The notes under the pieces are model-generated. The model was not told the origin of the DNA. It worked only from the letters and a program-made list of their open reading frames with translations, and made no database searches. Of a stretch of DNA of 64,000 nt, positions 1-64,000 are shown piece after piece (position 1 is the first letter of the stretch; every line of letters begins with the position of its first letter). Origin of the DNA: a virus; IMG/VR virus record IMGVR_UViG_3300030616_000016, positions 70,561 to 134,560 of that record. The stretch is one strand, 5' to 3'. A program made the position numbers and the translations under genes.

Positions 1-576
1 CTTTGTTCTACCTTTAACAAGGAAGAAGATGTCATTGGGCTTATCAAAACCTATAGATCAAACGATAGCTCGCGTGAAACTAATGTTGTCAGAACGGTGT
101 TATCTGAATGGAAGAAGAGCCTAAACATTCCAGATGCTTGTAGTTTCTGTGGAGTTCATTCTATTCTCTCCGAGTCCCAGATGGTAGCGTTGCTAGACAC
201 TATTGATTTATATGTGTGTACTTCTCGGGGAGAAGGAATGTCAGGCCCATTAATTCATGCTATGGCAATGGGAAAGCCTGTTATTTCTTCTGACTTTAGT
301 GCTATGAGTGACTTTATTTATGGCGATACATCTTTAAAGGTTGTTCGATACTGTCTAGAACCTGTTCATTCTATGTCACACATACCTTGGTATGGTCATA
401 GACAAGACTGGGCTAGACTAAACGTTTCTGATATTAGGGAAGGAATGCGTGAAGGATATGAATTATGGAGAGATGACAGAGATAGATTTGAAGAGATTGG
501 ACAGCGTGGAAGGGATTTTGTCAGAAAGATCTACTCTGACGAAGCAGTCCAGAAACGAATTAAGGAACTTATCTGA
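1..576 (+). CDS. glycosyltransferase family 1 (GT-B), C-terminal part; 5' end lies outside window
   Basis: Frame 1 is open from nt 1. EGMSGPLIHAMAMGKPVISSDFSAMSDFI matches the GT1 E-x7-E / sugar-nucleotide-binding region. Confidence 0.6.
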   Translation, partial: LCSTFNKEEDVIGLIKTYRSNDSSRETNVVRTVLSEWKKSLNIPDACSFCGVHSILSESQMVALLDTIDLYVCTSRGEGMSGPLIHAMAMGKPVISSDFSAMSDFIYGDTSLKVVRYCLEPVHSMSHIPWYGHRQDWARLNVSDIREGMREGYELWRDDRDRFEEIGQRGRDFVRKIYSDEAVQKRIKELI

Positions 577-720
577 TTGCAATATATTAAAGTCAAGTCT
601 TCCTAATAAACAAATTGCATATCTCTTATTAAATGGCTATAAGCCTAAAGAGATATGCAATATGTTACGCATTTCTATAAGATCGTTTTATCGTAGACTT
701 AAACAAAACTAAATACTTAT

Positions 721-745
721 TTTTACTAAACAGGGTTTAGTAAAA
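721..745. terminator. AT-rich perfect hairpin (TTTTACTAAAC-AGG-GTTTAGTAAAA) in the intergenic region between the plus-strand GT gene and the minus-strand RT gene; possible bidirectional terminator
   Basis: 11-bp perfect inverted repeat with a 3-nt loop, seen directly. The stem is weak (2 GC pairs) and the U-tract is poor. Confidence 0.25.
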
Positions 746-877
746 ATGGTTTTAACCCATGCTATTGGGCTTGTCCATATTCCCATCAGGCAATGTGTAC
801 ACTGCCCTATTCTGTATAAACTATCACCAGAAATTTACTATTTAGTTATTTTTAGTTTAGTCTTATAGAAATACTCT

Positions 878-2026
878 TTAGAACGAGTCAGCGCTTTCCT
901 TTTCTCTAACTGCTCTTTTTATTTGACTACTTAGTCTTGCGTGTGATTGCTTTTCTTTTGCTATGTCTTCTAATATTTCTATATCTTTACTGCTTAACAA
1001 CTTTCTTACTCTGATAATATCAAGGTGAGCAGCATATGATAGAGTTGCAAACAATGTTTCCAACTCCTTTTTATCACATTCATAATTCATGACTTTATGG
1101 ATCCACCCTTTATATTGCTTATATTTTTTGGATCCTATTCCACTAATTCTTCTTGCCATTGTTCTACGACTTATGTCAACTCCAAATACAACACCCAATG
1201 CACTTATTCTATTTATACCGCTTAACATAACTTTTGACTTATGTTTATTAAATCTCATTCCTTCTACTGCTACGGCCTTATTTGCGCACTTGAAAATATC
1301 ATTTATCCATTCTTTCCAGAATCTTTTAGATATGTAAGGCATAGAGCTACTTAGTTGTATGTCGTCAGCATATCTTGAATATCTGATCCTTCCATATGGC
1401 CAACCCATGCTTGACATTGTTATATCAAACTTTCTCATACATAGATTTGATATTACAGGACTTGATGGAGCACCTTGTGGTAATCCATTTGTCATTGAAA
1501 CAAGAGGTATTAATGGTATCTTATATTTTCTGCAGCATGTATCTACAGTATGTAATGATATAAGCATCTTTCTAATATGTTTTGCTTTAATAGATGGAAA
1601 GAAGTTCTTAATATCCATACTAATCATTATTCTAGCTCCATCATGTATCGACTGTAATTTGTTAATTGCAGTTTGGAAGCGTCTAGAACGTCTTAGTATT
1701 CTTCTAAAAGATTCTTGTGTTGTAAACAGCGGTTTTGGACTATATGCTAAGCTATGTCCATTTCTGTCATACTTTTGCAATAGCCATGAGACATATCTTT
1801 GTGCCGTTTTTAAGTCTTCGTCTGGCTCATGTAAATGCCTGATGCCACCTGATCTTTTTCTTATCATGTGGTGTGTATATCTTGAGTCTCTATCGTTTGA
1901 GTTTTGTTGTAAGTCTTCAAACAATTGCTGAATTGTAATACCAGATGGCAAGACTAGACTTAGAAAATTGTCAGGAGTTATATCATGAAGTCTCAGTTTC
2001 TTCTTTATCTGATTCTGTTCCATCAT
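878..2026 (-). CDS. reverse transcriptase (free-standing retron / group-II-intron-like RT, 382 aa)
   Basis: RT motifs: IRKRSGGIRHLHEP (1), ISMDIKNFFPSI (2), GLPQGAPSSPVISNL (4), YSRYADDIQL (5, YADD), NKHKSKV (7); the C-terminal KGWIHKVMNY resembles a thumb/X region. QGxxxSP is not the DGR-type IGxxxSQ. Its start overlaps the recA-like stop by 44 nt. Confidence 0.8.
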   Translation of the reverse strand: MMEQNQIKKKLRLHDITPDNFLSLVLPSGITIQQLFEDLQQNSNDRDSRYTHHMIRKRSGGIRHLHEPDEDLKTAQRYVSWLLQKYDRNGHSLAYSPKPLFTTQESFRRILRRSRRFQTAINKLQSIHDGARIMISMDIKNFFPSIKAKHIRKMLISLHTVDTCCRKYKIPLIPLVSMTNGLPQGAPSSPVISNLCMRKFDITMSSMGWPYGRIRYSRYADDIQLSSSMPYISKRFWKEWINDIFKCANKAVAVEGMRFNKHKSKVMLSGINRISALGVVFGVDISRRTMARRISGIGSKKYKQYKGWIHKVMNYECDKKELETLFATLSYAAHLDIIRVRKLLSSKDIEILEDIAKEKQSHARLSSQIKRAVREKESADSF

Positions 2027-3107
2027 CTCCGCCTTCCGATTCCGTATTGTCAGATATTAATTTGGTTATATCATTGTTTGCTGCAAATTCATATAGTGCT
2101 ATTATTCCTTGCACGCTTTCTTCGCCTATGTAGTAGTATCCACCACGCTTGGTGATTTTACCATCTACAATCATTTGATCTACTAAAAATCTTTCTTCAC
2201 TAAACCCATGATTAAAGATGAATGGATATTTTACTTCGGCTCCCTCCGGCATAGTACCAGACTGTCTAGTCTTATTGATTTTCATGTAATGCATGAAGCC
2301 AATAATTTTCTCTTTCTTCTTTCCATCTTCTTCTACAATGGCAGCTGGAGCTTCGCTTTTGCTACCTCTACGAGTCATCAGCCTTACGTGTGTAAAATGC
2401 TTAACCGCATTTCCTCCCTTAACGAGAGTTAGGTCACCATATCCACCAATATTGGTGTATATTTGACCAATCATTATGATTGTTGTGTTTGTCTTTGCTG
2501 CAGGACCACAAGCAAGTCTTAGGAACTGGCTCATTTTTCTTTGAAGAACACCGATGGTATCATCGTTTAGGCTACGGTTAGTACCGGTTTTACTTTCGAG
2601 TTCTGCGCGTGGAAGCAGACCGCCAATTGAATCAATAACTACGATGTCTACTAAATTCTCTCTCATAATGTCGAGACATTTATCTAGCATGTTCTCCATC
2701 GTATCTTTCTCAATTATAAAGAGCTCATCTGTATTGACTCCTTGTACTTTTAACCACTCTTTATCCAATGCTTCTTCTGCATCAACCCAGCATGCAATAC
2801 CATGGTTTTTCTGAACTTCTGCTACACATCTTGCACATGCAGTGCCTTTAGCTGTCTGTTCTGGTCCGGCGATTGTAACAATTTTACCTCTAGGAAAACC
2901 TCCGCCTAAATAGTCATCCCAGCCTTTAATGCCGGTTGATATTCTACCGTAATCCTCTAGTCCAAAATGTACAATTTGATTTTCATCATCGATGTCTTTG
3001 TTAATAGAAGTCGCTACTCTTTTTAGACGAGCCATCTTCTCTGCTTTTATATCTTGTGGAGATACAATCTTTTCTTCACTAGTATCTTTGCTTTTTCTCT
3101 TAGCCAT
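1983..3107 (-). CDS. recA: RecA-family recombinase (374 aa) with acidic C-terminal tail
   Basis: Aligns to the bacterial RecA core: GKIVTIAGPEQTAKGT (P-loop region), VDIVVIDSIGGLLPRAELE, IIMIGQI, GGNAVKHFTHVRLMTRRGS. GGAAG lies upstream of the ATG. Confidence 0.85.
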   Translation of the reverse strand: MAKRKSKDTSEEKIVSPQDIKAEKMARLKRVATSINKDIDDENQIVHFGLEDYGRISTGIKGWDDYLGGGFPRGKIVTIAGPEQTAKGTACARCVAEVQKNHGIACWVDAEEALDKEWLKVQGVNTDELFIIEKDTMENMLDKCLDIMRENLVDIVVIDSIGGLLPRAELESKTGTNRSLNDDTIGVLQRKMSQFLRLACGPAAKTNTTIIMIGQIYTNIGGYGDLTLVKGGNAVKHFTHVRLMTRRGSKSEAPAAIVEEDGKKKEKIIGFMHYMKINKTRQSGTMPEGAEVKYPFIFNHGFSEERFLVDQMIVDGKITKRGGYYYIGEESVQGIIALYEFAANNDITKLISDNTESEGGDDGTESDKEETETS

Positions 3108-3110
3108 GTG

Positions 3111-3287
3111 TTATTCTTCCAAACAAGTTTTACAGATTAAATTCCCAACGTCATCATGACTGCTACAATCTAAACAGATTGTTTTGCCACATGAACTACA
3201 TGATCCTAGATATGTGTCGGCCATAGTTTCCATAAACATTTGGTCGCATATTTCACAGTAGTTATCATTATCGTTGTTGTCACTCAT
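3111..3287 (-). CDS. small Cys-rich zinc-binding protein (58 aa; MSDNNDNDNYCEICDQ...CSSCGKTICLDCSS...CKTCLEE); not in the ORF track because it is under 60 aa
   Basis: Manual translation of the minus strand gives ATG at 3287 and TAA at 3111-3113, with 8 Cys in CxxC pairs. Confidence 0.4.
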   Translation of the reverse strand: MSDNNDNDNYCEICDQMFMETMADTYLGSCSSCGKTICLDCSSHDDVGNLICKTCLEE

Positions 3288-3651
3288 TATCTATGCCCTG
3301 CATTAAATATAGTAAATGATCTAGCTTCAAAGTAACAAGAGTGGTTTCATTACTAGGCTTAGCACTTCCTGAAGTACATAAGATAGGAAATCTACCAGTA
3401 TTTCTTGCTTCGCCTATCAATTTCTTCCAATCTGATTTTGATGGCATAAATATTCCATCTTTATTTGTTCTTTGTTTAGCTTCGATCTGTAATAATCGGT
3501 TTTGTATATCGCTATCAGATGCAAATACATTTCCAGAGCCTGCTGTTTCTCTTAAAGATATACCATATTGCTGTGCTCTTTCAACAATGTATCGTTGCAT
3601 TAATGCAGCGTTTTTATTCCTTCCGCCAACTCTTGACATAGGAATCTCCAT
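3280..3651 (-). CDS. hypothetical protein (123 aa)
   Basis: Minus-strand ORF packed against the recA-like gene; no recognisable motif. Confidence 0.45.
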   Translation of the reverse strand: MEIPMSRVGGRNKNAALMQRYIVERAQQYGISLRETAGSGNVFASDSDIQNRLLQIEAKQRTNKDGIFMPSKSDWKKLIGEARNTGRFPILCTSGSAKPSNETTLVTLKLDHLLYLMQGIDNE

Positions 3652-3752
3652 GCTTATTGCCTTTAAGTTTCTTATAGCCTGTCCATACTAATTCCCAACA
3701 GGCTATCTTAACTACCGTAGTGTATAATCTCCAGAGAATATATCCACAATGC

Positions 3753-4139
3753 CTATTCATGGCCCATATCCTCCTCAGGATTATACAAATAGGTTTTTCT
3801 GCCTATCATAAATCCTAATATACACATCTTTGTCATGCATAAATAGATATTCTTATCAAATTCTTCATCAGTATCACTATTTTCTAATATCCATTCTAGA
3901 TGGTCTTCACATACATTATCTATGAAATGCATGAGTGATCCTTCACATTCTTCTAACCAATCTTGTATCTCATTGCTCGTCTCTCTTTCTTCGAGCAATC
4001 TGTGACATTCGGAGATTATTTCTTTGGATACCATGTTGTAATCATCAAGTGTTATTTTCTTCATTGGTTTTTGGTCTCCATGTATATTTTGCATGCCAGG
4101 TTTTCTTTGCTTCAGTTGCATTGTCGTTTGTATTATCAT
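3753..4139 (-). CDS. hypothetical acidic protein (128 aa)
   Basis: Minus-strand ORF; begins MIIQ like its neighbour. Confidence 0.4.
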   Translation of the reverse strand: MIIQTTMQLKQRKPGMQNIHGDQKPMKKITLDDYNMVSKEIISECHRLLEERETSNEIQDWLEECEGSLMHFIDNVCEDHLEWILENSDTDEEFDKNIYLCMTKMCILGFMIGRKTYLYNPEEDMGHE

Positions 4140-4584
4140 CCTGCTTTGTTTCCTGGCTCTCGTTGGCTTCGTTCTCTGGTTTAGGATCTTCTTTCTTTTC
4201 TTCTTTGATGCGATTGTGTTGATCTAAAATATCTACATTACATGTTTTGATAAATTCATTAAAGTCTGTTTCACTTAAACAGTAATCATTAACATGAATG
4301 TGATAATGTAGATGTTCAGAATCCATCTCAGAAGAAGTTACCAGTTTACCAACAATATACAATGTAGAATCCAAATCTACAGCCTTATCTATCTCCTCTT
4401 CTTCAGGATATTCGAAGTGTAGTTCGTATATATTACTATCATTTGGAGATATACTAGTACCTCTTGCTTTATATACTTTTGTAGATAGAGCTCCTTTCTT
4501 GTCATTGTCTACGGCATCGCTCATTAAATCAATCTTGATCGCCTTCAGAACTGTCATTCCTTGATTGAACCTCTGTATTATCAT
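4045..4584 (-). CDS. hypothetical protein with low-complexity K/E/N-rich tail (179 aa)
   Basis: Minus-strand ORF; overlaps the next gene by 95 nt, so the true 3' end is uncertain. Confidence 0.4.
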   Translation of the reverse strand: MIIQRFNQGMTVLKAIKIDLMSDAVDNDKKGALSTKVYKARGTSISPNDSNIYELHFEYPEEEEIDKAVDLDSTLYIVGKLVTSSEMDSEHLHYHIHVNDYCLSETDFNEFIKTCNVDILDQHNRIKEEKKEDPKPENEANESQETKQDDNTNDNATEAKKTWHAKYTWRPKTNEENNT

Positions 4585-5764
4585 TATTTGCTCCTACAAA
4601 AAATCCTTCTCTCGTGTTCGATGAGTCTGATTGCTCACCGTGTTGTTCTTCTACTTTCCATAGTACTATGTTATTCTCTTCATGCTTAAGTATTTTAAGC
4701 TTGATGGTATTTGTTGCACAGCATTTAATCTGTTCTGCAAACTGTTTGATCGGCAGTAATATAGAGAAATCTTCTTCTGTTTCAGTTGTACAATTTAAGA
4801 TAATATTTGTACTGCCTTCCTCGCCATTAATATTTATTCTTATCCTTTTAACATTGTCATCGCTACCTTCTTCACCTGGAATAACAATAAAGTTAGCTAA
4901 TATTAGGCTTGGATCTTTTAGTATAAACCCTGTGAGATTAATACATTCTTCTCTATTAATAATGAAGGACGCCATTTCTATAGACTGTTCTTCTATTAAA
5001 GAAACACTATTCCATTCCGGTACAGCTTGATCAATATTGCGTTTCATACACTCAATGTTAATATACCATCTAGTGTCTGCATCAAAATGCGTGAGTCTTA
5101 TAAAGTTTAAATTATCAAATACAATAAAATTAAAGCTTGGTGAATGATTTATAATACTGCTCACGTTTGATAATACATCTCTTGTAAGTATAGATGGATT
5201 GTTTATGTCACTTAGGTCTTGTGATCTAATAATACTACTTTGAATTCTATCAATACAATACATTTTTGAGTTATCAATTGTAATTATATCGCCTAGCTGG
5301 TTAAATTCAAGCTTTGTTTTTGCCATAGCTTTAATATATTGTGGTGAAAATATTATTTTCGGTAATCCAATAGCATTAGGTGTAGCACTAAATTCATCTA
5401 TTCCGTTAGTTCCTTCTTCACATAATCTAAAGTCTCTGTTGATGTTGCCGCCGTTAATACTAATAAATCTATTATCATAGCTTATATGTATGACATCATC
5501 ACATGCAGAAATAAAATCAAGTAGCTTTTTGCAGTCATATTTAGTAATGACATTAGACTCAAGCTGTTCTTCTAGAGCATTAGCTGCCATAAATTTACCT
5601 GCTTGAGATCTTAGGCACATCATAAAGATTGAGTGACTTGTAACAAAATTGTTATCGTCATTCCAGAATCCAAAATATATGTCTGATGATTGAGCTATTT
5701 TAGTGGCATTTTGAAGTAGCTCAATCAAACGTGATTTATTAATTTGCATCTCTTCTCCCATCAA
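4529..5764 (-). CDS. hypothetical protein (411 aa)
   Basis: Long minus-strand ORF in the replication/recombination neighbourhood; no motif recognised. Confidence 0.5.
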   Translation of the reverse strand: MMGEEMQINKSRLIELLQNATKIAQSSDIYFGFWNDDNNFVTSHSIFMMCLRSQAGKFMAANALEEQLESNVITKYDCKKLLDFISACDDVIHISYDNRFISINGGNINRDFRLCEEGTNGIDEFSATPNAIGLPKIIFSPQYIKAMAKTKLEFNQLGDIITIDNSKMYCIDRIQSSIIRSQDLSDINNPSILTRDVLSNVSSIINHSPSFNFIVFDNLNFIRLTHFDADTRWYINIECMKRNIDQAVPEWNSVSLIEEQSIEMASFIINREECINLTGFILKDPSLILANFIVIPGEEGSDDNVKRIRININGEEGSTNIILNCTTETEEDFSILLPIKQFAEQIKCCATNTIKLKILKHEENNIVLWKVEEQHGEQSDSSNTREGFFVGANNDNTEVQSRNDSSEGDQD

Positions 5765-6218
5765 TAGTTGCTCTTTTTAATGCTTCGTCTAGTTTATTAA
5801 CTAGCTGACCAGCGCTATACGAAATTCTATTAATCTTATTATATCCTGCTATTGCTTCGACATGTGCAATATACATATCTTTAGTATTCACACGTGCTTG
5901 TCTTAATGCTTCATCTCCTGTATAGTTCTTGTTAGTTGCTTCATTCTTTGTGCCTCTTAATTCGTTATATTCCTCATCTCTAGCAATTTCTCGCTCATAG
6001 TCTGCTTGTTTCTCAGCGCCTATTAATTCTCCAACCATTGGCGAGATGCTTACTAGCAATGCAGATAGGTGTAGAAGGTCATTTTGCATATCATAGTAGT
6101 TATCCCAAGTGTTTGGTTCTCCGCCAAACTCTTCTGGTGCATACTTTTGGGAGATTCTCATAATCTCCCTTATTTCCAGCTCGATGCTTCTTCTACCTTC
6201 TTCTGTTACTTCAATCAT
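5739..6218 (-). CDS. hypothetical protein (159 aa)
   Basis: minus-strand ORF. Confidence 0.45.
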   Translation of the reverse strand: MIEVTEEGRRSIELEIREIMRISQKYAPEEFGGEPNTWDNYYDMQNDLLHLSALLVSISPMVGELIGAEKQADYEREIARDEEYNELRGTKNEATNKNYTGDEALRQARVNTKDMYIAHVEAIAGYNKINRISYSAGQLVNKLDEALKRATIDGRRDAN

Positions 6219-6231
6219 AATTTACACCGCC

Positions 6232-6777
6232 TTAGACTGTTGTGAAATAGAACCTATGTGACATAAGCTCGCAATCTCCGCCACAATACGGGCAGGCAAT
6301 AGTTAATGCAACCATATCTTGTTCACTATCTGATTCAACATCATCGTGAATCAGATCACAATCTTCACATATATATAATTCATTCTTGTCAGATGCATAC
6401 ATGGTAACGATGTCGCTTAAGAAATCAGATATGAATAGTTCTAGAGACACTTTATTTTCTAGAAGACCTAAAGCATAGTCTTCTGCATCTATGGGAGATA
6501 ATGTACTTGCTTTCACAAACTTAGTCATTTTGTCTATGTCTGACTTCCCATCATTTATAATATATATAAGAGCATTGTCTTTATCAATGTGTAGCATGCT
6601 CATTCCATGTTCAGCATTTGTCGACTTTGATTCACTTATTAAGTCTTCCCACATATAGGCTAGTGCAGCTGGATGTATCATCAATTCTTTAGCTATATTT
6701 ATCAATGAAGCTTTGAATTGATCTTTCATCACATCCGAATTGACTAACGCTTTTGGTAAAATGTCTGTGTCTTTCAT
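6232..6777 (-). CDS. hypothetical protein with C-terminal zinc ribbon (ACPYCGGDCELMSHRF)
   Basis: minus-strand ORF; CxxCGG C-terminus. Confidence 0.45.
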   Translation of the reverse strand: MKDTDILPKALVNSDVMKDQFKASLINIAKELMIHPAALAYMWEDLISESKSTNAEHGMSMLHIDKDNALIYIINDGKSDIDKMTKFVKASTLSPIDAEDYALGLLENKVSLELFISDFLSDIVTMYASDKNELYICEDCDLIHDDVESDSEQDMVALTIACPYCGGDCELMSHRFYFTTV

Positions 6778-7069
6778 TTTTATGTATCCATCTGTAGAAG
6801 GTTCTATCGTTAGTCCATATAAACATTAGTTTGTGTGTATATGGTATTCTTTCTTTATAAAGATCACGAAGTATCTGTCTTAGCTCTCCTGATTCCTTAC
6901 CAGTATTATGTATTATAAGAAGTTCTGTTCTTGTATACAAAGTCTTCGCATAGAATATTTGAAGCCAATCTTTGTTTAAAATAGTATGCCATGTAGACTT
7001 AGCATTCTCAATTAGTTGCTCATCATAGTTGAATAGACTAAGAGATAACAACATTTTCTGGTATAACAT
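6689..7069 (-). CDS. hypothetical protein (126 aa); overlaps its neighbour, start uncertain
   Basis: minus-strand ORF. Confidence 0.3.
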   Translation of the reverse strand: MLYQKMLLSLSLFNYDEQLIENAKSTWHTILNKDWLQIFYAKTLYTRTELLIIHNTGKESGELRQILRDLYKERIPYTHKLMFIWTNDRTFYRWIHKNERHRHFTKSVSQFGCDERSIQSFIDKYS

Positions 7070-7475
7070 GATCAGGTACCAATGTTACTGTTTCATAATC
7101 ACTCTCTATATACCCATAGATAATAGATTTAGTATTCATATCAATTGGCATATCTTGGTTGACTTCACATTTAACATCATGTATTTTGCCTTCTTGTATG
7201 ACACCACAAGTTGAAAACATATTGATGAAGCAACGCTTGATTGTTGTTGAAATACGATCAACAATAATGTTATTCTTAAATACTTTTGCATCACAACAAA
7301 CAAAAGTATTTTTAGCAACGTTATCAATAGATGACTTTATTATAACGGGCACGATTGAAACATGGTCTTTACCATCTTTTACATACTCTTGATATATATT
7401 AAGAAACGTATGTTCCTTGTATATACATTTAGTTATAATATAGCCACCTATGATAGCGCTGATATTTTCACTCAC
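7038..7475 (-). CDS. hypothetical protein (145 aa)
   Basis: minus-strand ORF. Confidence 0.4.
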   Translation of the reverse strand: MSENISAIIGGYIITKCIYKEHTFLNIYQEYVKDGKDHVSIVPVIIKSSIDNVAKNTFVCCDAKVFKNNIIVDRISTTIKRCFINMFSTCGVIQEGKIHDVKCEVNQDMPIDMNTKSIIYGYIESDYETVTLVPDHVIPENVVIS

Positions 7476-7477
7476 AC

Positions 7478-8476
7478 TTATTCTCCTTGATTGTCTTGTG
7501 CACTTACACGAAACTCAATGTTCTCTGATGCATCCCTAATAGCATTGATCATCTTATTGATGCCTTTGTCCGTGGCTTCCAATACATTATCATCAGCTTC
7601 TGGACAAAGCTTCGTGATTTTGTAGTCACAGAAGTGAGGAGTAAGTACACATGTACGAGAAGGGCTATCGCTATTTAGTATATTTGTTAGAGCTTCGCTA
7701 TCAACTGATGAAGTGTTAAGACCAGTAAAGAAATCATTGTTAAATTTAAGGAAGGCAACAACAGTAAAATTATTTCTTCCACTAGTTTTTCTGCTGATTT
7801 GCTCGCTCTTATATACTTCTGTCAAGATTCTAAATCCCTTGTAATAGCGGACATAGCCTTTATAGAAGTCTTCTGCAGTGATATATGCAAGCACAACGGT
7901 TCTTGGATCAGGATCATTTTTGGAGAAAGACTCACTGATCTCAAGCTCTTTAGTATTAGCACGAACCATGTCTATATATTCTTTTAATTTCTGACGCTTA
8001 AGCCTAGCAATTCTACGCTGTTCAATAATGTTAGAGATACTTCCAATGGCTTCATCAAGTACTCTAACGTTACGAATCGCAGACATAAGATCATATAGAG
8101 AGTTCTTATATATAACCGCAAAGCTCTCCAGTCTTTCAAGAGCAGCTTTAGCAACTGCTTCAGCATAACTTTGGTCGTCTATCATATTATCCATGATAGA
8201 ATCGACCTCTTTTTTTACTAGCTCCTCAGAACTGTGACAATATTCTGGTATAGTCTCTGAAATAGAATAGCCTATTGCATTTGCTAGTTCTGATGGTGTC
8301 ATATTGATTATTCTGCTGATGTTTCTTAATGTATCTCCATTAGCAACTAACCTTGGCAAAGGATTGTTGAAGTTAGGTGTATAGGAGCCTTTAACAATAA
8401 CATCAGGGATCATGATACTTAAATTTTCTGTAAGAAAATTGCGTATCTTCTCTCTTTCTGTTTTAGGTGTAGACAT
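7478..8476 (-). CDS. hypothetical protein (332 aa)
   Basis: Minus-strand ORF immediately downstream of the JAB gene. Confidence 0.5.
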   Translation of the reverse strand: MSTPKTEREKIRNFLTENLSIMIPDVIVKGSYTPNFNNPLPRLVANGDTLRNISRIINMTPSELANAIGYSISETIPEYCHSSEELVKKEVDSIMDNMIDDQSYAEAVAKAALERLESFAVIYKNSLYDLMSAIRNVRVLDEAIGSISNIIEQRRIARLKRQKLKEYIDMVRANTKELEISESFSKNDPDPRTVVLAYITAEDFYKGYVRYYKGFRILTEVYKSEQISRKTSGRNNFTVVAFLKFNNDFFTGLNTSSVDSEALTNILNSDSPSRTCVLTPHFCDYKITKLCPEADDNVLEATDKGINKMINAIRDASENIEFRVSAQDNQGE

Positions 8477-8492
8477 TAATTAACTCCGCTTT

Positions 8493-9485
8493 CTAGACTT
8501 TGTTGAAGTCTTTAATTACATGACTATGACATCTAGGACATTCCAGATTATTTTCATCATTAATTACAAACACATTATTACATGCAGGACATGTTATTCC
8601 TTCCTCTTCATCTGCATCTATAATAAGAGGATCAGTAATATGGTTATCAATTGGATCATCGATAGGATCGCCATATCCAGCCCAATTACGAATGTTTTGA
8701 GAAGTTCTGTGATGTCTGTTACCAAACCTAGGATTGTAATAGCTACCACCTATTGGAAACATAGTTGATTTTCCTTCAACTACTTCATCTTTGTCTTCAT
8801 CATATGAATGTGTAGTCATAGATTTTACAAGCTCATTTATCTCTTCTCTACATTTCTTATATGTTTCTGTGTAATCTGCAGTTACAACATTGAGATCAAT
8901 ATTGTCAATGACAAGCTTGGGGTTTTTCTGAACATATTTGACTAAGATGTTACCAGATTTATTTCCTACAAGCATTACTGCCCATCCATGTTGCTGAAGC
9001 ATCTCATCTGCAGCATCTACATCCTGTCCACTCCAGAATGTAGGCATGTTTACATGAGAATGCCAATGGAAATTCATGCGGCTGTATATTGATTTGCCAA
9101 TGTCTTGTTTAATAGTCAGCATATCTTCTTCTGATATATCATCAACAGATATATCTTTAAACTCCTCAGAGTCTTCAATATATTTGTTGATGTAGTTATC
9201 GATAATATCATGCTCTCCCTTAATGAGAGGAAGCTCAATTCTCTTACATCTGTCTTTATTACACAAACGAAAGTAGCCTGAGCTTGCTACTTGTTTAACG
9301 ATGAATACATTATCAATGATAAGATTACCATTCTTGTCTTGGATGATGGTACCAAGTCCACCACATTCGGTTGAACAAGCATTGATCCATCCTCTGATCT
9401 TTTCTCTTAGGATTGCTGGCATGTATATATTGATGCTTTCTTTAGTTTCTAAAGCATCTTTCTCGGATTCGTTCTTGATTTGCAT
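8493..9485 (-). CDS. JAMM/MPN+ (JAB) metalloprotease domain fused to a C-terminal zinc ribbon (330 aa); candidate Ubl-processing / deconjugating enzyme
   Basis: HWHSHVNMPTFWSGQD exactly matches the JAMM motif H-x-H-x7-S-x2-D, with an upstream Glu (STECGG). The C-terminus carries CPACN...CPRCH. Confidence 0.75.
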   Translation of the reverse strand: MQIKNESEKDALETKESINIYMPAILREKIRGWINACSTECGGLGTIIQDKNGNLIIDNVFIVKQVASSGYFRLCNKDRCKRIELPLIKGEHDIIDNYINKYIEDSEEFKDISVDDISEEDMLTIKQDIGKSIYSRMNFHWHSHVNMPTFWSGQDVDAADEMLQQHGWAVMLVGNKSGNILVKYVQKNPKLVIDNIDLNVVTADYTETYKKCREEINELVKSMTTHSYDEDKDEVVEGKSTMFPIGGSYYNPRFGNRHHRTSQNIRNWAGYGDPIDDPIDNHITDPLIIDADEEEGITCPACNNVFVINDENNLECPRCHSHVIKDFNKV

Positions 9486-9511
9486 ATCTTTCCTTTCTAT
9501 GCAAGGAGTTA

Positions 9512-10549
9512 TTATGATGCTGATGTATCTACGCGTCCATCAGGCAATAGTTTCAAGTCTTCTTTTTTTGCATATGCTTTCCAGTGGTCAATATCTGCAT
9601 ATGTATCGCCAGAATTACAACTTTCAAGATATTCTTTCAGAATGGCAAATATTACTCCATAACTACCACATTTAAGATACTGAGGAATGGCTCTGCTAAT
9701 ATTCCCCAAGCATGGACCACCATCAACATTAACATGAGGATGTGGATTTGAAGTTTCTTTACCTGGAGGTTCAATAACTGATGTAATGCGTATTCCTGTA
9801 CTATTATATGGAATACTAACAAGATATGTTCCCATATAATAGTACATGTCATTTTCTTTTATCCAGATAGGTGGTGTAAGCCCCTTAATTGAGTCTGGAG
9901 CGAACTCAATGTTAGCATATGCACCTGATTCATATAATTTCATTACTCCAGTAACTGCTTTGTCAATCATCATTTCTTTCTCTTCACCTTCAGGTATGTT
10001 TTCTATATCTTTTAACCTTTCCTTGGCTATTTCAAGGCGTTTCATAAGAGTAAGTTGATGTGTTTGACAAGCTTTCATTTGGTTTTCTGTGAGCCTCAAA
10101 GATGTGAGAAGACTAGTTTTCTCACTATCTACATTACCAAGAAGCTGACGATAAATACATTCCCGTACATCGTTTCTCTTGTTTGCAATGTCTCGTTGAG
10201 ATCTACGACTAGAGCCACTACCTCTTCTAGAAAGAATTATTCGCGCGTCTCTAAAACTTTTAAATGCGTTTGAGATTACTGCGTCAAATATATCTTCTCT
10301 AGAAGCAAGTATTTGTAAACAGTTTGGTGAATGGGTAATAGTTTTTCTTGACTCGTCAACAAAAGGTTCCCATACATTAGATATGTTAGGAATATCTTCA
10401 ATTGGTGTAGGATTTATAATGCAAAGAACCTCTGAAGTAAAATCCTGGAATCTATCACTAATGATAATGGTTTTTGTCAGAGAGATCTCAAATGTTCTGA
10501 AAACAGCAAATAAATCTGAGCTGTTTGCAACTCCCATATTATCAATCAT
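9512..10549 (-). CDS. protein with C-terminal UBC/E2-like domain (345 aa); the N-terminal ~230 aa are of unknown function
   Basis: IRITSVIEPPGKETSNPHPHVNVDGGPCLGNI parallels the E2 active-site HPN(I/V)xxxGxICL signature (HPH...PCL). Confidence 0.65.
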   Translation of the reverse strand: MIDNMGVANSSDLFAVFRTFEISLTKTIIISDRFQDFTSEVLCIINPTPIEDIPNISNVWEPFVDESRKTITHSPNCLQILASREDIFDAVISNAFKSFRDARIILSRRGSGSSRRSQRDIANKRNDVRECIYRQLLGNVDSEKTSLLTSLRLTENQMKACQTHQLTLMKRLEIAKERLKDIENIPEGEEKEMMIDKAVTGVMKLYESGAYANIEFAPDSIKGLTPPIWIKENDMYYYMGTYLVSIPYNSTGIRITSVIEPPGKETSNPHPHVNVDGGPCLGNISRAIPQYLKCGSYGVIFAILKEYLESCNSGDTYADIDHWKAYAKKEDLKLLPDGRVDTSAS

Positions 10550-10684
10550 ATTTGAAAGCCTTTCTGTGTTTTATGATTAGGGTAAAGAAAAGTCAAGTAC
10601 TATAGTAAGTGTTTACTATAATACTTGACTTTTTTGTGGCCACATAACTACACAAAAGTGTAGCTACATTTTTAGGGCACTTTA

Positions 10685-10900
10685 CTACTTGCCGCCATCA
10701 ACCTTCTGCTGCAGAACGACGATGTCGCCGTTATCCAGGACTGTGTCGAGGTCAGCAGCGTCGCCGTTTACACGGACTTTACGACTGCCCAGCTCAACTC
10801 CAGCTGTTGCAAGAAGGTTCGCGACGGTTGCGTTTGCCGGAGTGAGGCTGTAAGTCTTAACTTCGCCTTCACCCTGAGCCAGCTGTACACATGTAACCAT
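10685..10900 (-). CDS. ThiS/MoaD-type beta-grasp ubiquitin-like protein ending in Gly-Gly-Lys (71 aa)
   Basis: GEGEVKTYSLTPANATVANLLATAGVELGSRKVRVNGDAADLDTVLDNGDIVVLQQKVDGGK fits the ThiS/MoaD pattern (ATV..LL, VAVNG, L.DGD.V.I...V.GG). ATG at 10900 is preceded by AAGGAG. Local GC is about 55% against about 33% for the surroundings. Confidence 0.75.
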   Translation of the reverse strand: MVTCVQLAQGEGEVKTYSLTPANATVANLLATAGVELGSRKVRVNGDAADLDTVLDNGDIVVLQQKVDGGK

Positions 10901-10939
10901 TGCAGAACTCCTTAAATAGGGTTCATGTTTTGTCAACGT

Positions 10940-11614
10940 TCAACTACAAGGCCACACTAGCCTGTAGTCCGCTGACCCTTTTAGAAACATTAATTCATCC
11001 ATAGATAAATTATGTTCATTTGCAACTATAAATCCTATGTTTCCGTAGTCATCGAATCTCATAAGAGATATAAAGTTTTCTATTCCGAACCTATTTTTTG
11101 ATTCGTTTCCACAATAAACGCAATTTGGAAATCCGTATAGCATTTTAGAACCACATAGACCACACTCTTCTTTAGACTCCAGTTTGTAAACTCTTAGTTC
11201 TTTTAGTATTCTTTCATTAATCATAAACGATTGTTGCCCAAGTTTTACCTCTGTACGTTCATGCAAATCTACAAGAGCATCAAATGGAATTCGATTGATC
11301 CAGTAATTTAATGGTCTTAAGCTAGCTGTTCTATTTCTATATATAAGTAAGTTAACTAGTATTTTGTCTGCACATATGGGAGAGCCTTCTTTAAAAATAT
11401 ATCCCATAATTTTATTAGTTCCAATAACATTTCTAGAGCTTCCAATTTCTGGCACTGCTAATGTTAAGCGATTTGGGCTTAGGACTATATCCCATTTCTT
11501 TGATAAATCTTGAGGCTCGTCTGGGTTGTGAGGAGTTATATGCGCCAGCTTTTCTTCTATAGCTCCACGAAATATTGAGCTTTTTCTTCGCTCTAGACAT
11601 TGCGACATATACAA
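10940..11614 (-). CDS. hypothetical protein with CxxCG-x9-CxYCG zinc ribbon; the start may be the internal Met at about 11407 because the ORF overlaps the helicase 3' end
   Basis: ECGLCGSKMLYGFPNCVYCG; the ORF overlaps the uvrD-like C-terminus by 180 nt in another frame. Confidence 0.4.
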   Translation of the reverse strand: MYMSQCLERRKSSIFRGAIEEKLAHITPHNPDEPQDLSKKWDIVLSPNRLTLAVPEIGSSRNVIGTNKIMGYIFKEGSPICADKILVNLLIYRNRTASLRPLNYWINRIPFDALVDLHERTEVKLGQQSFMINERILKELRVYKLESKEECGLCGSKMLYGFPNCVYCGNESKNRFGIENFISLMRFDDYGNIGFIVANEHNLSMDELMFLKGSADYRLVWPCS

Positions 11615-13175
11615 CTCTCCTTTCGGACTCTATTTCGTCTTCTTCTACCATTGTGCATGGATAGTATCCTTCTTCCATCCCGCACATATAAACAATATCA
11701 AACTCAAGTCCCTTTACTCCGTGAACAGTAGCTATAGTCACATCTCCTGCATCGTTATCTGAGTTGCTTGTAAGTTTGATCTTATTTACTAGGTCAATCA
11801 TTGAGTCACAAGAGTCAGACATATAATCTATAATTTCATATAAGGATATCTGATACTTACTCTCGTCCATTTCATCAAGGAGTTTACAAGCATCTTTGAC
11901 TCCTTGCATATCATTGTTTAGGATCTTGTCTATTATCTCTACTATGTCCTCATTATCAACAAGAATTTTAGATTTTTCTTGGCTATTTTCTCTGTTAATA
12001 AATTGGTTAAGAAATCGTTTGCCTAATCCTCTTTTCAAGTATGCAAGAAATTGTGAGGTTCTTTCTATATTGATTCCGTCTTCTTTATTAATAGGATGAA
12101 GCCCACATATAAGATCAATAAGTCTTTTTGTCTTACCTCTTTCTGATAGTGACAGTCCACCTATTCTAGTATATGGTATAGCACGTTGATCAAAATATAT
12201 AGCTACAGTATCTAGTTGTCTATGTGTACGACCTAATATAGCCACTGAATTGCCAGCTTCCATATATCTTTGTATGTCTCGTGCCAAAAACTGATTCTCA
12301 TCAGATTCTGAGTTGAATGGATAGAAATCAACATTAGGTATACTAGCTTCTTCTGCAGTAATTTCACTGCTATAAGTATCTGCATTGCAGGATATTAGTT
12401 TATTACAATATCCAGCAATATGATTGTCAAATCTCCATGTATATGATAATGGAAGTACTTTGGCGCCTGATTCTTTTATGAGCATTTCTGTATTTTCGTA
12501 ACATGCACCACGAAATTGGTACAAGCACTGATTTTGGTCGCCTACTACTGTGAATCCTCTGTTAAAATCATACGTAAGTTCTTTAACCATATTGTATTGA
12601 ACAGTGTTGGTATCTTGCCATTCATCCACAATAATTCCATCGCAACCTACGTCTCTCATATATTCTATGGAGTCGTAAAGAAGATCACTGAAGTCTTTGA
12701 CATGGTTCTTTAGCTTGGTAGTTTTGTATATCTTAGCGAGAGAATCTAAGCTGTCTTGTACTGACAGATTATTTACTTCTACATTATTTTGAAGCTTAAT
12801 CTTTGCAGCTTCAAGTAAAAGCTTATAGATATCACTGTCAGGAGAGTATCCCATTTTCTTTATACAGCTTCTTATCAACTCTGTAGATTCGTTCTGGTCA
12901 ATAATCTCGAATTCTTGTTTGTTATTCTTGAGGAGTTGTAAGCCCAAGCCATGGAATGTTCCAATGAAAACAGCATTGTTCCCAGTTAGTCTACTTGTAA
13001 GTTCTTTTGCTGCCTTATTAGTAAATGTAATAGCAACGAACTTGTAATCTATATCAGCAACACCATAAGCTAATGTGGTTGTTTTGCCACTGCCAGGCGC
13101 AGCCATAACTACGTTTTTGTTGGCTGGGTCTTTCATATGCAAGATAATTGCTTGCTGTTCTTCAGTTGGATTCAT
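11433..13175 (-). CDS. UvrD/Rep/PcrA-like SF1 DNA helicase
   Basis: MNPTEEQQAIIL, AAPGSGKTT (Walker A), IIVDEWQD (motif II), RRVVYVAMSRAKKKL (motif VI), and a C-terminal SRFI. Start placed at the Met preceding NPTEEQ. Confidence 0.85.
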   Translation of the reverse strand: MNPTEEQQAIILHMKDPANKNVVMAAPGSGKTTTLAYGVADIDYKFVAITFTNKAAKELTSRLTGNNAVFIGTFHGLGLQLLKNNKQEFEIIDQNESTELIRSCIKKMGYSPDSDIYKLLLEAAKIKLQNNVEVNNLSVQDSLDSLAKIYKTTKLKNHVKDFSDLLYDSIEYMRDVGCDGIIVDEWQDTNTVQYNMVKELTYDFNRGFTVVGDQNQCLYQFRGACYENTEMLIKESGAKVLPLSYTWRFDNHIAGYCNKLISCNADTYSSEITAEEASIPNVDFYPFNSESDENQFLARDIQRYMEAGNSVAILGRTHRQLDTVAIYFDQRAIPYTRIGGLSLSERGKTKRLIDLICGLHPINKEDGINIERTSQFLAYLKRGLGKRFLNQFINRENSQEKSKILVDNEDIVEIIDKILNNDMQGVKDACKLLDEMDESKYQISLYEIIDYMSDSCDSMIDLVNKIKLTSNSDNDAGDVTIATVHGVKGLEFDIVYMCGMEEGYYPCTMVEEDEIESERRVVYVAMSRAKKKLNISWSYRRKAGAYNSSQPRRASRFIKEMGYSPKPKSLNISSARNWKL

Positions 13176-13179
13176 ATTA

Positions 13180-13434
13180 TTAGTCTGTTGTAGTGTTAAG
13201 GTGGTATTCAATCTCATCAGTAATGGATTTGGTGTCTTTATGCAGCGTTTGTTCTCCCTTAATACTGAGTTTGTACTTATTTCTTTTCTTTGGATCTGCA
13301 TATTTTGTTATAGAGATGCTTATGCGTTCATCTTTCTTTTGTGCTTGTTCTTGCGGCTGTTGTGTTTGTTCTGTTACATCACCTGGCATTTTAATATATC
13401 TCCTAATTTGTCTAGGTCTGATAAAAGATCCCAT
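13180..13434 (-). CDS. small hypothetical protein (84 aa)
   Basis: Minus-strand ORF tightly packed between genes. Confidence 0.3.
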   Translation of the reverse strand: MGSFIRPRQIRRYIKMPGDVTEQTQQPQEQAQKKDERISISITKYADPKKRNKYKLSIKGEQTLHKDTKSITDEIEYHLNTTTD

Positions 13435-14087
13435 TGTTTAAACATATGAAGGTCATTTATTAGTATTTTTTTACCACAGTAATAACATTCTGTAAAGTAT
13501 TCTGTGTGTGGACCAATTAATTTGTAGCGCAATATACCATCATTAAATAAATTATATGAAGCACATGAAGGACATAGGTATGGAATTAGTGCTAACATTG
13601 TTGATAGTATATTACCACGTTTTATACGAGCTGGATTTGATTTGTATATTGTTGTAAAACCAACTACTGAATTTAATAATGATCGAGACATAGCCCCAGA
13701 TGAATTTCTTCTTAATTCTTCTAGTATTGCTGTTTTTGAGTTTATTACTATGCGTTGACATGCAATACTAATACGTTGAACAGAATCATAATGCATATAA
13801 TCTGGATATATAGGTGGTATCTTTATCTCTGACATAGTTCCAATCATTTGTTCAATGATAGGTGTAACTGACCAGTTATACAAATCTCTTCCTACTAAAG
13901 AGCATCTTGTTATAGCACATGGAGGAACATATACATGTTTTTGATAACCGGGCGACAAATTATTAGTCATAGCTTTTGTAATGTCAGCATATGATACAGT
14001 AGGCACTGTCCATTTAGGGAGTATAGTGTTTTTAAGTTCTAGTGTGGAACAGATTGCTTTATTAAGACAGTTTATACATGGATGCAT
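13374..14087 (-). CDS. hypothetical Cys-rich protein (237 aa)
   Basis: Minus-strand ORF with several CxxC pairs; second gene downstream of the E1-like gene. Confidence 0.45.
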   Translation of the reverse strand: MHPCINCLNKAICSTLELKNTILPKWTVPTVSYADITKAMTNNLSPGYQKHVYVPPCAITRCSLVGRDLYNWSVTPIIEQMIGTMSEIKIPPIYPDYMHYDSVQRISIACQRIVINSKTAILEELRRNSSGAMSRSLLNSVVGFTTIYKSNPARIKRGNILSTMLALIPYLCPSCASYNLFNDGILRYKLIGPHTEYFTECYYCGKKILINDLHMFKQWDLLSDLDKLGDILKCQVM

Positions 14088-14107
14088 TGCTCTTTTCTCA
14101 CAGAATA

Positions 14108-14575
14108 TTATTTAGATGTCTCGTATATTGCTTTGATGTCTATGTTTGATGAGTCTTCCAATAGTAATTTTACTAGTCCTATTTTATTCTTGCTGTTAAA
14201 TGAAGACATGATTGCTTTAAGTATATTATCATTGTATGCGCCACAAAATTGGCATATAATCGAGCTTCCCAGACACATACAATTTGAACATCTTTCTGTA
14301 AGTTTAGATGTAATACTTATATAATCGCGTGATATTGTTACTGGCAAGCAACCACAACTATCTATTGCCAAAATATCATAAGTATCGTTGTCTATGTATC
14401 CAACTATTATTTTTTTTGCACGCATAAATTCTTTATATATAAGGAGATTATAAGCATTATGTTCTACTTCAAATGGTATTAATATACTATCACTGTCTTG
14501 TAAGGGTTTTGTAGACCCTTCAGAAAGTGTAAGCCCAGTGAATAATATACGATCAAAACGACACGATTTACTCAT
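14108..14575 (-). CDS. hypothetical Cys-cluster protein (155 aa), translationally coupled to the E1-like gene
   Basis: Start overlaps the E1 stop (ATGA). Contains CSNCMCLGSSIICQFCG. Confidence 0.45.
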   Translation of the reverse strand: MSKSCRFDRILFTGLTLSEGSTKPLQDSDSILIPFEVEHNAYNLLIYKEFMRAKKIIVGYIDNDTYDILAIDSCGCLPVTISRDYISITSKLTERCSNCMCLGSSIICQFCGAYNDNILKAIMSSFNSKNKIGLVKLLLEDSSNIDIKAIYETSK

Positions 14576-15309
14576 GGTCTTTTATCCTTAAAGATATCCC
14601 ATGTCTTGAAATTAATATCTATTCCAAATGGAATTGTTTCTTCTGTTCCATTTGCAATATGATAAATACATGAGGATATCCAGCTTGCTGTCCACATTAC
14701 TGGAAATATAATGCTCTTTTCTGTACACTTGATATCAGGCATGTCTTCATCATTATCAAGATTGTTTTCCTCGAACAGCTGAACTTCATCTGGCATGTAA
14801 GGAAGTACTGCGTATGCTTCGCATTGAGTTGCTCCAATTCTTGAGTCTATAAACATGGAAATACGAGCCATATTTTGACAACTATATTCAAACAGGAGTT
14901 GTCTTGCCTTCATGTTATCGACGGCAGAAATAATAATGTCAGCTTTTCTAGCGTATTTGTCAACATCGTCTACGCTTTCAAGTCTGTCTTTATGAAATTC
15001 CCACTCCCAGTTGGGCTTTGAATATCCGCTTATAATCTTTTCAAGTTCAGCTACTTTTAGGGCTCCAGTTTGCCGCCAATTATAAATTTGGTTTGCCTGA
15101 TTATGGACTTCAATTGAATCAAAGTCTACAATAGTACATTTGGTGATACCCATTTTTGCCATAGCAACTGCAGCAAATGAACCTATGCTTCCAGCTCCAA
15201 GCATAAATACATTAAGCTTCATCAGCTTATCAATGTCAACTAGATCAAAGTGACCTTTATAAATTTCTTCATTCTCATTGAATACAAATTCTTCTTCCTG
15301 GTTAGACAT
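14572..15309 (-). CDS. ThiF/MoeB-family E1-like adenylyltransferase (about 246 aa)
   Basis: VFMLGAGSIGSFAAVAMAKMGITKCTIVDFDSIEVHNQANQ is the classic E1/ThiF Rossmann GxGxxG...D.D.VE.SNL.RQ motif; DNMKARQLLFEYSCQN also present. ATG at 15309 is preceded by AAAGGAA. Confidence 0.8.
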   Translation of the reverse strand: MSNQEEEFVFNENEEIYKGHFDLVDIDKLMKLNVFMLGAGSIGSFAAVAMAKMGITKCTIVDFDSIEVHNQANQIYNWRQTGALKVAELEKIISGYSKPNWEWEFHKDRLESVDDVDKYARKADIIISAVDNMKARQLLFEYSCQNMARISMFIDSRIGATQCEAYAVLPYMPDEVQLFEENNLDNDEDMPDIKCTEKSIIFPVMWTASWISSCIYHIANGTEETIPFGIDINFKTWDIFKDKRP

Positions 15310-15328
15310 TGAGTAATTCCTTTCTGGT

Positions 15329-15967
15329 CTACTCACCGAATATTGATTGCATCGAAAAGTATGTATAACATACTAGCTCATATTCCTGAATCCATTCTTC
15401 TCTTTTTGTTCCGCTTTTATCTCTTATGATGTAGCTCGGATGATAAAGACAGATTATTGGAATATCATTATTGTTATTGTTATAGTAAAATGTTTCTCCA
15501 ACTAAATCTCCCATTTTAGTTGTAGTATTTACATCTTTTATTAATGCTATAGCTGATTGTTTGCCAAGGCAAACAATCAACCATGGATCCAGTATTTCTA
15601 ATTCTTTGTGAAGAAATGGAATACATTCTTCAACACAGTCTGTGGGTGGAGGACAAGTTTTCTCACCTTGCCTGAATGGTTTGCATCTGGCTATGTTTGT
15701 TAAGTAGCATTCTGATGCTGGCAATTCGGCGGCTTCTGTCATCTCATTGAGTTCTTGTCCAGCTGGACCACAAAATGGGATGCCTTGGCTATCTTCCTGG
15801 GCCCCAGGAGATTCGCCGATAAAAACTATGTTGTATCGGTAGCTTCCTCTGCTAAAAACAGGACTAGATGCTATATTTCTTAGTCTGCATTTTGTGCAGT
15901 CTAGTACGTCCTGTTCTAAGTCTTGGAGCTGACTTTCTTTACTTATATTTTGAGTATCTCCAGACAT
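15329..15967 (-). CDS. uracil-DNA glycosylase, family 4 (Fe-S type)
   Basis: CTKCRL Cys cluster, GESPGAQED (motif A), IPFCGPAG, and HPS (motif B). Confidence 0.8.
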   Translation of the reverse strand: MSGDTQNISKESQLQDLEQDVLDCTKCRLRNIASSPVFSRGSYRYNIVFIGESPGAQEDSQGIPFCGPAGQELNEMTEAAELPASECYLTNIARCKPFRQGEKTCPPPTDCVEECIPFLHKELEILDPWLIVCLGKQSAIALIKDVNTTTKMGDLVGETFYYNNNNNDIPIICLYHPSYIIRDKSGTKREEWIQEYELVCYTYFSMQSIFGE

Positions 15968-16385
15968 TTTGCGTAAATCCACTAGGGGTTTTGAGTCTAA
16001 TGCGCTCTTTGTCAATACTGACAATCTCTGAGCCTGGTACAAAGAGCTGGGCTAGGCTCATTTCAGTATACTTTGTTGAAGTTTTGGTAAGCTCTTCTTC
16101 TGACCAACCAAACTCCTTAGCCTTTGATACAGCTTCAACAAACTCACTGTCATTATATACATCAGGATTGTATTCTATATCACCGACATCAACTACCTGA
16201 CATATGATATTCTTAATCCTTGACTTGATGAATTTTGCATCGTCGTTCATATGAATATCTTCTAGTTTACTACACATGACAAGCAAGTCACCGCATAGAT
16301 TCCATGCGGGACTTGCTTGCAGTGTTTCTAGATTTGATTCTGACAGTGGAAGTATTTGCGTGATCTTTTCAGCTATAGCTTCCAT
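15939..16385 (-). CDS. hypothetical protein (148 aa)
   Basis: minus-strand ORF. Confidence 0.45.
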   Translation of the reverse strand: MEAIAEKITQILPLSESNLETLQASPAWNLCGDLLVMCSKLEDIHMNDDAKFIKSRIKNIICQVVDVGDIEYNPDVYNDSEFVEAVSKAKEFGWSEEELTKTSTKYTEMSLAQLFVPGSEIVSIDKERIRLKTPSGFTQNVWRYSKYK

Positions 16386-16396
16386 GTTGTCCTTTC

Positions 16397-16879
16397 CTAG
16401 TCGATAACGATATAATCAGAATCGACTACTTCATCTGTTTCGGGGTCAAGAATGTCAACCTTCTGCAATTTGTCCTTGTCAGAAGTATAGCCGTTTATGG
16501 CTTTGTAAATCTTGCGTGTACCCCTCTGAATGGGATTGGCCATATCTGTGCTTGTATCAAGACGCCGGCTTCCAATTGCTTTTAGCAGACCGCTAATCGA
16601 AATACAGCCAGAGTTGTCAATCAGCTCATGATTACCAATACCAAGCACTTTTCTAAGTGCATCTTCTTCAATGATAAACTCACTATCATTGATCCTGACA
16701 GTTGCAACTACCTCCTTATAAGGAAAGAGGAAGAACAAACCGTCACCTGTTTCTGCATCCTGGATAAGTACAAAGGCATTCTTGCCTATGGGTACAATTG
16801 TTACATCTTCCCAACCATACTCATCAAGGACTGTTTGGATGTCAATATTCTCATCCATTACTAACTCCCTTCTGGACAT
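16397..16879 (-). CDS. hypothetical protein (160 aa)
   Basis: minus-strand ORF. Confidence 0.45.
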   Translation of the reverse strand: MSRRELVMDENIDIQTVLDEYGWEDVTIVPIGKNAFVLIQDAETGDGLFFLFPYKEVVATVRINDSEFIIEEDALRKVLGIGNHELIDNSGCISISGLLKAIGSRRLDTSTDMANPIQRGTRKIYKAINGYTSDKDKLQKVDILDPETDEVVDSDYIVID

Positions 16880-16903
16880 GTTAATTAATCACAGCGCGCA
16901 TTC

Positions 16904-18661
16904 TCATGAATGCTTCCAAGCGCTGTATGAGATATCAATTATCTCTGTATCTAATATTTCGTTGGCCACTTGTTGTAAAACAAGTCTTGCAGGTAAGAAA
17001 GGTTTTAGCCTATTAAATGGCAGGCCTAAATTAACCTCAATAATTCCGTTGGAATATTTATATTCAGCTGACTGAATCACATGATAAACCTTAGGAGTTA
17101 CAAGGTTTTTAACTGAATATACTATTTTGTTTATTGTTTCCTTTTTGTTTGACGACATTATAGTATTGATTCTTTTAATTTCATCCAGTATAACACTTGA
17201 ACTTTCAGTGTTTCTTCTTACTGGTGGCAATTCTCTAAATGGTATTATTTCTGCAGGATATTGTCTATCGAATCCTAAGATGGTACTATTTAGAGATTTA
17301 GATACCTTCTTCCAGTTAGATAGGCTAAAGCCTGCAGGTGAACCATAGACTGTATAGAATAGATATACATCTCCGTTCTTAATCTTTCTAGACAGGCTCA
17401 TGATATGATCTTGCCATAACAGTATTGCTTCCATTTTTTGCTGGCTAAGAGGCATGACATAGTTTTCTTCAAAGCTTCTGAATTTGATTACACCTACTAC
17501 CTGAGTGCTAGATATATCAAACTTGGATAGTAGCTTTTTGTAGTCTATATCATTCTCTTCTGCGAATTTGTGTGCTCTTTCGTCACTCTTGCGTACAACT
17601 TCTACATCAATATTATGACCAAGTTCTTCCATAGACCATCGTTCTGACATAACGCCATAGTGTTTGTCAGAATCGACTACGTCGATAATATTGAACGACT
17701 TCTTGGTTTCTGTGATTCTAGCACCCCTGCCAATACACTGCATATACAGAACTTTAGAGGCTGTAGGCCTACCAAGAACTATTGTATCTATATCTGGTAC
17801 ATCTACACCCTCTGTATATATCTCACAGTTTATAAGGGTCTGAATTTTACCTTTGTAAAATGCCTCATTAATTTCTCTTCGTTCTTTTTTGGTATTCTCT
17901 TGAGATATCATTACAGGATTAAACTCTTCGAGTTCTTCAAGTAATGATTTGGCGTGAGTATTATCTACTGCGAATATAAGGGTCTTTCCTAAATATTCTG
18001 CGTCTCTCATGCCTTGTAGAATAGCCTTATTTCTTGCTTCGCTATTGACTTGCTTTAATGATTCTCTGGTAAATCTACCATTGACTTTCTTTAAGTCTAG
18101 TTTAATGCCAGTTCTTACTATATTGTATGAAGGTTTTGCGAGCCAGCCTTTTTCAACCATGTCATAGAATGTGCGTTGATAAGAAATAGAATCGAATCCT
18201 AGGTCTTTACCGTCTAATCTGGTTGGAGTTGCTGTAAGTCCTAGGATACGATTCCATTTAATTCTTTGAATTATGCCATCATCTCCTGATATGCTTGGCA
18301 TAGGGAAATGATGTGCTTCGTCACATACTATAGTATCGACTTCAGGAAGTTCATTATGTAATTCTGATGTAGATAGTATACTGGCGATTATGATATCTCC
18401 GCCAGCATCTTTCTCATCGGCATTCCATATTGTCACTTTAGAACCAAGAGACTCGAATGCACCATAGGCTTGAGATATTAGCTCATTTCTGTGTGCAAGC
18501 CAAAGAGTTTTTCTCTTCTTTGCATGAATCCAAGATGCCGCTGTAAATGTCTTACCTGTTCCAGTTGGAAGACATAACAGTGATTTCTTTCCAGGCTTGA
18601 GCTTCTTACTCATAGCTTTATGTGCTTCTTTTTGATAATCTCTTAGTTGTTTCTTAGCCAA
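16904..18661 (-). CDS. superfamily-2 DEAH-box DNA helicase (Res/SNF2-like phage helicase) with a C-terminal extra domain
   Basis: LPTGTGKT (I), VCDEAHHF (II), LGLTATPTR (III), QCIGRGARI (VI). Confidence 0.8.
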   Translation of the reverse strand: MAKKQLRDYQKEAHKAMSKKLKPGKKSLLCLPTGTGKTFTAASWIHAKKRKTLWLAHRNELISQAYGAFESLGSKVTIWNADEKDAGGDIIIASILSTSELHNELPEVDTIVCDEAHHFPMPSISGDDGIIQRIKWNRILGLTATPTRLDGKDLGFDSISYQRTFYDMVEKGWLAKPSYNIVRTGIKLDLKKVNGRFTRESLKQVNSEARNKAILQGMRDAEYLGKTLIFAVDNTHAKSLLEELEEFNPVMISQENTKKERREINEAFYKGKIQTLINCEIYTEGVDVPDIDTIVLGRPTASKVLYMQCIGRGARITETKKSFNIIDVVDSDKHYGVMSERWSMEELGHNIDVEVVRKSDERAHKFAEENDIDYKKLLSKFDISSTQVVGVIKFRSFEENYVMPLSQQKMEAILLWQDHIMSLSRKIKNGDVYLFYTVYGSPAGFSLSNWKKVSKSLNSTILGFDRQYPAEIIPFRELPPVRRNTESSSVILDEIKRINTIMSSNKKETINKIVYSVKNLVTPKVYHVIQSAEYKYSNGIIEVNLGLPFNRLKPFLPARLVLQQVANEILDTEIIDISYSAWKHS

Positions 18662-18662
18662 G

Positions 18663-19007
18663 CTATGCTCCCTGTATTATCTGTCGTACAGTGAGACAAC
18701 ATGCCTTTCTGAAAGATATTTTACCATGTTTATTGACAACTTCACTAAACGCAGGCCTAAAAATCTTGTCTCGAAAGTGGACTGCTGCCTCAATACTATC
18801 AAATGGAACCGGTATCATAGTAACTACAGGCTCATTGATAATAATGTAGTTTTGACCTTCTTCCTCAATAATACAACTGGATATACTAGTGTTACCAGTG
18901 ATTATTATATTATCCTGATCGTTCTTTGGCATAAGGATCCTCCGGGTCGACTGCCAGGCTGAATCTTGGTCTGTTGCCGCTCTGGTCTCTGTTTTCAAAC
19001 AAGGCAA
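18663..19007 (-). CDS. hypothetical protein (114 aa)
   Basis: minus-strand ORF. Confidence 0.4.
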   Translation of the reverse strand: MPCLKTETRAATDQDSAWQSTRRILMPKNDQDNIIITGNTSISSCIIEEEGQNYIIINEPVVTMIPVPFDSIEAAVHFRDKIFRPAFSEVVNKHGKISFRKACCLTVRQIIQGA

Positions 19008-19248
19008 TCTTAATTTGTTTGTTGTCTCTCAAAGCACCGTCAACGATGTCTTTGATTTTGTCATCGGACTCAGGGTCTTTACCAAAAAGTTCAAGTACAC
19101 CACTGTGAACTGTATCACTTCTTGTTGTCCATAATGCTCCTACAAAGAGCTTATCGCTACCCTTCTGATATCCTCTGCCACGACCTCGGTCGTCATTTCT
19201 TCCTCTGTCGTCTCTTCTCGAACTACTATTGTTTCCGCGCCAGCTCAT
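18910..19248 (-). CDS. RGG/RG-rich hypothetical protein (112 aa)
   Basis: ATG at 19248 is preceded by a perfect AGGAGG; N-terminal RRDDRGRNDDRGRGRGY. Confidence 0.5.
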   Translation of the reverse strand: MSWRGNNSSSRRDDRGRNDDRGRGRGYQKGSDKLFVGALWTTRSDTVHSGVLELFGKDPESDDKIKDIVDGALRDNKQIKIALFENRDQSGNRPRFSLAVDPEDPYAKERSG

Positions 19249-19250
19249 AT

Positions 19251-19568
19251 TTATCCTCCTATGGTATAAAGTATAGCTGTGTCCCAGTTTGCTCCGCATA
19301 CTTTACATTTGTATCCGGATGTATATAAAGGTTTTAATATAGTTGTAGAACATGTTGCACATTTATATATTCTATTGTGACTCATATTGCCAACAGCATC
19401 TTCTTTATTTCTTCTATCCAGCTCTTCCATTACATAATTATCAAGAGGAGCACGAAGGGGAGTATTATCTAGCCATACTAAATATGCTGTTGGTATTTGA
19501 GCTAAAAACGTGCCTTTATGCTTTCCAAAGGGTATTCTAAAGTTCTGAGCAGACATATTTGTCACCAT
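19251..19568 (-). CDS. DUF3820-like protein with C-terminal zinc ribbon
   Basis: IPFGKHKGTFLAQIPTAYLVWL matches the DUF3820 (ExoX C-terminal-like) FGK.KG...YL.WL signature. C-terminus has CATC...CKVCG. Confidence 0.5.
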   Translation of the reverse strand: MVTNMSAQNFRIPFGKHKGTFLAQIPTAYLVWLDNTPLRAPLDNYVMEELDRRNKEDAVGNMSHNRIYKCATCSTTILKPLYTSGYKCKVCGANWDTAILYTIGG

Positions 19569-20148
19569 TCAAGTAATCGTCTATTTTGTTTGCTTCTAGC
19601 TCAATGCCTGGTAGAAATGATGCTTGTTTTCTACTGGCAATAAAGTCCGCTAGCTGCACAATTTTTACTTCAATATCATCACATTTTACTGCGAGATCGG
19701 CTTCAATTTTTGGTTTAGAAAATCTATACATATGGAATCTGACACACCGTGCTAGCATCATTTCAGTTACTTGAAATGAATACGTGTCTCTAAAGCTCAT
19801 AATATATTCAAAACCTAGGATGCCATGCCGATAATCTGTTTTATCTTTCCACCTATGTCCATTCTTTCTTATGTCATGTACAATAGCTGCACCGACTACT
19901 GCATCTTTCATATCTCCTGGTATGTCAAAGTATGTGGCGAGCTGTCCTGCTATATACATAACTTTGATAGTATGTCTAAGCAAGCCATGCTCTCCATTAT
20001 CTTCTGGTGGATGATATTTACCACTAGATGATGCAGCGGCATAGAAGAATTGTTCATCTGCTTCTTTCAGTGCACTTGATACTAGATTTCTTATATTTTT
20101 GTCTTTTATATTGAGTACAATACGGTTAATGAAATTGTCAATGTTCAT
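19537..20148 (-). CDS. HD-domain phosphohydrolase
   Basis: GEHGLLRHTIKV and AAIVHDIRK form an H...HD motif. The ORF-track start at 20196 is probably an upstream extension. Confidence 0.6.
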   Translation of the reverse strand: MNIDNFINRIVLNIKDKNIRNLVSSALKEADEQFFYAAASSSGKYHPPEDNGEHGLLRHTIKVMYIAGQLATYFDIPGDMKDAVVGAAIVHDIRKNGHRWKDKTDYRHGILGFEYIMSFRDTYSFQVTEMMLARCVRFHMYRFSKPKIEADLAVKCDDIEVKIVQLADFIASRKQASFLPGIELEANKIDDYLNGDKYVCSEL

Positions 20149-20536
20149 ATATTCTTCTTTCTTATTTTGATGCCCACCTATCTCTATATTTAGCAAAAGT
20201 GTTGTGCATTGCTTTATTCATTTCCTCTATTTTATGAGGCATGTCACACAATTCATGAACAATCTTATTGTTAAAAGATTTGCCACGGAATAGCTGTAGA
20301 GTTGCTCTGATAAATATGGTTATTATTACCCATATAATATATAGGTATAAGAACAATTTGTCAAGCAATAATAATTTATTTGTCATCTAGTTTATTCTCA
20401 AAAGAGAAAGAAAAGCTATTATCTTTGGCGCTTGCCATATAGAGTTCCCACTAAATATGAGACAAGCTGTAAATGATATACTCCTTAGTAGGTGTAGTTA
20501 TTTACTTAGATAATAGCTTTTCATAGTAATGACAGA

Positions 20537-20851
20537 CTATGTAGCACCAAGATCCCATGGTTCTTTTGGTGGTTCAGTCGCGTCTCCGTTAGTTACAGCT
20601 TGTAATGTTTGCTCCACATTGTGTTTAAATCTCATTGCAAACTGACTAGGCTTAAGGCTTGTAATACCGCAAACCTTAGTTAACGCCTCCTTATAAACAT
20701 TATAAATATTATCTCTTTCCTCAGAGCTAAGTATTTTGCCTTGTAATAGCGTCAGGCAGCTTACTATTTCAACCATACGTTTTAAATCTTCTTTGTCTAC
20801 ATAGTAATTACCTTCTAAGCTCTGCTTGTTCATAATACAGTTCCATAGCAA
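20537..20851 (-). CDS. hypothetical protein (104 aa)
   Basis: minus-strand ORF. Confidence 0.4.
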   Translation of the reverse strand: MLWNCIMNKQSLEGNYYVDKEDLKRMVEIVSCLTLLQGKILSSEERDNIYNVYKEALTKVCGITSLKPSQFAMRFKHNVEQTLQAVTNGDATEPPKEPWDLGAT

Positions 20852-21036
20852 CTGGTTTTGATTTATATCCCATACTCCTTTAAAGAGTGTAAGATAAAAC
20901 TTTTATTATATCATAAATGTGTGTAATATCAACCTTTATGTTTCAAAAAACGGGTACTTACTCTACTTCGATTAAAAAAAGAAACGGGTACTTACTCTAC
21001 TGATAAAAAAGAACTTATGCACACAAAAAACAAGAT

Positions 21037-21195
21037 TCACTTCTTTTCGTCACCACAAATAGTACATCTGTGACCTGAGGATGTTTTGTTGTGGACGCGC
21101 TGAAACTTTCCGTATCTCTTGTCCTGAAAGATAGCGCCGGCTTTATTCATCTTGCCGTTTGCAATATGACCTTCACAAGTACAAGTTTTTATCAT
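21037..21195 (-). CDS. small zinc-ribbon protein (52 aa, MIKTCTCEGHIANGKMNKAGAIFQDKRYGKFQRVHNKTSSGHRCTICGDEKK); not in the ORF track
   Basis: Manual translation; TGGAG lies upstream of the ATG. The locus is GC-rich relative to its flanks, and an 11-bp inverted repeat lies just upstream. Confidence 0.35.
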   Translation of the reverse strand: MIKTCTCEGHIANGKMNKAGAIFQDKRYGKFQRVHNKTSSGHRCTICGDEKK

Positions 21196-21458
21196 GATGT
21201 GCTCCAAATTGGTAAAAGATAGAGACCATCTAAAGTAATATTCTATTCAAAGAGTATTAAAGTAGATGGTCTCATGATTTGATGCGATGGAAATTAATTC
21301 CAATCTCATCAATGAATGAAAGATAGCCCAGAGCGATTAACGCTATTTTCGTGCTATCAATTCATATATAATATTATCTGAAATTAATATTAGTGCATAG
21401 TCGCTTCTCCGTCAGAATTTAGATTTCTGGAATTGTTATTCTTGAATGTTATTTGAAA

Positions 21459-21872
21459 TTATCTGGTGTCAATTTTGCTACTCTCTCCTGTTTCTATGCA
21501 ATAATGGACTGTTGTTTCATGACCTGTCATTACTATCATATGATTTCCGCACATATTTATTACATTAGTACTTTCTAAATCATATACATTAAATACCTTT
21601 TGCAGTTCTTTGTCTTTGAATATGAAGACAAGATCCATATCGAACGCACTAAACTGTGTGTTAGTATCTGATACATTTATTATGTAGTCGAAATCTATCT
21701 TTTTATTGATGGATTCTTCAAGATATTCTTGATAATTTTCATCAATATCCTGAGGGTCTTCTACTCCATATACTTCTGATATTTCTTCTTCTGTCAAGAC
21801 TTCCTTGATTGTTTTGCCTTCGATTTCATCAATGTTTCTATACATTGAATTTCCTTTCTGAGAGAGTGACAT
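21459..21872 (-). CDS. hypothetical acidic protein (137 aa)
   Basis: Minus-strand ORF immediately downstream of the tnpB element's right end. Confidence 0.45.
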   Translation of the reverse strand: MSLSQKGNSMYRNIDEIEGKTIKEVLTEEEISEVYGVEDPQDIDENYQEYLEESINKKIDFDYIINVSDTNTQFSAFDMDLVFIFKDKELQKVFNVYDLESTNVINMCGNHMIVMTGHETTVHYCIETGESSKIDTR

Positions 21873-23167
21873 TACCCCACGCCTAAAGGCGGGGGCTTCC
21901 TAATTCATCGAAAATTGCGTTCCATACTGGCTACGTCTTACATCTTCTCCAAAGGCTTTAGGTTCCCCTTGCCCAGGGGTACAAAATGCAAAATTCAAAA
22001 TATTACTAGATGCAAGGGCATCTCTATCGTGTTTGGCACCACAAGTGCAAGTCCAATATCTGTCACTTAGCTTAAGATTATTATTTATAGCGCCGCACTG
22101 GTTACACATCTTGCTGGATGGTTCAAATCTTCCTATAGTCAAAACATGCTTTCCATACCAACCTGCCTTATACTCAAGAAAGGTACGAAAAGTATACCAT
22201 CCAACATCAGAGATAGCCTTGGCCAAACAATGATTCTTCACCATTCCAGAAACGTTTAAATCCTCAAGACACACTGCTTGGTTCTCGTCAATGAGCCTTT
22301 TGGACAATTTATGCAAAAAATCTTTACGTTGATTAGAAATCTTCTCATGTATCAACGCTACCTTCCTACGAGCCTTGTTTCTATTTGAAGAACCTTTCTT
22401 CTTCTTTGATAATTGTTTTTGCTTTCTTGCCAATCTTCTTTCAAGTTTCTTTAGGTATCTTGGATTATCTATTTTCTCGCCTGTTGATAGTGTTGCAAAA
22501 TGTTTTAATCCAACGTCAACACCTACACTATTATCTCGTTCAGGATTACATTTGATAGGTAATTCTTCTCCATTGTCAACCAAAATAGAAGCAAAGTATT
22601 TCCCAGAAGGAGCCATGAATATAGTTACAGTTTTAATATTGCCTTCAAATTGTCTATGGAATTTGCATTTGATGCCATCACGGAATTTCATTACATATAG
22701 CCTATTATTATCAAAATCCACATTACTTCCTTGTGGAAATTGACAAGATTGCTTTTTGAATTTCTTCTTAAATTGAGGATATCTTGCCTGTTTCTTAAAA
22801 AACCGCCGGAAAGCATTGTCAAGGTTTCTAAAGGCCATTTGCAAAGATTGACTATTAACTTCCTTCAGCCAACCATGCTCAGATTTCATATGTTTCAATT
22901 GCTTTATCAAATCAAAACAGGAAGGAGATTTCCCCGTTTTTTGATAAGACTCTGTTTTCTTTTGGAGTCCCAAATTGTATATGAACCGTACACAACCAAA
23001 ATGCTTCACAAGAAGCTCCTGTTGTTTTTTGTTGGGGTATATTTTGTATTTATATGCTCGTATCATTATATTTATAGTATAGCACAGGTTTCTGTAAATG
23101 TCAAGAGAAAAACGCATTCTTATATCCCCATGGCTAAAGCCAGGGGTCTTACGAATGCACCTTGATA
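21866..23167 (-). mobile_element. IS200/IS605-family tnpB-only (IS1341-like) element with subterminal imperfect hairpins
   Basis: Left end begins TTATCAAGGTGCATTCGTAAGACCCCTGGCTTTAGCCATGGGG; right end finishes CCCCCGCCTTTAGGCGTGGGGTAATGTCAC. Both ends recur at 33634-33883 and 62731-62781. Confidence 0.7.
21900..23066 (-). CDS. tnpB: TnpB (OrfB) RuvC-like RNA-guided nuclease / IS605 accessory protein
   Basis: MIRAYKYKIYPNKKQQELL...FGCVRFIYN N-terminus; C-terminal CNQCG...CTCG zinc finger; RuvC-like regions. Confidence 0.85.
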   Translation of the reverse strand: MIRAYKYKIYPNKKQQELLVKHFGCVRFIYNLGLQKKTESYQKTGKSPSCFDLIKQLKHMKSEHGWLKEVNSQSLQMAFRNLDNAFRRFFKKQARYPQFKKKFKKQSCQFPQGSNVDFDNNRLYVMKFRDGIKCKFHRQFEGNIKTVTIFMAPSGKYFASILVDNGEELPIKCNPERDNSVGVDVGLKHFATLSTGEKIDNPRYLKKLERRLARKQKQLSKKKKGSSNRNKARRKVALIHEKISNQRKDFLHKLSKRLIDENQAVCLEDLNVSGMVKNHCLAKAISDVGWYTFRTFLEYKAGWYGKHVLTIGRFEPSSKMCNQCGAINNNLKLSDRYWTCTCGAKHDRDALASSNILNFAFCTPGQGEPKAFGEDVRRSQYGTQFSMN

Positions 23168-23339
23168 AAAGAGCAGGAGGAAGGTATCCTCTTCCCCCTG
23201 CCAGGTTTCATTATCAAAAGCTCCAGCTGCTTTCAATTATCAGTTGAACGCTGGAATTCAATGAAATGTTGCATTTATGTTGTCTACGGCGCTATAGCCA
23301 ATTTTTAGATCTAAGTACCTGCGACCTGCCATTAGTCCA

Positions 23340-23390
23340 AGGACACATAAGGAATAAAATGGAGTGTCCTGAGGGACTTGAACCCTCAAC
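23340..23390 (-). other. tRNA 3'-half-like module: canonical T-arm (GAGGG-TTCAAGT-CCCTC) followed by AGGACAC-T-CCA, then a 7-nt complement (GTGTCCT) forming a second hairpin
   Basis: Seen in sequence on the minus strand; no D or anticodon arm could be folded. Confidence 0.3.
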
Positions 23391-23499
23391 TCAGGCATAG
23401 TTAATATTGGCGTTCGAGAAGACAACGCAACAAATGCTGAGCTTTCAGGGAATAGTCTGAATTTAGCGTGCTTTCATATTATCACCAGCTTTCGCCGCG

Positions 23500-23560
23500 T
23501 ATGCCAGTTCCGCCATCTTCCCATATAGTGGGAAGAGCAGGGTTCGAACCTGCACGGTGA
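23500..23560 (-). other. Second tRNA 3'-half-like module: T-arm (GCAGG-TTCGAAC-CCTGC) followed by TCTTCCC-A, then the complement GGGAAGA forming a hairpin
   Basis: Seen in sequence; same architecture as 23340-23390. Confidence 0.3.
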
Positions 23561-23608
23561 AGGAAAGTACTTATTTCAGCTTAACCTTAAGCTTCAGCTT
23601 GCCCTGTA

Positions 23609-24346
23609 TTATCCGAAAATGAAGTTACAGATGTCCTTGCCGATTTCTTTGCGTTCAACAGACGTGTTGTTTGCTTCTTCTCGTGCAAACTTGACTGCTC
23701 TCATAAGAACAGCAATTTTGTCAAGCATTTCTTTCTTACGAGTTGCAGAAATACATGTACTGAGCTTTGTAGTAGTCCAGTAACCGATAATCTCATCGCT
23801 GACTACAAGCTGAGTCTGTGCAGGATGCTTTTCAGTAGCAGCATAAAGAACGATAGGTTTCTCAACCTTACGTGTTTTATGTGTCTGACGCGCGCCTGAT
23901 TTGAACATTCCGGAATCTTCATCACGAGCCCATGTTTCTGCTGGATCCAGTTCAGGAAGTTTCTCGACATATGTTTTAATATCGTTCAGCTGTTTTTCGA
24001 GGTACAGCAAGAATGTGGGAGGGGCGTCTTTTACAATTACTGTGTCGCCAACCTTAATATCTGCTTTTGCAATGGTATTGCCAAAGTCTTTAGTTGCAGT
24101 AACATCAAACAGATCTGCGAGAGATTCCGCTACTTCGTTAATTACATTGTTCAGATTTTCTTGTACCTTTACTGATTCTTCTGGAAAGTTCTCACCTTCT
24201 TCGTCTTTAGGCTCATATACTTTATGAAGGCCATTGAATATTTGTGGTGCATCTGACAAACGATGAGCCTGAGTAATGATAGAATTATGGCGGGATTTTT
24301 CGCCCTTCTCAACTGCAATAATCTGATTAAGTTTAACTTCAGACAT
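23609..24346 (-). CDS. hypothetical protein (245 aa), locally higher GC
   Basis: minus-strand ORF. Confidence 0.5.
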   Translation of the reverse strand: MSEVKLNQIIAVEKGEKSRHNSIITQAHRLSDAPQIFNGLHKVYEPKDEEGENFPEESVKVQENLNNVINEVAESLADLFDVTATKDFGNTIAKADIKVGDTVIVKDAPPTFLLYLEKQLNDIKTYVEKLPELDPAETWARDEDSGMFKSGARQTHKTRKVEKPIVLYAATEKHPAQTQLVVSDEIIGYWTTTKLSTCISATRKKEMLDKIAVLMRAVKFAREEANNTSVERKEIGKDICNFIFG

Positions 24347-24371
24347 TTGTTACCTCCTTCTGTAAGATTTA

Positions 24372-25121
24372 TTATTCAATTATTTCTTTTATTTCTTTTA
24401 TGATACTTTCTTTTGATTTAATTTTTGGTTTTGACTCATGCAATATATTATTAGTACTTTCTTGTATCATATAATCTTCAACTTGGATAGATTTTAATGT
24501 GTCTTTATACAAGTCATCGATTGTTATATCTGAAATATCATTTACACTATCAGAATATGTTGATATCATGTTATTAAATTTTGATTTAAGCTCTACTTGT
24601 TTAGACTTTGCCCTCAGAGAAATGAGCTTAGAATCATATTCATTACATTTCTTTTCATATTCTTTTATCTTATTTTCCCAGCTAATCAGAATTTTTCTTA
24701 AAGAGCTTAGTGTTTCTTTTTTAAGCTTAACTTCTTCTTTCATTTTCTTTAGAACAAGTGACCTAGAATGAATCGTTTCTAGTTCTTTTAGGTTTCGCTC
24801 TACATTTGATTCTTTTAGATTTTTCTTTATGTTACTTGTAACTTCTTGTATATTTTGTTCAAGTCCATAAACTTCTTCTTCCAGAAACTTTATATCTATT
24901 TTTAACTCTATTGCCTGTGATTTACTTACTTTCAAATTACTTTTCAGGTCATCTATAACGACCTCGATTCTATCAATTTTTACATCTGTAGGAATTGATT
25001 TTTCTATCTTCTTAACAGTAGTTTTCTGTGCTGTTTTGACATAGCTTTTAACTCTGCTGTATCCAATAAATACGATTGCTAATATTGTTATTATGGCTAC
25101 GACAACAAGTTTTTTAATCAT
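24372..25121 (-). CDS. membrane-anchored coiled-coil protein (N-terminal TM helix)
   Basis: IKKLVVVAIITILAIVFIGY transmembrane helix followed by K/E-rich heptad-like sequence. Confidence 0.5.
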   Translation of the reverse strand: MIKKLVVVAIITILAIVFIGYSRVKSYVKTAQKTTVKKIEKSIPTDVKIDRIEVVIDDLKSNLKVSKSQAIELKIDIKFLEEEVYGLEQNIQEVTSNIKKNLKESNVERNLKELETIHSRSLVLKKMKEEVKLKKETLSSLRKILISWENKIKEYEKKCNEYDSKLISLRAKSKQVELKSKFNNMISTYSDSVNDISDITIDDLYKDTLKSIQVEDYMIQESTNNILHESKPKIKSKESIIKEIKEIIE

Positions 25122-26298
25122 TCAATTTCTCCTCTGATTTTGTTGATTTTTGTAGATTATATTGCATTATGTTTTTATCAAATTCTCTAATCTGTGTCTT
25201 CATTTCTTCTGATTCTTTTATAAGTTTGCTATATTTATGTTTGATAATAGCTTTAGAATGTAATAAGCCAATATGTTCAATAAGTTTATTAAATTTGTAA
25301 GCGAATCTAGTAGCTTTTGCTGGAATTTCTGTCAATGCTTCTACTTCTTGATCAGTTAGAGTTGAAGTTTTTAATTTATCAACTCTTGATTTTAATTCAT
25401 TAAGTTTACTTTGTGGTAATTTCAACTTATTTAATTGGTATTTGAAATCATCTTTGAGGAGATCTGCGAACTTTCCTTCTTTTGCTTCAAGTATATTATC
25501 AAAGAATCCTGTACCTTTCTTAGGTTCTTCTTCTATATATTTATCAAATCTAGTTACGGGTTCTTCCGGAGCACTCGCAAGTTCTTTCAGATACTCTGAA
25601 GGCTTAGGTAATGTTTTAGGTTCTTCTGTTGTTATTTTCTGTTGTAATGATCTTATCCACTCAGCACGTCCATCAAACTTGATGCTGTTTAAAGAAATAT
25701 GGTTATAATAATATTCAATAAGACAATCTGTTACATTTTTTAATATTTGTTCTTTTGGCATTTGATATATACAAGTCTTAAGACATTTTTTACTAATACT
25801 TTCCAAAACATTTTCTTTAATGTTTGGATATTCTGCTTTAATGTATTCTTTTATTAATGGAAGTCTTCTTTCAATAAGTTCATTATTTCTAAGATTATTC
25901 ATCATTAATAATATTACGATTGTTAAGCAAGTTCCAAAAATATATGGATTTATTTTGGTCTCAACTTTTGCAGCATCTCCATATAAGCTATGCCATATTA
26001 CAATAAGTTTTCCTGCTTGGATTATTGAATATACAATTAATGGGATAAATAATATGTATCCTAATGCCTCATATGCACTCATATATGGAAGTGTATTTAT
26101 ATTCATTATTGGCATTGGCTCCTTGGTTTGTGGAACATGGACATTGCTAAGTATTGATATAAGAATAAGTACAAACGAGATTATTAGTGCACAAAATAAT
26201 GACTTACTGGTTTGTATGATTTCAGATAAAAGTATTATCAATGCAAGTAATGGTAATCCAATACAAATGATTATTATAATGTATATAAGCACTACCAT
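25114..26298 (-). CDS. polytopic membrane protein with C-terminal coiled coil (394 aa)
   Basis: Four to five hydrophobic helices in the first 150 aa. Confidence 0.5.
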   Translation of the reverse strand: MVVLIYIIIIICIGLPLLALIILLSEIIQTSKSLFCALIISFVLILISILSNVHVPQTKEPMPIMNINTLPYMSAYEALGYILFIPLIVYSIIQAGKLIVIWHSLYGDAAKVETKINPYIFGTCLTIVILLMMNNLRNNELIERRLPLIKEYIKAEYPNIKENVLESISKKCLKTCIYQMPKEQILKNVTDCLIEYYYNHISLNSIKFDGRAEWIRSLQQKITTEEPKTLPKPSEYLKELASAPEEPVTRFDKYIEEEPKKGTGFFDNILEAKEGKFADLLKDDFKYQLNKLKLPQSKLNELKSRVDKLKTSTLTDQEVEALTEIPAKATRFAYKFNKLIEHIGLLHSKAIIKHKYSKLIKESEEMKTQIREFDKNIMQYNLQKSTKSEEKLND

Positions 26299-26300
26299 AA

Positions 26301-27305
26301 TTATCTCATTAAATATAGATTGCGTAGTTCATCTCTATCATAAAACACATTACGGATTTCTTGTCTAATATTATAGTCTTGAAATATTCTATCATAAAAA
26401 CTAGTAGTATCTCCACCAAGAAATTCTATTGCATCATTTATTGGTTGAGTTGTATTATGGTCTGGAGTAATTCCAATTCCTTCTTTCTCGACTCCATATA
26501 TATCATATATAATTCCTGCTGTGTAATTGAATCCATCGCCTCTATAAAACTTATATGCTTGTACGGCTCTAAAAGCACCAAATGTTTTAGAGCCAAATAT
26601 TGTAGCTTCTGAATAGTATTTCATTGCTGAAACAAATATTTCTGCGAATTGAAATGTACAAGCACTCGTAAGTATACACATATTATTTTTATGAAGCCAT
26701 GTATTTTCTGTTTGCACAGACATATCTGCAAAATCACTAAACGCAAATGCTGTATTATTAATTGCTGCAACTAATTCATTAGAATAAGTTTTGTGAGTAA
26801 ATCCAGCAAGCAGTTTTATGTATTCGCCTAATCCGCCATTATTACAATATCTAAGATCGAGAATTAAAGAATTGCATTCGAATTCATACATGTAATGGTT
26901 GACATTAAGCATAACAGTTTCTGCCATTCCAGCAGACATTTTATCTACAGATATATATAATATATCTGGTTCAATTTTATATATTTTTAATGTTCCTGAT
27001 GCTTCATTATCTGATATGGCTGCTTCCATTTCTTCGCTGTTTATATACCTTGTATATAAATCTGTTTCAGAACGGAGTCTATTTATATATGATTCTAAAG
27101 TATCTGAAGTTAAAGGTGGTTGAACGTTTCCATAAATATAGCCTTGTGATAATACCGAATATGCTTCTTGTAGATATTCTTCATCTACGTTTGTAATTTG
27201 ATTTTCTGTATTTGGATTGCTACTATTTCCTCCTCCTCCACAGCCATTACAAAATATAATTATGATACATAATATGAACAAATTAATTTTGATATTTTTT
27301 ATCAA
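26301..27305 (-). CDS. S41-family (C-terminal-processing / tail-specific) peptidase, lipoprotein
   Basis: Lipoprotein signal (ILCIIIIFCNGCGGGG) and the S41 hallmark LILDLRYCNNGGLG (LxLDLRxNxGG). Confidence 0.65.
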   Translation of the reverse strand: MIKNIKINLFILCIIIIFCNGCGGGGNSSNPNTENQITNVDEEYLQEAYSVLSQGYIYGNVQPPLTSDTLESYINRLRSETDLYTRYINSEEMEAAISDNEASGTLKIYKIEPDILYISVDKMSAGMAETVMLNVNHYMYEFECNSLILDLRYCNNGGLGEYIKLLAGFTHKTYSNELVAAINNTAFAFSDFADMSVQTENTWLHKNNMCILTSACTFQFAEIFVSAMKYYSEATIFGSKTFGAFRAVQAYKFYRGDGFNYTAGIIYDIYGVEKEGIGITPDHNTTQPINDAIEFLGGDTTSFYDRIFQDYNIRQEIRNVFYDRDELRNLYLMR

Positions 27306-27428
27306 GACTACCTCTTTCTGTTTAATAATGGTTGTAATGAATAGGAAAGTCTCTGGTAAGGCAAAAGGATGAAGAGCACGAGGGCTCTTTGGGGGAAGTC
27401 GAAAATTCTCACCAGAGACGGGATATAT

Positions 27429-28220
27429 TTAGAAATCAGTTGATTTTGCGGTTCTCATACCGCGAGCCATCATTTCTTTCACAAAGTCTTCTCCAAGACT
27501 TTCGAAGGTCGCTACATTTGAAGTTGTATCTTCAATTAATACAAACTTCTTAATATTCTCATCGCCGAAGTTATCAGCAATGTCTCTTACTGTATTTGCA
27601 ACACAGTGTGACAGAGCTTCTCCAGTTATGAGAATATCGTCTGCTTCCAGTAGGCTATCAAGAAGATTGCCATTAAGTCTTGTAGTAGGGTCAGACGGGT
27701 CTTCTACATCGGCTTTTACTGCTGAGTAGTGTTCTGTAAAAGGATTAGACCCTTTAGTAACATAGTCAATCATAGCAAACTGATTTTCCCACTCAGTTAT
27801 TGCTTCGAACACATTAGCATCGATTGAATGTCCTTGCGAACCAATAAGACAATGTGGCCGCCAGATGCAGAGAACATATCTGCCATTGTCTTCAAGTGTT
27901 TTTGTATAATCTGAAGCTTTCTGTTGAAGAGCTGGGTTATAGGAATGCCAGACACCATTTTTTACATCATCATGGGATATTACTGTAAATGGGTTTGGAT
28001 GTTTACCATCTTTATCAACCCAGAATATAGGATGTGCAATATGAATGGTTCTGTGAGAATCCATTGTAATATGGATATCATCTAATCCGTCTTTCATTCT
28101 GTTGACCATTTCTGCAAGACGTTTCATATCCTCATCTGCTCTAGGAACAACTAGGGCTCCTTTTGGATTACAGAAGTCATATTGAGGATCAATAGCAAGA
28201 AGATGAGTTTTCTTGTTCAT
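27429..28220 (-). CDS. isochorismatase-family cysteine hydrolase, nicotinamidase (PncA)-like
   Basis: LLAIDPQYDFCNPKGALVVP (PncA N-terminal D...DF) and LITGEALSHCVANTVRD (catalytic Cys motif). Confidence 0.65.
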   Translation of the reverse strand: MNKKTHLLAIDPQYDFCNPKGALVVPRADEDMKRLAEMVNRMKDGLDDIHITMDSHRTIHIAHPIFWVDKDGKHPNPFTVISHDDVKNGVWHSYNPALQQKASDYTKTLEDNGRYVLCIWRPHCLIGSQGHSIDANVFEAITEWENQFAMIDYVTKGSNPFTEHYSAVKADVEDPSDPTTRLNGNLLDSLLEADDILITGEALSHCVANTVRDIADNFGDENIKKFVLIEDTTSNVATFESLGEDFVKEMMARGMRTAKSTDF

Positions 28221-28239
28221 AATTGCTGACCTTTCTTAG

Positions 28240-29895
28240 TTATTTTTTAATACTGATAGAGAACATTTCTTTATCCTCTGTAAAGTATACACTGGTACCA
28301 TCAGTGTATAGTGGCATTGATGAGTCTATCGGCGGATTAGTAATAATGCGTTTTTGATTATCTTTAGAGATCTCAATCTTTTGATCGCTAAATACATCAA
28401 TGCAAACTCCATTATTAAGAACAATGAAATTGATATTATCAACATCGCGCTCTTCTTTGTCTAGCAGAATACCTTTATTTTCTTTGCTGCATAGTTTGAA
28501 TCGGAATCTATAATATTTACCAGATTCTTCTGCTATGCATACTAGAATTCCTCTGCTATGTTTTGCATTGATTATTCTAAGTCCATGGAGTTCCTCAATA
28601 GGACCTAGAAAACTACCAGAATCTTCTAATGGCGCATATGCCCAACATTTGTCTAGGAAGTTGCTAATTACTACTCCACTAAACATTTGATTCATAGTAC
28701 CAAGATTTTGGGATGGATTCGAGCATGCCGCGCTCTTATTCCCCATATTTTTTGCATATACCTCATATACTGAGGCGCCGTTTCTGCAAAATATACTACC
28801 ATTGTATATCATGGCTTTGTCTGCGGCAAATTTACCTGGTATATCCGTTTCTATTTCTACACAGCCATTATCAATTATGCCTAACACAGGGTCAGGAGAT
28901 AGATTGCATAGAAATGCCTTTTTATTGGATATATCCTTAAATATGGATTTACCACAGTATATTGCCTTATCCGTAAATGTATAGAAAATACCATTTAGGA
29001 ATTGTATTGATTTAATCGGCTCATTGTACTTATACATTGATTTAATGTCAAAATTTGCTGTGCTTCTTATAGTCTTTTGAACCATAGCTATATTAATTGT
29101 AGCGTCAGGTTTAGGTGGAGCGCTGCGTTTATTCTCAATGAATATTGACTTAAACCACTCCATATGAGCTTTAGGAATAACTGAGAAGTCTTGACATACG
29201 GATGGAATGGTAACCTTACTATCAAATACGGATATACCATCATCCATTCGCTTAGTAAATTCTCTTGGTTTATAGTCTGGGTGTTTACCCTTATAAGGAT
29301 GGATACCAACATAAAGCTGAAATGCTATTACTGCAAACGAGAACCAATCGCTTAGTTCTGTGAACTTTTTGGCTAAGCGGTCTCTTATTGAATCCATAAT
29401 AGCATTAGCTGGAAATGACTTTGTCTGATAACTGTCAACGTCAATAAAGTAAGGTACTTTATGACCTTTGTCTATCAGAAAGTTCATTTCATTCATATCT
29501 ACTATCAGGCATTGTTTAGAATGAATGTGCTCGACCGTGTCTTGTATATTGCGCACAATTTCTAATACTTGATTAGGAGATATATTATTATCTTTTCTGT
29601 ACTGCTTAGTAAAGAGCTTGCATAGAGCACTTGTCTCTTTAATATACTTCATTGTATATCCGATGACATTGCTTGTCTTTTTATCGCAAACAATATCTTC
29701 CGGTTTGATAACATTGCCGGCTGTTATATAGCCAAGCTCTTCAATCTTTCTTAATGGTATCATATGCTTGATATCATTATAAATCTTGAAGGCAATATTG
29801 TCTTTTTTATATACAGAACCTTGACCACCAGATGCAATAAAATCATTGTCTTTCAGGTCAAATGAAGCCTTTGTTCTATTTACAATGACTCTCAT
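28240..29895 (-). CDS. Hanks-type Ser/Thr protein kinase with a C-terminal beta-rich domain
   Basis: Gly loop GGQGSVY, AFKIY (VAIK), catalytic loop HSKQCLIVDMNEMNFLI, and DVDSY (DFG-like). Confidence 0.7.
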   Translation of the reverse strand: MRVIVNRTKASFDLKDNDFIASGGQGSVYKKDNIAFKIYNDIKHMIPLRKIEELGYITAGNVIKPEDIVCDKKTSNVIGYTMKYIKETSALCKLFTKQYRKDNNISPNQVLEIVRNIQDTVEHIHSKQCLIVDMNEMNFLIDKGHKVPYFIDVDSYQTKSFPANAIMDSIRDRLAKKFTELSDWFSFAVIAFQLYVGIHPYKGKHPDYKPREFTKRMDDGISVFDSKVTIPSVCQDFSVIPKAHMEWFKSIFIENKRSAPPKPDATINIAMVQKTIRSTANFDIKSMYKYNEPIKSIQFLNGIFYTFTDKAIYCGKSIFKDISNKKAFLCNLSPDPVLGIIDNGCVEIETDIPGKFAADKAMIYNGSIFCRNGASVYEVYAKNMGNKSAACSNPSQNLGTMNQMFSGVVISNFLDKCWAYAPLEDSGSFLGPIEELHGLRIINAKHSRGILVCIAEESGKYYRFRFKLCSKENKGILLDKEERDVDNINFIVLNNGVCIDVFSDQKIEISKDNQKRIITNPPIDSSMPLYTDGTSVYFTEDKEMFSISIKK

Positions 29896-30731
29896 GGCTT
29901 ATCCTTAAGCAGTGTAGCACATGCTATATCATCAAAGTGCTTATTGTTTATTTTGGAATCCATGATGCGTATTTTCTTCATTCTTCTTTTTACAAACTCT
30001 CCTTTGAAGGTTTTATATACAGTCATTCGTATAGCGTTATCAAGCACACTTGTATTTTCAAAAGAGCTTATACCATCAGTGAACAGGCTTATGCTCATTC
30101 CTTCTGCCATTGGCGCACTAGACATTATGTATGGCTCGAACATGGGGATTGTAGAGCTCTTAAAGTCTTCGTCTGGGTTATATGACAATACTGTTTTTTC
30201 TGGATTGCCCAATATATCCATAGTATTCATATAGTCTTTAATCTTTTCATCTTCCATGCGATATGCAAGATAGTATGGCATGTTAGATGTATATGATATT
30301 TCTTCAATACGAATCCATGGATTTGGGTCATTCGCTCTATCAAAACCATCATTAAAGACAACTACTCCATCTCCCCATACTGCTATGCCAAATCCCTCAT
30401 TATTGGCTATTACTACCATAAGCGTGGCATAGAATGTCTGGATGTCAAGACAAAGAGCTATTGCTACTTTTGATAGCGCTCCCAACACTTTATTTTCAAA
30501 TGAACAAAGAGCAGTTGATAATGTCTTGTGTCCAAACATAACTATTGAGCTTCTTAATGCTTGTTCTGCAGCAATTCCAAGTATTTTTGCACCAAGGTCT
30601 GTGTTTTGTGCAGAAGAACAGCCGTCACAGACGATACCATAGGAATAACCATAGATATCGCCTGTGATAGCATAATCTTCACACATATCATGACTGGCAC
30701 CAATTTCTACAAAACTATCTTTCTGTATCAT
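29892..30731 (-). CDS. PP2C-family Ser/Thr phosphatase
   Basis: GASHDMCEDYAI ... GIVCDGCSS ... DGVVVFNDG are the PP2C metal-binding Asp motifs. Confidence 0.65.
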   Translation of the reverse strand: MIQKDSFVEIGASHDMCEDYAITGDIYGYSYGIVCDGCSSAQNTDLGAKILGIAAEQALRSSIVMFGHKTLSTALCSFENKVLGALSKVAIALCLDIQTFYATLMVVIANNEGFGIAVWGDGVVVFNDGFDRANDPNPWIRIEEISYTSNMPYYLAYRMEDEKIKDYMNTMDILGNPEKTVLSYNPDEDFKSSTIPMFEPYIMSSAPMAEGMSISLFTDGISSFENTSVLDNAIRMTVYKTFKGEFVKRRMKKIRIMDSKINNKHFDDIACATLLKDKP

Positions 30732-30747
30732 TGGTACTCCCAGTCAT

Positions 30748-31497
30748 TTAGAAGTTAAGAATTGAAGATGCCGAGCCGGATCCAAGAGACTGTGATTGTG
30801 AGGATATGCTTTGACTCACAAATTCAGCCAGCTTTGCAAGCTTGGATGGAGTAGCTTCTCCGACAGATACGTATTTATCAAGGTTTGCATTATCCTTGAA
30901 TGTAGTCAAGAAATTCTTGACTGCAGGATCTTTATCAATCCCGATAAGAACCGTAATAATTGATTCGAGGCTTTCTTCTCTTGTGATATCATCTACTAAC
31001 GTAGCAACTTGTACTGGCGCATTATTTGATTGATTATCAGCGCCATCTGTAATGATAAATACAATTGCATTTGTTAGGAGATCTACTTTATCATACATCT
31101 GCTTGCTATACTGATGTGTTGCTTCGATGCCTTCATATGTTGCATCAAATAATGCAGTTGTACCGCCTGTACGGATGATATTAGAGTATTCATCATCACT
31201 AATATCACTTAGGAGGCGGAAACCATGCATTTCGTTCAGATTAGCATTGAATGTAGTGAAGCGAACCATTAAGTTTTCTGCACGTGGAGACTTTTTGCAT
31301 GATTCGATTACAGTTTTCAGCATATCCTCAATATCATCTTTGTATGGAGACACTGAAGAAGATACGTCGATAATAATTGAAACGAGTGTATATTCAGAAG
31401 CACCTAGTTCATCAAGCTTTACAGCACTGAATCTGAAGTTTGATGCAGTCTGCATACTGGTTATGTTTGCAAGATCTTTATCCATTAATCTTGGCAT
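30748..31497 (-). CDS. von Willebrand factor A (vWA, TerY-like) domain protein
   Basis: MIDAS: IIIDVSSSV (DxSxS), GGTTAL, FIITDGADN. Confidence 0.75.
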   Translation of the reverse strand: MPRLMDKDLANITSMQTASNFRFSAVKLDELGASEYTLVSIIIDVSSSVSPYKDDIEDMLKTVIESCKKSPRAENLMVRFTTFNANLNEMHGFRLLSDISDDEYSNIIRTGGTTALFDATYEGIEATHQYSKQMYDKVDLLTNAIVFIITDGADNQSNNAPVQVATLVDDITREESLESIITVLIGIDKDPAVKNFLTTFKDNANLDKYVSVGEATPSKLAKLAEFVSQSISSQSQSLGSGSASSILNF

Positions 31498-31499
31498 GG

Positions 31500-32486
31500 T
31501 TATTTCCTTTCTTTGTTAAGCCTGTTTCCTTCTCCTAAATGCATAAGGGGAAGCGGTTTAGGGCTATCACCATTTAGGAAGTATACCTTGGTAGCCGGGT
31601 CTTTTGTAATTGTACCTAGTGCTTTAAGTGCTTCAAGCTGGATATATGCAGGATTATTTGCAATAGCATCGTTAACTTTCTGAATTTCATATGCTTTTGC
31701 GTCTGCAAGGATCTTCTGTTTTTCTGCTGAAAGCATTGCGGCGTCTTTATCTGCCTGAGCAGTTTTAACTTTCTTCTGCTGTTCAGTCTCAAACCTGCGC
31801 AACTCTGCTTTCTCACGTTCAGCTTCCTGCTCGCGTTTCTTCTTACTCTCAACACCTTGCTGGATTGTGTTGGGAAGTTGAATATTTCTAATGAGAACAG
31901 CTTCAACATCAAGGCCCTTTGGTGCAACGTATTCTTTAATTGAAGTAAGAAGATTTGCCTGCATCTTTTGCTGAATTTCTTCCCTAAAGAATGACTCTGC
32001 AGTTTTCACACTTTTACCTTGTTCTCGCAATAAGCTTCGGAACTTGGGTAACATGTGTACTTCCATAAGGTCTTTAGGATTACCGGTTTCTTGCAGAATG
32101 TCTGGAGCCATAGACTTGATAATTCGATACTGACAGCTTACATCGAATGTCGTAACAAGCTGGTCCATACTTGGGATGGGAACCTGGCTCATTGTAATAC
32201 TTTTCTGACGACAATCGAATTCTTCCCAATCATACAAAGGATTGGTAAGGTGAATGCCTGCTTCATAGGGCTGATCAACGACTTTACCAAAGAATGTAGC
32301 TACTCCAATATGTCCTGGAGGTATTGAGATAACACATGAAGCGATGAGAGTAATAGCGCCGACGGCTCCTACCAGTAGACCGCCAAGAATATAAGGACGC
32401 CTTTTTTCTTCTGATTTAGCCATAAGACCATATACAAACACCAACAAACCGATTAATGCAATTATAATACCAAGAGCAAGTATCAT
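31500..32486 (-). CDS. SPFH/band-7 (stomatin/flotillin-like) membrane protein with coiled-coil C-terminus
   Basis: N-terminal TM helices followed by an SPFH core (GHIGVATFFGKVVD...), then EQQKKVKTAQADKDAAML coiled coil. Confidence 0.7.
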   Translation of the reverse strand: MILALGIIIALIGLLVFVYGLMAKSEEKRRPYILGGLLVGAVGAITLIASCVISIPPGHIGVATFFGKVVDQPYEAGIHLTNPLYDWEEFDCRQKSITMSQVPIPSMDQLVTTFDVSCQYRIIKSMAPDILQETGNPKDLMEVHMLPKFRSLLREQGKSVKTAESFFREEIQQKMQANLLTSIKEYVAPKGLDVEAVLIRNIQLPNTIQQGVESKKKREQEAEREKAELRRFETEQQKKVKTAQADKDAAMLSAEKQKILADAKAYEIQKVNDAIANNPAYIQLEALKALGTITKDPATKVYFLNGDSPKPLPLMHLGEGNRLNKERK

Positions 32487-32921
32487 ATTACTACCTTTCT
32501 AAATCAAATTACTTTTTAGTATATATACCAATGAAACCATTCCACTGGTAATTTTTGTACTTAATACCACAAATGAATCCAAACAATAGTGTAGATAGAA
32601 CAACAAAGCCTATCATTATTAAAGTAGCTTTTGCTAATTGTTTCATTCTACACCTCTATAATAAGTAAGTTTCCGTATAGCAGCCAACTCCTGGGGAAAT
32701 CGACATTAGGAAAGCATGTCGACTAACTATATGTCTCCATATAGAACAGGTGAAACGTTGGTTTCTCGATTAACTTTCACCTTTCAGCTGTCAACTTTCA
32801 AATCCTGAACTTTGAATTTTAAAGTTTGAGCTTTGAAGGGCTAAGTTTAGTTCGTATTATGAGTACGATACGTAATTCCTATTTTCTTTTCTCCCTCTTC
32901 GCTATGGAAAACTTATTGTAT

Positions 32922-33497
32922 TTATTCTATTGTAATAGTAGTCGTTGCATTGATCATTGACAGCTTACCGTCAATTTCATCTTCAATTTCGCCAAGCTCT
33001 TCCAGTTTCTTATGAACACTTGGTGCATCGACACTGATGACAAGTCCCGCACTGTCTTTGTCGAAGCTGTTGTTCATCGATTCTTCTTGCTTTACATGGC
33101 TATAAACTTGCATATATGAAGTTTTAATTGAAGGGAGAGTTTCTCTTCTCCAAATTAGCCATTCTGCAATTGTCATTTCATAATTGCCAATTTTAACAAC
33201 AGTTGCTTCATTTGCAAGCTGAATTGCCATTCTGATGTTCTTTTTGCGTTCGGCAAGATCAGTGATTGTTTGCATTGTATCTTGCACGAATTTTGCTGAT
33301 CCGCCTTCATTTTCGTATGGATCCTTAAATTTCTCATTCCTTATAGAAACATCAATAACTGCTTTAGTTTTCTTGTTAATCTTATTATTGATGAGTTTAA
33401 TTTCTGCGAGCCCTTCCGTAATAGTCATGTTTGATTCCATGCTGAACCTTTCCTCTCTATTAATTTGTTTTAACCAAAAATTCACCAAACAACACAA
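32922..33497 (-). CDS. hypothetical protein (true start possibly the internal Met at about 33440)
   Basis: minus-strand ORF. Confidence 0.45.
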   Translation of the reverse strand: MCCLVNFWLKQINREERFSMESNMTITEGLAEIKLINNKINKKTKAVIDVSIRNEKFKDPYENEGGSAKFVQDTMQTITDLAERKKNIRMAIQLANEATVVKIGNYEMTIAEWLIWRRETLPSIKTSYMQVYSHVKQEESMNNSFDKDSAGLVISVDAPSVHKKLEELGEIEDEIDGKLSMINATTTITIE

Positions 33498-33633
33498 CTT
33501 GCTTATTAAATGATAATTAGATAGTTACTTAGATAATCAAATTATTTGATAGATCGGTAACATATCTCAATTATGCAATTTTTTGGTAATATATGTATAT
33601 CACTGTGCCTTAAAATGAGTACCTATTATCGTT

Positions 33634-33883
33634 TATCAAGGTGCATTCGTAAGACCCCTGGCTTTAGCCATGGGGATATAAGAATGCGTTTTTCTCTTGA
33701 CATTTACAGAAATCTGTGCTATACTTTTGCTAATGATCGAAAACCAAGATCATTGGCAAAGAATTTAGATACCGCAGGGCATGCGGAAATTTACGCCTTT
33801 GGAGAAGATGTAAGACTTGTCTGCTTGAAAGCAGTCTTCAGTGAATTAGGAAGCCCCCGCCTTTAGGCGTGGGGTAATGTCAC
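33634..33883 (+). mobile_element. MITE-like miniature derivative (about 250 bp) of the IS605-family element, with LE and RE but no tnpB; sits 5 bp downstream of the RNAP beta-like gene
   Basis: About 95 nt match the LE of the full element and about 60 nt its RE (GCCTTTGGAGAAGATGTAAGAC ... GGAAGCCCCCGCCTTTAGGCGTGGGGTAATGTCAC). Confidence 0.65.
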
Positions 33884-33887
33884 CTGA

Positions 33888-35558
33888 TTAGTTTATAAGG
33901 CAAAACAGATACTTCTGAATTCTGTCACTGCCTGTTGCATATTCGTCTATCAGGCGATATAAGAGCTTGTCCCAGCCTTTAGATAGCATCAACTGCATTA
34001 CAGTGATGTATATCCTTGTTCCAGACCTCTTACCACTATTTGCATATATTCCATCATCAGATAGCTTACGACTGCATGCATGAGTATTTGTCTGGTGGCT
34101 GAACTTATCTAATACTATCCAGAACACTTTCCCAGACCATGCCTCAACTGTCTGTCCGTTATAAGTATGCTTTTGTGGCTTGCATTCTTTTATAAGAGCA
34201 GATGGTATATTCCCATCTTCTCCTTCTAGAAAGTGAGGAACGGGCGCCGGCCCTGATTCCTCTGCAATATTATTAAGCATAGCTTCTACTATCTGACCTG
34301 GATTCCTACGCTTTAGAGTTGCAAGAGCGTTGGTTACCACTTCTGCTGGTTTGCCATCTATCTTAGGCATTTGCTCGTCTGGTATAATATTTACTATACC
34401 TTTATTACCGTGACGATTTGTAATTTTGTCGCCACTTCTGAGAATATGAAATCTCTCGTATTCGACAATAAGTTTTGTACAAACTGTGTTTGCTACTTTT
34501 GTTCTTATCTCACTGATATTAGACAGTTTAGCTTCACGCTTGACATGACATTTAAGCGTGATTGTTTCTTCTCCATCAGAATAAGAACCAATTATCTGAT
34601 TTGGTCTTACAATGTCTCCGGCTTTGGCTTCCATCTTTAGGCTTTGTTTGCACCATCCTGGTACTACGAATGTCTGTTTCTCAGGAATGACACATGTCAT
34701 TTTTCTAGCTGCTGACTTACTCATAACAATCTGTTCTTTGTATACACCAGGCATGATTGCATGAACTGTAAGTAAGTGCTTGCCATTAAGATTGTTATCA
34801 TAATCTTCTGGAAACACCATAGGTTTATCTGGACTAACTAGCTTGCTGGAAGCCTTGAAATTAGATGCAGTGGTTCTGCGGCGATTATATTCTGGTACAA
34901 TAAGATTCTTATTGAGTATATCGCAATAAACCCGACCTCTTTTGGTGAAGCATCCAATATCGTTTATTTTGCATTCTTCAGCCATGTACATTGTGCGACC
35001 ACAATTCCCCGATGACTGACTTATACTTGTCCAATCAAGAATGCCTTCTGTATTGAATGGCATAAATTCATCCGTTCGTTCTTGAAATAGCTCTAATGAT
35101 ATTTTGGGTCCATAGTGAGTAGCTATTCCCTTTACGACATGAGATAATCTTGAAGTTTTAAGTAAATTATCGAGCTTCATTTGAGCTGTGGTAGAATCTT
35201 CTTGATGTCCGAACATAAAGAAGTCTGACAGTTGTGTAGCATATGCTTGCTTAATGAATTTAAGAAGAAGCTCGTATGGTGTTGATAAATATGTGTGATT
35301 AATATTCATACATCTGTTATTAAAGATTGGCATTGGATTAAGTGTATAGCATAATTGCCGGCTTATTCCATTTACAGAAAACATACCCTTGTTATCAATC
35401 TTAGGTATATTTAGTTTTACGACTGTTTGCATGCTCTGGGATGCCTCTTTAACAAGCATTTTTGTATGAAATAGGTCATCATATTCTTCTATATGACAGT
35501 CAACAGGCAAACAATTACATATAGGAAACAATCTTGCAAGATGAGACTTATTCATCAT
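33888..35558 (-). CDS. multisubunit RNA polymerase beta-subunit-like protein (C-terminal module of beta)
   Basis: GDKITNRHGNKGIVNIIPDEQMPKIDGKPAEVVTNALA aligns with RpoB GDKMAGRHGNKGVVS...; the GKVFWIVLDKFSHQTNTHACSRK region matches the RpoB C-terminal conserved block. Confidence 0.8.
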   Translation of the reverse strand: MMNKSHLARLFPICNCLPVDCHIEEYDDLFHTKMLVKEASQSMQTVVKLNIPKIDNKGMFSVNGISRQLCYTLNPMPIFNNRCMNINHTYLSTPYELLLKFIKQAYATQLSDFFMFGHQEDSTTAQMKLDNLLKTSRLSHVVKGIATHYGPKISLELFQERTDEFMPFNTEGILDWTSISQSSGNCGRTMYMAEECKINDIGCFTKRGRVYCDILNKNLIVPEYNRRRTTASNFKASSKLVSPDKPMVFPEDYDNNLNGKHLLTVHAIMPGVYKEQIVMSKSAARKMTCVIPEKQTFVVPGWCKQSLKMEAKAGDIVRPNQIIGSYSDGEETITLKCHVKREAKLSNISEIRTKVANTVCTKLIVEYERFHILRSGDKITNRHGNKGIVNIIPDEQMPKIDGKPAEVVTNALATLKRRNPGQIVEAMLNNIAEESGPAPVPHFLEGEDGNIPSALIKECKPQKHTYNGQTVEAWSGKVFWIVLDKFSHQTNTHACSRKLSDDGIYANSGKRSGTRIYITVMQLMLSKGWDKLLYRLIDEYATGSDRIQKYLFCLIN

Positions 35559-37074
35559 TATCTTTCTCCAATACTAGGACTCTGTCCCTGAGATACTTGA
35601 TGAGTTGATTTTTGTCTTCGTTATTCAGTACATTCATGATGTGTTCTATGGCTAGAGTATAGAAAGCGTCGCCTTCTACCATGCTTAGTCTAGGATCAAA
35701 CACTGCATAGAATATAGAATTCTCTGCGTCTACTATATCATTAATTAACTTAGGGTTATCCCTATTATATAGTAGATTAAGATATGGCTCGACTTGTTCT
35801 ACGTCTATCTCACAATCTTTAAGTATTTCGCGAGCTACGTTTATGTCGCTAATACCATCATTTTTAAGTACTTTAATGAGACTGACATATGATTCATCAA
35901 GTTTATGTTTAGAATCAAATAGGCGCTGGTTTGCTTGTTCTGATAGCTTATCTGCAGCTTTGGCTATTTCTATATTGCCATCTGCCAATACTCTTGCACG
36001 ACATGCTGCGGCTCCAGCCTTGCCAATCTCTGATTTCTGGAGAATGAGGCCTTTTGCAACCTTGATGTCGTCTTCTCGTATTTCAGATAAGGACTTGCCT
36101 TTAAAGAATCCTGTAAGGTCCTTAACGTCAATGTCTTCTGCATTACACATGGCTTTTATTGTCTCAGAATTTTCTGTGTCAATAAGGTCATGTGGTCCAA
36201 TTACTCTGAATTTTGAGATTCTTTTTACACCATCATCTATTATGTTTTCCAAGTCAGGGGTTTCTTCTTGATTATCGATAAGAAACTCTTTGTCCCACTT
36301 TGTTGTGGACCAGTCTTCTTCTATATCAATATCAGGATACCCAAGTACTGTTTCAATTAGATCTCCATCGGAATCAGCACCCATGCCATCAGTAATAATG
36401 GGATGAATAATGATCCTGTTGGATTTAGTAGGAAGTATGTATAACTTGCGCATAGAATCGTTGTGTAGCAAGGGATTTCTGAATGCAATTACATAAGGCT
36501 TCCCTTCTGTATTGGACTCTTCTTTCCTTTCTTTCCACTTTTCTATGAACTTGACATATATATGCTGAGGTAATTTTATGTGGTCATAAGGCATTCTGAA
36601 GTCGGTAGCAATATGGCCTTTACCAGAATATAATGCTCTGAAACCAAGGATATATGTATTAAACAATCCTGATTTACCGACCAGCTCTTTAGCCATTATT
36701 TTCCATACTCTTTCAGCACTATCTTCCACTACTTCTGTGTCAATATTGCCAATACCAAGTTGGCTAATTGACACAAGTAGTTTTTCTGTAGCGATTTGTA
36801 TATCATTTAATACTATGTGCCCGGCTACTGGTCCTGGCATATTCATATTAGGGATTATTACTTTTTGAACCTTCTTGCCGAAGTAATTATTTATTTCAAT
36901 CGGCAAGTGTACATACCCGCCATACTGAAGTACATCTTCATCAAGTATGGTGTTTTTGAGGTTCTTATTAAGTAAATCCGGTTTTGAAATGATCGCTTTT
37001 GTTGTATTCGAAAATAGATTTCTTCGTATCTGTATATTACCACACTGTTTCGATAAACTCGTCAGATTCATCAT
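35548..37074 (-). CDS. multisubunit RNA polymerase beta'-subunit-like protein (catalytic N-terminal module)
   Basis: VIAFRNPLLHNDSMRKLYILP (NRQPSLH-like) and IITDGMGADSDGDLIE (NADFDGD catalytic loop variant). Confidence 0.75.
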   Translation of the reverse strand: MMNLTSLSKQCGNIQIRRNLFSNTTKAIISKPDLLNKNLKNTILDEDVLQYGGYVHLPIEINNYFGKKVQKVIIPNMNMPGPVAGHIVLNDIQIATEKLLVSISQLGIGNIDTEVVEDSAERVWKIMAKELVGKSGLFNTYILGFRALYSGKGHIATDFRMPYDHIKLPQHIYVKFIEKWKERKEESNTEGKPYVIAFRNPLLHNDSMRKLYILPTKSNRIIIHPIITDGMGADSDGDLIETVLGYPDIDIEEDWSTTKWDKEFLIDNQEETPDLENIIDDGVKRISKFRVIGPHDLIDTENSETIKAMCNAEDIDVKDLTGFFKGKSLSEIREDDIKVAKGLILQKSEIGKAGAAACRARVLADGNIEIAKAADKLSEQANQRLFDSKHKLDESYVSLIKVLKNDGISDINVAREILKDCEIDVEQVEPYLNLLYNRDNPKLINDIVDAENSIFYAVFDPRLSMVEGDAFYTLAIEHIMNVLNNEDKNQLIKYLRDRVLVLEKDNDE

Positions 37075-37417
37075 CTATGTCTCCGTCTTCAATTTTTGTT
37101 TTATACCAGAAAGATATTGTATCATTTCCATAGTTCTTTCCAGGGATTCTGGAACCATGGAGTTCTCCGAATGCTGCGTTGCTTTCGCAACTCCAGGGAA
37201 GATTTATATGCATCTTATTCTTTAATCTTCCGTCTTCGGCTCTTTCTAACTTTCTGACTTTAACAAAAACTGGAACAGGCACGTATACAGAACCATCTTC
37301 TTCCTTTTTAACTGGCAATCCGCATATTTTGCCCTCTTGATCCTTTGAACTTGTGAATCTTACTGCTTGATCGATAATCTCAGTGAAGCGCTGATTAGGC
37401 TTGAGAAACGTTAGCAA
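37037..37417 (-). CDS. hypothetical protein (126 aa)
   Basis: minus-strand ORF. Confidence 0.4.
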   Translation of the reverse strand: MLTFLKPNQRFTEIIDQAVRFTSSKDQEGKICGLPVKKEEDGSVYVPVPVFVKVRKLERAEDGRLKNKMHINLPWSCESNAAFGELHGSRIPGKNYGNDTISFWYKTKIEDGDIDDESDEFIETVW

Positions 37418-37525
37418 TTGGCAACTCCTTACGTCTTTTTTGAGGTAGGAAGGGAATAAAAAGAGCTGGAATACTTACCAATAAAGGTAAATATTCCAGC
37501 TCAATCCATGTTTGGAGACATTGGA

Positions 37526-38344
37526 TTAGATTTCGTCGACGCTGAACTCTCCGACAACACCACTGTTACTTGCACTGAGTACATCAGACGGATCTCCAAT
37601 GAGAATATCGTCTGTAGCAACGTTATTGTCGCTGTTTGACCTTGCATTATTGTTACCATACATGATCCTATCGATCACTATACGGTGGAACAGAGGTTGT
37701 ACAATTGCTCTTTCATTATTGTCTCCGACCCATCCTTCGAGGGTCTCAGCAGGACCTGGATCTGATTCCAGATGACCAATAATATAGGAGCGAGGAGAAT
37801 CTTCGATATTGAGTCGATGCTCACGACGCATGATATGAATCCATGCAGGAACGTCATCAAGTGACTTTCCCATGATGACACGAGACTTACTATTATGGTA
37901 AGGCTTGGCCTCACCTTTGGCAATAATTGATCCGGCACACTGAGTAGAATGACGTGTCTGCGGGATTTCTTCATCCGCAACAGTTACGATTCCGTCTACA
38001 TAATTAAGCCTGAATCCTTCCTTGGTAACTACGTTTCCTTCCTCATCAGTAGCCTTTATAACTTTACCATCTTCAGTATTGTATGTAAAGGGCATATCGA
38101 TGATTTTGGAGCGCATATTGCCAATTACAATGACGTATTCGCCATGTTTGATCTCGCGTTTTGATACTACCTGAATGATGTTTTCAAAGAAAGAACCACC
38201 ATTGCGAGCCCTCCGTTTTGCAGATACAGTCGACAGAAAACCGAGTCCGTCAATGTGAATCCCACCAAAGCTCTGACCGATAACGGTTACACCCACACTG
38301 GGTCTATCCGCATTGTTTGCACTATTGTTCCTTGTAATGAACAT
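37526..38344 (-). CDS. hypothetical protein (272 aa)
   Basis: minus-strand ORF. Confidence 0.45.
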   Translation of the reverse strand: MFITRNNSANNADRPSVGVTVIGQSFGGIHIDGLGFLSTVSAKRRARNGGSFFENIIQVVSKREIKHGEYVIVIGNMRSKIIDMPFTYNTEDGKVIKATDEEGNVVTKEGFRLNYVDGIVTVADEEIPQTRHSTQCAGSIIAKGEAKPYHNSKSRVIMGKSLDDVPAWIHIMRREHRLNIEDSPRSYIIGHLESDPGPAETLEGWVGDNNERAIVQPLFHRIVIDRIMYGNNNARSNSDNNVATDDILIGDPSDVLSASNSGVVGEFSVDEI

Positions 38345-38446
38345 GTGCTAACTCCTTCCTACAAATAAGATTAGAACGATTACCAACACAAAATATTCAC
38401 AACTATACACACCAATACAAGCTGAACAAAAGTCAAATTGGGACAA

Positions 38447-38770
38447 TTATTCCATGATTTTAATGTGTGGTTTGGTTATTTTCTCGAACCTTACGTTGTC
38501 TTGATATAAAGTTGTATCAGTTAAATCAGGCTTTTCTTTTGGCTTTTCATCCTTGTTTTCTTTGCCATTTATGGTGACTTCGAAGCGTTTTAACATGCTT
38601 TTAGGAAGCACTTCTCTTGCTACTTTTCTGTATAATTCTGCCTCCTGAGGCTTGGTTTTCATTAGTTTAACAAGAGATGACATGGCTTTATCATGGCCAT
38701 TTTCTTTGAGTTCTTTTACCAAGTTTTCGTACTTTTCTCTTGCTTTCTGCTTCTTTTCTGCGCGTGTCAT
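38447..38770 (-). CDS. Lys/Glu-rich hypothetical protein (107 aa)
   Basis: minus-strand ORF. Confidence 0.4.
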   Translation of the reverse strand: MTRAEKKQKAREKYENLVKELKENGHDKAMSSLVKLMKTKPQEAELYRKVAREVLPKSMLKRFEVTINGKENKDEKPKEKPDLTDTTLYQDNVRFEKITKPHIKIME

Positions 38771-38936
38771 TGACTGCTCCTAAAAAATAGATACTGTTTT
38801 TGGTGTCACAAATTTCCAACTAGTTCGACACCAATATTGCTACTAGGATTGAAATTGCCAGAAATCCCCTTATTATAATAGGATTTCTTACACCTCTAGT
38901 GCCAGTTGCCCCAAACGGTTAGTTTTTGAGCAAAAA

Positions 38937-39185
38937 TTATTTTTTGTTCATTTTTATAGACTTCATATTGAACACAAGAACTTCGTCTTTATCAGAGATT
39001 CTTGTGTCAAGATCGTCTACTATTACACCATTCAGAATAACAATTCCATCTTTAGCAATTTGATTTACTTCTGACTTCTTCATTCCCTTAGATAGTAAAT
39101 CAAGAATAGTTGCTTGCTTTTTGACACGTATATCCTCAGATCTACTGACAAGAATACGTGCGCCAACTCTTAGACGTACCTTCAT
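38937..39185 (-). CDS. small protein (82 aa), possibly S4-like RNA-binding
   Basis: VRLRVGARILVSRSE...ILNGVIV resembles the S4 RLD..L...SR...V.VNG pattern (weak). Confidence 0.3.
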   Translation of the reverse strand: MKVRLRVGARILVSRSEDIRVKKQATILDLLSKGMKKSEVNQIAKDGIVILNGVIVDDLDTRISDKDEVLVFNMKSIKMNKK

Positions 39186-39254
39186 GTTGCACCCTCAGTG
39201 TATTTTATGATTATCTTGTAGATTAGCATAATCATATTATAGCACATCCAGATG

Positions 39255-39713
39255 CTAAGTCCAACGAAATAATTTTGAATCTAGAAACAGATGCACTAAC
39301 CATCCGATGGACATAGAGATACAAATTAAAAGAATATTTACAAGTTCTTCGTCTGTATCTTTCCTTAAACAGTATACCATGACAAACGCTATTGTAGGGC
39401 AAAGTATAGCAAAGACTTGTGAATGCATGTATCCACGGTGTTTTGAAGTTTGTGGAAGCAGTGCACATATTGCTACTATATTGGCAATAGCATGTTGTTT
39501 AACAATGAACATGATTAGAAGCGCCAGACAAACAAAACGATTGAACCATCTTTGTGGAATGGATCCAATGTCGAGGTCTGGGATTAGTGAACCACTGAAT
39601 GTGAACAAGCCGCACGCTATTGCTATATCTGGTTTATGACATAAATAGTATGCGCCTGTAGATGTAGCAATGGAAGTTAGTACTCCCATACTACAATGTG
39701 CTTTGAAATTCAT
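39255..39713 (-). CDS. membrane-bound metal-dependent hydrolase (DUF457/YdjM-like)
   Basis: Multiple TM helices and SKHRGYMHS (HRGxxHS motif). Confidence 0.5.
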   Translation of the reverse strand: MNFKAHCSMGVLTSIATSTGAYYLCHKPDIAIACGLFTFSGSLIPDLDIGSIPQRWFNRFVCLALLIMFIVKQHAIANIVAICALLPQTSKHRGYMHSQVFAILCPTIAFVMVYCLRKDTDEELVNILLICISMSIGWLVHLFLDSKLFRWT

Positions 39714-39726
39714 TGTCATTCTCCAA

Positions 39727-40083
39727 TTAGAACACATTGCCTTCCATATCGCTTGCCCATCGACTTACTATATCTTCTGATTCTTCAAGACTCATCTGAG
39801 TAATACGGGCAATTAGTATGACTGTAGCGTTAGATACTTCTTTGTCATTACTAACATTTTTGCCTATATTGTCCTTAAATGAATTTTCAATGAACTTAAG
39901 TGCCTGTTCTTTATCAGCTTCATAGGCGCTTTTTATTATCATGAACGCCGCGTCTATGTTTCTCATCATAGCAAGAAGTATTTTCTGATTATCCAGGTTA
40001 TAGATCATATCATAGCCGATGCTTCTTGCAATTTCTTCCATAAGTTTATTTTTGCATTCTGACATTTTGCTACTCCTTCTCAT
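39727..40083 (-). CDS. hypothetical protein (118 aa)
   Basis: minus-strand ORF. Confidence 0.4.
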   Translation of the reverse strand: MRRSSKMSECKNKLMEEIARSIGYDMIYNLDNQKILLAMMRNIDAAFMIIKSAYEADKEQALKFIENSFKDNIGKNVSNDKEVSNATVILIARITQMSLEESEDIVSRWASDMEGNVF

Positions 40084-40414
40084 CTTCGTTTACTAAGTGT
40101 GGGAATTTATTCACAATTATCTTGCATTGTAGTACTGACTCAAGTTTTCTGATTGTGTCCTTTGTTGTACATACTTCTAAACCGATTGATCTGTCGCCGC
40201 ATAAGTAGAACTGATCGTTTGCTTTTAGTAAGGTACCAGCAGCAAATGCAACGCTCTTATCTTCTTTCTCATCAAGAAGCTCGTCGCTTCTGGTTAAGTG
40301 ATTAAGATTATATTCAATGAATCGCATATCGCCACCTGTTGTTTCAAGAAACTTTATAACGATATTGTTCTTTCTATGAATATCTTCCACCGATAGTATC
40401 TTTTTATTGTGCAT
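40070..40414 (-). CDS. hypothetical protein (114 aa)
   Basis: minus-strand ORF. Confidence 0.4.
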   Translation of the reverse strand: MHNKKILSVEDIHRKNNIVIKFLETTGGDMRFIEYNLNHLTRSDELLDEKEDKSVAFAAGTLLKANDQFYLCGDRSIGLEVCTTKDTIRKLESVLQCKIIVNKFPHLVNEDEKE

Positions 40415-40624
40415 TACCTTGCTCCTTGAAATCTTTATTGGTTATCATGTTACCATTTGCTCTATCTTTTGGAGGTACATAATTATGGTTTAGGGCCTCA
40501 TTTTTTGTAATGCCATGCTCCAATTCTACTCTATTCCAATCTATAAGATCTGATATGCTACTTAGAAAACGTACTGAATCATTTTTATCTTGCGACATCT
40601 TTATCTCCGATAATAATTCATTCT

Positions 40625-40985
40625 ATACATATGGTATATTTATTCTTCGTGATTCATTCGTTTGGCATGGTATTTCAATTTGCTTGATTCGCTAATGAGT
40701 AGTGGTGTTTCAATATTTTTGGCTCATTTTAATACTTTGTTCTATTCTTTCATATGATTCATTCCTTGGTCCTGGTATTTTAGGGCTGATGGCTCATTCA
40801 GTACAATTGGTATTTTCGTGTTCATAATTCATTCTTGTTGTTTGGTATTTCCACCAAGATGACTCATTCTAATAAAGTGGTTGTTCAAATAAAGTGATTC
40901 ATTCTTCCACGTTGATGTATTCAATTGCATAGTTCATTCTTTTCTTGTGATATTTCGTGTAGATTGATTCATTCATGAAAACTAT
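40625..40985. repeat. Degenerate tandem array, about 10 units of about 33-34 bp, consensus TGGTATTTC-N7-8-TGATTCATTC-N7-8
   Basis: Read directly: GATTCATTC recurs about 9 times and GGTATTT about 8 times with regular phasing. Confidence 0.7.
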
Positions 40986-41610
40986 GATATTCACTCCAGA
41001 ATAACTTTTCTCTGTAATCCTTACATGCTTTCATGTATTCTTCTAAAGTCTGTAGAAATGATTTCTGTTCTTTTCTATTGTATGTTATAGGCATAGGAGG
41101 AAATCTTTTTATATATTCCTCTTGCTTTTTCTTTTGTATCTTCTTACGCCTATTTTTTCTTGCAAGTTTTCTTCTTGCTTTCATGCGTTGTGTTTTATTA
41201 AGTTGTACAATTTCACTTGTAATTGTTCTTCTATGAATAATCCACGATTTCCTAAGTTCTTGTTTAAATTCCTTAAAGAAATCCCATTCTTCTATAGCTC
41301 TGATTTTTCTTTTGAGACGCCTTCTTATTTTAATCCTTGATTTTCTAATGTGATTAAGTGTGAATATTTTACTACTTATATCTTTGGGCTCATGTTTATC
41401 GAATCCTGGTATCCAGTTATATTCACACCATAGGGTAAGATCTTTTGTAATTTGTTGAACATGCTCGTAATCTGGTTTTACATAATATGTTCTATATTCT
41501 GGAAGATAATGATTGTTTCTTTGTTCTTCAACGAGTTTGTTTGCTACAATAATTACGCAGCCTTTTAGTGATTTTATTAGATGTTCTCTAACAGATTTTG
41601 TTCGATTCAT
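40969..41610 (-). CDS. highly basic protein (213 aa; R/K-rich tracts such as IKIRRRLKRKIR and RMKARRKLARKNRRKKIQKKKQ), candidate DNA-binding protein
   Basis: Minus-strand ORF between the two repeat arrays. Confidence 0.5.
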   Translation of the reverse strand: MNRTKSVREHLIKSLKGCVIIVANKLVEEQRNNHYLPEYRTYYVKPDYEHVQQITKDLTLWCEYNWIPGFDKHEPKDISSKIFTLNHIRKSRIKIRRRLKRKIRAIEEWDFFKEFKQELRKSWIIHRRTITSEIVQLNKTQRMKARRKLARKNRRKKIQKKKQEEYIKRFPPMPITYNRKEQKSFLQTLEEYMKACKDYREKLFWSEYHSFHE

Positions 41611-41637
41611 TTAGTTTATCCTTATATACAATATGCT

Positions 41638-42030
41638 TTAGAACAAAAACCTTACGTTTGGATACTCCTTGAGACATTCAAGACCGGGTTTGATTACTTC
41701 CTGGAAGATATTATATCTGTTAGCTAGCCCGCCACCTAATCTGCTAATTAAGAAGATATAATCATCATATTCTTCTATTCTTCTCTCTAGCTTGGCTAGT
41801 TCTGTTTGGAATTTAGGCTTATATTCTTCTGGCTTATAAAAGCTACCGTCATTGTTATTAGGCGCCTTCTTTGTTACGAATCCATATGTATTTGGCATAT
41901 CACGCAGCTTAGCAGCTCCGCCATATCCCTTATGTAATAGATTGTCGCCAAATACAAATATTTCATATCTATGTCTCTTTAAATAGGCCCTTGTTATTTT
42001 TGTCTCACCGCCGCTTCTATTAGATTCCAT
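41638..42030 (-). CDS. hypothetical protein (130 aa) with an IFVFGDNLLHKGYGGAAK motif
   Basis: Minus-strand ORF. The G-rich motif is reminiscent of Rossmann-like nucleotide-processing folds, but the family is not identified. Confidence 0.45.
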   Translation of the reverse strand: MESNRSGGETKITRAYLKRHRYEIFVFGDNLLHKGYGGAAKLRDMPNTYGFVTKKAPNNNDGSFYKPEEYKPKFQTELAKLERRIEEYDDYIFLISRLGGGLANRYNIFQEVIKPGLECLKEYPNVRFLF

Positions 42031-42079
42031 TTATATCTCCCTTAATAAATTTGAGCCGCAATTATTACGCAGGATTCAA

Positions 42080-42298
42080 TTGAGAGCAGAGGTAGTTGGT
42101 GTCCAATGTCTGTTGGTCAATCCTGCTTACACATCCCAGACTTGTTCAAAGTGTGGTTATGTCCACAAGCTCAATCGGAATGGTGAGATATTTAATTGCA
42201 GGAATTGTGGCTGCAAAGGGGATGCTGATTTAAATGCATCTCGAAATATCTTGAATCTTGGATTGGCTCAGGAGTCTATAGTCCCTGAAAAAACATAA
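42080..42298 (+). pseudogene. TnpB 3' fragment (RuvC-III plus zinc finger only), divergent from the full tnpB at 21.9 kb
   Basis: VNPAYTSQTCSKCGYVHKLNRNGEIFNCRNCGCKGDADLNASRNILNLGL; there is no N-terminal portion. Confidence 0.6.
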
Positions 42299-42329
42299 AA
42301 GAATATTCCTCTATAAATATTCTAACTAT

Positions 42330-42920
42330 TGGTGTTTTCCTTTTTGTGATTCATTCATTATAACTGATGTTTCTATAAGTGTGATTCATTCTTTAATAAT
42401 GGTAATTTAATGGCTTTGATTCATTTTTCCCCAATGGTATTTCTTATGTAATTATTCATTCTTTATACTTGATATTGTGACTACATTGATTCATTTGTAT
42501 GGACTGGTATTTCATATTTAGTGATTCACTCACTTATTTTGGTATTTCCATGGGTGTGGTTCATTCCGGCATGATGGTACTTCTAGGCAATTAATTCATT
42601 CTTATAGTCTGGTACATTGTCCTATCTGATTCATTCCTTCTTTATGGTATTTCGTGACTGATAATTCATTCTGTTCAGCTGGTATTTTGGAGCTTATGAT
42701 TCGTTCGCAATTAATGGTACTTTCTGATTTATAACTCATTTTCTCCGAATGGTATTTCAGATTGAGTGATTCATTTGTTCATGTTGAATTATTGTGCAAA
42801 GTGATTCATTCTCGCGACATGGTATTTTGGGGCTAATGATTCATTCATAATATATGATATTTTTTGGATAATGATTCGTTCATGTTGCATGGTAATTCTA
42901 GGACGCTGACTCGCTCCAAG
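42330..42920. repeat. Second degenerate tandem array, about 17 units of about 33-34 bp, same consensus (TGGTATTTC ... TGATTCATTC) and same orientation as array 1
   Basis: Read directly; ATTCATTC and GGTATTTC cores alternate with variable 7-8-nt spacers. Confidence 0.7.
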
Positions 42921-43009
42921 GGCTTGTAATCTTAACGGATTTGGCTTATGCTATTTATTAGTAAAACAGGGCAAGCCATTGTAGCTTGCCCTGTAATATA
43001 TTCTTCATA

Positions 43010-44020
43010 TTACCAAGGCCAGTTAGGGACCTCGATCTTATGAACATGTTTCAAGTGATCGAATGCATAAGGCTGGAAAGGCGCTTCGACGCCATAATGA
43101 GCACGATAAGCAACTTCCCACCAGTGAGACAGGAATATCTTAGTAGCCCATCTCTTACTTCTCATATGAATCTGACTATTGGGGAGCTTGCCTTCGCGAT
43201 ATATTGCCCTCTGTTTATGACCAGGCACTCTTCGAAGAACTTCTCGTGCAATATGCGCATATTCCTTGGCTTCATTCTTACGCGACTCGATAATCTTCCT
43301 TTCAACAACAAGATGTCCATAGAGATCTTTTGGATTGTTGCATGTCATATTGAAAGACTCACCGATTTTCCAGCAGAGTGTTTTCAGTTCTGAATTCCAG
43401 GGACGCATTGACAGACCTCTGTAAAGCGTCTTGCCTGTATGAACTCCGCCTCCTTTCTGTAATGAGAGACGAAGTGCGGTAGCTGCTTTGATTCCTCCGG
43501 CTTCTTGTATCGCATTTGCTACCTTAATAGCATCTTCTTCAGATACTCTTCTTGTACTATCAGGATTAATACCGGCTTCGTCAACCATGATTTCTCTTGT
43601 AACTTTCTTGCCAAGCCAGCGCTTTCCGTCTACAAGACCAGCATAGCTATAGATATGTCCTGGAGTCTTAGCTTTGTCCATATCTATATGGGCAATAAGA
43701 CCGGCGCTGATAACAGGGCCAATACCTACAACTGATTGAGCCCATGTACCAATTTTTGTTGATAATGAGAAATGATTGAGCGCGAGCTTCACCTGATTCT
43801 CAAGACGCTCCGCATTCTTAAGAAACCAATCAAGCACTTCCATTGGAGGGTCGTCTACGCCCTGCTCTGCTGCTCTAAGCTGACCAGCAAGCCTGATTCT
43901 CTGGTTCTGCATGGTATAATAACTATCTACCAGATAGCGGGCTTCCTGACGCGTAATCTTTCTTGACGCGTTTCTTATGTCTTTACCTACTCTTTCAATA
44001 ATTTCTTCAATAGCCATCAC
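43010..44020 (-). CDS. hypothetical Trp-rich protein (336 aa) with a Transposase_20-like helix-hairpin-helix motif; locally GC-rich
   Basis: VVGIGPVISAGLIAHIDMDKAKTPGHIYSYAGLV resembles the IS110-family C-terminal HhH (PGIG..tA..L.A...D..RF.s...L.sYAGL). No DEDD N-terminal domain was recognised. Confidence 0.45.
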   Translation of the reverse strand: MMAIEEIIERVGKDIRNASRKITRQEARYLVDSYYTMQNQRIRLAGQLRAAEQGVDDPPMEVLDWFLKNAERLENQVKLALNHFSLSTKIGTWAQSVVGIGPVISAGLIAHIDMDKAKTPGHIYSYAGLVDGKRWLGKKVTREIMVDEAGINPDSTRRVSEEDAIKVANAIQEAGGIKAATALRLSLQKGGGVHTGKTLYRGLSMRPWNSELKTLCWKIGESFNMTCNNPKDLYGHLVVERKIIESRKNEAKEYAHIAREVLRRVPGHKQRAIYREGKLPNSQIHMRSKRWATKIFLSHWWEVAYRAHYGVEAPFQPYAFDHLKHVHKIEVPNWPW

Positions 44021-44038
44021 AATGTCTCCAAAAATTAA

Positions 44039-45196
44039 TTAAAGCATGTTTACCATGCTATTATATAGACCCGCATACTCTTGCGGGCCTGAACGTTTGC
44101 CTGGGTTATCGGACAATTTAACAGTAGGAACAAAGCCCTCTCTATTATATGAACAGGCAGTCATTTTAATAACGATATTAAGAGGATCTACTCCAACATC
44201 ATTAGTGAAATTAGTGCCTATACCATATACTGTTTTGATTCTTTTGTTTACATATTCTTCTATCTCAAGAACCTTGTCAACATCAAGAGAGTCTGAGAAT
44301 ACAATGGTTTTTGTACTTGGATCTATACCAAGGCTCTCATAGTGTTTTATTATTTTGTCAGCAAATTCCATAGGATCGCCTGAATCTTGCCTTACACCAT
44401 CCCAAAGACTCGCTCTGACATAATCAAATGATCTTAGAAACCAATCAGTTGTATAAGTATCAGTAAGCGCTATGCCTAGTTTGCCCTTATATGTCTCTGC
44501 CCATTTATCAAGGGCAATAGAAGTAGCCATTTGAGGACCAAATATGGCGCCGTGGAACATAAACCACTCATGAGCTTGTGTGCCAATTGGTCGCATGTTA
44601 TGAGTGGTTGCTAATAATACATTACTTGTACCAAGACAGTATTGTGAAATTTGTTTTCTTGTAGACATGTCATCCAGAAGTTCATTCTGTACACCAAATG
44701 AAAATCTGCGTCTGGTTCCGAATTCTATGAAGTTGACTTTGTGCTTGATGAGTTTGTCAACCTTGTCTACATTTGTTTTATATCTTTCTTTCCTGAACTT
44801 AGGCGCTATACCAAGCTTAAGATAGTATAGCTCGCTAATAGCCGCTAATAGCGGTACTTCCCATAGTATAGCAGAATACCATGGCCCGCATATTTCTACT
44901 TTGAGATCTTCGTCTGTTTGTGTAACACATACTTCATTAGGATTGAATCGATGATGTCGTAGGTATTCTAGATATGTTGAATCAAAGACTCCAATCTTTC
45001 GCATAGCTGTAATACTATCGTCTATAAAGTATGTATGTTGCATATGATCAATAAACTCATTTAATTCCTTTTGCATACTTTCAGGGAACTCAGTCTTTGT
45101 TCTTGACTTGAATTCATATTTTACTAATGCAGATGGATAGTGTTTAAGTACTGCATTTTGCATGGCGAACTTATAGAAATCATTGTCTGCTGCCAT
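44039..45196 (-). CDS. pncB: nicotinate phosphoribosyltransferase (NAPRTase, PncB-type)
   Basis: FIEFGTRRRFS, LGTSNVLLA and VRQDSGDP signatures of the NaPRTase family. Confidence 0.8.
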   Translation of the reverse strand: MAADNDFYKFAMQNAVLKHYPSALVKYEFKSRTKTEFPESMQKELNEFIDHMQHTYFIDDSITAMRKIGVFDSTYLEYLRHHRFNPNEVCVTQTDEDLKVEICGPWYSAILWEVPLLAAISELYYLKLGIAPKFRKERYKTNVDKVDKLIKHKVNFIEFGTRRRFSFGVQNELLDDMSTRKQISQYCLGTSNVLLATTHNMRPIGTQAHEWFMFHGAIFGPQMATSIALDKWAETYKGKLGIALTDTYTTDWFLRSFDYVRASLWDGVRQDSGDPMEFADKIIKHYESLGIDPSTKTIVFSDSLDVDKVLEIEEYVNKRIKTVYGIGTNFTNDVGVDPLNIVIKMTACSYNREGFVPTVKLSDNPGKRSGPQEYAGLYNSMVNML

Positions 45197-45219
45197 TGTT
45201 ATCTCCGATAATGAATATG

Positions 45220-45702
45220 TTAATATATAGCATCTAATCCTTCACCTGCACGAAATATTTCTGCCTTTTCTATGGCTTCTAATAAACCCTTACATTCACA
45301 ACCGCAATGTATACATATTGCTAATTCTTTTGGATCTACTCGATCTTTCTTATTCAAAAGCTCATTGTTAAATTCTCTGGATCCACAGTAATTACATTGT
45401 GCTCTAAATACTTCTTCAAGTAACCAAGTAGAAATACCCTCTTTCCCTGTTGTGCATGTATGTTCTGGCTCCATACTTGTCAGATGGATATAATCATTTG
45501 GATAAGTTATAGTTTCTGTTCTTATAACTCTATGAAAATATCCAATACATTTCCTTAGTTGTTCTCGATAATCGCTATCTGGGCCAAGATCATCTGCTAT
45601 TTCATATGGTAATAGAATTTCTCCAACATTATATGTTTCCATGACTACTCCATCCCGATGGTATCTATGAAGTATTGTCCATCTCTTAATAATGTCACAC
45701 AA
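45220..45702 (-). CDS. hypothetical Cys-rich protein (160 aa)
   Basis: C-terminus has CNYCGS...CIHCGCEC. Confidence 0.4.
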   Translation of the reverse strand: MCDIIKRWTILHRYHRDGVVMETYNVGEILLPYEIADDLGPDSDYREQLRKCIGYFHRVIRTETITYPNDYIHLTSMEPEHTCTTGKEGISTWLLEEVFRAQCNYCGSREFNNELLNKKDRVDPKELAICIHCGCECKGLLEAIEKAEIFRAGEGLDAIY

Positions 45703-46205
45703 GAATGTTTGGATAATAGTTCGCGTGTATCAAATGGCTCTGTAATTATATGACAGCCATTTAAGGTATCAATTTTGGCTACTTGATTATCAGAAGGAAG
45801 TAGATTCATGATATCGATTATTGTATCTTGATCTGTAGTATCTACATCAAGCATAAACATCTTATCACTATGTGCATGCTCTTTTTGCATTAGAGCAGTG
45901 CGCCACCATGAATCAATAGAAGCTGATATTTCTGGATGGTCAATCATCTTCTTCATAAGCCATTTCATTGCTGCTTCACAATTACGGCTATTGACAGTCT
46001 TGTAAATACGCCACATTCCTCCCCTAATAGTGAGTTCTTCTTTAAGAATTTCTAGATCTATATCATGATCTTTAATAACGCGACGAATACATTTAGGCTT
46101 ATTATCGTTTATCTCCTGGTCTTTATTTCTTCGAACTGCAATGAACAAATCCACAAACTTTGAATAAAATGTTGGCTCTTTGTTTGACATTTCTATTCCT
46201 TTCAC
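45645..46205 (-). CDS. hypothetical protein (186 aa)
   Basis: minus-strand ORF. Confidence 0.45.
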   Translation of the reverse strand: MKGIEMSNKEPTFYSKFVDLFIAVRRNKDQEINDNKPKCIRRVIKDHDIDLEILKEELTIRGGMWRIYKTVNSRNCEAAMKWLMKKMIDHPEISASIDSWWRTALMQKEHAHSDKMFMLDVDTTDQDTIIDIMNLLPSDNQVAKIDTLNGCHIITEPFDTRELLSKHSCVTLLRDGQYFIDTIGME

Positions 46206-46327
46206 AATAAATTGCCACAGAAGCTACCTAGCAATACAGAAATTGTGCCAAGAAGTAATCCTATGAGCAGTGGCCATACTGCTTCAAGCATCTTTTTAAA
46301 ATCTTCCATAATAATAACTCCTTGCAT

Positions 46328-46669
46328 TCAATTGACTGATTTGGATCCACAGTTTGGACATTCAAATAAGAGTTTAATATCATAGCCACAATAAAAGCAT
46401 TGATTATACGGCTCAAGATATTTTATAGTATTGACTGTATTAATAGTTGTGCCAAGTGCGACATTGCTATTAGGGTTTAGAGTGGCATTAGAAAGCTGAA
46501 ACATATTCCATTTTAATCTTTTAGTTATATATACATTGTGCTTATGAGTCCAATTGTATATATAATTCCTATGTACATCGGAAATATCTTCGTTACAAGT
46601 AAGTATGTTCTTGTGATATCTGACGCGTATGTGTCGCTTCATTACTTTTGCGGCTTCTCTATATTTCAT
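46328..46669 (-). CDS. member of the small zinc-ribbon paralog family (C-terminal CFYCG...CPNCGS)
   Basis: Shared N-terminal MKYREAAKV-type start and a C-terminal CxxCG-x8-CxNCG. Confidence 0.5.
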   Translation of the reverse strand: MKYREAAKVMKRHIRVRYHKNILTCNEDISDVHRNYIYNWTHKHNVYITKRLKWNMFQLSNATLNPNSNVALGTTINTVNTIKYLEPYNQCFYCGYDIKLLFECPNCGSKSVN

Positions 46670-46910
46670 TGTGATGGTCCATTTCCGAATACGACTCCGT
46701 CTCTGTACCCTTCTGTATGTCCAGCATTATATCCTGCCGCATAGGCTTTCTTTGCTAGTTCTTTTTGCTTTTTATCTTTTATACTAGCAGCTCTACACCA
46801 TTTCTTGAATTCCTTCTCACTGTATTCCATCATCCTCCTCCTCATAGCGGTCATCTTCAGTCATCTTATGGCGACTTAAGAATGCCCATATTATTATGAT
46901 TATCAATAAT

Positions 46911-47153
46911 TCAACCCCCATTGTTGTCTCCATCTACATGATGATTTTTGCAAATTCTTACCTTGTGTCCTTGATAGTCAATTTCTTTTGTATCCGCCAT
47001 GGCATTCAATCTGCCACAAATAATACATCTTCCAACTGACTTTCTCTTTTCAGCTATTTTATTGCCCAGCAATGCTTTACTATCATTATTTTTGCTCATA
47101 AAAATTCTCCTATTGGTTATGTTGTTGTCTGATAACATTAAGGAATGCATCAA
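46911..47153 (-). CDS. small zinc-binding hypothetical protein (80 aa)
   Basis: CIICG...H..VRICKNHH. Confidence 0.35.
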   Translation of the reverse strand: MMHSLMLSDNNITNRRIFMSKNNDSKALLGNKIAEKRKSVGRCIICGRLNAMADTKEIDYQGHKVRICKNHHVDGDNNGG

Positions 47154-47439
47154 TTCTATCAGAAGGTCTTTTGCGCAATTCTTGAATATAAATCGCGCGT
47201 CTTTTGGTAAGATTATCTATCCTCTCTTTTAGTTTCACTTCTTTCCTTGAAATATAAAACTTTCTTACTATTGGTGATAGAACAAACCATCTACTCTTTA
47301 GTTTTTCGTACTTTACTTTCAATAGCCATATTTCATCATTTAAATTGTTTATGGCAATAGATAAATCAGCACCTGACATTTTTGGAATAAGGTTAGTTTT
47401 CATGCTCTCTCCATATTTCATAATAATGTAGAGCCGCAT
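47110..47439 (-). CDS. hypothetical coiled-coil protein (109 aa)
   Basis: minus-strand ORF. Confidence 0.35.
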   Translation of the reverse strand: MRLYIIMKYGESMKTNLIPKMSGADLSIAINNLNDEIWLLKVKYEKLKSRWFVLSPIVRKFYISRKEVKLKERIDNLTKRRAIYIQELRKRPSDRIDAFLNVIRQQHNQ

Positions 47440-47777
47440 AAATCACAAATCTTCTGCTCTATATTAATATCTTTATTCCCACAAAATGGACATAATGCTA
47501 AATGAATGTTCTGAATGTCTGTTGATGTTAATGCTGCTGTATGCCAATAAGAGTCTATGACTATTGATTTATACTCCATGTGTATTCTAGATATTTTGAT
47601 ACTCTTGTTTGCTATAGTATTTGGAAGCCTGCATTGATACATTGTTGTACCATCTCCTTTATCATATATAGCACCATTAATAAGAGGAGAGTTTTCATCT
47701 TGTACATAAATTACAGACCATTGGTTTTCGTATGCAATAACACATTCTTCATAGGTCATTATGATACTCTCCTTCAA
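47418..47777 (-). CDS. zinc-ribbon paralog family member (LCPFCGNKDINIEQKICDLCGS)
   Basis: family signature. Confidence 0.5.
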   Translation of the reverse strand: MKESIIMTYEECVIAYENQWSVIYVQDENSPLINGAIYDKGDGTTMYQCRLPNTIANKSIKISRIHMEYKSIVIDSYWHTAALTSTDIQNIHLALCPFCGNKDINIEQKICDLCGSTLL

Positions 47778-47784
47778 TAATCAA

Positions 47785-48108
47785 TTAGTATTCTATAATG
47801 ACTTCTGGCTGTTTATACTCATTTGTATCTTTGTTAGTTTTAACCGGCGGCAAGACATTAATGATCCTACCATATGTGTCTTTTACTGTGCGGCTCGCTT
47901 CAAATTCTTCTTGTGTTAGTTCATTGGGATTGCCATACTGTTTGACCCATCCATTATATAGCTGCTTAGCATTTCTTTCTCTTTTTTGTATGATGCTTTT
48001 GCTGCTTCTAAATGTACATATAATCATTGATGAAAGTATGCAGATTATCGCTAATAGTACTACTAATTCAATAAAGGCAAACCCTTTATTACACTTTAAT
48101 ATTTTCAT
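47785..48108 (-). CDS. prepilin-type N-terminal cleavage/methylation domain protein (ComGC-like pseudopilin, 107 aa)
   Basis: MKILKCNK-GFAFIELVVLLAIICIL is a basic leader followed by G|F, Glu at +5 and a hydrophobic helix, i.e. a class III signal peptide. Confidence 0.6.
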   Translation of the reverse strand: MKILKCNKGFAFIELVVLLAIICILSSMIICTFRSSKSIIQKRERNAKQLYNGWVKQYGNPNELTQEEFEASRTVKDTYGRIINVLPPVKTNKDTNEYKQPEVIIEY

Positions 48109-48119
48109 GATATCTCCTG

Positions 48120-48488
48120 TTAGTCAATGTACCCATTTTTCTTAAAGCTAACTAATACTATCTTATTTTTCTCGCGATCATGTTGAAGCTTGATGTATAC
48201 TTTGGTATTACCTATTACTGTTTTGTATACATCCATATATTTTCTTACGTATAGATTTGCTTTTGTTGCATAAGCAAAATCTGGCTCTTTTAAGTTGAGC
48301 AGAGTTTCTACAACTTGGCTTTTTGAAAAGCTAAAGTCTTTTTGCGCATGATATCTCGCATCTCTTAATATCATATATCTATCATTCTTAATGAGAGTTT
48401 TTGCGCCTTCTAACTCAATAGAAGGCATGGCTCTCCTTTTTATGACAGGGAGATCTATGTCATTATTATTTGCTAAAGATACTTTCAC
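48120..48488 (-). CDS. hypothetical protein (122 aa)
   Basis: minus-strand ORF. Confidence 0.45.
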   Translation of the reverse strand: MKVSLANNNDIDLPVIKRRAMPSIELEGAKTLIKNDRYMILRDARYHAQKDFSFSKSQVVETLLNLKEPDFAYATKANLYVRKYMDVYKTVIGNTKVYIKLQHDREKNKIVLVSFKKNGYID

Positions 48489-48516
48489 TGGTCATTACTC
48501 CTCTGACAAAAAATGT

Positions 48517-48912
48517 TCATGGTAGTTCTGAATCGCAGCCGCAATTATTGCAAGCCTTATGCTTAATGTCTATATCTTGATTACCGCAATATTTGCATCT
48601 TATTACTTCAAGATCCTCAATTGATACATTTAGGTATAGAATTGTTTCTCCATCTGATACTGCAAATCCGCCTACATTCTCTGAATTTATCACATTAAGT
48701 TCATCTTTTACTATATCGACTCCTACAATATTTAGTGTCTTACCACGAAATATATCCACATAACAAGGCCCACAAATTGATGATTGTGAGACACAACCAT
48801 TTTCATCTATGTCAGCATGTCTTGCAGTTAAATTATATTCTTCATGTTCACCTATATTTAAGAATACAGGTGTTTTGTTAATATATGCCCGAACTGCCTC
48901 TTTGAACGTCAT
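48517..48912 (-). CDS. zinc-ribbon paralog family member (RCKYCGNQDIDIKHKACNNCGCDSELP)
   Basis: family signature; N-terminal MTFKEAVRAY. Confidence 0.5.
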   Translation of the reverse strand: MTFKEAVRAYINKTPVFLNIGEHEEYNLTARHADIDENGCVSQSSICGPCYVDIFRGKTLNIVGVDIVKDELNVINSENVGGFAVSDGETILYLNVSIEDLEVIRCKYCGNQDIDIKHKACNNCGCDSELP

Positions 48913-49036
48913 GATTTATCCTCACGGTCTTTAAAGATTATCAATAGTATTTTTAGCGAAATAACATACAGTATGAGAATACCTAGAAATAGCTTTAACC
49001 ATAGAAATAGCATCGAATATTCTTCTCGATAGTATA

Positions 49037-49381
49037 TTATTTCGCTTCACGGACATCAATCCCAAGTTTGTCTTTAATCCACTTTGCAACAAGATGTCTG
49101 TGACAAAACTTCGTTGATCCTTCCCAGCATAATAGTATGGGTTCGCCGTCTACTAGCTCATGAATTTCATCATAAACTTCAGCGGCATTTAATTTACTTA
49201 GAATCTTGTCGTATTCTCGTACATAGGCTATTTTATCCAAGTTTCTTCTATAGGACTGTAATAATTCTTGTGATGGAGCTAATGTACGATATGTTGAGCC
49301 TATATAGAATTTTGGAGGAAATAGCGCTATAGACACTGCATCTGGATGAGTACCATAATTTCTGAAGTATGAAGTTTTCAA
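49037..49381 (-). CDS. DUF488-like protein
   Basis: ILLCWEGSTKFCHRHLVAKWI matches the LLC.E....CHR motif of DUF488. Confidence 0.4.
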   Translation of the reverse strand: MKTSYFRNYGTHPDAVSIALFPPKFYIGSTYRTLAPSQELLQSYRRNLDKIAYVREYDKILSKLNAAEVYDEIHELVDGEPILLCWEGSTKFCHRHLVAKWIKDKLGIDVREAK

Positions 49382-49617
49382 TTATCTTCTCCTTTGCTTT
49401 TATTATAATAGTATCTGTAAGCTTCTGTGGCTAATGCGCTCATCATAATTAGTGTGGAAGAACGATTGATATCATTTATTCTTATGAACTCATCAGTGAG
49501 CATACGTAATTTGCAATCGCCAATTTCTCCCTTATCTCTTAGAGTTTCATAATTAGATAGCAGTTCTTTTCTATCTTCGTCTGTCATTTCACCAATATAT
49601 TCTTCCATACTCATTAT

Positions 49618-50052
49618 TTAATCTCCATTGAGAGTTTCTATTGCACGCTCTTTAATGATTTCTTTTACTTTGTCTTCTATCTCATCCATTTTATCTTCAT
49701 CAAGATTATTTGATTCTGGTTTACGAGGACAGCTTGATTCCCAGTCACATTCGAAATCTACTGCAGATTTATCTGGTTCAATTGTGTATGTAGCACGACC
49801 ATGATAATCTTGATATCTCCAATCAGTACTTACTGTCTGTACTGATTTATAATTGGAGAGTTTTACTGTATTATGCTCTCTTGCTTCTTGTATATCATCC
49901 TGGATTTGTTCTTGTGTAACAATCTTATAGATTTGAGTAATATACTTTTTATTACAAGAAGTTTTCATAGCTGCATCATGTATGGTTTCTGCTTCTATGA
50001 TCTCGCTTTGTCCATTACAGCATAATACCTCAAAATGTGCTTTATTACTCAT
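49618..50052 (-). CDS. hypothetical protein (144 aa)
   Basis: minus-strand ORF. Confidence 0.4.
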   Translation of the reverse strand: MSNKAHFEVLCCNGQSEIIEAETIHDAAMKTSCNKKYITQIYKIVTQEQIQDDIQEAREHNTVKLSNYKSVQTVSTDWRYQDYHGRATYTIEPDKSAVDFECDWESSCPRKPESNNLDEDKMDEIEDKVKEIIKERAIETLNGD

Positions 50053-50295
50053 TGCTTGTCCTCCTTCTCCATGAATTCAAGTGTATTGTAATCAATAGCT
50101 TTGAAGCCCTTCTCTTCGAATGTTTCCATATATTTAAGCTGGCGCTCAAGATCTTTCAACAAAGCTTGAGCATTTGCTCTAGGAGAGCCTTCTGCAGGTA
50201 TGTTCTTCTTAACAAGATCAATTTTATCTCTGAGCTTCTGCTTAAATACATTCCTGTGTTTCATTGTCTCAGGGATATTTACTTTATGTGGCATA

Positions 50296-51069
50296 TTACT
50301 CCCTTTCTAGACAGAATGTCTCCATCATGTGATTTTGAACTCCTCTGTATTGCCATTGAAAAGTACAATTGACTCCCTTAATCTTAGGAAACTCTCCAAC
50401 ATTTCTATCTTGTATTTTGCTATTTCTTGAGTCACTCTGAATAGTTATGAAAATTAACTTACAATCGCTTTTGTTCACGAGATGTTTGACTGAAGATATT
50501 CTTTGATGCGTTAGTGGACCATTATAATCTAAGTGTGCTACATCAATGTCTATACGACTACATTTCTTGAGAAATGAATCGACATTCTGGTTTATCAGTT
50601 TTACATCCTTACTTAGCTTGCTCTTTATCGAGTTTTCGCAGATTGTATATATACTGTTTTTCGCCTCAAAGGCTAGAATGTTGTATGTATCTACTCCAAC
50701 CATGTTATTAATTATTACTAATTCAGTTCCTAGGTATGGTAGACATAGAAATTTGATGCTTCTTAGTCCTTTTGAGTGAATAATATTGCCTATGCTAGTA
50801 ATGCTATACCGCTTACCTATTGTGGCATATTTATCATTATTAGCGTCAATATTATTCTTTTTCTTAATGATTGGAAGGTTGGTTCTAACTTTTGTTTTGA
50901 TGTTATGCAAATGTGTCTCAACAGTTCTTGGCTTTATATCAAGCTTAGCTGATATTTGAGGAATAGAAAGACCACGCATGAATAGATCAACATGTTCTTT
51001 TTCTCTCTTTGTAAACAAATGCTTTTTATTAGAGACATCTGACGGCAAATGAACTTTTGTCCTATTCAT
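50296..51069 (-). CDS. LuxR/FixJ-type HTH protein (N-terminal HTH) with a C-terminal domain of unknown function
   Basis: LFTKREKEHVDLFMRGLSIPQISAKLDIKPRTVETHLHNIKTKV matches the LuxR-type HTH. Confidence 0.5.
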   Translation of the reverse strand: MNRTKVHLPSDVSNKKHLFTKREKEHVDLFMRGLSIPQISAKLDIKPRTVETHLHNIKTKVRTNLPIIKKKNNIDANNDKYATIGKRYSITSIGNIIHSKGLRSIKFLCLPYLGTELVIINNMVGVDTYNILAFEAKNSIYTICENSIKSKLSKDVKLINQNVDSFLKKCSRIDIDVAHLDYNGPLTHQRISSVKHLVNKSDCKLIFITIQSDSRNSKIQDRNVGEFPKIKGVNCTFQWQYRGVQNHMMETFCLERE

Positions 51070-51693
51070 CTGGATTCCTTTCTGCTGAAGTATCTCTATC
51101 TGGTCCTCTTACTATTGATCTTAAACTCCATGATTTAGACTGTGGACAGGTTACGAAATGGCTTGTAAAGCATTCTGTTAAATGCCACTTCCCATTTTTA
51201 TCTTTTGTCCAAGCTTTTATTGGATCGACATCTAATGGCATACGTTTGCCATTGGCTGTTGTGATCCATTTAATATTTGCTTCACATGTTCTGCATTTCT
51301 CATATCCCATATCTTTCTCCTATCTTTGTTCTAAAGTCCAAACAGTTTTCTGTCTGATCCTAGGTGATCAACTATTTCACGAGCTAATCTTCTAGTAACG
51401 AGAATACGTATCATATCATCATCTGCATATGGCTCCTTTCTTTCAAAGTTCAATTGAAGATGTTCTTCTTGTGTGCGCAGTGCAATGACTATTTCAGCAA
51501 ACCACGATTCCATTTTACTGACTTCCATTTTTGCTTTATGTAGCTCGGAACTCATCTCCCAACATTTTTTATTTAGCTTCTTTTCGAGCTCTGTTTTTGG
51601 TTTTTGATTATGACAGTTCATTTTTTTCCTTCCTGTTGGACAGAAATATATGGGGTCGGGCTCTATTCCCTTATGCTAAAATTATATGTTAGT

Positions 51694-51972
51694 TTACCAC
51701 CCTTCCAAAAAACCTAAATTTTCCCAATGGATGTTTTCTTCCTTGTCTTTTTTCCATCCTCGTACTACAGTAACTTTCCTAAACCACTTTGTTTTAAAGT
51801 TTATTGTTACCGGTAGTATGGCAAACCAAGTTTTTATTTCTATCTCTGTTTCATCTCTTTCAGGATCTAAAAATCTCGCCAGTTCCCATCTTTTATCAAT
51901 CATACATTCCATTATTGCGACTACTTGTTCCAACCATCGAGTTTCATTATTAGTTTTGCTCGTCGCTGGCAA
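51694..51972 (-). CDS. small hypothetical protein, paralog of 56787-57083 (shared TRWLE.V and WFA[IL]LPVTI motifs)
   Basis: paralogy seen directly. Confidence 0.4.
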   Translation of the reverse strand: MPATSKTNNETRWLEQVVAIMECMIDKRWELARFLDPERDETEIEIKTWFAILPVTINFKTKWFRKVTVVRGWKKDKEENIHWENLGFLEGW

Positions 51973-52128
51973 TAATGCAAACCAAGACTTAATTTCTACA
52001 TCACCACAAACAGGGGGGGTTTACGTTTACGCTTTATTCTCATTTCTCTTATATCCTTAACAAAAAAGTCAGTGGACCGGTTACTACTCAGACTACATCT
52101 TTACCTATTAATTCTATTGCTATGAACT

Positions 52129-52560
52129 TCATGTCTTGTCCTCTCGCCTAACTAAAAATGGCCCGCTTTGGTTATCCTTCACAAGCCTTTGTATTGTACC
52201 CTCGTCCAACTCAAAGCATTCCAAATTAGCCGATGTATGAGCAGACGGGACATGCGGAGCATAATCAGGATGTGATGACAAGCCCGCAGATGTTCTTAAA
52301 ATTCCCTTATCAAAAGGAAGCTCAAATACAGTAAAGTAACCATTATCGTTAGTAGCTTGTATTGCTTTTGATTGAGCTTGCTTCGAATTAAATCCGGTTG
52401 TTCTAACTTCATAATTAAAAATACAAAGCACATCACCAGATTTCAAGTCAGAAGCGTTATGTACTACAACCAAATTAAACTTATCTTGGATTTCTTTGCT
52501 AAAGTTAAAGCATCCTCCAGCTTCTACTATTTCATCAGACATTTTTGACTCCTTATCCAT
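52129..52560 (-). CDS. hypothetical protein (143 aa)
   Basis: minus-strand ORF. Confidence 0.45.
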   Translation of the reverse strand: MDKESKMSDEIVEAGGCFNFSKEIQDKFNLVVVHNASDLKSGDVLCIFNYEVRTTGFNSKQAQSKAIQATNDNGYFTVFELPFDKGILRTSAGLSSHPDYAPHVPSAHTSANLECFELDEGTIQRLVKDNQSGPFLVRREDKT

Positions 52561-52761
52561 TAAGGTCTTTGTGCCGGTGGTGCTATATCGGGCTTTGGTG
52601 TTTTAGGAGGCTCGTTTACACCACCTTTTTGATATGCCCTTCTTTAATTGGATGTACTTGTCCCAGCACCTCCTAGCCCCGCCCTGAGAATATAAACCTT
52701 GACTGGGCAAAACAAACCTGCTTCCCCTCAGGAAATCGAAAATCCCAGTCAAGGAGGTTAA

Positions 52762-54402
52762 TTACTTATCGAGATGCCATGAATCGAATTGCGCGGCTCT
52801 TCCTTCATGCCCACCAAAATGATTAACTTTTGCGACTCTACCAATATAATCATTTGGATTGTTCATAATTTGGATTACCTCTTCGCGGCTTCCCATACTT
52901 GAAGCTCCAATCTTAAATGGCTTGCCTGATTCTAGGCTTTCGAAATTGACAACGCCGGCTATTCCGCCTTTGTCACCTGGTTTAAGATTGACACTTGTTA
53001 CTTCCCAATCTGCCTCATCGTCCTTAAACTTGAACTTTCTTCCGTCATTAATAGAGGCGTTGGCAGGAACACCAACAAACCCTTCAATATCTCTATGTCT
53101 ATCGATATTGTTTATGTCTGCCTTTTCGGGTAATTTGATTAATCCGCCGCTTTTTGATACAAGAGACTTAAGTATGCTGTGATTATCAGACTGGCTGACT
53201 TCTCCAATAGACTTATTGTCTATTTTATCTGCCCGATATGCTCTTATCTCAGGTTTGATTGTTGGATCAAGGTTAGATCCATTGAGAATACCACCAATCT
53301 CATGCGCTTTGAGATATTTGCCATCTCTCTTAAAAGTAAGCTCGCCCATTGATAGCATCTTCTTGGAAGTCTTTATTTTCTCAATACCAGGAACTTTTGC
53401 GGTATATTCAATACGCTGACCAGTCTTCTTGCTAATTCTTGGAGACCAAAGCCTTGTGCCTTTGGGTCCGCTTTCAATATAAGCACTAGCACCGTCGTAT
53501 TTTATTCTTACATCACCATCTTTACCAACAATTCTTTTGAACTTATCAATATCCTGGTCATATGTTAGATGGAGCCTGTCTTTAACAGCCGGCGCGTTTG
53601 GTTTCTTAACTCCAAGACTAATAATAGGCACACTTCTATTATCATTCTTATCCATGATTTTATATAGATAGAGTTTTCTATTATTGATAATATGAGGCGC
53701 GCTTATCTCTAGTGAGTTCTCACTACCATGCATATATATTGTCTTAGATGAAACTACCTGTCTGGATTCGCCTGCTCCATAGCCTGTAGGCCCATTCTCT
53801 TCTCCTATCCAGGATGTTTCTGCATCCTTAGGAGAATGATCAAGATTTTGTGCCAGCCAGGCATTACCTTCAAATTCAGACCTGACAAGCTGCATGATTC
53901 TATCTTTAGTTGCTTCAGTAATAGAACCATCAGTATTTTTGCTTATCTTAAAATCTTGTGGAAGACGCTTCACAATACTAATGTTACCAATGTGTATATC
54001 TACATGGTTACCTGCCTTATTTGCTTCATGTAATATAATGACCATTTTGGTAAATTGCGCCTTAGCCTTAGTAAATTCATTTGTTCTTCCTGCAGATAGA
54101 TTGTTAGCAGAAGTAGGACGGCTTGTGTTTACAATTGATGTTAGCATTCTTGCACAAGACTTTGCACATGGTTTTCTTACTGCTTTATTGAACAACATAT
54201 TACCAATATGCTCAGGAAGCCTGTCTTTCTTGTATGCATCATACAACTTGTAAGCACTTCTGAATCTTCTGGCTCTACTAATTACTTTTGCAAGTCTTCT
54301 GCTCTTGAAAATGAGCGGACCTACAATTAGCTCTTCTGCTACTTCTCTATATAGAAATTCAGCGTCATGAGTTTTCTTCTCAACTCTCGCTAGAATGTTC
54401 AT
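52762..54402 (-). CDS. covalent nucleotidyltransferase-superfamily enzyme, probably an ATP-dependent DNA (or RNA) ligase, with an N-terminal extension of about 300 aa
   Basis: RIKYDGASAYIE (motif I KxDG), later IEGFVGV (motif IV-like), KFKFK (motif V-like), and a C-terminal OB-like region. The Arg of KxDGxR is absent. Confidence 0.5.
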   Translation of the reverse strand: MNILARVEKKTHDAEFLYREVAEELIVGPLIFKSRRLAKVISRARRFRSAYKLYDAYKKDRLPEHIGNMLFNKAVRKPCAKSCARMLTSIVNTSRPTSANNLSAGRTNEFTKAKAQFTKMVIILHEANKAGNHVDIHIGNISIVKRLPQDFKISKNTDGSITEATKDRIMQLVRSEFEGNAWLAQNLDHSPKDAETSWIGEENGPTGYGAGESRQVVSSKTIYMHGSENSLEISAPHIINNRKLYLYKIMDKNDNRSVPIISLGVKKPNAPAVKDRLHLTYDQDIDKFKRIVGKDGDVRIKYDGASAYIESGPKGTRLWSPRISKKTGQRIEYTAKVPGIEKIKTSKKMLSMGELTFKRDGKYLKAHEIGGILNGSNLDPTIKPEIRAYRADKIDNKSIGEVSQSDNHSILKSLVSKSGGLIKLPEKADINNIDRHRDIEGFVGVPANASINDGRKFKFKDDEADWEVTSVNLKPGDKGGIAGVVNFESLESGKPFKIGASSMGSREEVIQIMNNPNDYIGRVAKVNHFGGHEGRAAQFDSWHLDK

Positions 54403-54414
54403 GGTCTTTCTCCG

Positions 54415-54747
54415 TTAGTGTTGTGAGCCACAGCTTGAACACACGCGTGTATCTACTGAAACATCTCCCCCACAAAATTTGCATATAAAGTTCTTTGTAT
54501 CTTTTATGTTTTTGACACTGCACGACTCACATACGTTACTATATTTCGCTATTGTTTCTATATCTATGTTCTGTGGAACAAGGAATGCGACTATTTGTTC
54601 GTATTTCCCAGCAGTGTAGTAATCTTGACAGGTTATGCAAACGCATTCCTCGATGAACTGATATACATCATACTTATATGTATCAGGGTCTACCCATTTT
54701 TTGATTTTAATTAAGTCTCCTTGTATGAACTTTAGGTATGTCCTCAT
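54415..54747 (-). CDS. zinc-ribbon paralog family member (ICKFCGGDVSVDTRVCSSCGSQH)
   Basis: family signature. Confidence 0.5.
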   Translation of the reverse strand: MRTYLKFIQGDLIKIKKWVDPDTYKYDVYQFIEECVCITCQDYYTAGKYEQIVAFLVPQNIDIETIAKYSNVCESCSVKNIKDTKNFICKFCGGDVSVDTRVCSSCGSQH

Positions 54748-54756
54748 CTGAATCTC

Positions 54757-55230
54757 CTAAATACTTGTCTCACATCCGCAGTTCTTACAAACACCTTTTT
54801 GTATTTCATCGCTGCCACAGAATTCACAAATTGCTAATTTCGCATATCTAATCGATTCGGATATTAAAAAATATTTTGAACCATTTGATACTATAAAGCA
54901 ATCGGTAGGAAATAGTGCATCAACAGACTGTATGGTACAAATTTTATCTCTTATTAAGTCTTCCACAAGTACATCAAATAGTTCTGTGCTTCTAATTCCT
55001 TTTGCATCAGTAAGTGTTGTTTTCATAGGATATGAACGAGGTATATCGAATACGATTTTTAGCTTATGTTTTATGGCATGCATTGCTTCTTCTATGGTCA
55101 TAATATTATCCTTTGGAAATGATATTAGGCAGCAAGCTTCCATACTCCAGCTGAGGCGCCTGCTAATGCCCATGTAGAAGAAATGCCCATATATGTCAAT
55201 ATACTTGCTCCTCCAAGAGTGGAGAGGCAT
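54757..55230 (-). CDS. zinc-ribbon paralog family member (ICEFCGSDEIQKGVCKNCGCETSI); the start is probably an internal Met
   Basis: family signature. Confidence 0.5.
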   Translation of the reverse strand: MPLHSWRSKYIDIYGHFFYMGISRRLSWSMEACCLISFPKDNIMTIEEAMHAIKHKLKIVFDIPRSYPMKTTLTDAKGIRSTELFDVLVEDLIRDKICTIQSVDALFPTDCFIVSNGSKYFLISESIRYAKLAICEFCGSDEIQKGVCKNCGCETSI

Positions 55231-55355
55231 AGCAATGAGAATCCTTTCCAGTGATTAGCTATTCCTAAAAAGAAATTTTTTGCTGATGACACGAATGAGT
55301 TTGTAGTTCTTGTAATAAAGTCTTTCATCAATATACCTCTGATAAAATGTTAGTT

Positions 55356-55637
55356 TTAGTAATTTGCTATCTGACATAGTGTCACTGCAATAAGAGTTGT
55401 TACGACTATGGCGAAGCTTATTGACGCAAGTGAGCCGCATCCCATTAGATTTGTAAAGAAATATATGGCCGCGCCGCATCCTCCTCCAATAGCTCCATTC
55501 ATAAACTTCTGCATTTTTGTTAGTTTTCTTTTGTTATCGTACATGTTGGTTCTCCTAAGTATTAGTTTCACATCCACAATTGCAGCATACTTCATCTTGA
55601 ATCTCCTTACTGCCACAAAATTGACATTGTATTTCAT
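55356..55637 (-). CDS. small membrane protein with glycine-zipper (GAIGGGCGAAIYF)
   Basis: hydrophobic helices. Confidence 0.35.
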   Translation of the reverse strand: MKYNVNFVAVRRFKMKYAAIVDVKLILRRTNMYDNKRKLTKMQKFMNGAIGGGCGAAIYFFTNLMGCGSLASISFAIVVTTLIAVTLCQIANY

Positions 55638-55866
55638 AAGGAATTATATATCCTTCATCTACCCAGCGTCTGAGAGTAGTTGCTGTAATTGCGCTCCAGT
55701 TACTGCCACACCCTATTTCATTTAGATTACAATCTAGTCCAATCAGATAAAATGCAGCATCGCAAACGGAATGACGTTCTACTCTGAATATTTGTCCTGA
55801 ATTGCGCTCAATTTTATCTGTCCATTGCCATAGCTCACCAACTTGTGGCATTCTTGTTTCACTCAT
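55555..55866 (-). CDS. zinc-ribbon paralog family member (QCQFCGSKEIQDEVCCNCGCETNT)
   Basis: family signature; AGGAGG lies upstream of the ATG. Confidence 0.5.
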   Translation of the reverse strand: MSETRMPQVGELWQWTDKIERNSGQIFRVERHSVCDAAFYLIGLDCNLNEIGCGSNWSAITATTLRRWVDEGYIIPYEIQCQFCGSKEIQDEVCCNCGCETNT

Positions 55867-56038
55867 TTCTCCTCCTTAGATGACAGTGCGCAATATATGC
55901 CATATCTGCTATTACTCCTGCAAATAGTGAATTTGAGAAGTCGGCGCCAAGTGCCTTCATAAGAGAAAACATGATAAGTCCAATAACTGTTGCTATAAGA
56001 ATTTCCTTACTAGCATTATATGTTTCTTTAGAGCTCAT
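55859..56038 (-). CDS. small membrane protein (59 aa, MSSKETYNASKEILIATVIGLIMFSLMKALGADF...); not in the ORF track
   Basis: Manual translation; GGAG upstream; its stop overlaps the next gene's start (ATGAGTGA). Confidence 0.35.
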   Translation of the reverse strand: MSSKETYNASKEILIATVIGLIMFSLMKALGADFSNSLFAGVIADMAYIAHCHLRRRNE

Positions 56039-56089
56039 TATTATATCTCCTATTATTTGCTATGCATTTCTTGTCAAAAGTTGCCAAAA

Positions 56090-56312
56090 ACGTGTGCGTG
56101 CTTCTTGTTCCCATGCTATACGCCGGTCTTTTACGTCAGGGCCATCGCATTACACGTCTCAGATTTGTTCTGAGTGCGGCAAAAATGTCAAGAAATCGTT
56201 GTCCGCAAGAACCCACATATGCTCCTGCGGATTCGTTGCGAATCGAGATCACAACGCAGCGTTGAATATTTTGCGACTCGGGATGGAGTCGCTTGCAGCT
56301 TCGACTGCATAG
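56090..56312 (+). pseudogene. TnpB 3' remnant (zinc finger plus RuvC-III), frame-disrupted and GC-rich
   Basis: YTSQICSECGKNVKKSLSARTHICSCGFVANRDHNAALNILRLG; three overlapping short frames and no upstream TnpB portion. Confidence 0.55.
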
Positions 56313-56324
56313 ATGCTCGGCAAT

Positions 56325-56756
56325 TCATTGCCGAGAGCATTCACTTTTGCGTTCTTCTATAGGCATTTCTGAATTGCAGCCGCAATTTAAACATACATCC
56401 TTAATCTCATTATGCCCGCAGAATTTGCATATGGCAATAGACAGCTCACGTGGCTCGATAATTATATAGATATCTGATGTCCATTCTAAGATAACAAAGT
56501 CTATCTTCTCTCCATCATAACCCGTTTCTTTATAGACTCTTGCTATCTTCAATGGTTCGTGGTCTGCGCACTCAAGTGAGATACATAATAGCACGCCTTC
56601 TTCATCTACAATATAGCGTTCTTTATTATGTATTACATTTTGAGCCTTAAGCGCGGCAGGATTAAATGCATACCATGCATAATTATCATTAGGATCAACT
56701 ATAACCATAACCTTTAGTCCATTCTTGTAGCACTGCCTTACTTCTTTCAGTTTCAT
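56325..56756 (-). CDS. zinc-ribbon paralog family member (ICKFCGHNEIKDVCLNCGCNSEMP)
   Basis: family signature. Confidence 0.5.
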   Translation of the reverse strand: MKLKEVRQCYKNGLKVMVIVDPNDNYAWYAFNPAALKAQNVIHNKERYIVDEEGVLLCISLECADHEPLKIARVYKETGYDGEKIDFVILEWTSDIYIIIEPRELSIAICKFCGHNEIKDVCLNCGCNSEMPIEERKSECSRQ

Positions 56757-56786
56757 TATTTTTTCTCCAATATGGATTCACTTGTT

Positions 56787-57083
56787 CTAACTATCAATCG
56801 TAAAATCTATTGGATGGTGTATAGTATCGCCTCCTGGTTGTACTTTTGTGTCTTCTCTACTTTGTTGGTCTGTAAATTCGACATTGACCCATTTAAGAAA
56901 ACGCATTGGCTCATATGTAAAATCACTAAATGACATTAACTCCTGTGCCTCTTGAACTACTGTTACTCGTTCCAGCCATCGTGTTTCTTTAATGTTATTC
57001 TTACATATGGTTACTGGCAATAATGCAAACCATGATTTTACACGTCTATTGCCTTCTTTCATTTCTTTCTTTTGGAATCTCAC
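56787..57083 (-). CDS. small hypothetical protein, paralog of 51694-51972
   Basis: shared motifs. Confidence 0.4.
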   Translation of the reverse strand: MRFQKKEMKEGNRRVKSWFALLPVTICKNNIKETRWLERVTVVQEAQELMSFSDFTYEPMRFLKWVNVEFTDQQSREDTKVQPGGDTIHHPIDFTIDS

Positions 57084-57085
57084 GC

Positions 57086-57439
57086 TTAATCTCCTCTCAT
57101 TTCCTCAAGTAGGATATTCAGTGCTTCCCTAGCACGGTCTGTAAGCCATTGTTGGTCACATGACATACGTAATAATGTGCATTTCATCGGCTTTTCTTCG
57201 CTATACATCCATTCAATAAGCTCCTCTGCTTGCTCCCTGTCTGCAACCTCGACAGTCAGGTAAACAATTTTCTTTCTTGTAAGCATATCTACTATGCCGT
57301 TAAAAGTTTTCTCTGCTTGTTCAGGGTTCATCTGTATCACCGCCTTTCTTTGCCATAATCGATCTCCTATAGCGTTAATATAACAACTGTAGCGTATCCC
57401 CTTACATCTCCTTTCAATATACGATACCGTTAATGTCAA
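57086..57439 (-). CDS. hypothetical protein (117 aa)
   Basis: minus-strand ORF. Confidence 0.4.
   Translation of the reverse strand: MTLTVSYIERRCKGIRYSCYINAIGDRLWQRKAVIQMNPEQAEKTFNGIVDMLTRKKIVYLTVEVADREQAEELIEWMYSEEKPMKCTLLRMSCDQQWLTDRAREALNILLEEMRGD

Positions 57440-64000: not shown

What the first reader, a model, noticed from the sequence alone, without database searches (positions are those of the whole stretch)
47785..48108. ComGC-like pseudopilin (class III signal peptide) encoded by the phage
The leader MKILKCNK followed by GFAFIE and a hydrophobic helix is the prepilin peptidase substrate motif of competence or type IV pseudopilins of Gram-positive bacteria. A phage-borne pseudopilin could cap or poison the host Com or T4P apparatus, which many phages use as a receptor, giving superinfection exclusion, or it could block DNA uptake.
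Basis: partly seen in the sequence, partly recalled or inferred. Interest (0 to 1): 0.5.

Follow-up and report, generated by a model that had tools for sequence, protein, structure and literature searches.

The report
Phage-encoded miniature type IV pilin-like protein
A small gene in a very large phage-like genome encodes a miniature pilin-like membrane protein; it belongs to an unnamed family found on phage-like contigs that probably acts on the host's pilus or secretion machinery, though its function is untested.

Summary
ORF 47785..48108 (- strand, 107 aa, strong Shine-Dalgarno site) starts MKILKCNK-G|FAFIE followed by 19 hydrophobic residues. That is a class III (prepilin) signal with Gly-1, Phe+1 and Glu+5. 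This motif occurs nowhere else in about 3.5 million six-frame residues scanned. Every significant family hit is to a pilin or pseudopilin N-terminus, but all score below the curated cut-offs.

The rest of the protein is not ComGC. It carries a conserved head, W54-x-K56-x-x-G59-N60-P61-x-x-L64-T65-x-x-E68-F69. This head defines an unnamed family of at least 65 small proteins (62-136 aa), found only on metagenomic phage-like contigs. No Pfam, PHROG or NCBIfam model covers it, and it has no match in GenBank phages.

About 13-17 members keep a cleavable-looking prepilin signal, and several of these pass curated thresholds. About 16 more keep only Glu+5, at a fixed distance from the conserved Trp. 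The rest have plain membrane anchors. The family therefore looks pilin-derived, with repeated decay of the signal.

Function is inferred, not shown. The likeliest role is interference with the host's type IV filament machinery, for example superinfection exclusion. The host is unknown, so the Gram-positive/ComGC assignment is unsupported.

The parts
47785..48108 (-). Complete ORF, 107 aa: mini pilin-like protein
   Evidence: the ORF listing. The identical protein was called on ENA contig ERZ27252234 k141_1275754.
48114..48118 (-). Shine-Dalgarno AGGAG, 5 nt before the ATG and 1 nt after the TAA stop of the upstream gene
   Evidence: Read directly from the sequence.
48082..48108 (-). Leader peptide MKILKCNKG (residues 1-9), basic, ending in Gly-1; the predicted prepilin-peptidase cleavage site follows it
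   Evidence: Sequence. Aligns with the leaders of geopilin and PilA. Cleavage itself is inferred.
48010..48081 (-). Hydrophobic alpha1-N segment FAFIELVVLLAIICILSSMIICTF (residues 10-33) with Phe+1 and Glu+5 (codon 48067-48069)
   Evidence: AF2 predicts a helix over residues 8-58 with pLDDT about 90.
47902..47961 (-). Conserved head motif LYNGWVKQYGNPNELTQEEF (residues 50-69). Invariant in all 65 aligned sequences: W54, K56, N60, L64, E68. G59 is nearly invariant; P61, T65 and F69 are invariant in the smaller alignments.
   Evidence: Alignments A1-A4.
47839..47853 (-). LPPVK (residues 86-90), a C-terminal motif shared with the nearest subgroup (P0004, P0005, P0008, P0012, P0013)
   Evidence: Alignment A2.

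Best explanation
The ORF encodes a miniature type IV pilin-like (pseudopilin-like) protein of a phage-like element.

Shown:
- It has a class III signal: a basic 9-residue leader, Gly-1, Phe+1, Glu+5 and a hydrophobic alpha1-N segment.
- It has a predicted lollipop shape: one long helix (residues 8-58) carrying a very small head (helix 66-73 plus a short hairpin).
- It belongs to an unnamed family defined by the head motif W-x-K-[QE]-[YT]-G-N-P-x-x-L-T-x-x-E-[FW]. All family members seen lie on phage-like contigs.
- The family's N-terminal consensus is the pilin consensus (G/A | F/W-T-L-I-E-V-V-I-V-V-A-I-I-A/G-L-L-A).

Inferred:
- The protein inserts N-in/C-out into the host cytoplasmic membrane.
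- The host prepilin peptidase (PilD/ComC/GspO type) removes the leader.
- Through alpha1-N and Glu5 the protein engages the host type IV filament machinery (type IV pilus, T2SS pseudopilus or competence pilus). It acts there as an altered or non-productive subunit, or as a competitor for the peptidase or platform.
- This changes or blocks the filament. The most probable benefit is exclusion of pilus-dependent competitor phages from an already infected cell.

The conserved small head is the functional surface. Its binding partner is unknown.
For: - Class III signal. It is unique among about 3.5 M six-frame residues scanned.
- Family: HMMER against 1.84 billion representatives and two profile searches give 65 aligned members with invariant W54, K56, N60, L64, E68.
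- Pilin ancestry of the family: precomputed PF07963 hits for P0016, P0023, P0027, P0051. JGI names P0051 'prepilin-type...' and P0065 'PilV'. The L105 protein scores 26.3 bits on TIGR02532 against a cut-off of 16.3. TIGR02532 matches 7 members, the ComGC model 8 and the GspG model 7.
- Glu lies exactly 33 residues before the conserved Trp in 24 members listed, and 40 residues before it in the query and P0009. The column consensus of those 24 equals the pilin consensus.
- Members with and without the signal are interleaved at 80-95% head identity.
- Structure: AF2 with the family alignment gives pLDDT 80.5, helix 8-58 and a small head.
- Topology: 39 of 65 members have more K+R on the N-terminal flank of the membrane segment, against 16 with more on the C-terminal flank. 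P0004 has a lipobox-like signal.
- Phage accessory context: L107 has integrase, excisionase-like HTH, this gene, then an Acb2/Tad1-like gene. L002 has Acb2/Tad1 and Sequestin nearby. L007 has KilA-N and Lar. L108 has a terminase next door.
- Precedent: prophage FimU mimics and truncated PilA of lytic phages (PMC12952977). Minor:major pilin stoichiometry controls pilus dynamics (PMC13249403).
Against: - Curated thresholds for the prepilin domain are narrowly missed by this member (TIGR02532 14.2 vs 16.3; PF07963 17.3 vs 21.2). Ala+2, Phe+3, Cys+14 and Cys+22 replace the usual Thr/Ser, Leu, Gly14 and Pro22.
- About half of the family (27-32 of 65) have plain membrane anchors with no Glu+5. This includes all eight nearest relatives of the query, none of which hits a pilin model. 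Pilin processing therefore cannot be essential for the family's core function.
- The charge balance around the query's own membrane segment is ambiguous: more K+R on the C-terminal flank.
- No prepilin peptidase or pilus-assembly gene was seen in the 76 kb of the contig examined. That is expected if host enzymes are used.
- The host, and hence its pilus repertoire, is unknown.
Confidence: 0.4

Rival explanations
1. A generic membrane-anchored effector. The conserved WxKQ[YT]GNP..LT..E[FW] head does the work at the outer face of the membrane, on a target unrelated to pili. Candidate targets include another receptor, the cell-wall or envelope machinery, or DNA entry by a competing phage. The pilin-type N-terminus would be an evolutionary leftover that now serves only as a signal-anchor.
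For: - The head is invariant, while the class III signal is absent in roughly half of the family and in all the nearest relatives of the query.
- Anchors are interchangeable: plain transmembrane segments, long N-terminal extensions, and a lipobox-like signal in P0004.
- The genes sit in accessory or early regions, where superinfection-exclusion and anti-defence genes are typical.
Against: - Glu+5 is retained at a fixed register in 24-26 members. A charged residue inside a membrane helix is costly unless it is used.
- Fully canonical, threshold-passing signals persist in several lineages.
- The query keeps Gly-1, Phe+1 and Glu+5 together although its nearest relatives have lost them.
Confidence: 0.3
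2. A virus-specified filament subunit. The protein is polymerised by the host machinery into its own pilus or pseudopilus, as with the pilins of the archaeal provirus SNJ2, and so changes host adhesion, motility or receptor display.
For: - It has the complete class III signal and a long alpha1 helix.
- There is precedent for viral pilins that hijack host secretion machinery (PMC12426801).
Against: - The head is very small.
- Gly14 and Pro22, typical of filament-forming major pilins, are absent (sequence; for the family).
- Many family members cannot be cleaved.
- The phage appears to be large and probably lytic, which leaves little time for filament-based benefits. This last point is an inference.
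Confidence: 0.08
3. A lysis-timing or envelope-disruption component (holin, antiholin or spanin-like bitopic membrane protein).
For: It is a small single-pass membrane protein of a phage with an extracytoplasmic C-terminal domain.
Against: - No endolysin, holin or spanin family was detected among the neighbours tested in the window or in the related loci.
- Neighbours are not conserved between loci.
- The pilin consensus of the N-terminus is unexplained by this model.
Confidence: 0.07
4. A partner (antitoxin or modulator) of the MqsR-like toxin gene that ends 11 nt upstream.
For: - The upstream ORF 48120..48488 matches PF15723 MqsR_toxin (E 1.2e-10, above the cut-off).
- In mqsRA operons the antitoxin gene follows the toxin gene (established knowledge).
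- The two genes are almost certainly co-transcribed.
Against: - The protein is a membrane protein with no zinc-binding or HTH domain.
- None of the other family loci has an MqsR-like or any other conserved neighbour.
Confidence: 0.03
5. A chance motif in a random membrane helix, or a non-coding ORF.
For: The curated HMM thresholds are not reached by this sequence.
Against: - There were zero other matches in about 3.5 M six-frame residues.
- All significant profile hits are to pilins.
- Homologues are conserved, and many have canonical signals in the same register.
- The gene has a strong SD site.
Confidence: 0.01

Closest known systems
Prophage-encoded FimU mimics (P-FimU) of F10-like Pseudomonas phages (PMC12952977)
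   Same: Both are phage-encoded proteins with a type IV pilin N-terminus that rely on host pilus machinery. The proposed benefit, exclusion of pilus-binding competitor phages, is the same.
   Different: P-FimU proteins are full-size homologues of a specific host minor pilin and are functional in twitching. The protein here shares only the N-terminal about 40 residues with any pilin. It has a novel head of about 50 residues, sits in a probable jumbo lytic phage, and has relatives that have lost the cleavage site.
Truncated PilA-like proteins (about 60 aa) of lytic Pseudomonas phages (PMC12952977, section read)
   Same: Both are very small pilin-like proteins of non-temperate phages, consisting essentially of alpha1. 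They have been suggested either to incorporate into pili or to block assembly.
   Different: Those proteins are recognisable PilA fragments. The family here has its own conserved head motif and no match in GenBank phage genomes.
Pilins PilA1/PilA2 of the haloarchaeal provirus SNJ2 (PMC12426801)
   Same: Both are virus-encoded class III signal proteins that use host processing and assembly machinery.
   Different: The SNJ2 pilins are archaeal and full-size, assemble into dominant surface filaments and serve as receptor for another virus. No filament formation is indicated here.
ComGC / ComGE competence pilins of Gram-positive bacteria
   Same: Similar size (about 100 aa), a short basic leader, the G|F...E motif and a small head.
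   Different: Model scores are far below the cut-offs (ComGC 18.2 vs 75; ComGE 25.2 vs 49) and cover the N-terminus only. There is no comG operon context, and the head motif is unrelated.
T2SS minor pseudopilin GspH
   Same: This is the best-scoring NCBIfam model (26.5 bits, residues 8-50).
   Different: The cut-off is 80 bits. Only alpha1 aligns, and there is no gsp context.
Non-pilin phage inhibitors of type IV pili (e.g. Pf phage PfsE; PMC8764522, title and abstract seen)
   Same: Both are small phage proteins whose role is to shut down the pilus and so prevent superinfection.
   Different: By the title and abstract of PMC8764522, PfsE inhibits type IV pili; from my own knowledge such inhibitors bind pilus machine components and are not pilin mimics. 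The protein here looks like a substrate or subunit of the machine.

Membership tests
Prepilin-type (class III signal) N-terminal cleavage/methylation domain proteins (TIGR02532 / PF07963) | Short basic leader ending in Gly at -1 | tested here: met
   The leader is MKILKCNKG; the Gly9 codon is 48084..48082.
Prepilin-type (class III signal) N-terminal cleavage/methylation domain proteins (TIGR02532 / PF07963) | Hydrophobic +1 (usually Phe) and Glu at +5, followed by about 20 hydrophobic residues | tested here: met
   F10, E14 and residues 15-33 (mean Kyte-Doolittle hydropathy 2.98 over the 14 residues after Glu+5).
Prepilin-type (class III signal) N-terminal cleavage/methylation domain proteins (TIGR02532 / PF07963) | Score at or above the curated model cut-off | tested here: not met
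   TIGR02532 scores 14.2 bits against 16.3; PF07963 scores 17.3 against 21.2. Family relatives do pass: the L105 protein scores 26.3 bits, and P0016, P0023, P0027 and P0051 have precomputed PF07963 hits.
Prepilin-type (class III signal) N-terminal cleavage/methylation domain proteins (TIGR02532 / PF07963) | Cleavage and N-methylation by a prepilin peptidase | not testable with these tools
   This needs expression with PilD/ComC and mass spectrometry. No Peptidase_A24 gene was seen in contig positions 87250-163564, so a host enzyme would be required.
ComGC competence major pilin (NF040999) | Full-length match at or above the cut-off (75 bits) | tested here: not met
   The score is 18.2 bits, over residues 8-47 only.
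ComGC competence major pilin (NF040999) | Encoded in a comG operon of a Gram-positive host | tested here: not met
   The gene lies in a phage-like contig between an MqsR-like gene and a zinc-ribbon ORF. The host is unknown.
T2SS minor pseudopilin GspH (TIGR01708) | Full-length match at or above the cut-off (80 bits) | tested here: not met
   The score is 26.5 bits, over residues 8-50 only.
Phage pilin mimics of the P-FimU / P-PilA type (PMC12952977) | Sequence or structural similarity to a host pilin over the whole length | tested here: not met
Phage pilin mimics of the P-FimU / P-PilA type (PMC12952977) | Encoded by a phage and blocks adsorption of pilus-binding phages | tested here: inconclusive
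   A phage-like origin is supported. The phenotype cannot be tested here.
Unnamed phage 'WxKQ[YT]GNP' mini-pilin family (defined here) | Single N-terminal membrane helix followed by W-x-K-x-x-G-N-P-x-x-L-T-x-x-E-[FW]; length 62-136 aa; encoded on phage-like contigs | tested here: met
   The query has W54, K56, G59, N60, P61, L64, T65, E68 and F69. W54, K56, N60, L64 and E68 are invariant in the 65-sequence alignment. Profile E-value is 6e-21.
MqsA-type antitoxin | Zinc-binding N-terminal domain plus an HTH DNA-binding domain | tested here: not met
   No such domains were detected, and the protein is a membrane protein.

The most novel reading that the evidence does not exclude
The WxKQ[YT]GNP proteins could be a previously unrecognised, phage-specific class of decoy subunits for type IV filament machines. 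In this reading, cleavable members enter the pilus, pseudopilus or competence pilus. Members that have lost Gly-1 but kept Glu5 act as dominant-negative, uncleavable 'prepilins' that dock on the growing filament base or on the peptidase/platform and stall it. The repeated loss of the cleavage site would then be an adaptive switch from altering the pilus to killing it. That would give phages a portable, single-gene way to shut down pili, type II secretion or DNA uptake in many hosts.
Probability: 0.25. Interest if true: 0.7.

Novelty: new variant of a known kind. Interest (0 to 1): 0.5.

Why it matters
Virus-encoded pilin mimics have only just been shown to act as anti-phage (superinfection exclusion) devices (PMC12952977), or as hijackers of host secretion machinery (PMC12426801).

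This gene exposes a separate, unnamed family of at least 65 very small pilin-derived proteins, found on metagenomic phage-like contigs. The family has a conserved head that no database model describes. It also contains a natural series running from canonical prepilin signal, through Glu5-only, to a plain anchor.

If these proteins target type IV filament machines, they would be compact single-gene tools for switching off pili, type II secretion or competence. The natural series would show which parts of a pilin N-terminus are needed for that. If they do not, the family is still a clear case of a pilin N-terminus reused as a membrane anchor for a new phage effector domain.

Tried and rejected
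1. Chimera hypothesis (pilin N-terminus fused onto a non-pilin phage ectodomain). I held this, because the eight nearest homologues have plain anchors. I dropped it when the wider profile search showed many members with canonical signals and Glu in a fixed register.
3. Host identification.
   - megablast and tblastn against GenBank phages found no close relative.
   - The UvrD-like helicase is about 27% identical to proteins of Firmicutes jumbo phages.
   - The best TnpB genome hits are Methanosarcina at 53%, which is not diagnostic.
   - The host remains unknown.
4. Conserved neighbours. An all-against-all BLASTP of the flanking genes of eight family loci found none. The MqsR adjacency is unique to this window.
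5. Lysis-cassette idea. PHROG scans of the neighbours found only a terminase, a 'protease' family and unknowns.
6. Defence-system models (PADLOC) gave nothing for the ORF or its immediate neighbours.
7. The promoter and terminator scan was no different from shuffles.
8. GenBank phage search with family members P0027 and a consensus head peptide found no match. IMG/VR holds only four contigs with the family.
9. A weak profile hit to the QoxA/CyoA C-terminal segment (E 0.034) was judged a short-motif resemblance only.

Full report
**Observation.** It has an ATG start and an AGGAG Shine-Dalgarno site 5 nt upstream. The upstream gene's TAA stop lies 11 nt before the ATG.

The product starts MKILKCNK-G|FAFIE-LVVLLAIICILSSMIICTF. 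This is a short basic leader, Gly at -1, Phe at +1, Glu at +5 and a 24-residue hydrophobic segment, which is the class III (prepilin) signal.

A strict regular expression for the motif plus a hydrophobic tail finds only this site. It was run on:
- all six frames of the window;
- 492 kb of every locus held at that point;
- 1.25 Mb of unrelated IMG/VR viral DNA.

Together these are about 3.5 million six-frame residues, so chance is excluded.

Profile searches hit only pilin or pseudopilin N-termini: GspH 5.6e-6, ComGE 1.3e-5, PpdD, ComGF, PilA, ComGC, GspG, TIGR02532 and Pfam N_methyl. PDB sequence search gives geopilin, PilE1 and PilA N-termini. Every score is below the curated cut-off. TIGR02532 (14.2 vs 16.3 bits) and PF07963 (17.3 vs 21.2 bits) miss narrowly. 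The reason is that Ala+2, Phe+3, Cys+14 and Cys+22 replace the usual Thr/Ser, Leu, Gly and Pro.

**What carries the gene.** The identical protein is called on one ENA metagenome contig of 231.6 kb, ERZ27252234 k141_1275754. All genes in the window are on one strand. They include:
- a fragment of a phage-type multisubunit RNA polymerase beta subunit;
- UvrD- and DEAD-type helicases, RecA and RuvC;
- a reverse transcriptase;
- a TnpB gene;
- NAPRTase;
- a kinase/PP2C phosphatase pair.

The 336-aa gene at 43010..44020 has 94 relatives in IMG/VR. There is no nucleotide match in GenBank phages, and the best protein matches are only about 27% identical. A very divergent jumbo phage is therefore the best reading. 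I saw no structural genes in the 76 kb I could annotate, so 'phage' remains an inference.

The host is unknown. Helicase hits lean towards phages of Firmicutes. TnpB hits lean towards Methanosarcina at 53% identity. Neither is diagnostic. The GC content of the ORF (0.33) equals that of its flanks, so nothing suggests recent acquisition.

**The rest of the protein.** A word-indexed search found only the protein itself. A full HMMER scan of 1.84 billion representatives found small proteins sharing residues about 45-95. Profile iteration and a metagenome scan then raised the family to 65 aligned members of 62-136 aa (median 82).
- Invariant positions in the 65-sequence alignment are W54, K56, N60, L64 and E68.
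- G59 is nearly invariant.
- P61, T65 and F69 are invariant in the smaller alignments.
- The motif is W-x-K-[QE]-[YT]-G-N-P-x-x-L-T-x-x-E-[FW], followed in many members by a short hydrophobic strand and a Pro-rich end (LPPVK in the query).

No Pfam, NCBIfam, PHROG or PADLOC model covers this head. GenBank phages have no match.

AF2 with the family alignment gives pLDDT 80.5: helix 8-58, a turn at YGNP, helix 66-73 and a small hairpin. The shape is a lollipop like a pilin, with a tiny head. Fold searches were uninformative because the long helix dominates.

**Is the pilin N-terminus an accident of this member?** At first it seemed so. None of the eight nearest homologues hits any pilin model, and I noted the protein as a chimera. 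The wider family overturns that reading.
- P0023 (MNEMKQG|FSIIE), P0027 (MKRG|FTMVE), P0034, P0051 and P0065 have textbook signals.
- P0016, P0023, P0027 and P0051 carry precomputed PF07963 hits.
- JGI names P0051 a prepilin-type protein and P0065 'PilV'.
- The L105 protein scores 26.3 bits on TIGR02532, above the cut-off.
- Across the 65 members, TIGR02532 matches 7, the ComGC model 8 and the GspG model 7.

Register is the strongest evidence. One search lists 24 members with Glu exactly 33 residues before the conserved Trp; the position tally in the same call counts 26. The query and P0009 have Glu 40 residues before it. The column consensus of those 24 sequences is G/A | F/W-T-L-I-E-V-V-I-V-V-A-I-I-A/G-L-L-A, which is the type IV pilin consensus.

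Classification of the 65 members:

| N-terminal class | Members |
|---|---|
| Cleavable-looking signal | about 13-17 |
| Glu+5 only | about 16-18 |
| Plain membrane anchor | 27-32 |

The classes are interleaved among relatives whose heads are 80-95% identical. The family is therefore pilin-derived, and the signal has decayed repeatedly. The query is a member that keeps all three key residues.

**Context.** Every family locus I could inspect is phage-like:
- integrase, excisionase-like HTH, this gene, then an Acb2/Tad1-like gene (L107);
- Acb2/Tad1 and Sequestin nearby (L002);
- KilA-N and Lar (L007);
- DnaB and a terminase next door (L108);
- long runs of small unknown ORFs.

No neighbour is conserved, so this is a stand-alone accessory gene. 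No pilus-assembly or peptidase A24 gene was seen in contig positions 87250-163564.

In the window, the upstream gene is a clear MqsR-family toxin homologue. That adjacency is unique to this phage, and the pilin-like protein has none of the features of an MqsA antitoxin.

**Mechanism.** Shown: the class III signal, the family, its pilin ancestry, the predicted shape and the phage accessory context.

Inferred, in order:
1. The protein inserts N-in/C-out. The family majority follows the positive-inside rule (39 vs 16), and one member has a lipobox-like signal. The query's own charge balance is ambiguous.
2. A host prepilin peptidase cleaves after Gly9.
3. Alpha1-N and Glu5 engage a host type IV filament machine (type IV pilus, type II secretion pseudopilus or competence pilus).
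4. The filament is altered or blocked as a result.

The most probable pay-off is exclusion of pilus-dependent competitor phages. This has been shown for prophage FimU mimics and proposed for 60-aa PilA fragments of lytic phages (PMC12952977). Pilus dynamics are known to depend on minor:major pilin stoichiometry (PMC13249403), which makes an extra pilin-like subunit a plausible lever.

I put this chain at about 0.4.

The main rival, at 0.3, is that the head acts on a target unrelated to pili and the N-terminus is now only an anchor. Loss of the signal in about half of the family supports this rival. Retention of Glu5 in a fixed register, and of fully canonical signals in several lineages, speaks against it.

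Lesser rivals:
- a virus-specified filament, as in provirus SNJ2 (PMC12426801);
- a lysis component;
- an MqsR partner;
- chance.

**Comparison and novelty.** The protein works like, and is built like, a minimal pilin or pseudopilin. It is not a member of ComGC, ComGE, GspH or any named pilin family, because full-length criteria were tested and not met. It also narrowly misses the curated generic prepilin-domain thresholds that several of its relatives pass.

The closest known systems are phage pilin mimics (P-FimU, P-PilA, truncated PilA) and the SNJ2 pilins. It differs from them in three ways:
- its head is new and conserved, not that of a host pilin;
- it has a family-wide pattern of signal decay;
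- it occurs in a probable jumbo phage.

I rate it a new variant of a known kind, with interest 0.5. It is not a surprise in principle after the 2025-2026 papers. It is, however, an undescribed family that offers a ready experimental series.

Noticed in passing
window 48120..48488 (-): The gene immediately upstream of the finding is an MqsR-family toxin homologue (PF15723, E 1.2e-10, above the cut-off). No MqsA-like antitoxin is recognisable beside it. It may be a solitary phage RNase for host shut-off, or a toxin with a non-canonical partner.
   Followed up: partly
window 48517..48912, 47418..47777, 46328..46669, 46911..47153, 45220..45702 (all -): Small ORFs with C-terminal CxxC...CxxC zinc ribbons cluster around the finding. 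The two that flank the MqsR/mini-pilin pair are paralogues (BLASTP 8e-8). The pair therefore sits between duplicated genes.
   Followed up: partly
window 878..2026 (-) and 1983..3107 (-): A reverse transcriptase (RVT_1) gene overlaps the end of a RecA homologue. It could be a group II intron, retron or DGR-type RT in a phage.
   Followed up: no
window 21900..23117 (-): A TnpB / IS605 OrfB (Cas12f-like TNB domain) gene lies inside the phage-like genome. Its best genomic relatives are Methanosarcina copies at about 53% identity.
   Followed up: partly
window 26301..32486 (-): This is a block of envelope- and signalling-type genes. It contains Peptidase_S41 with a lipobox-like N-terminus, a faint Ser/Thr kinase match with a PP2C phosphatase, and a Band_7 protein with two N-terminal membrane segments.
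   Followed up: no
window 33888..35558 (-) and 35548..37074 (-): There is a fragment of a multisubunit RNA polymerase beta subunit (RNA_pol_Rpb2_6), distantly like those of PBS1/AR9-type jumbo phages. The adjacent 508-aa ORF has no match in GenBank phages.
   Followed up: partly
window 44039..45196 (-): A nicotinate phosphoribosyltransferase (NAPRTase) gene. This is an NAD+ salvage enzyme, as reported for jumbo phages (title and abstract of PMC11662467, seen).
   Followed up: no
window 49037..49381 (-) and 50296..51069 (-): A DUF488 protein matches the PADLOC candidate model PDC-M45C (4.5e-10), and a GerE/LuxR-type HTH protein is also present.
   Followed up: no
window 43010..44020 (-): A 336-aa protein of unknown function has 94 relatives in IMG/VR viral contigs at 30-52% identity. 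It is a widespread phage gene with no Pfam hit.
   Followed up: no
P0070 (188 aa): This distant family member has a pilin-type N-terminus (MKAHRFSLIELLVVIAIISILAGMLLPAL) and two tandem copies of the TGNPK..L..(D/E)F head motif. The head can therefore be duplicated on a single pilin stalk.
   Followed up: no
Family profile A4 vs PDB 6kob_B: The head motif weakly resembles the extracytoplasmic C-terminal segment of quinol oxidase subunit II ('FNSWVKKTQNEAPKLTKEKYDEL', E 0.034). This is probably only a short helix-turn-helix resemblance.
   Followed up: no
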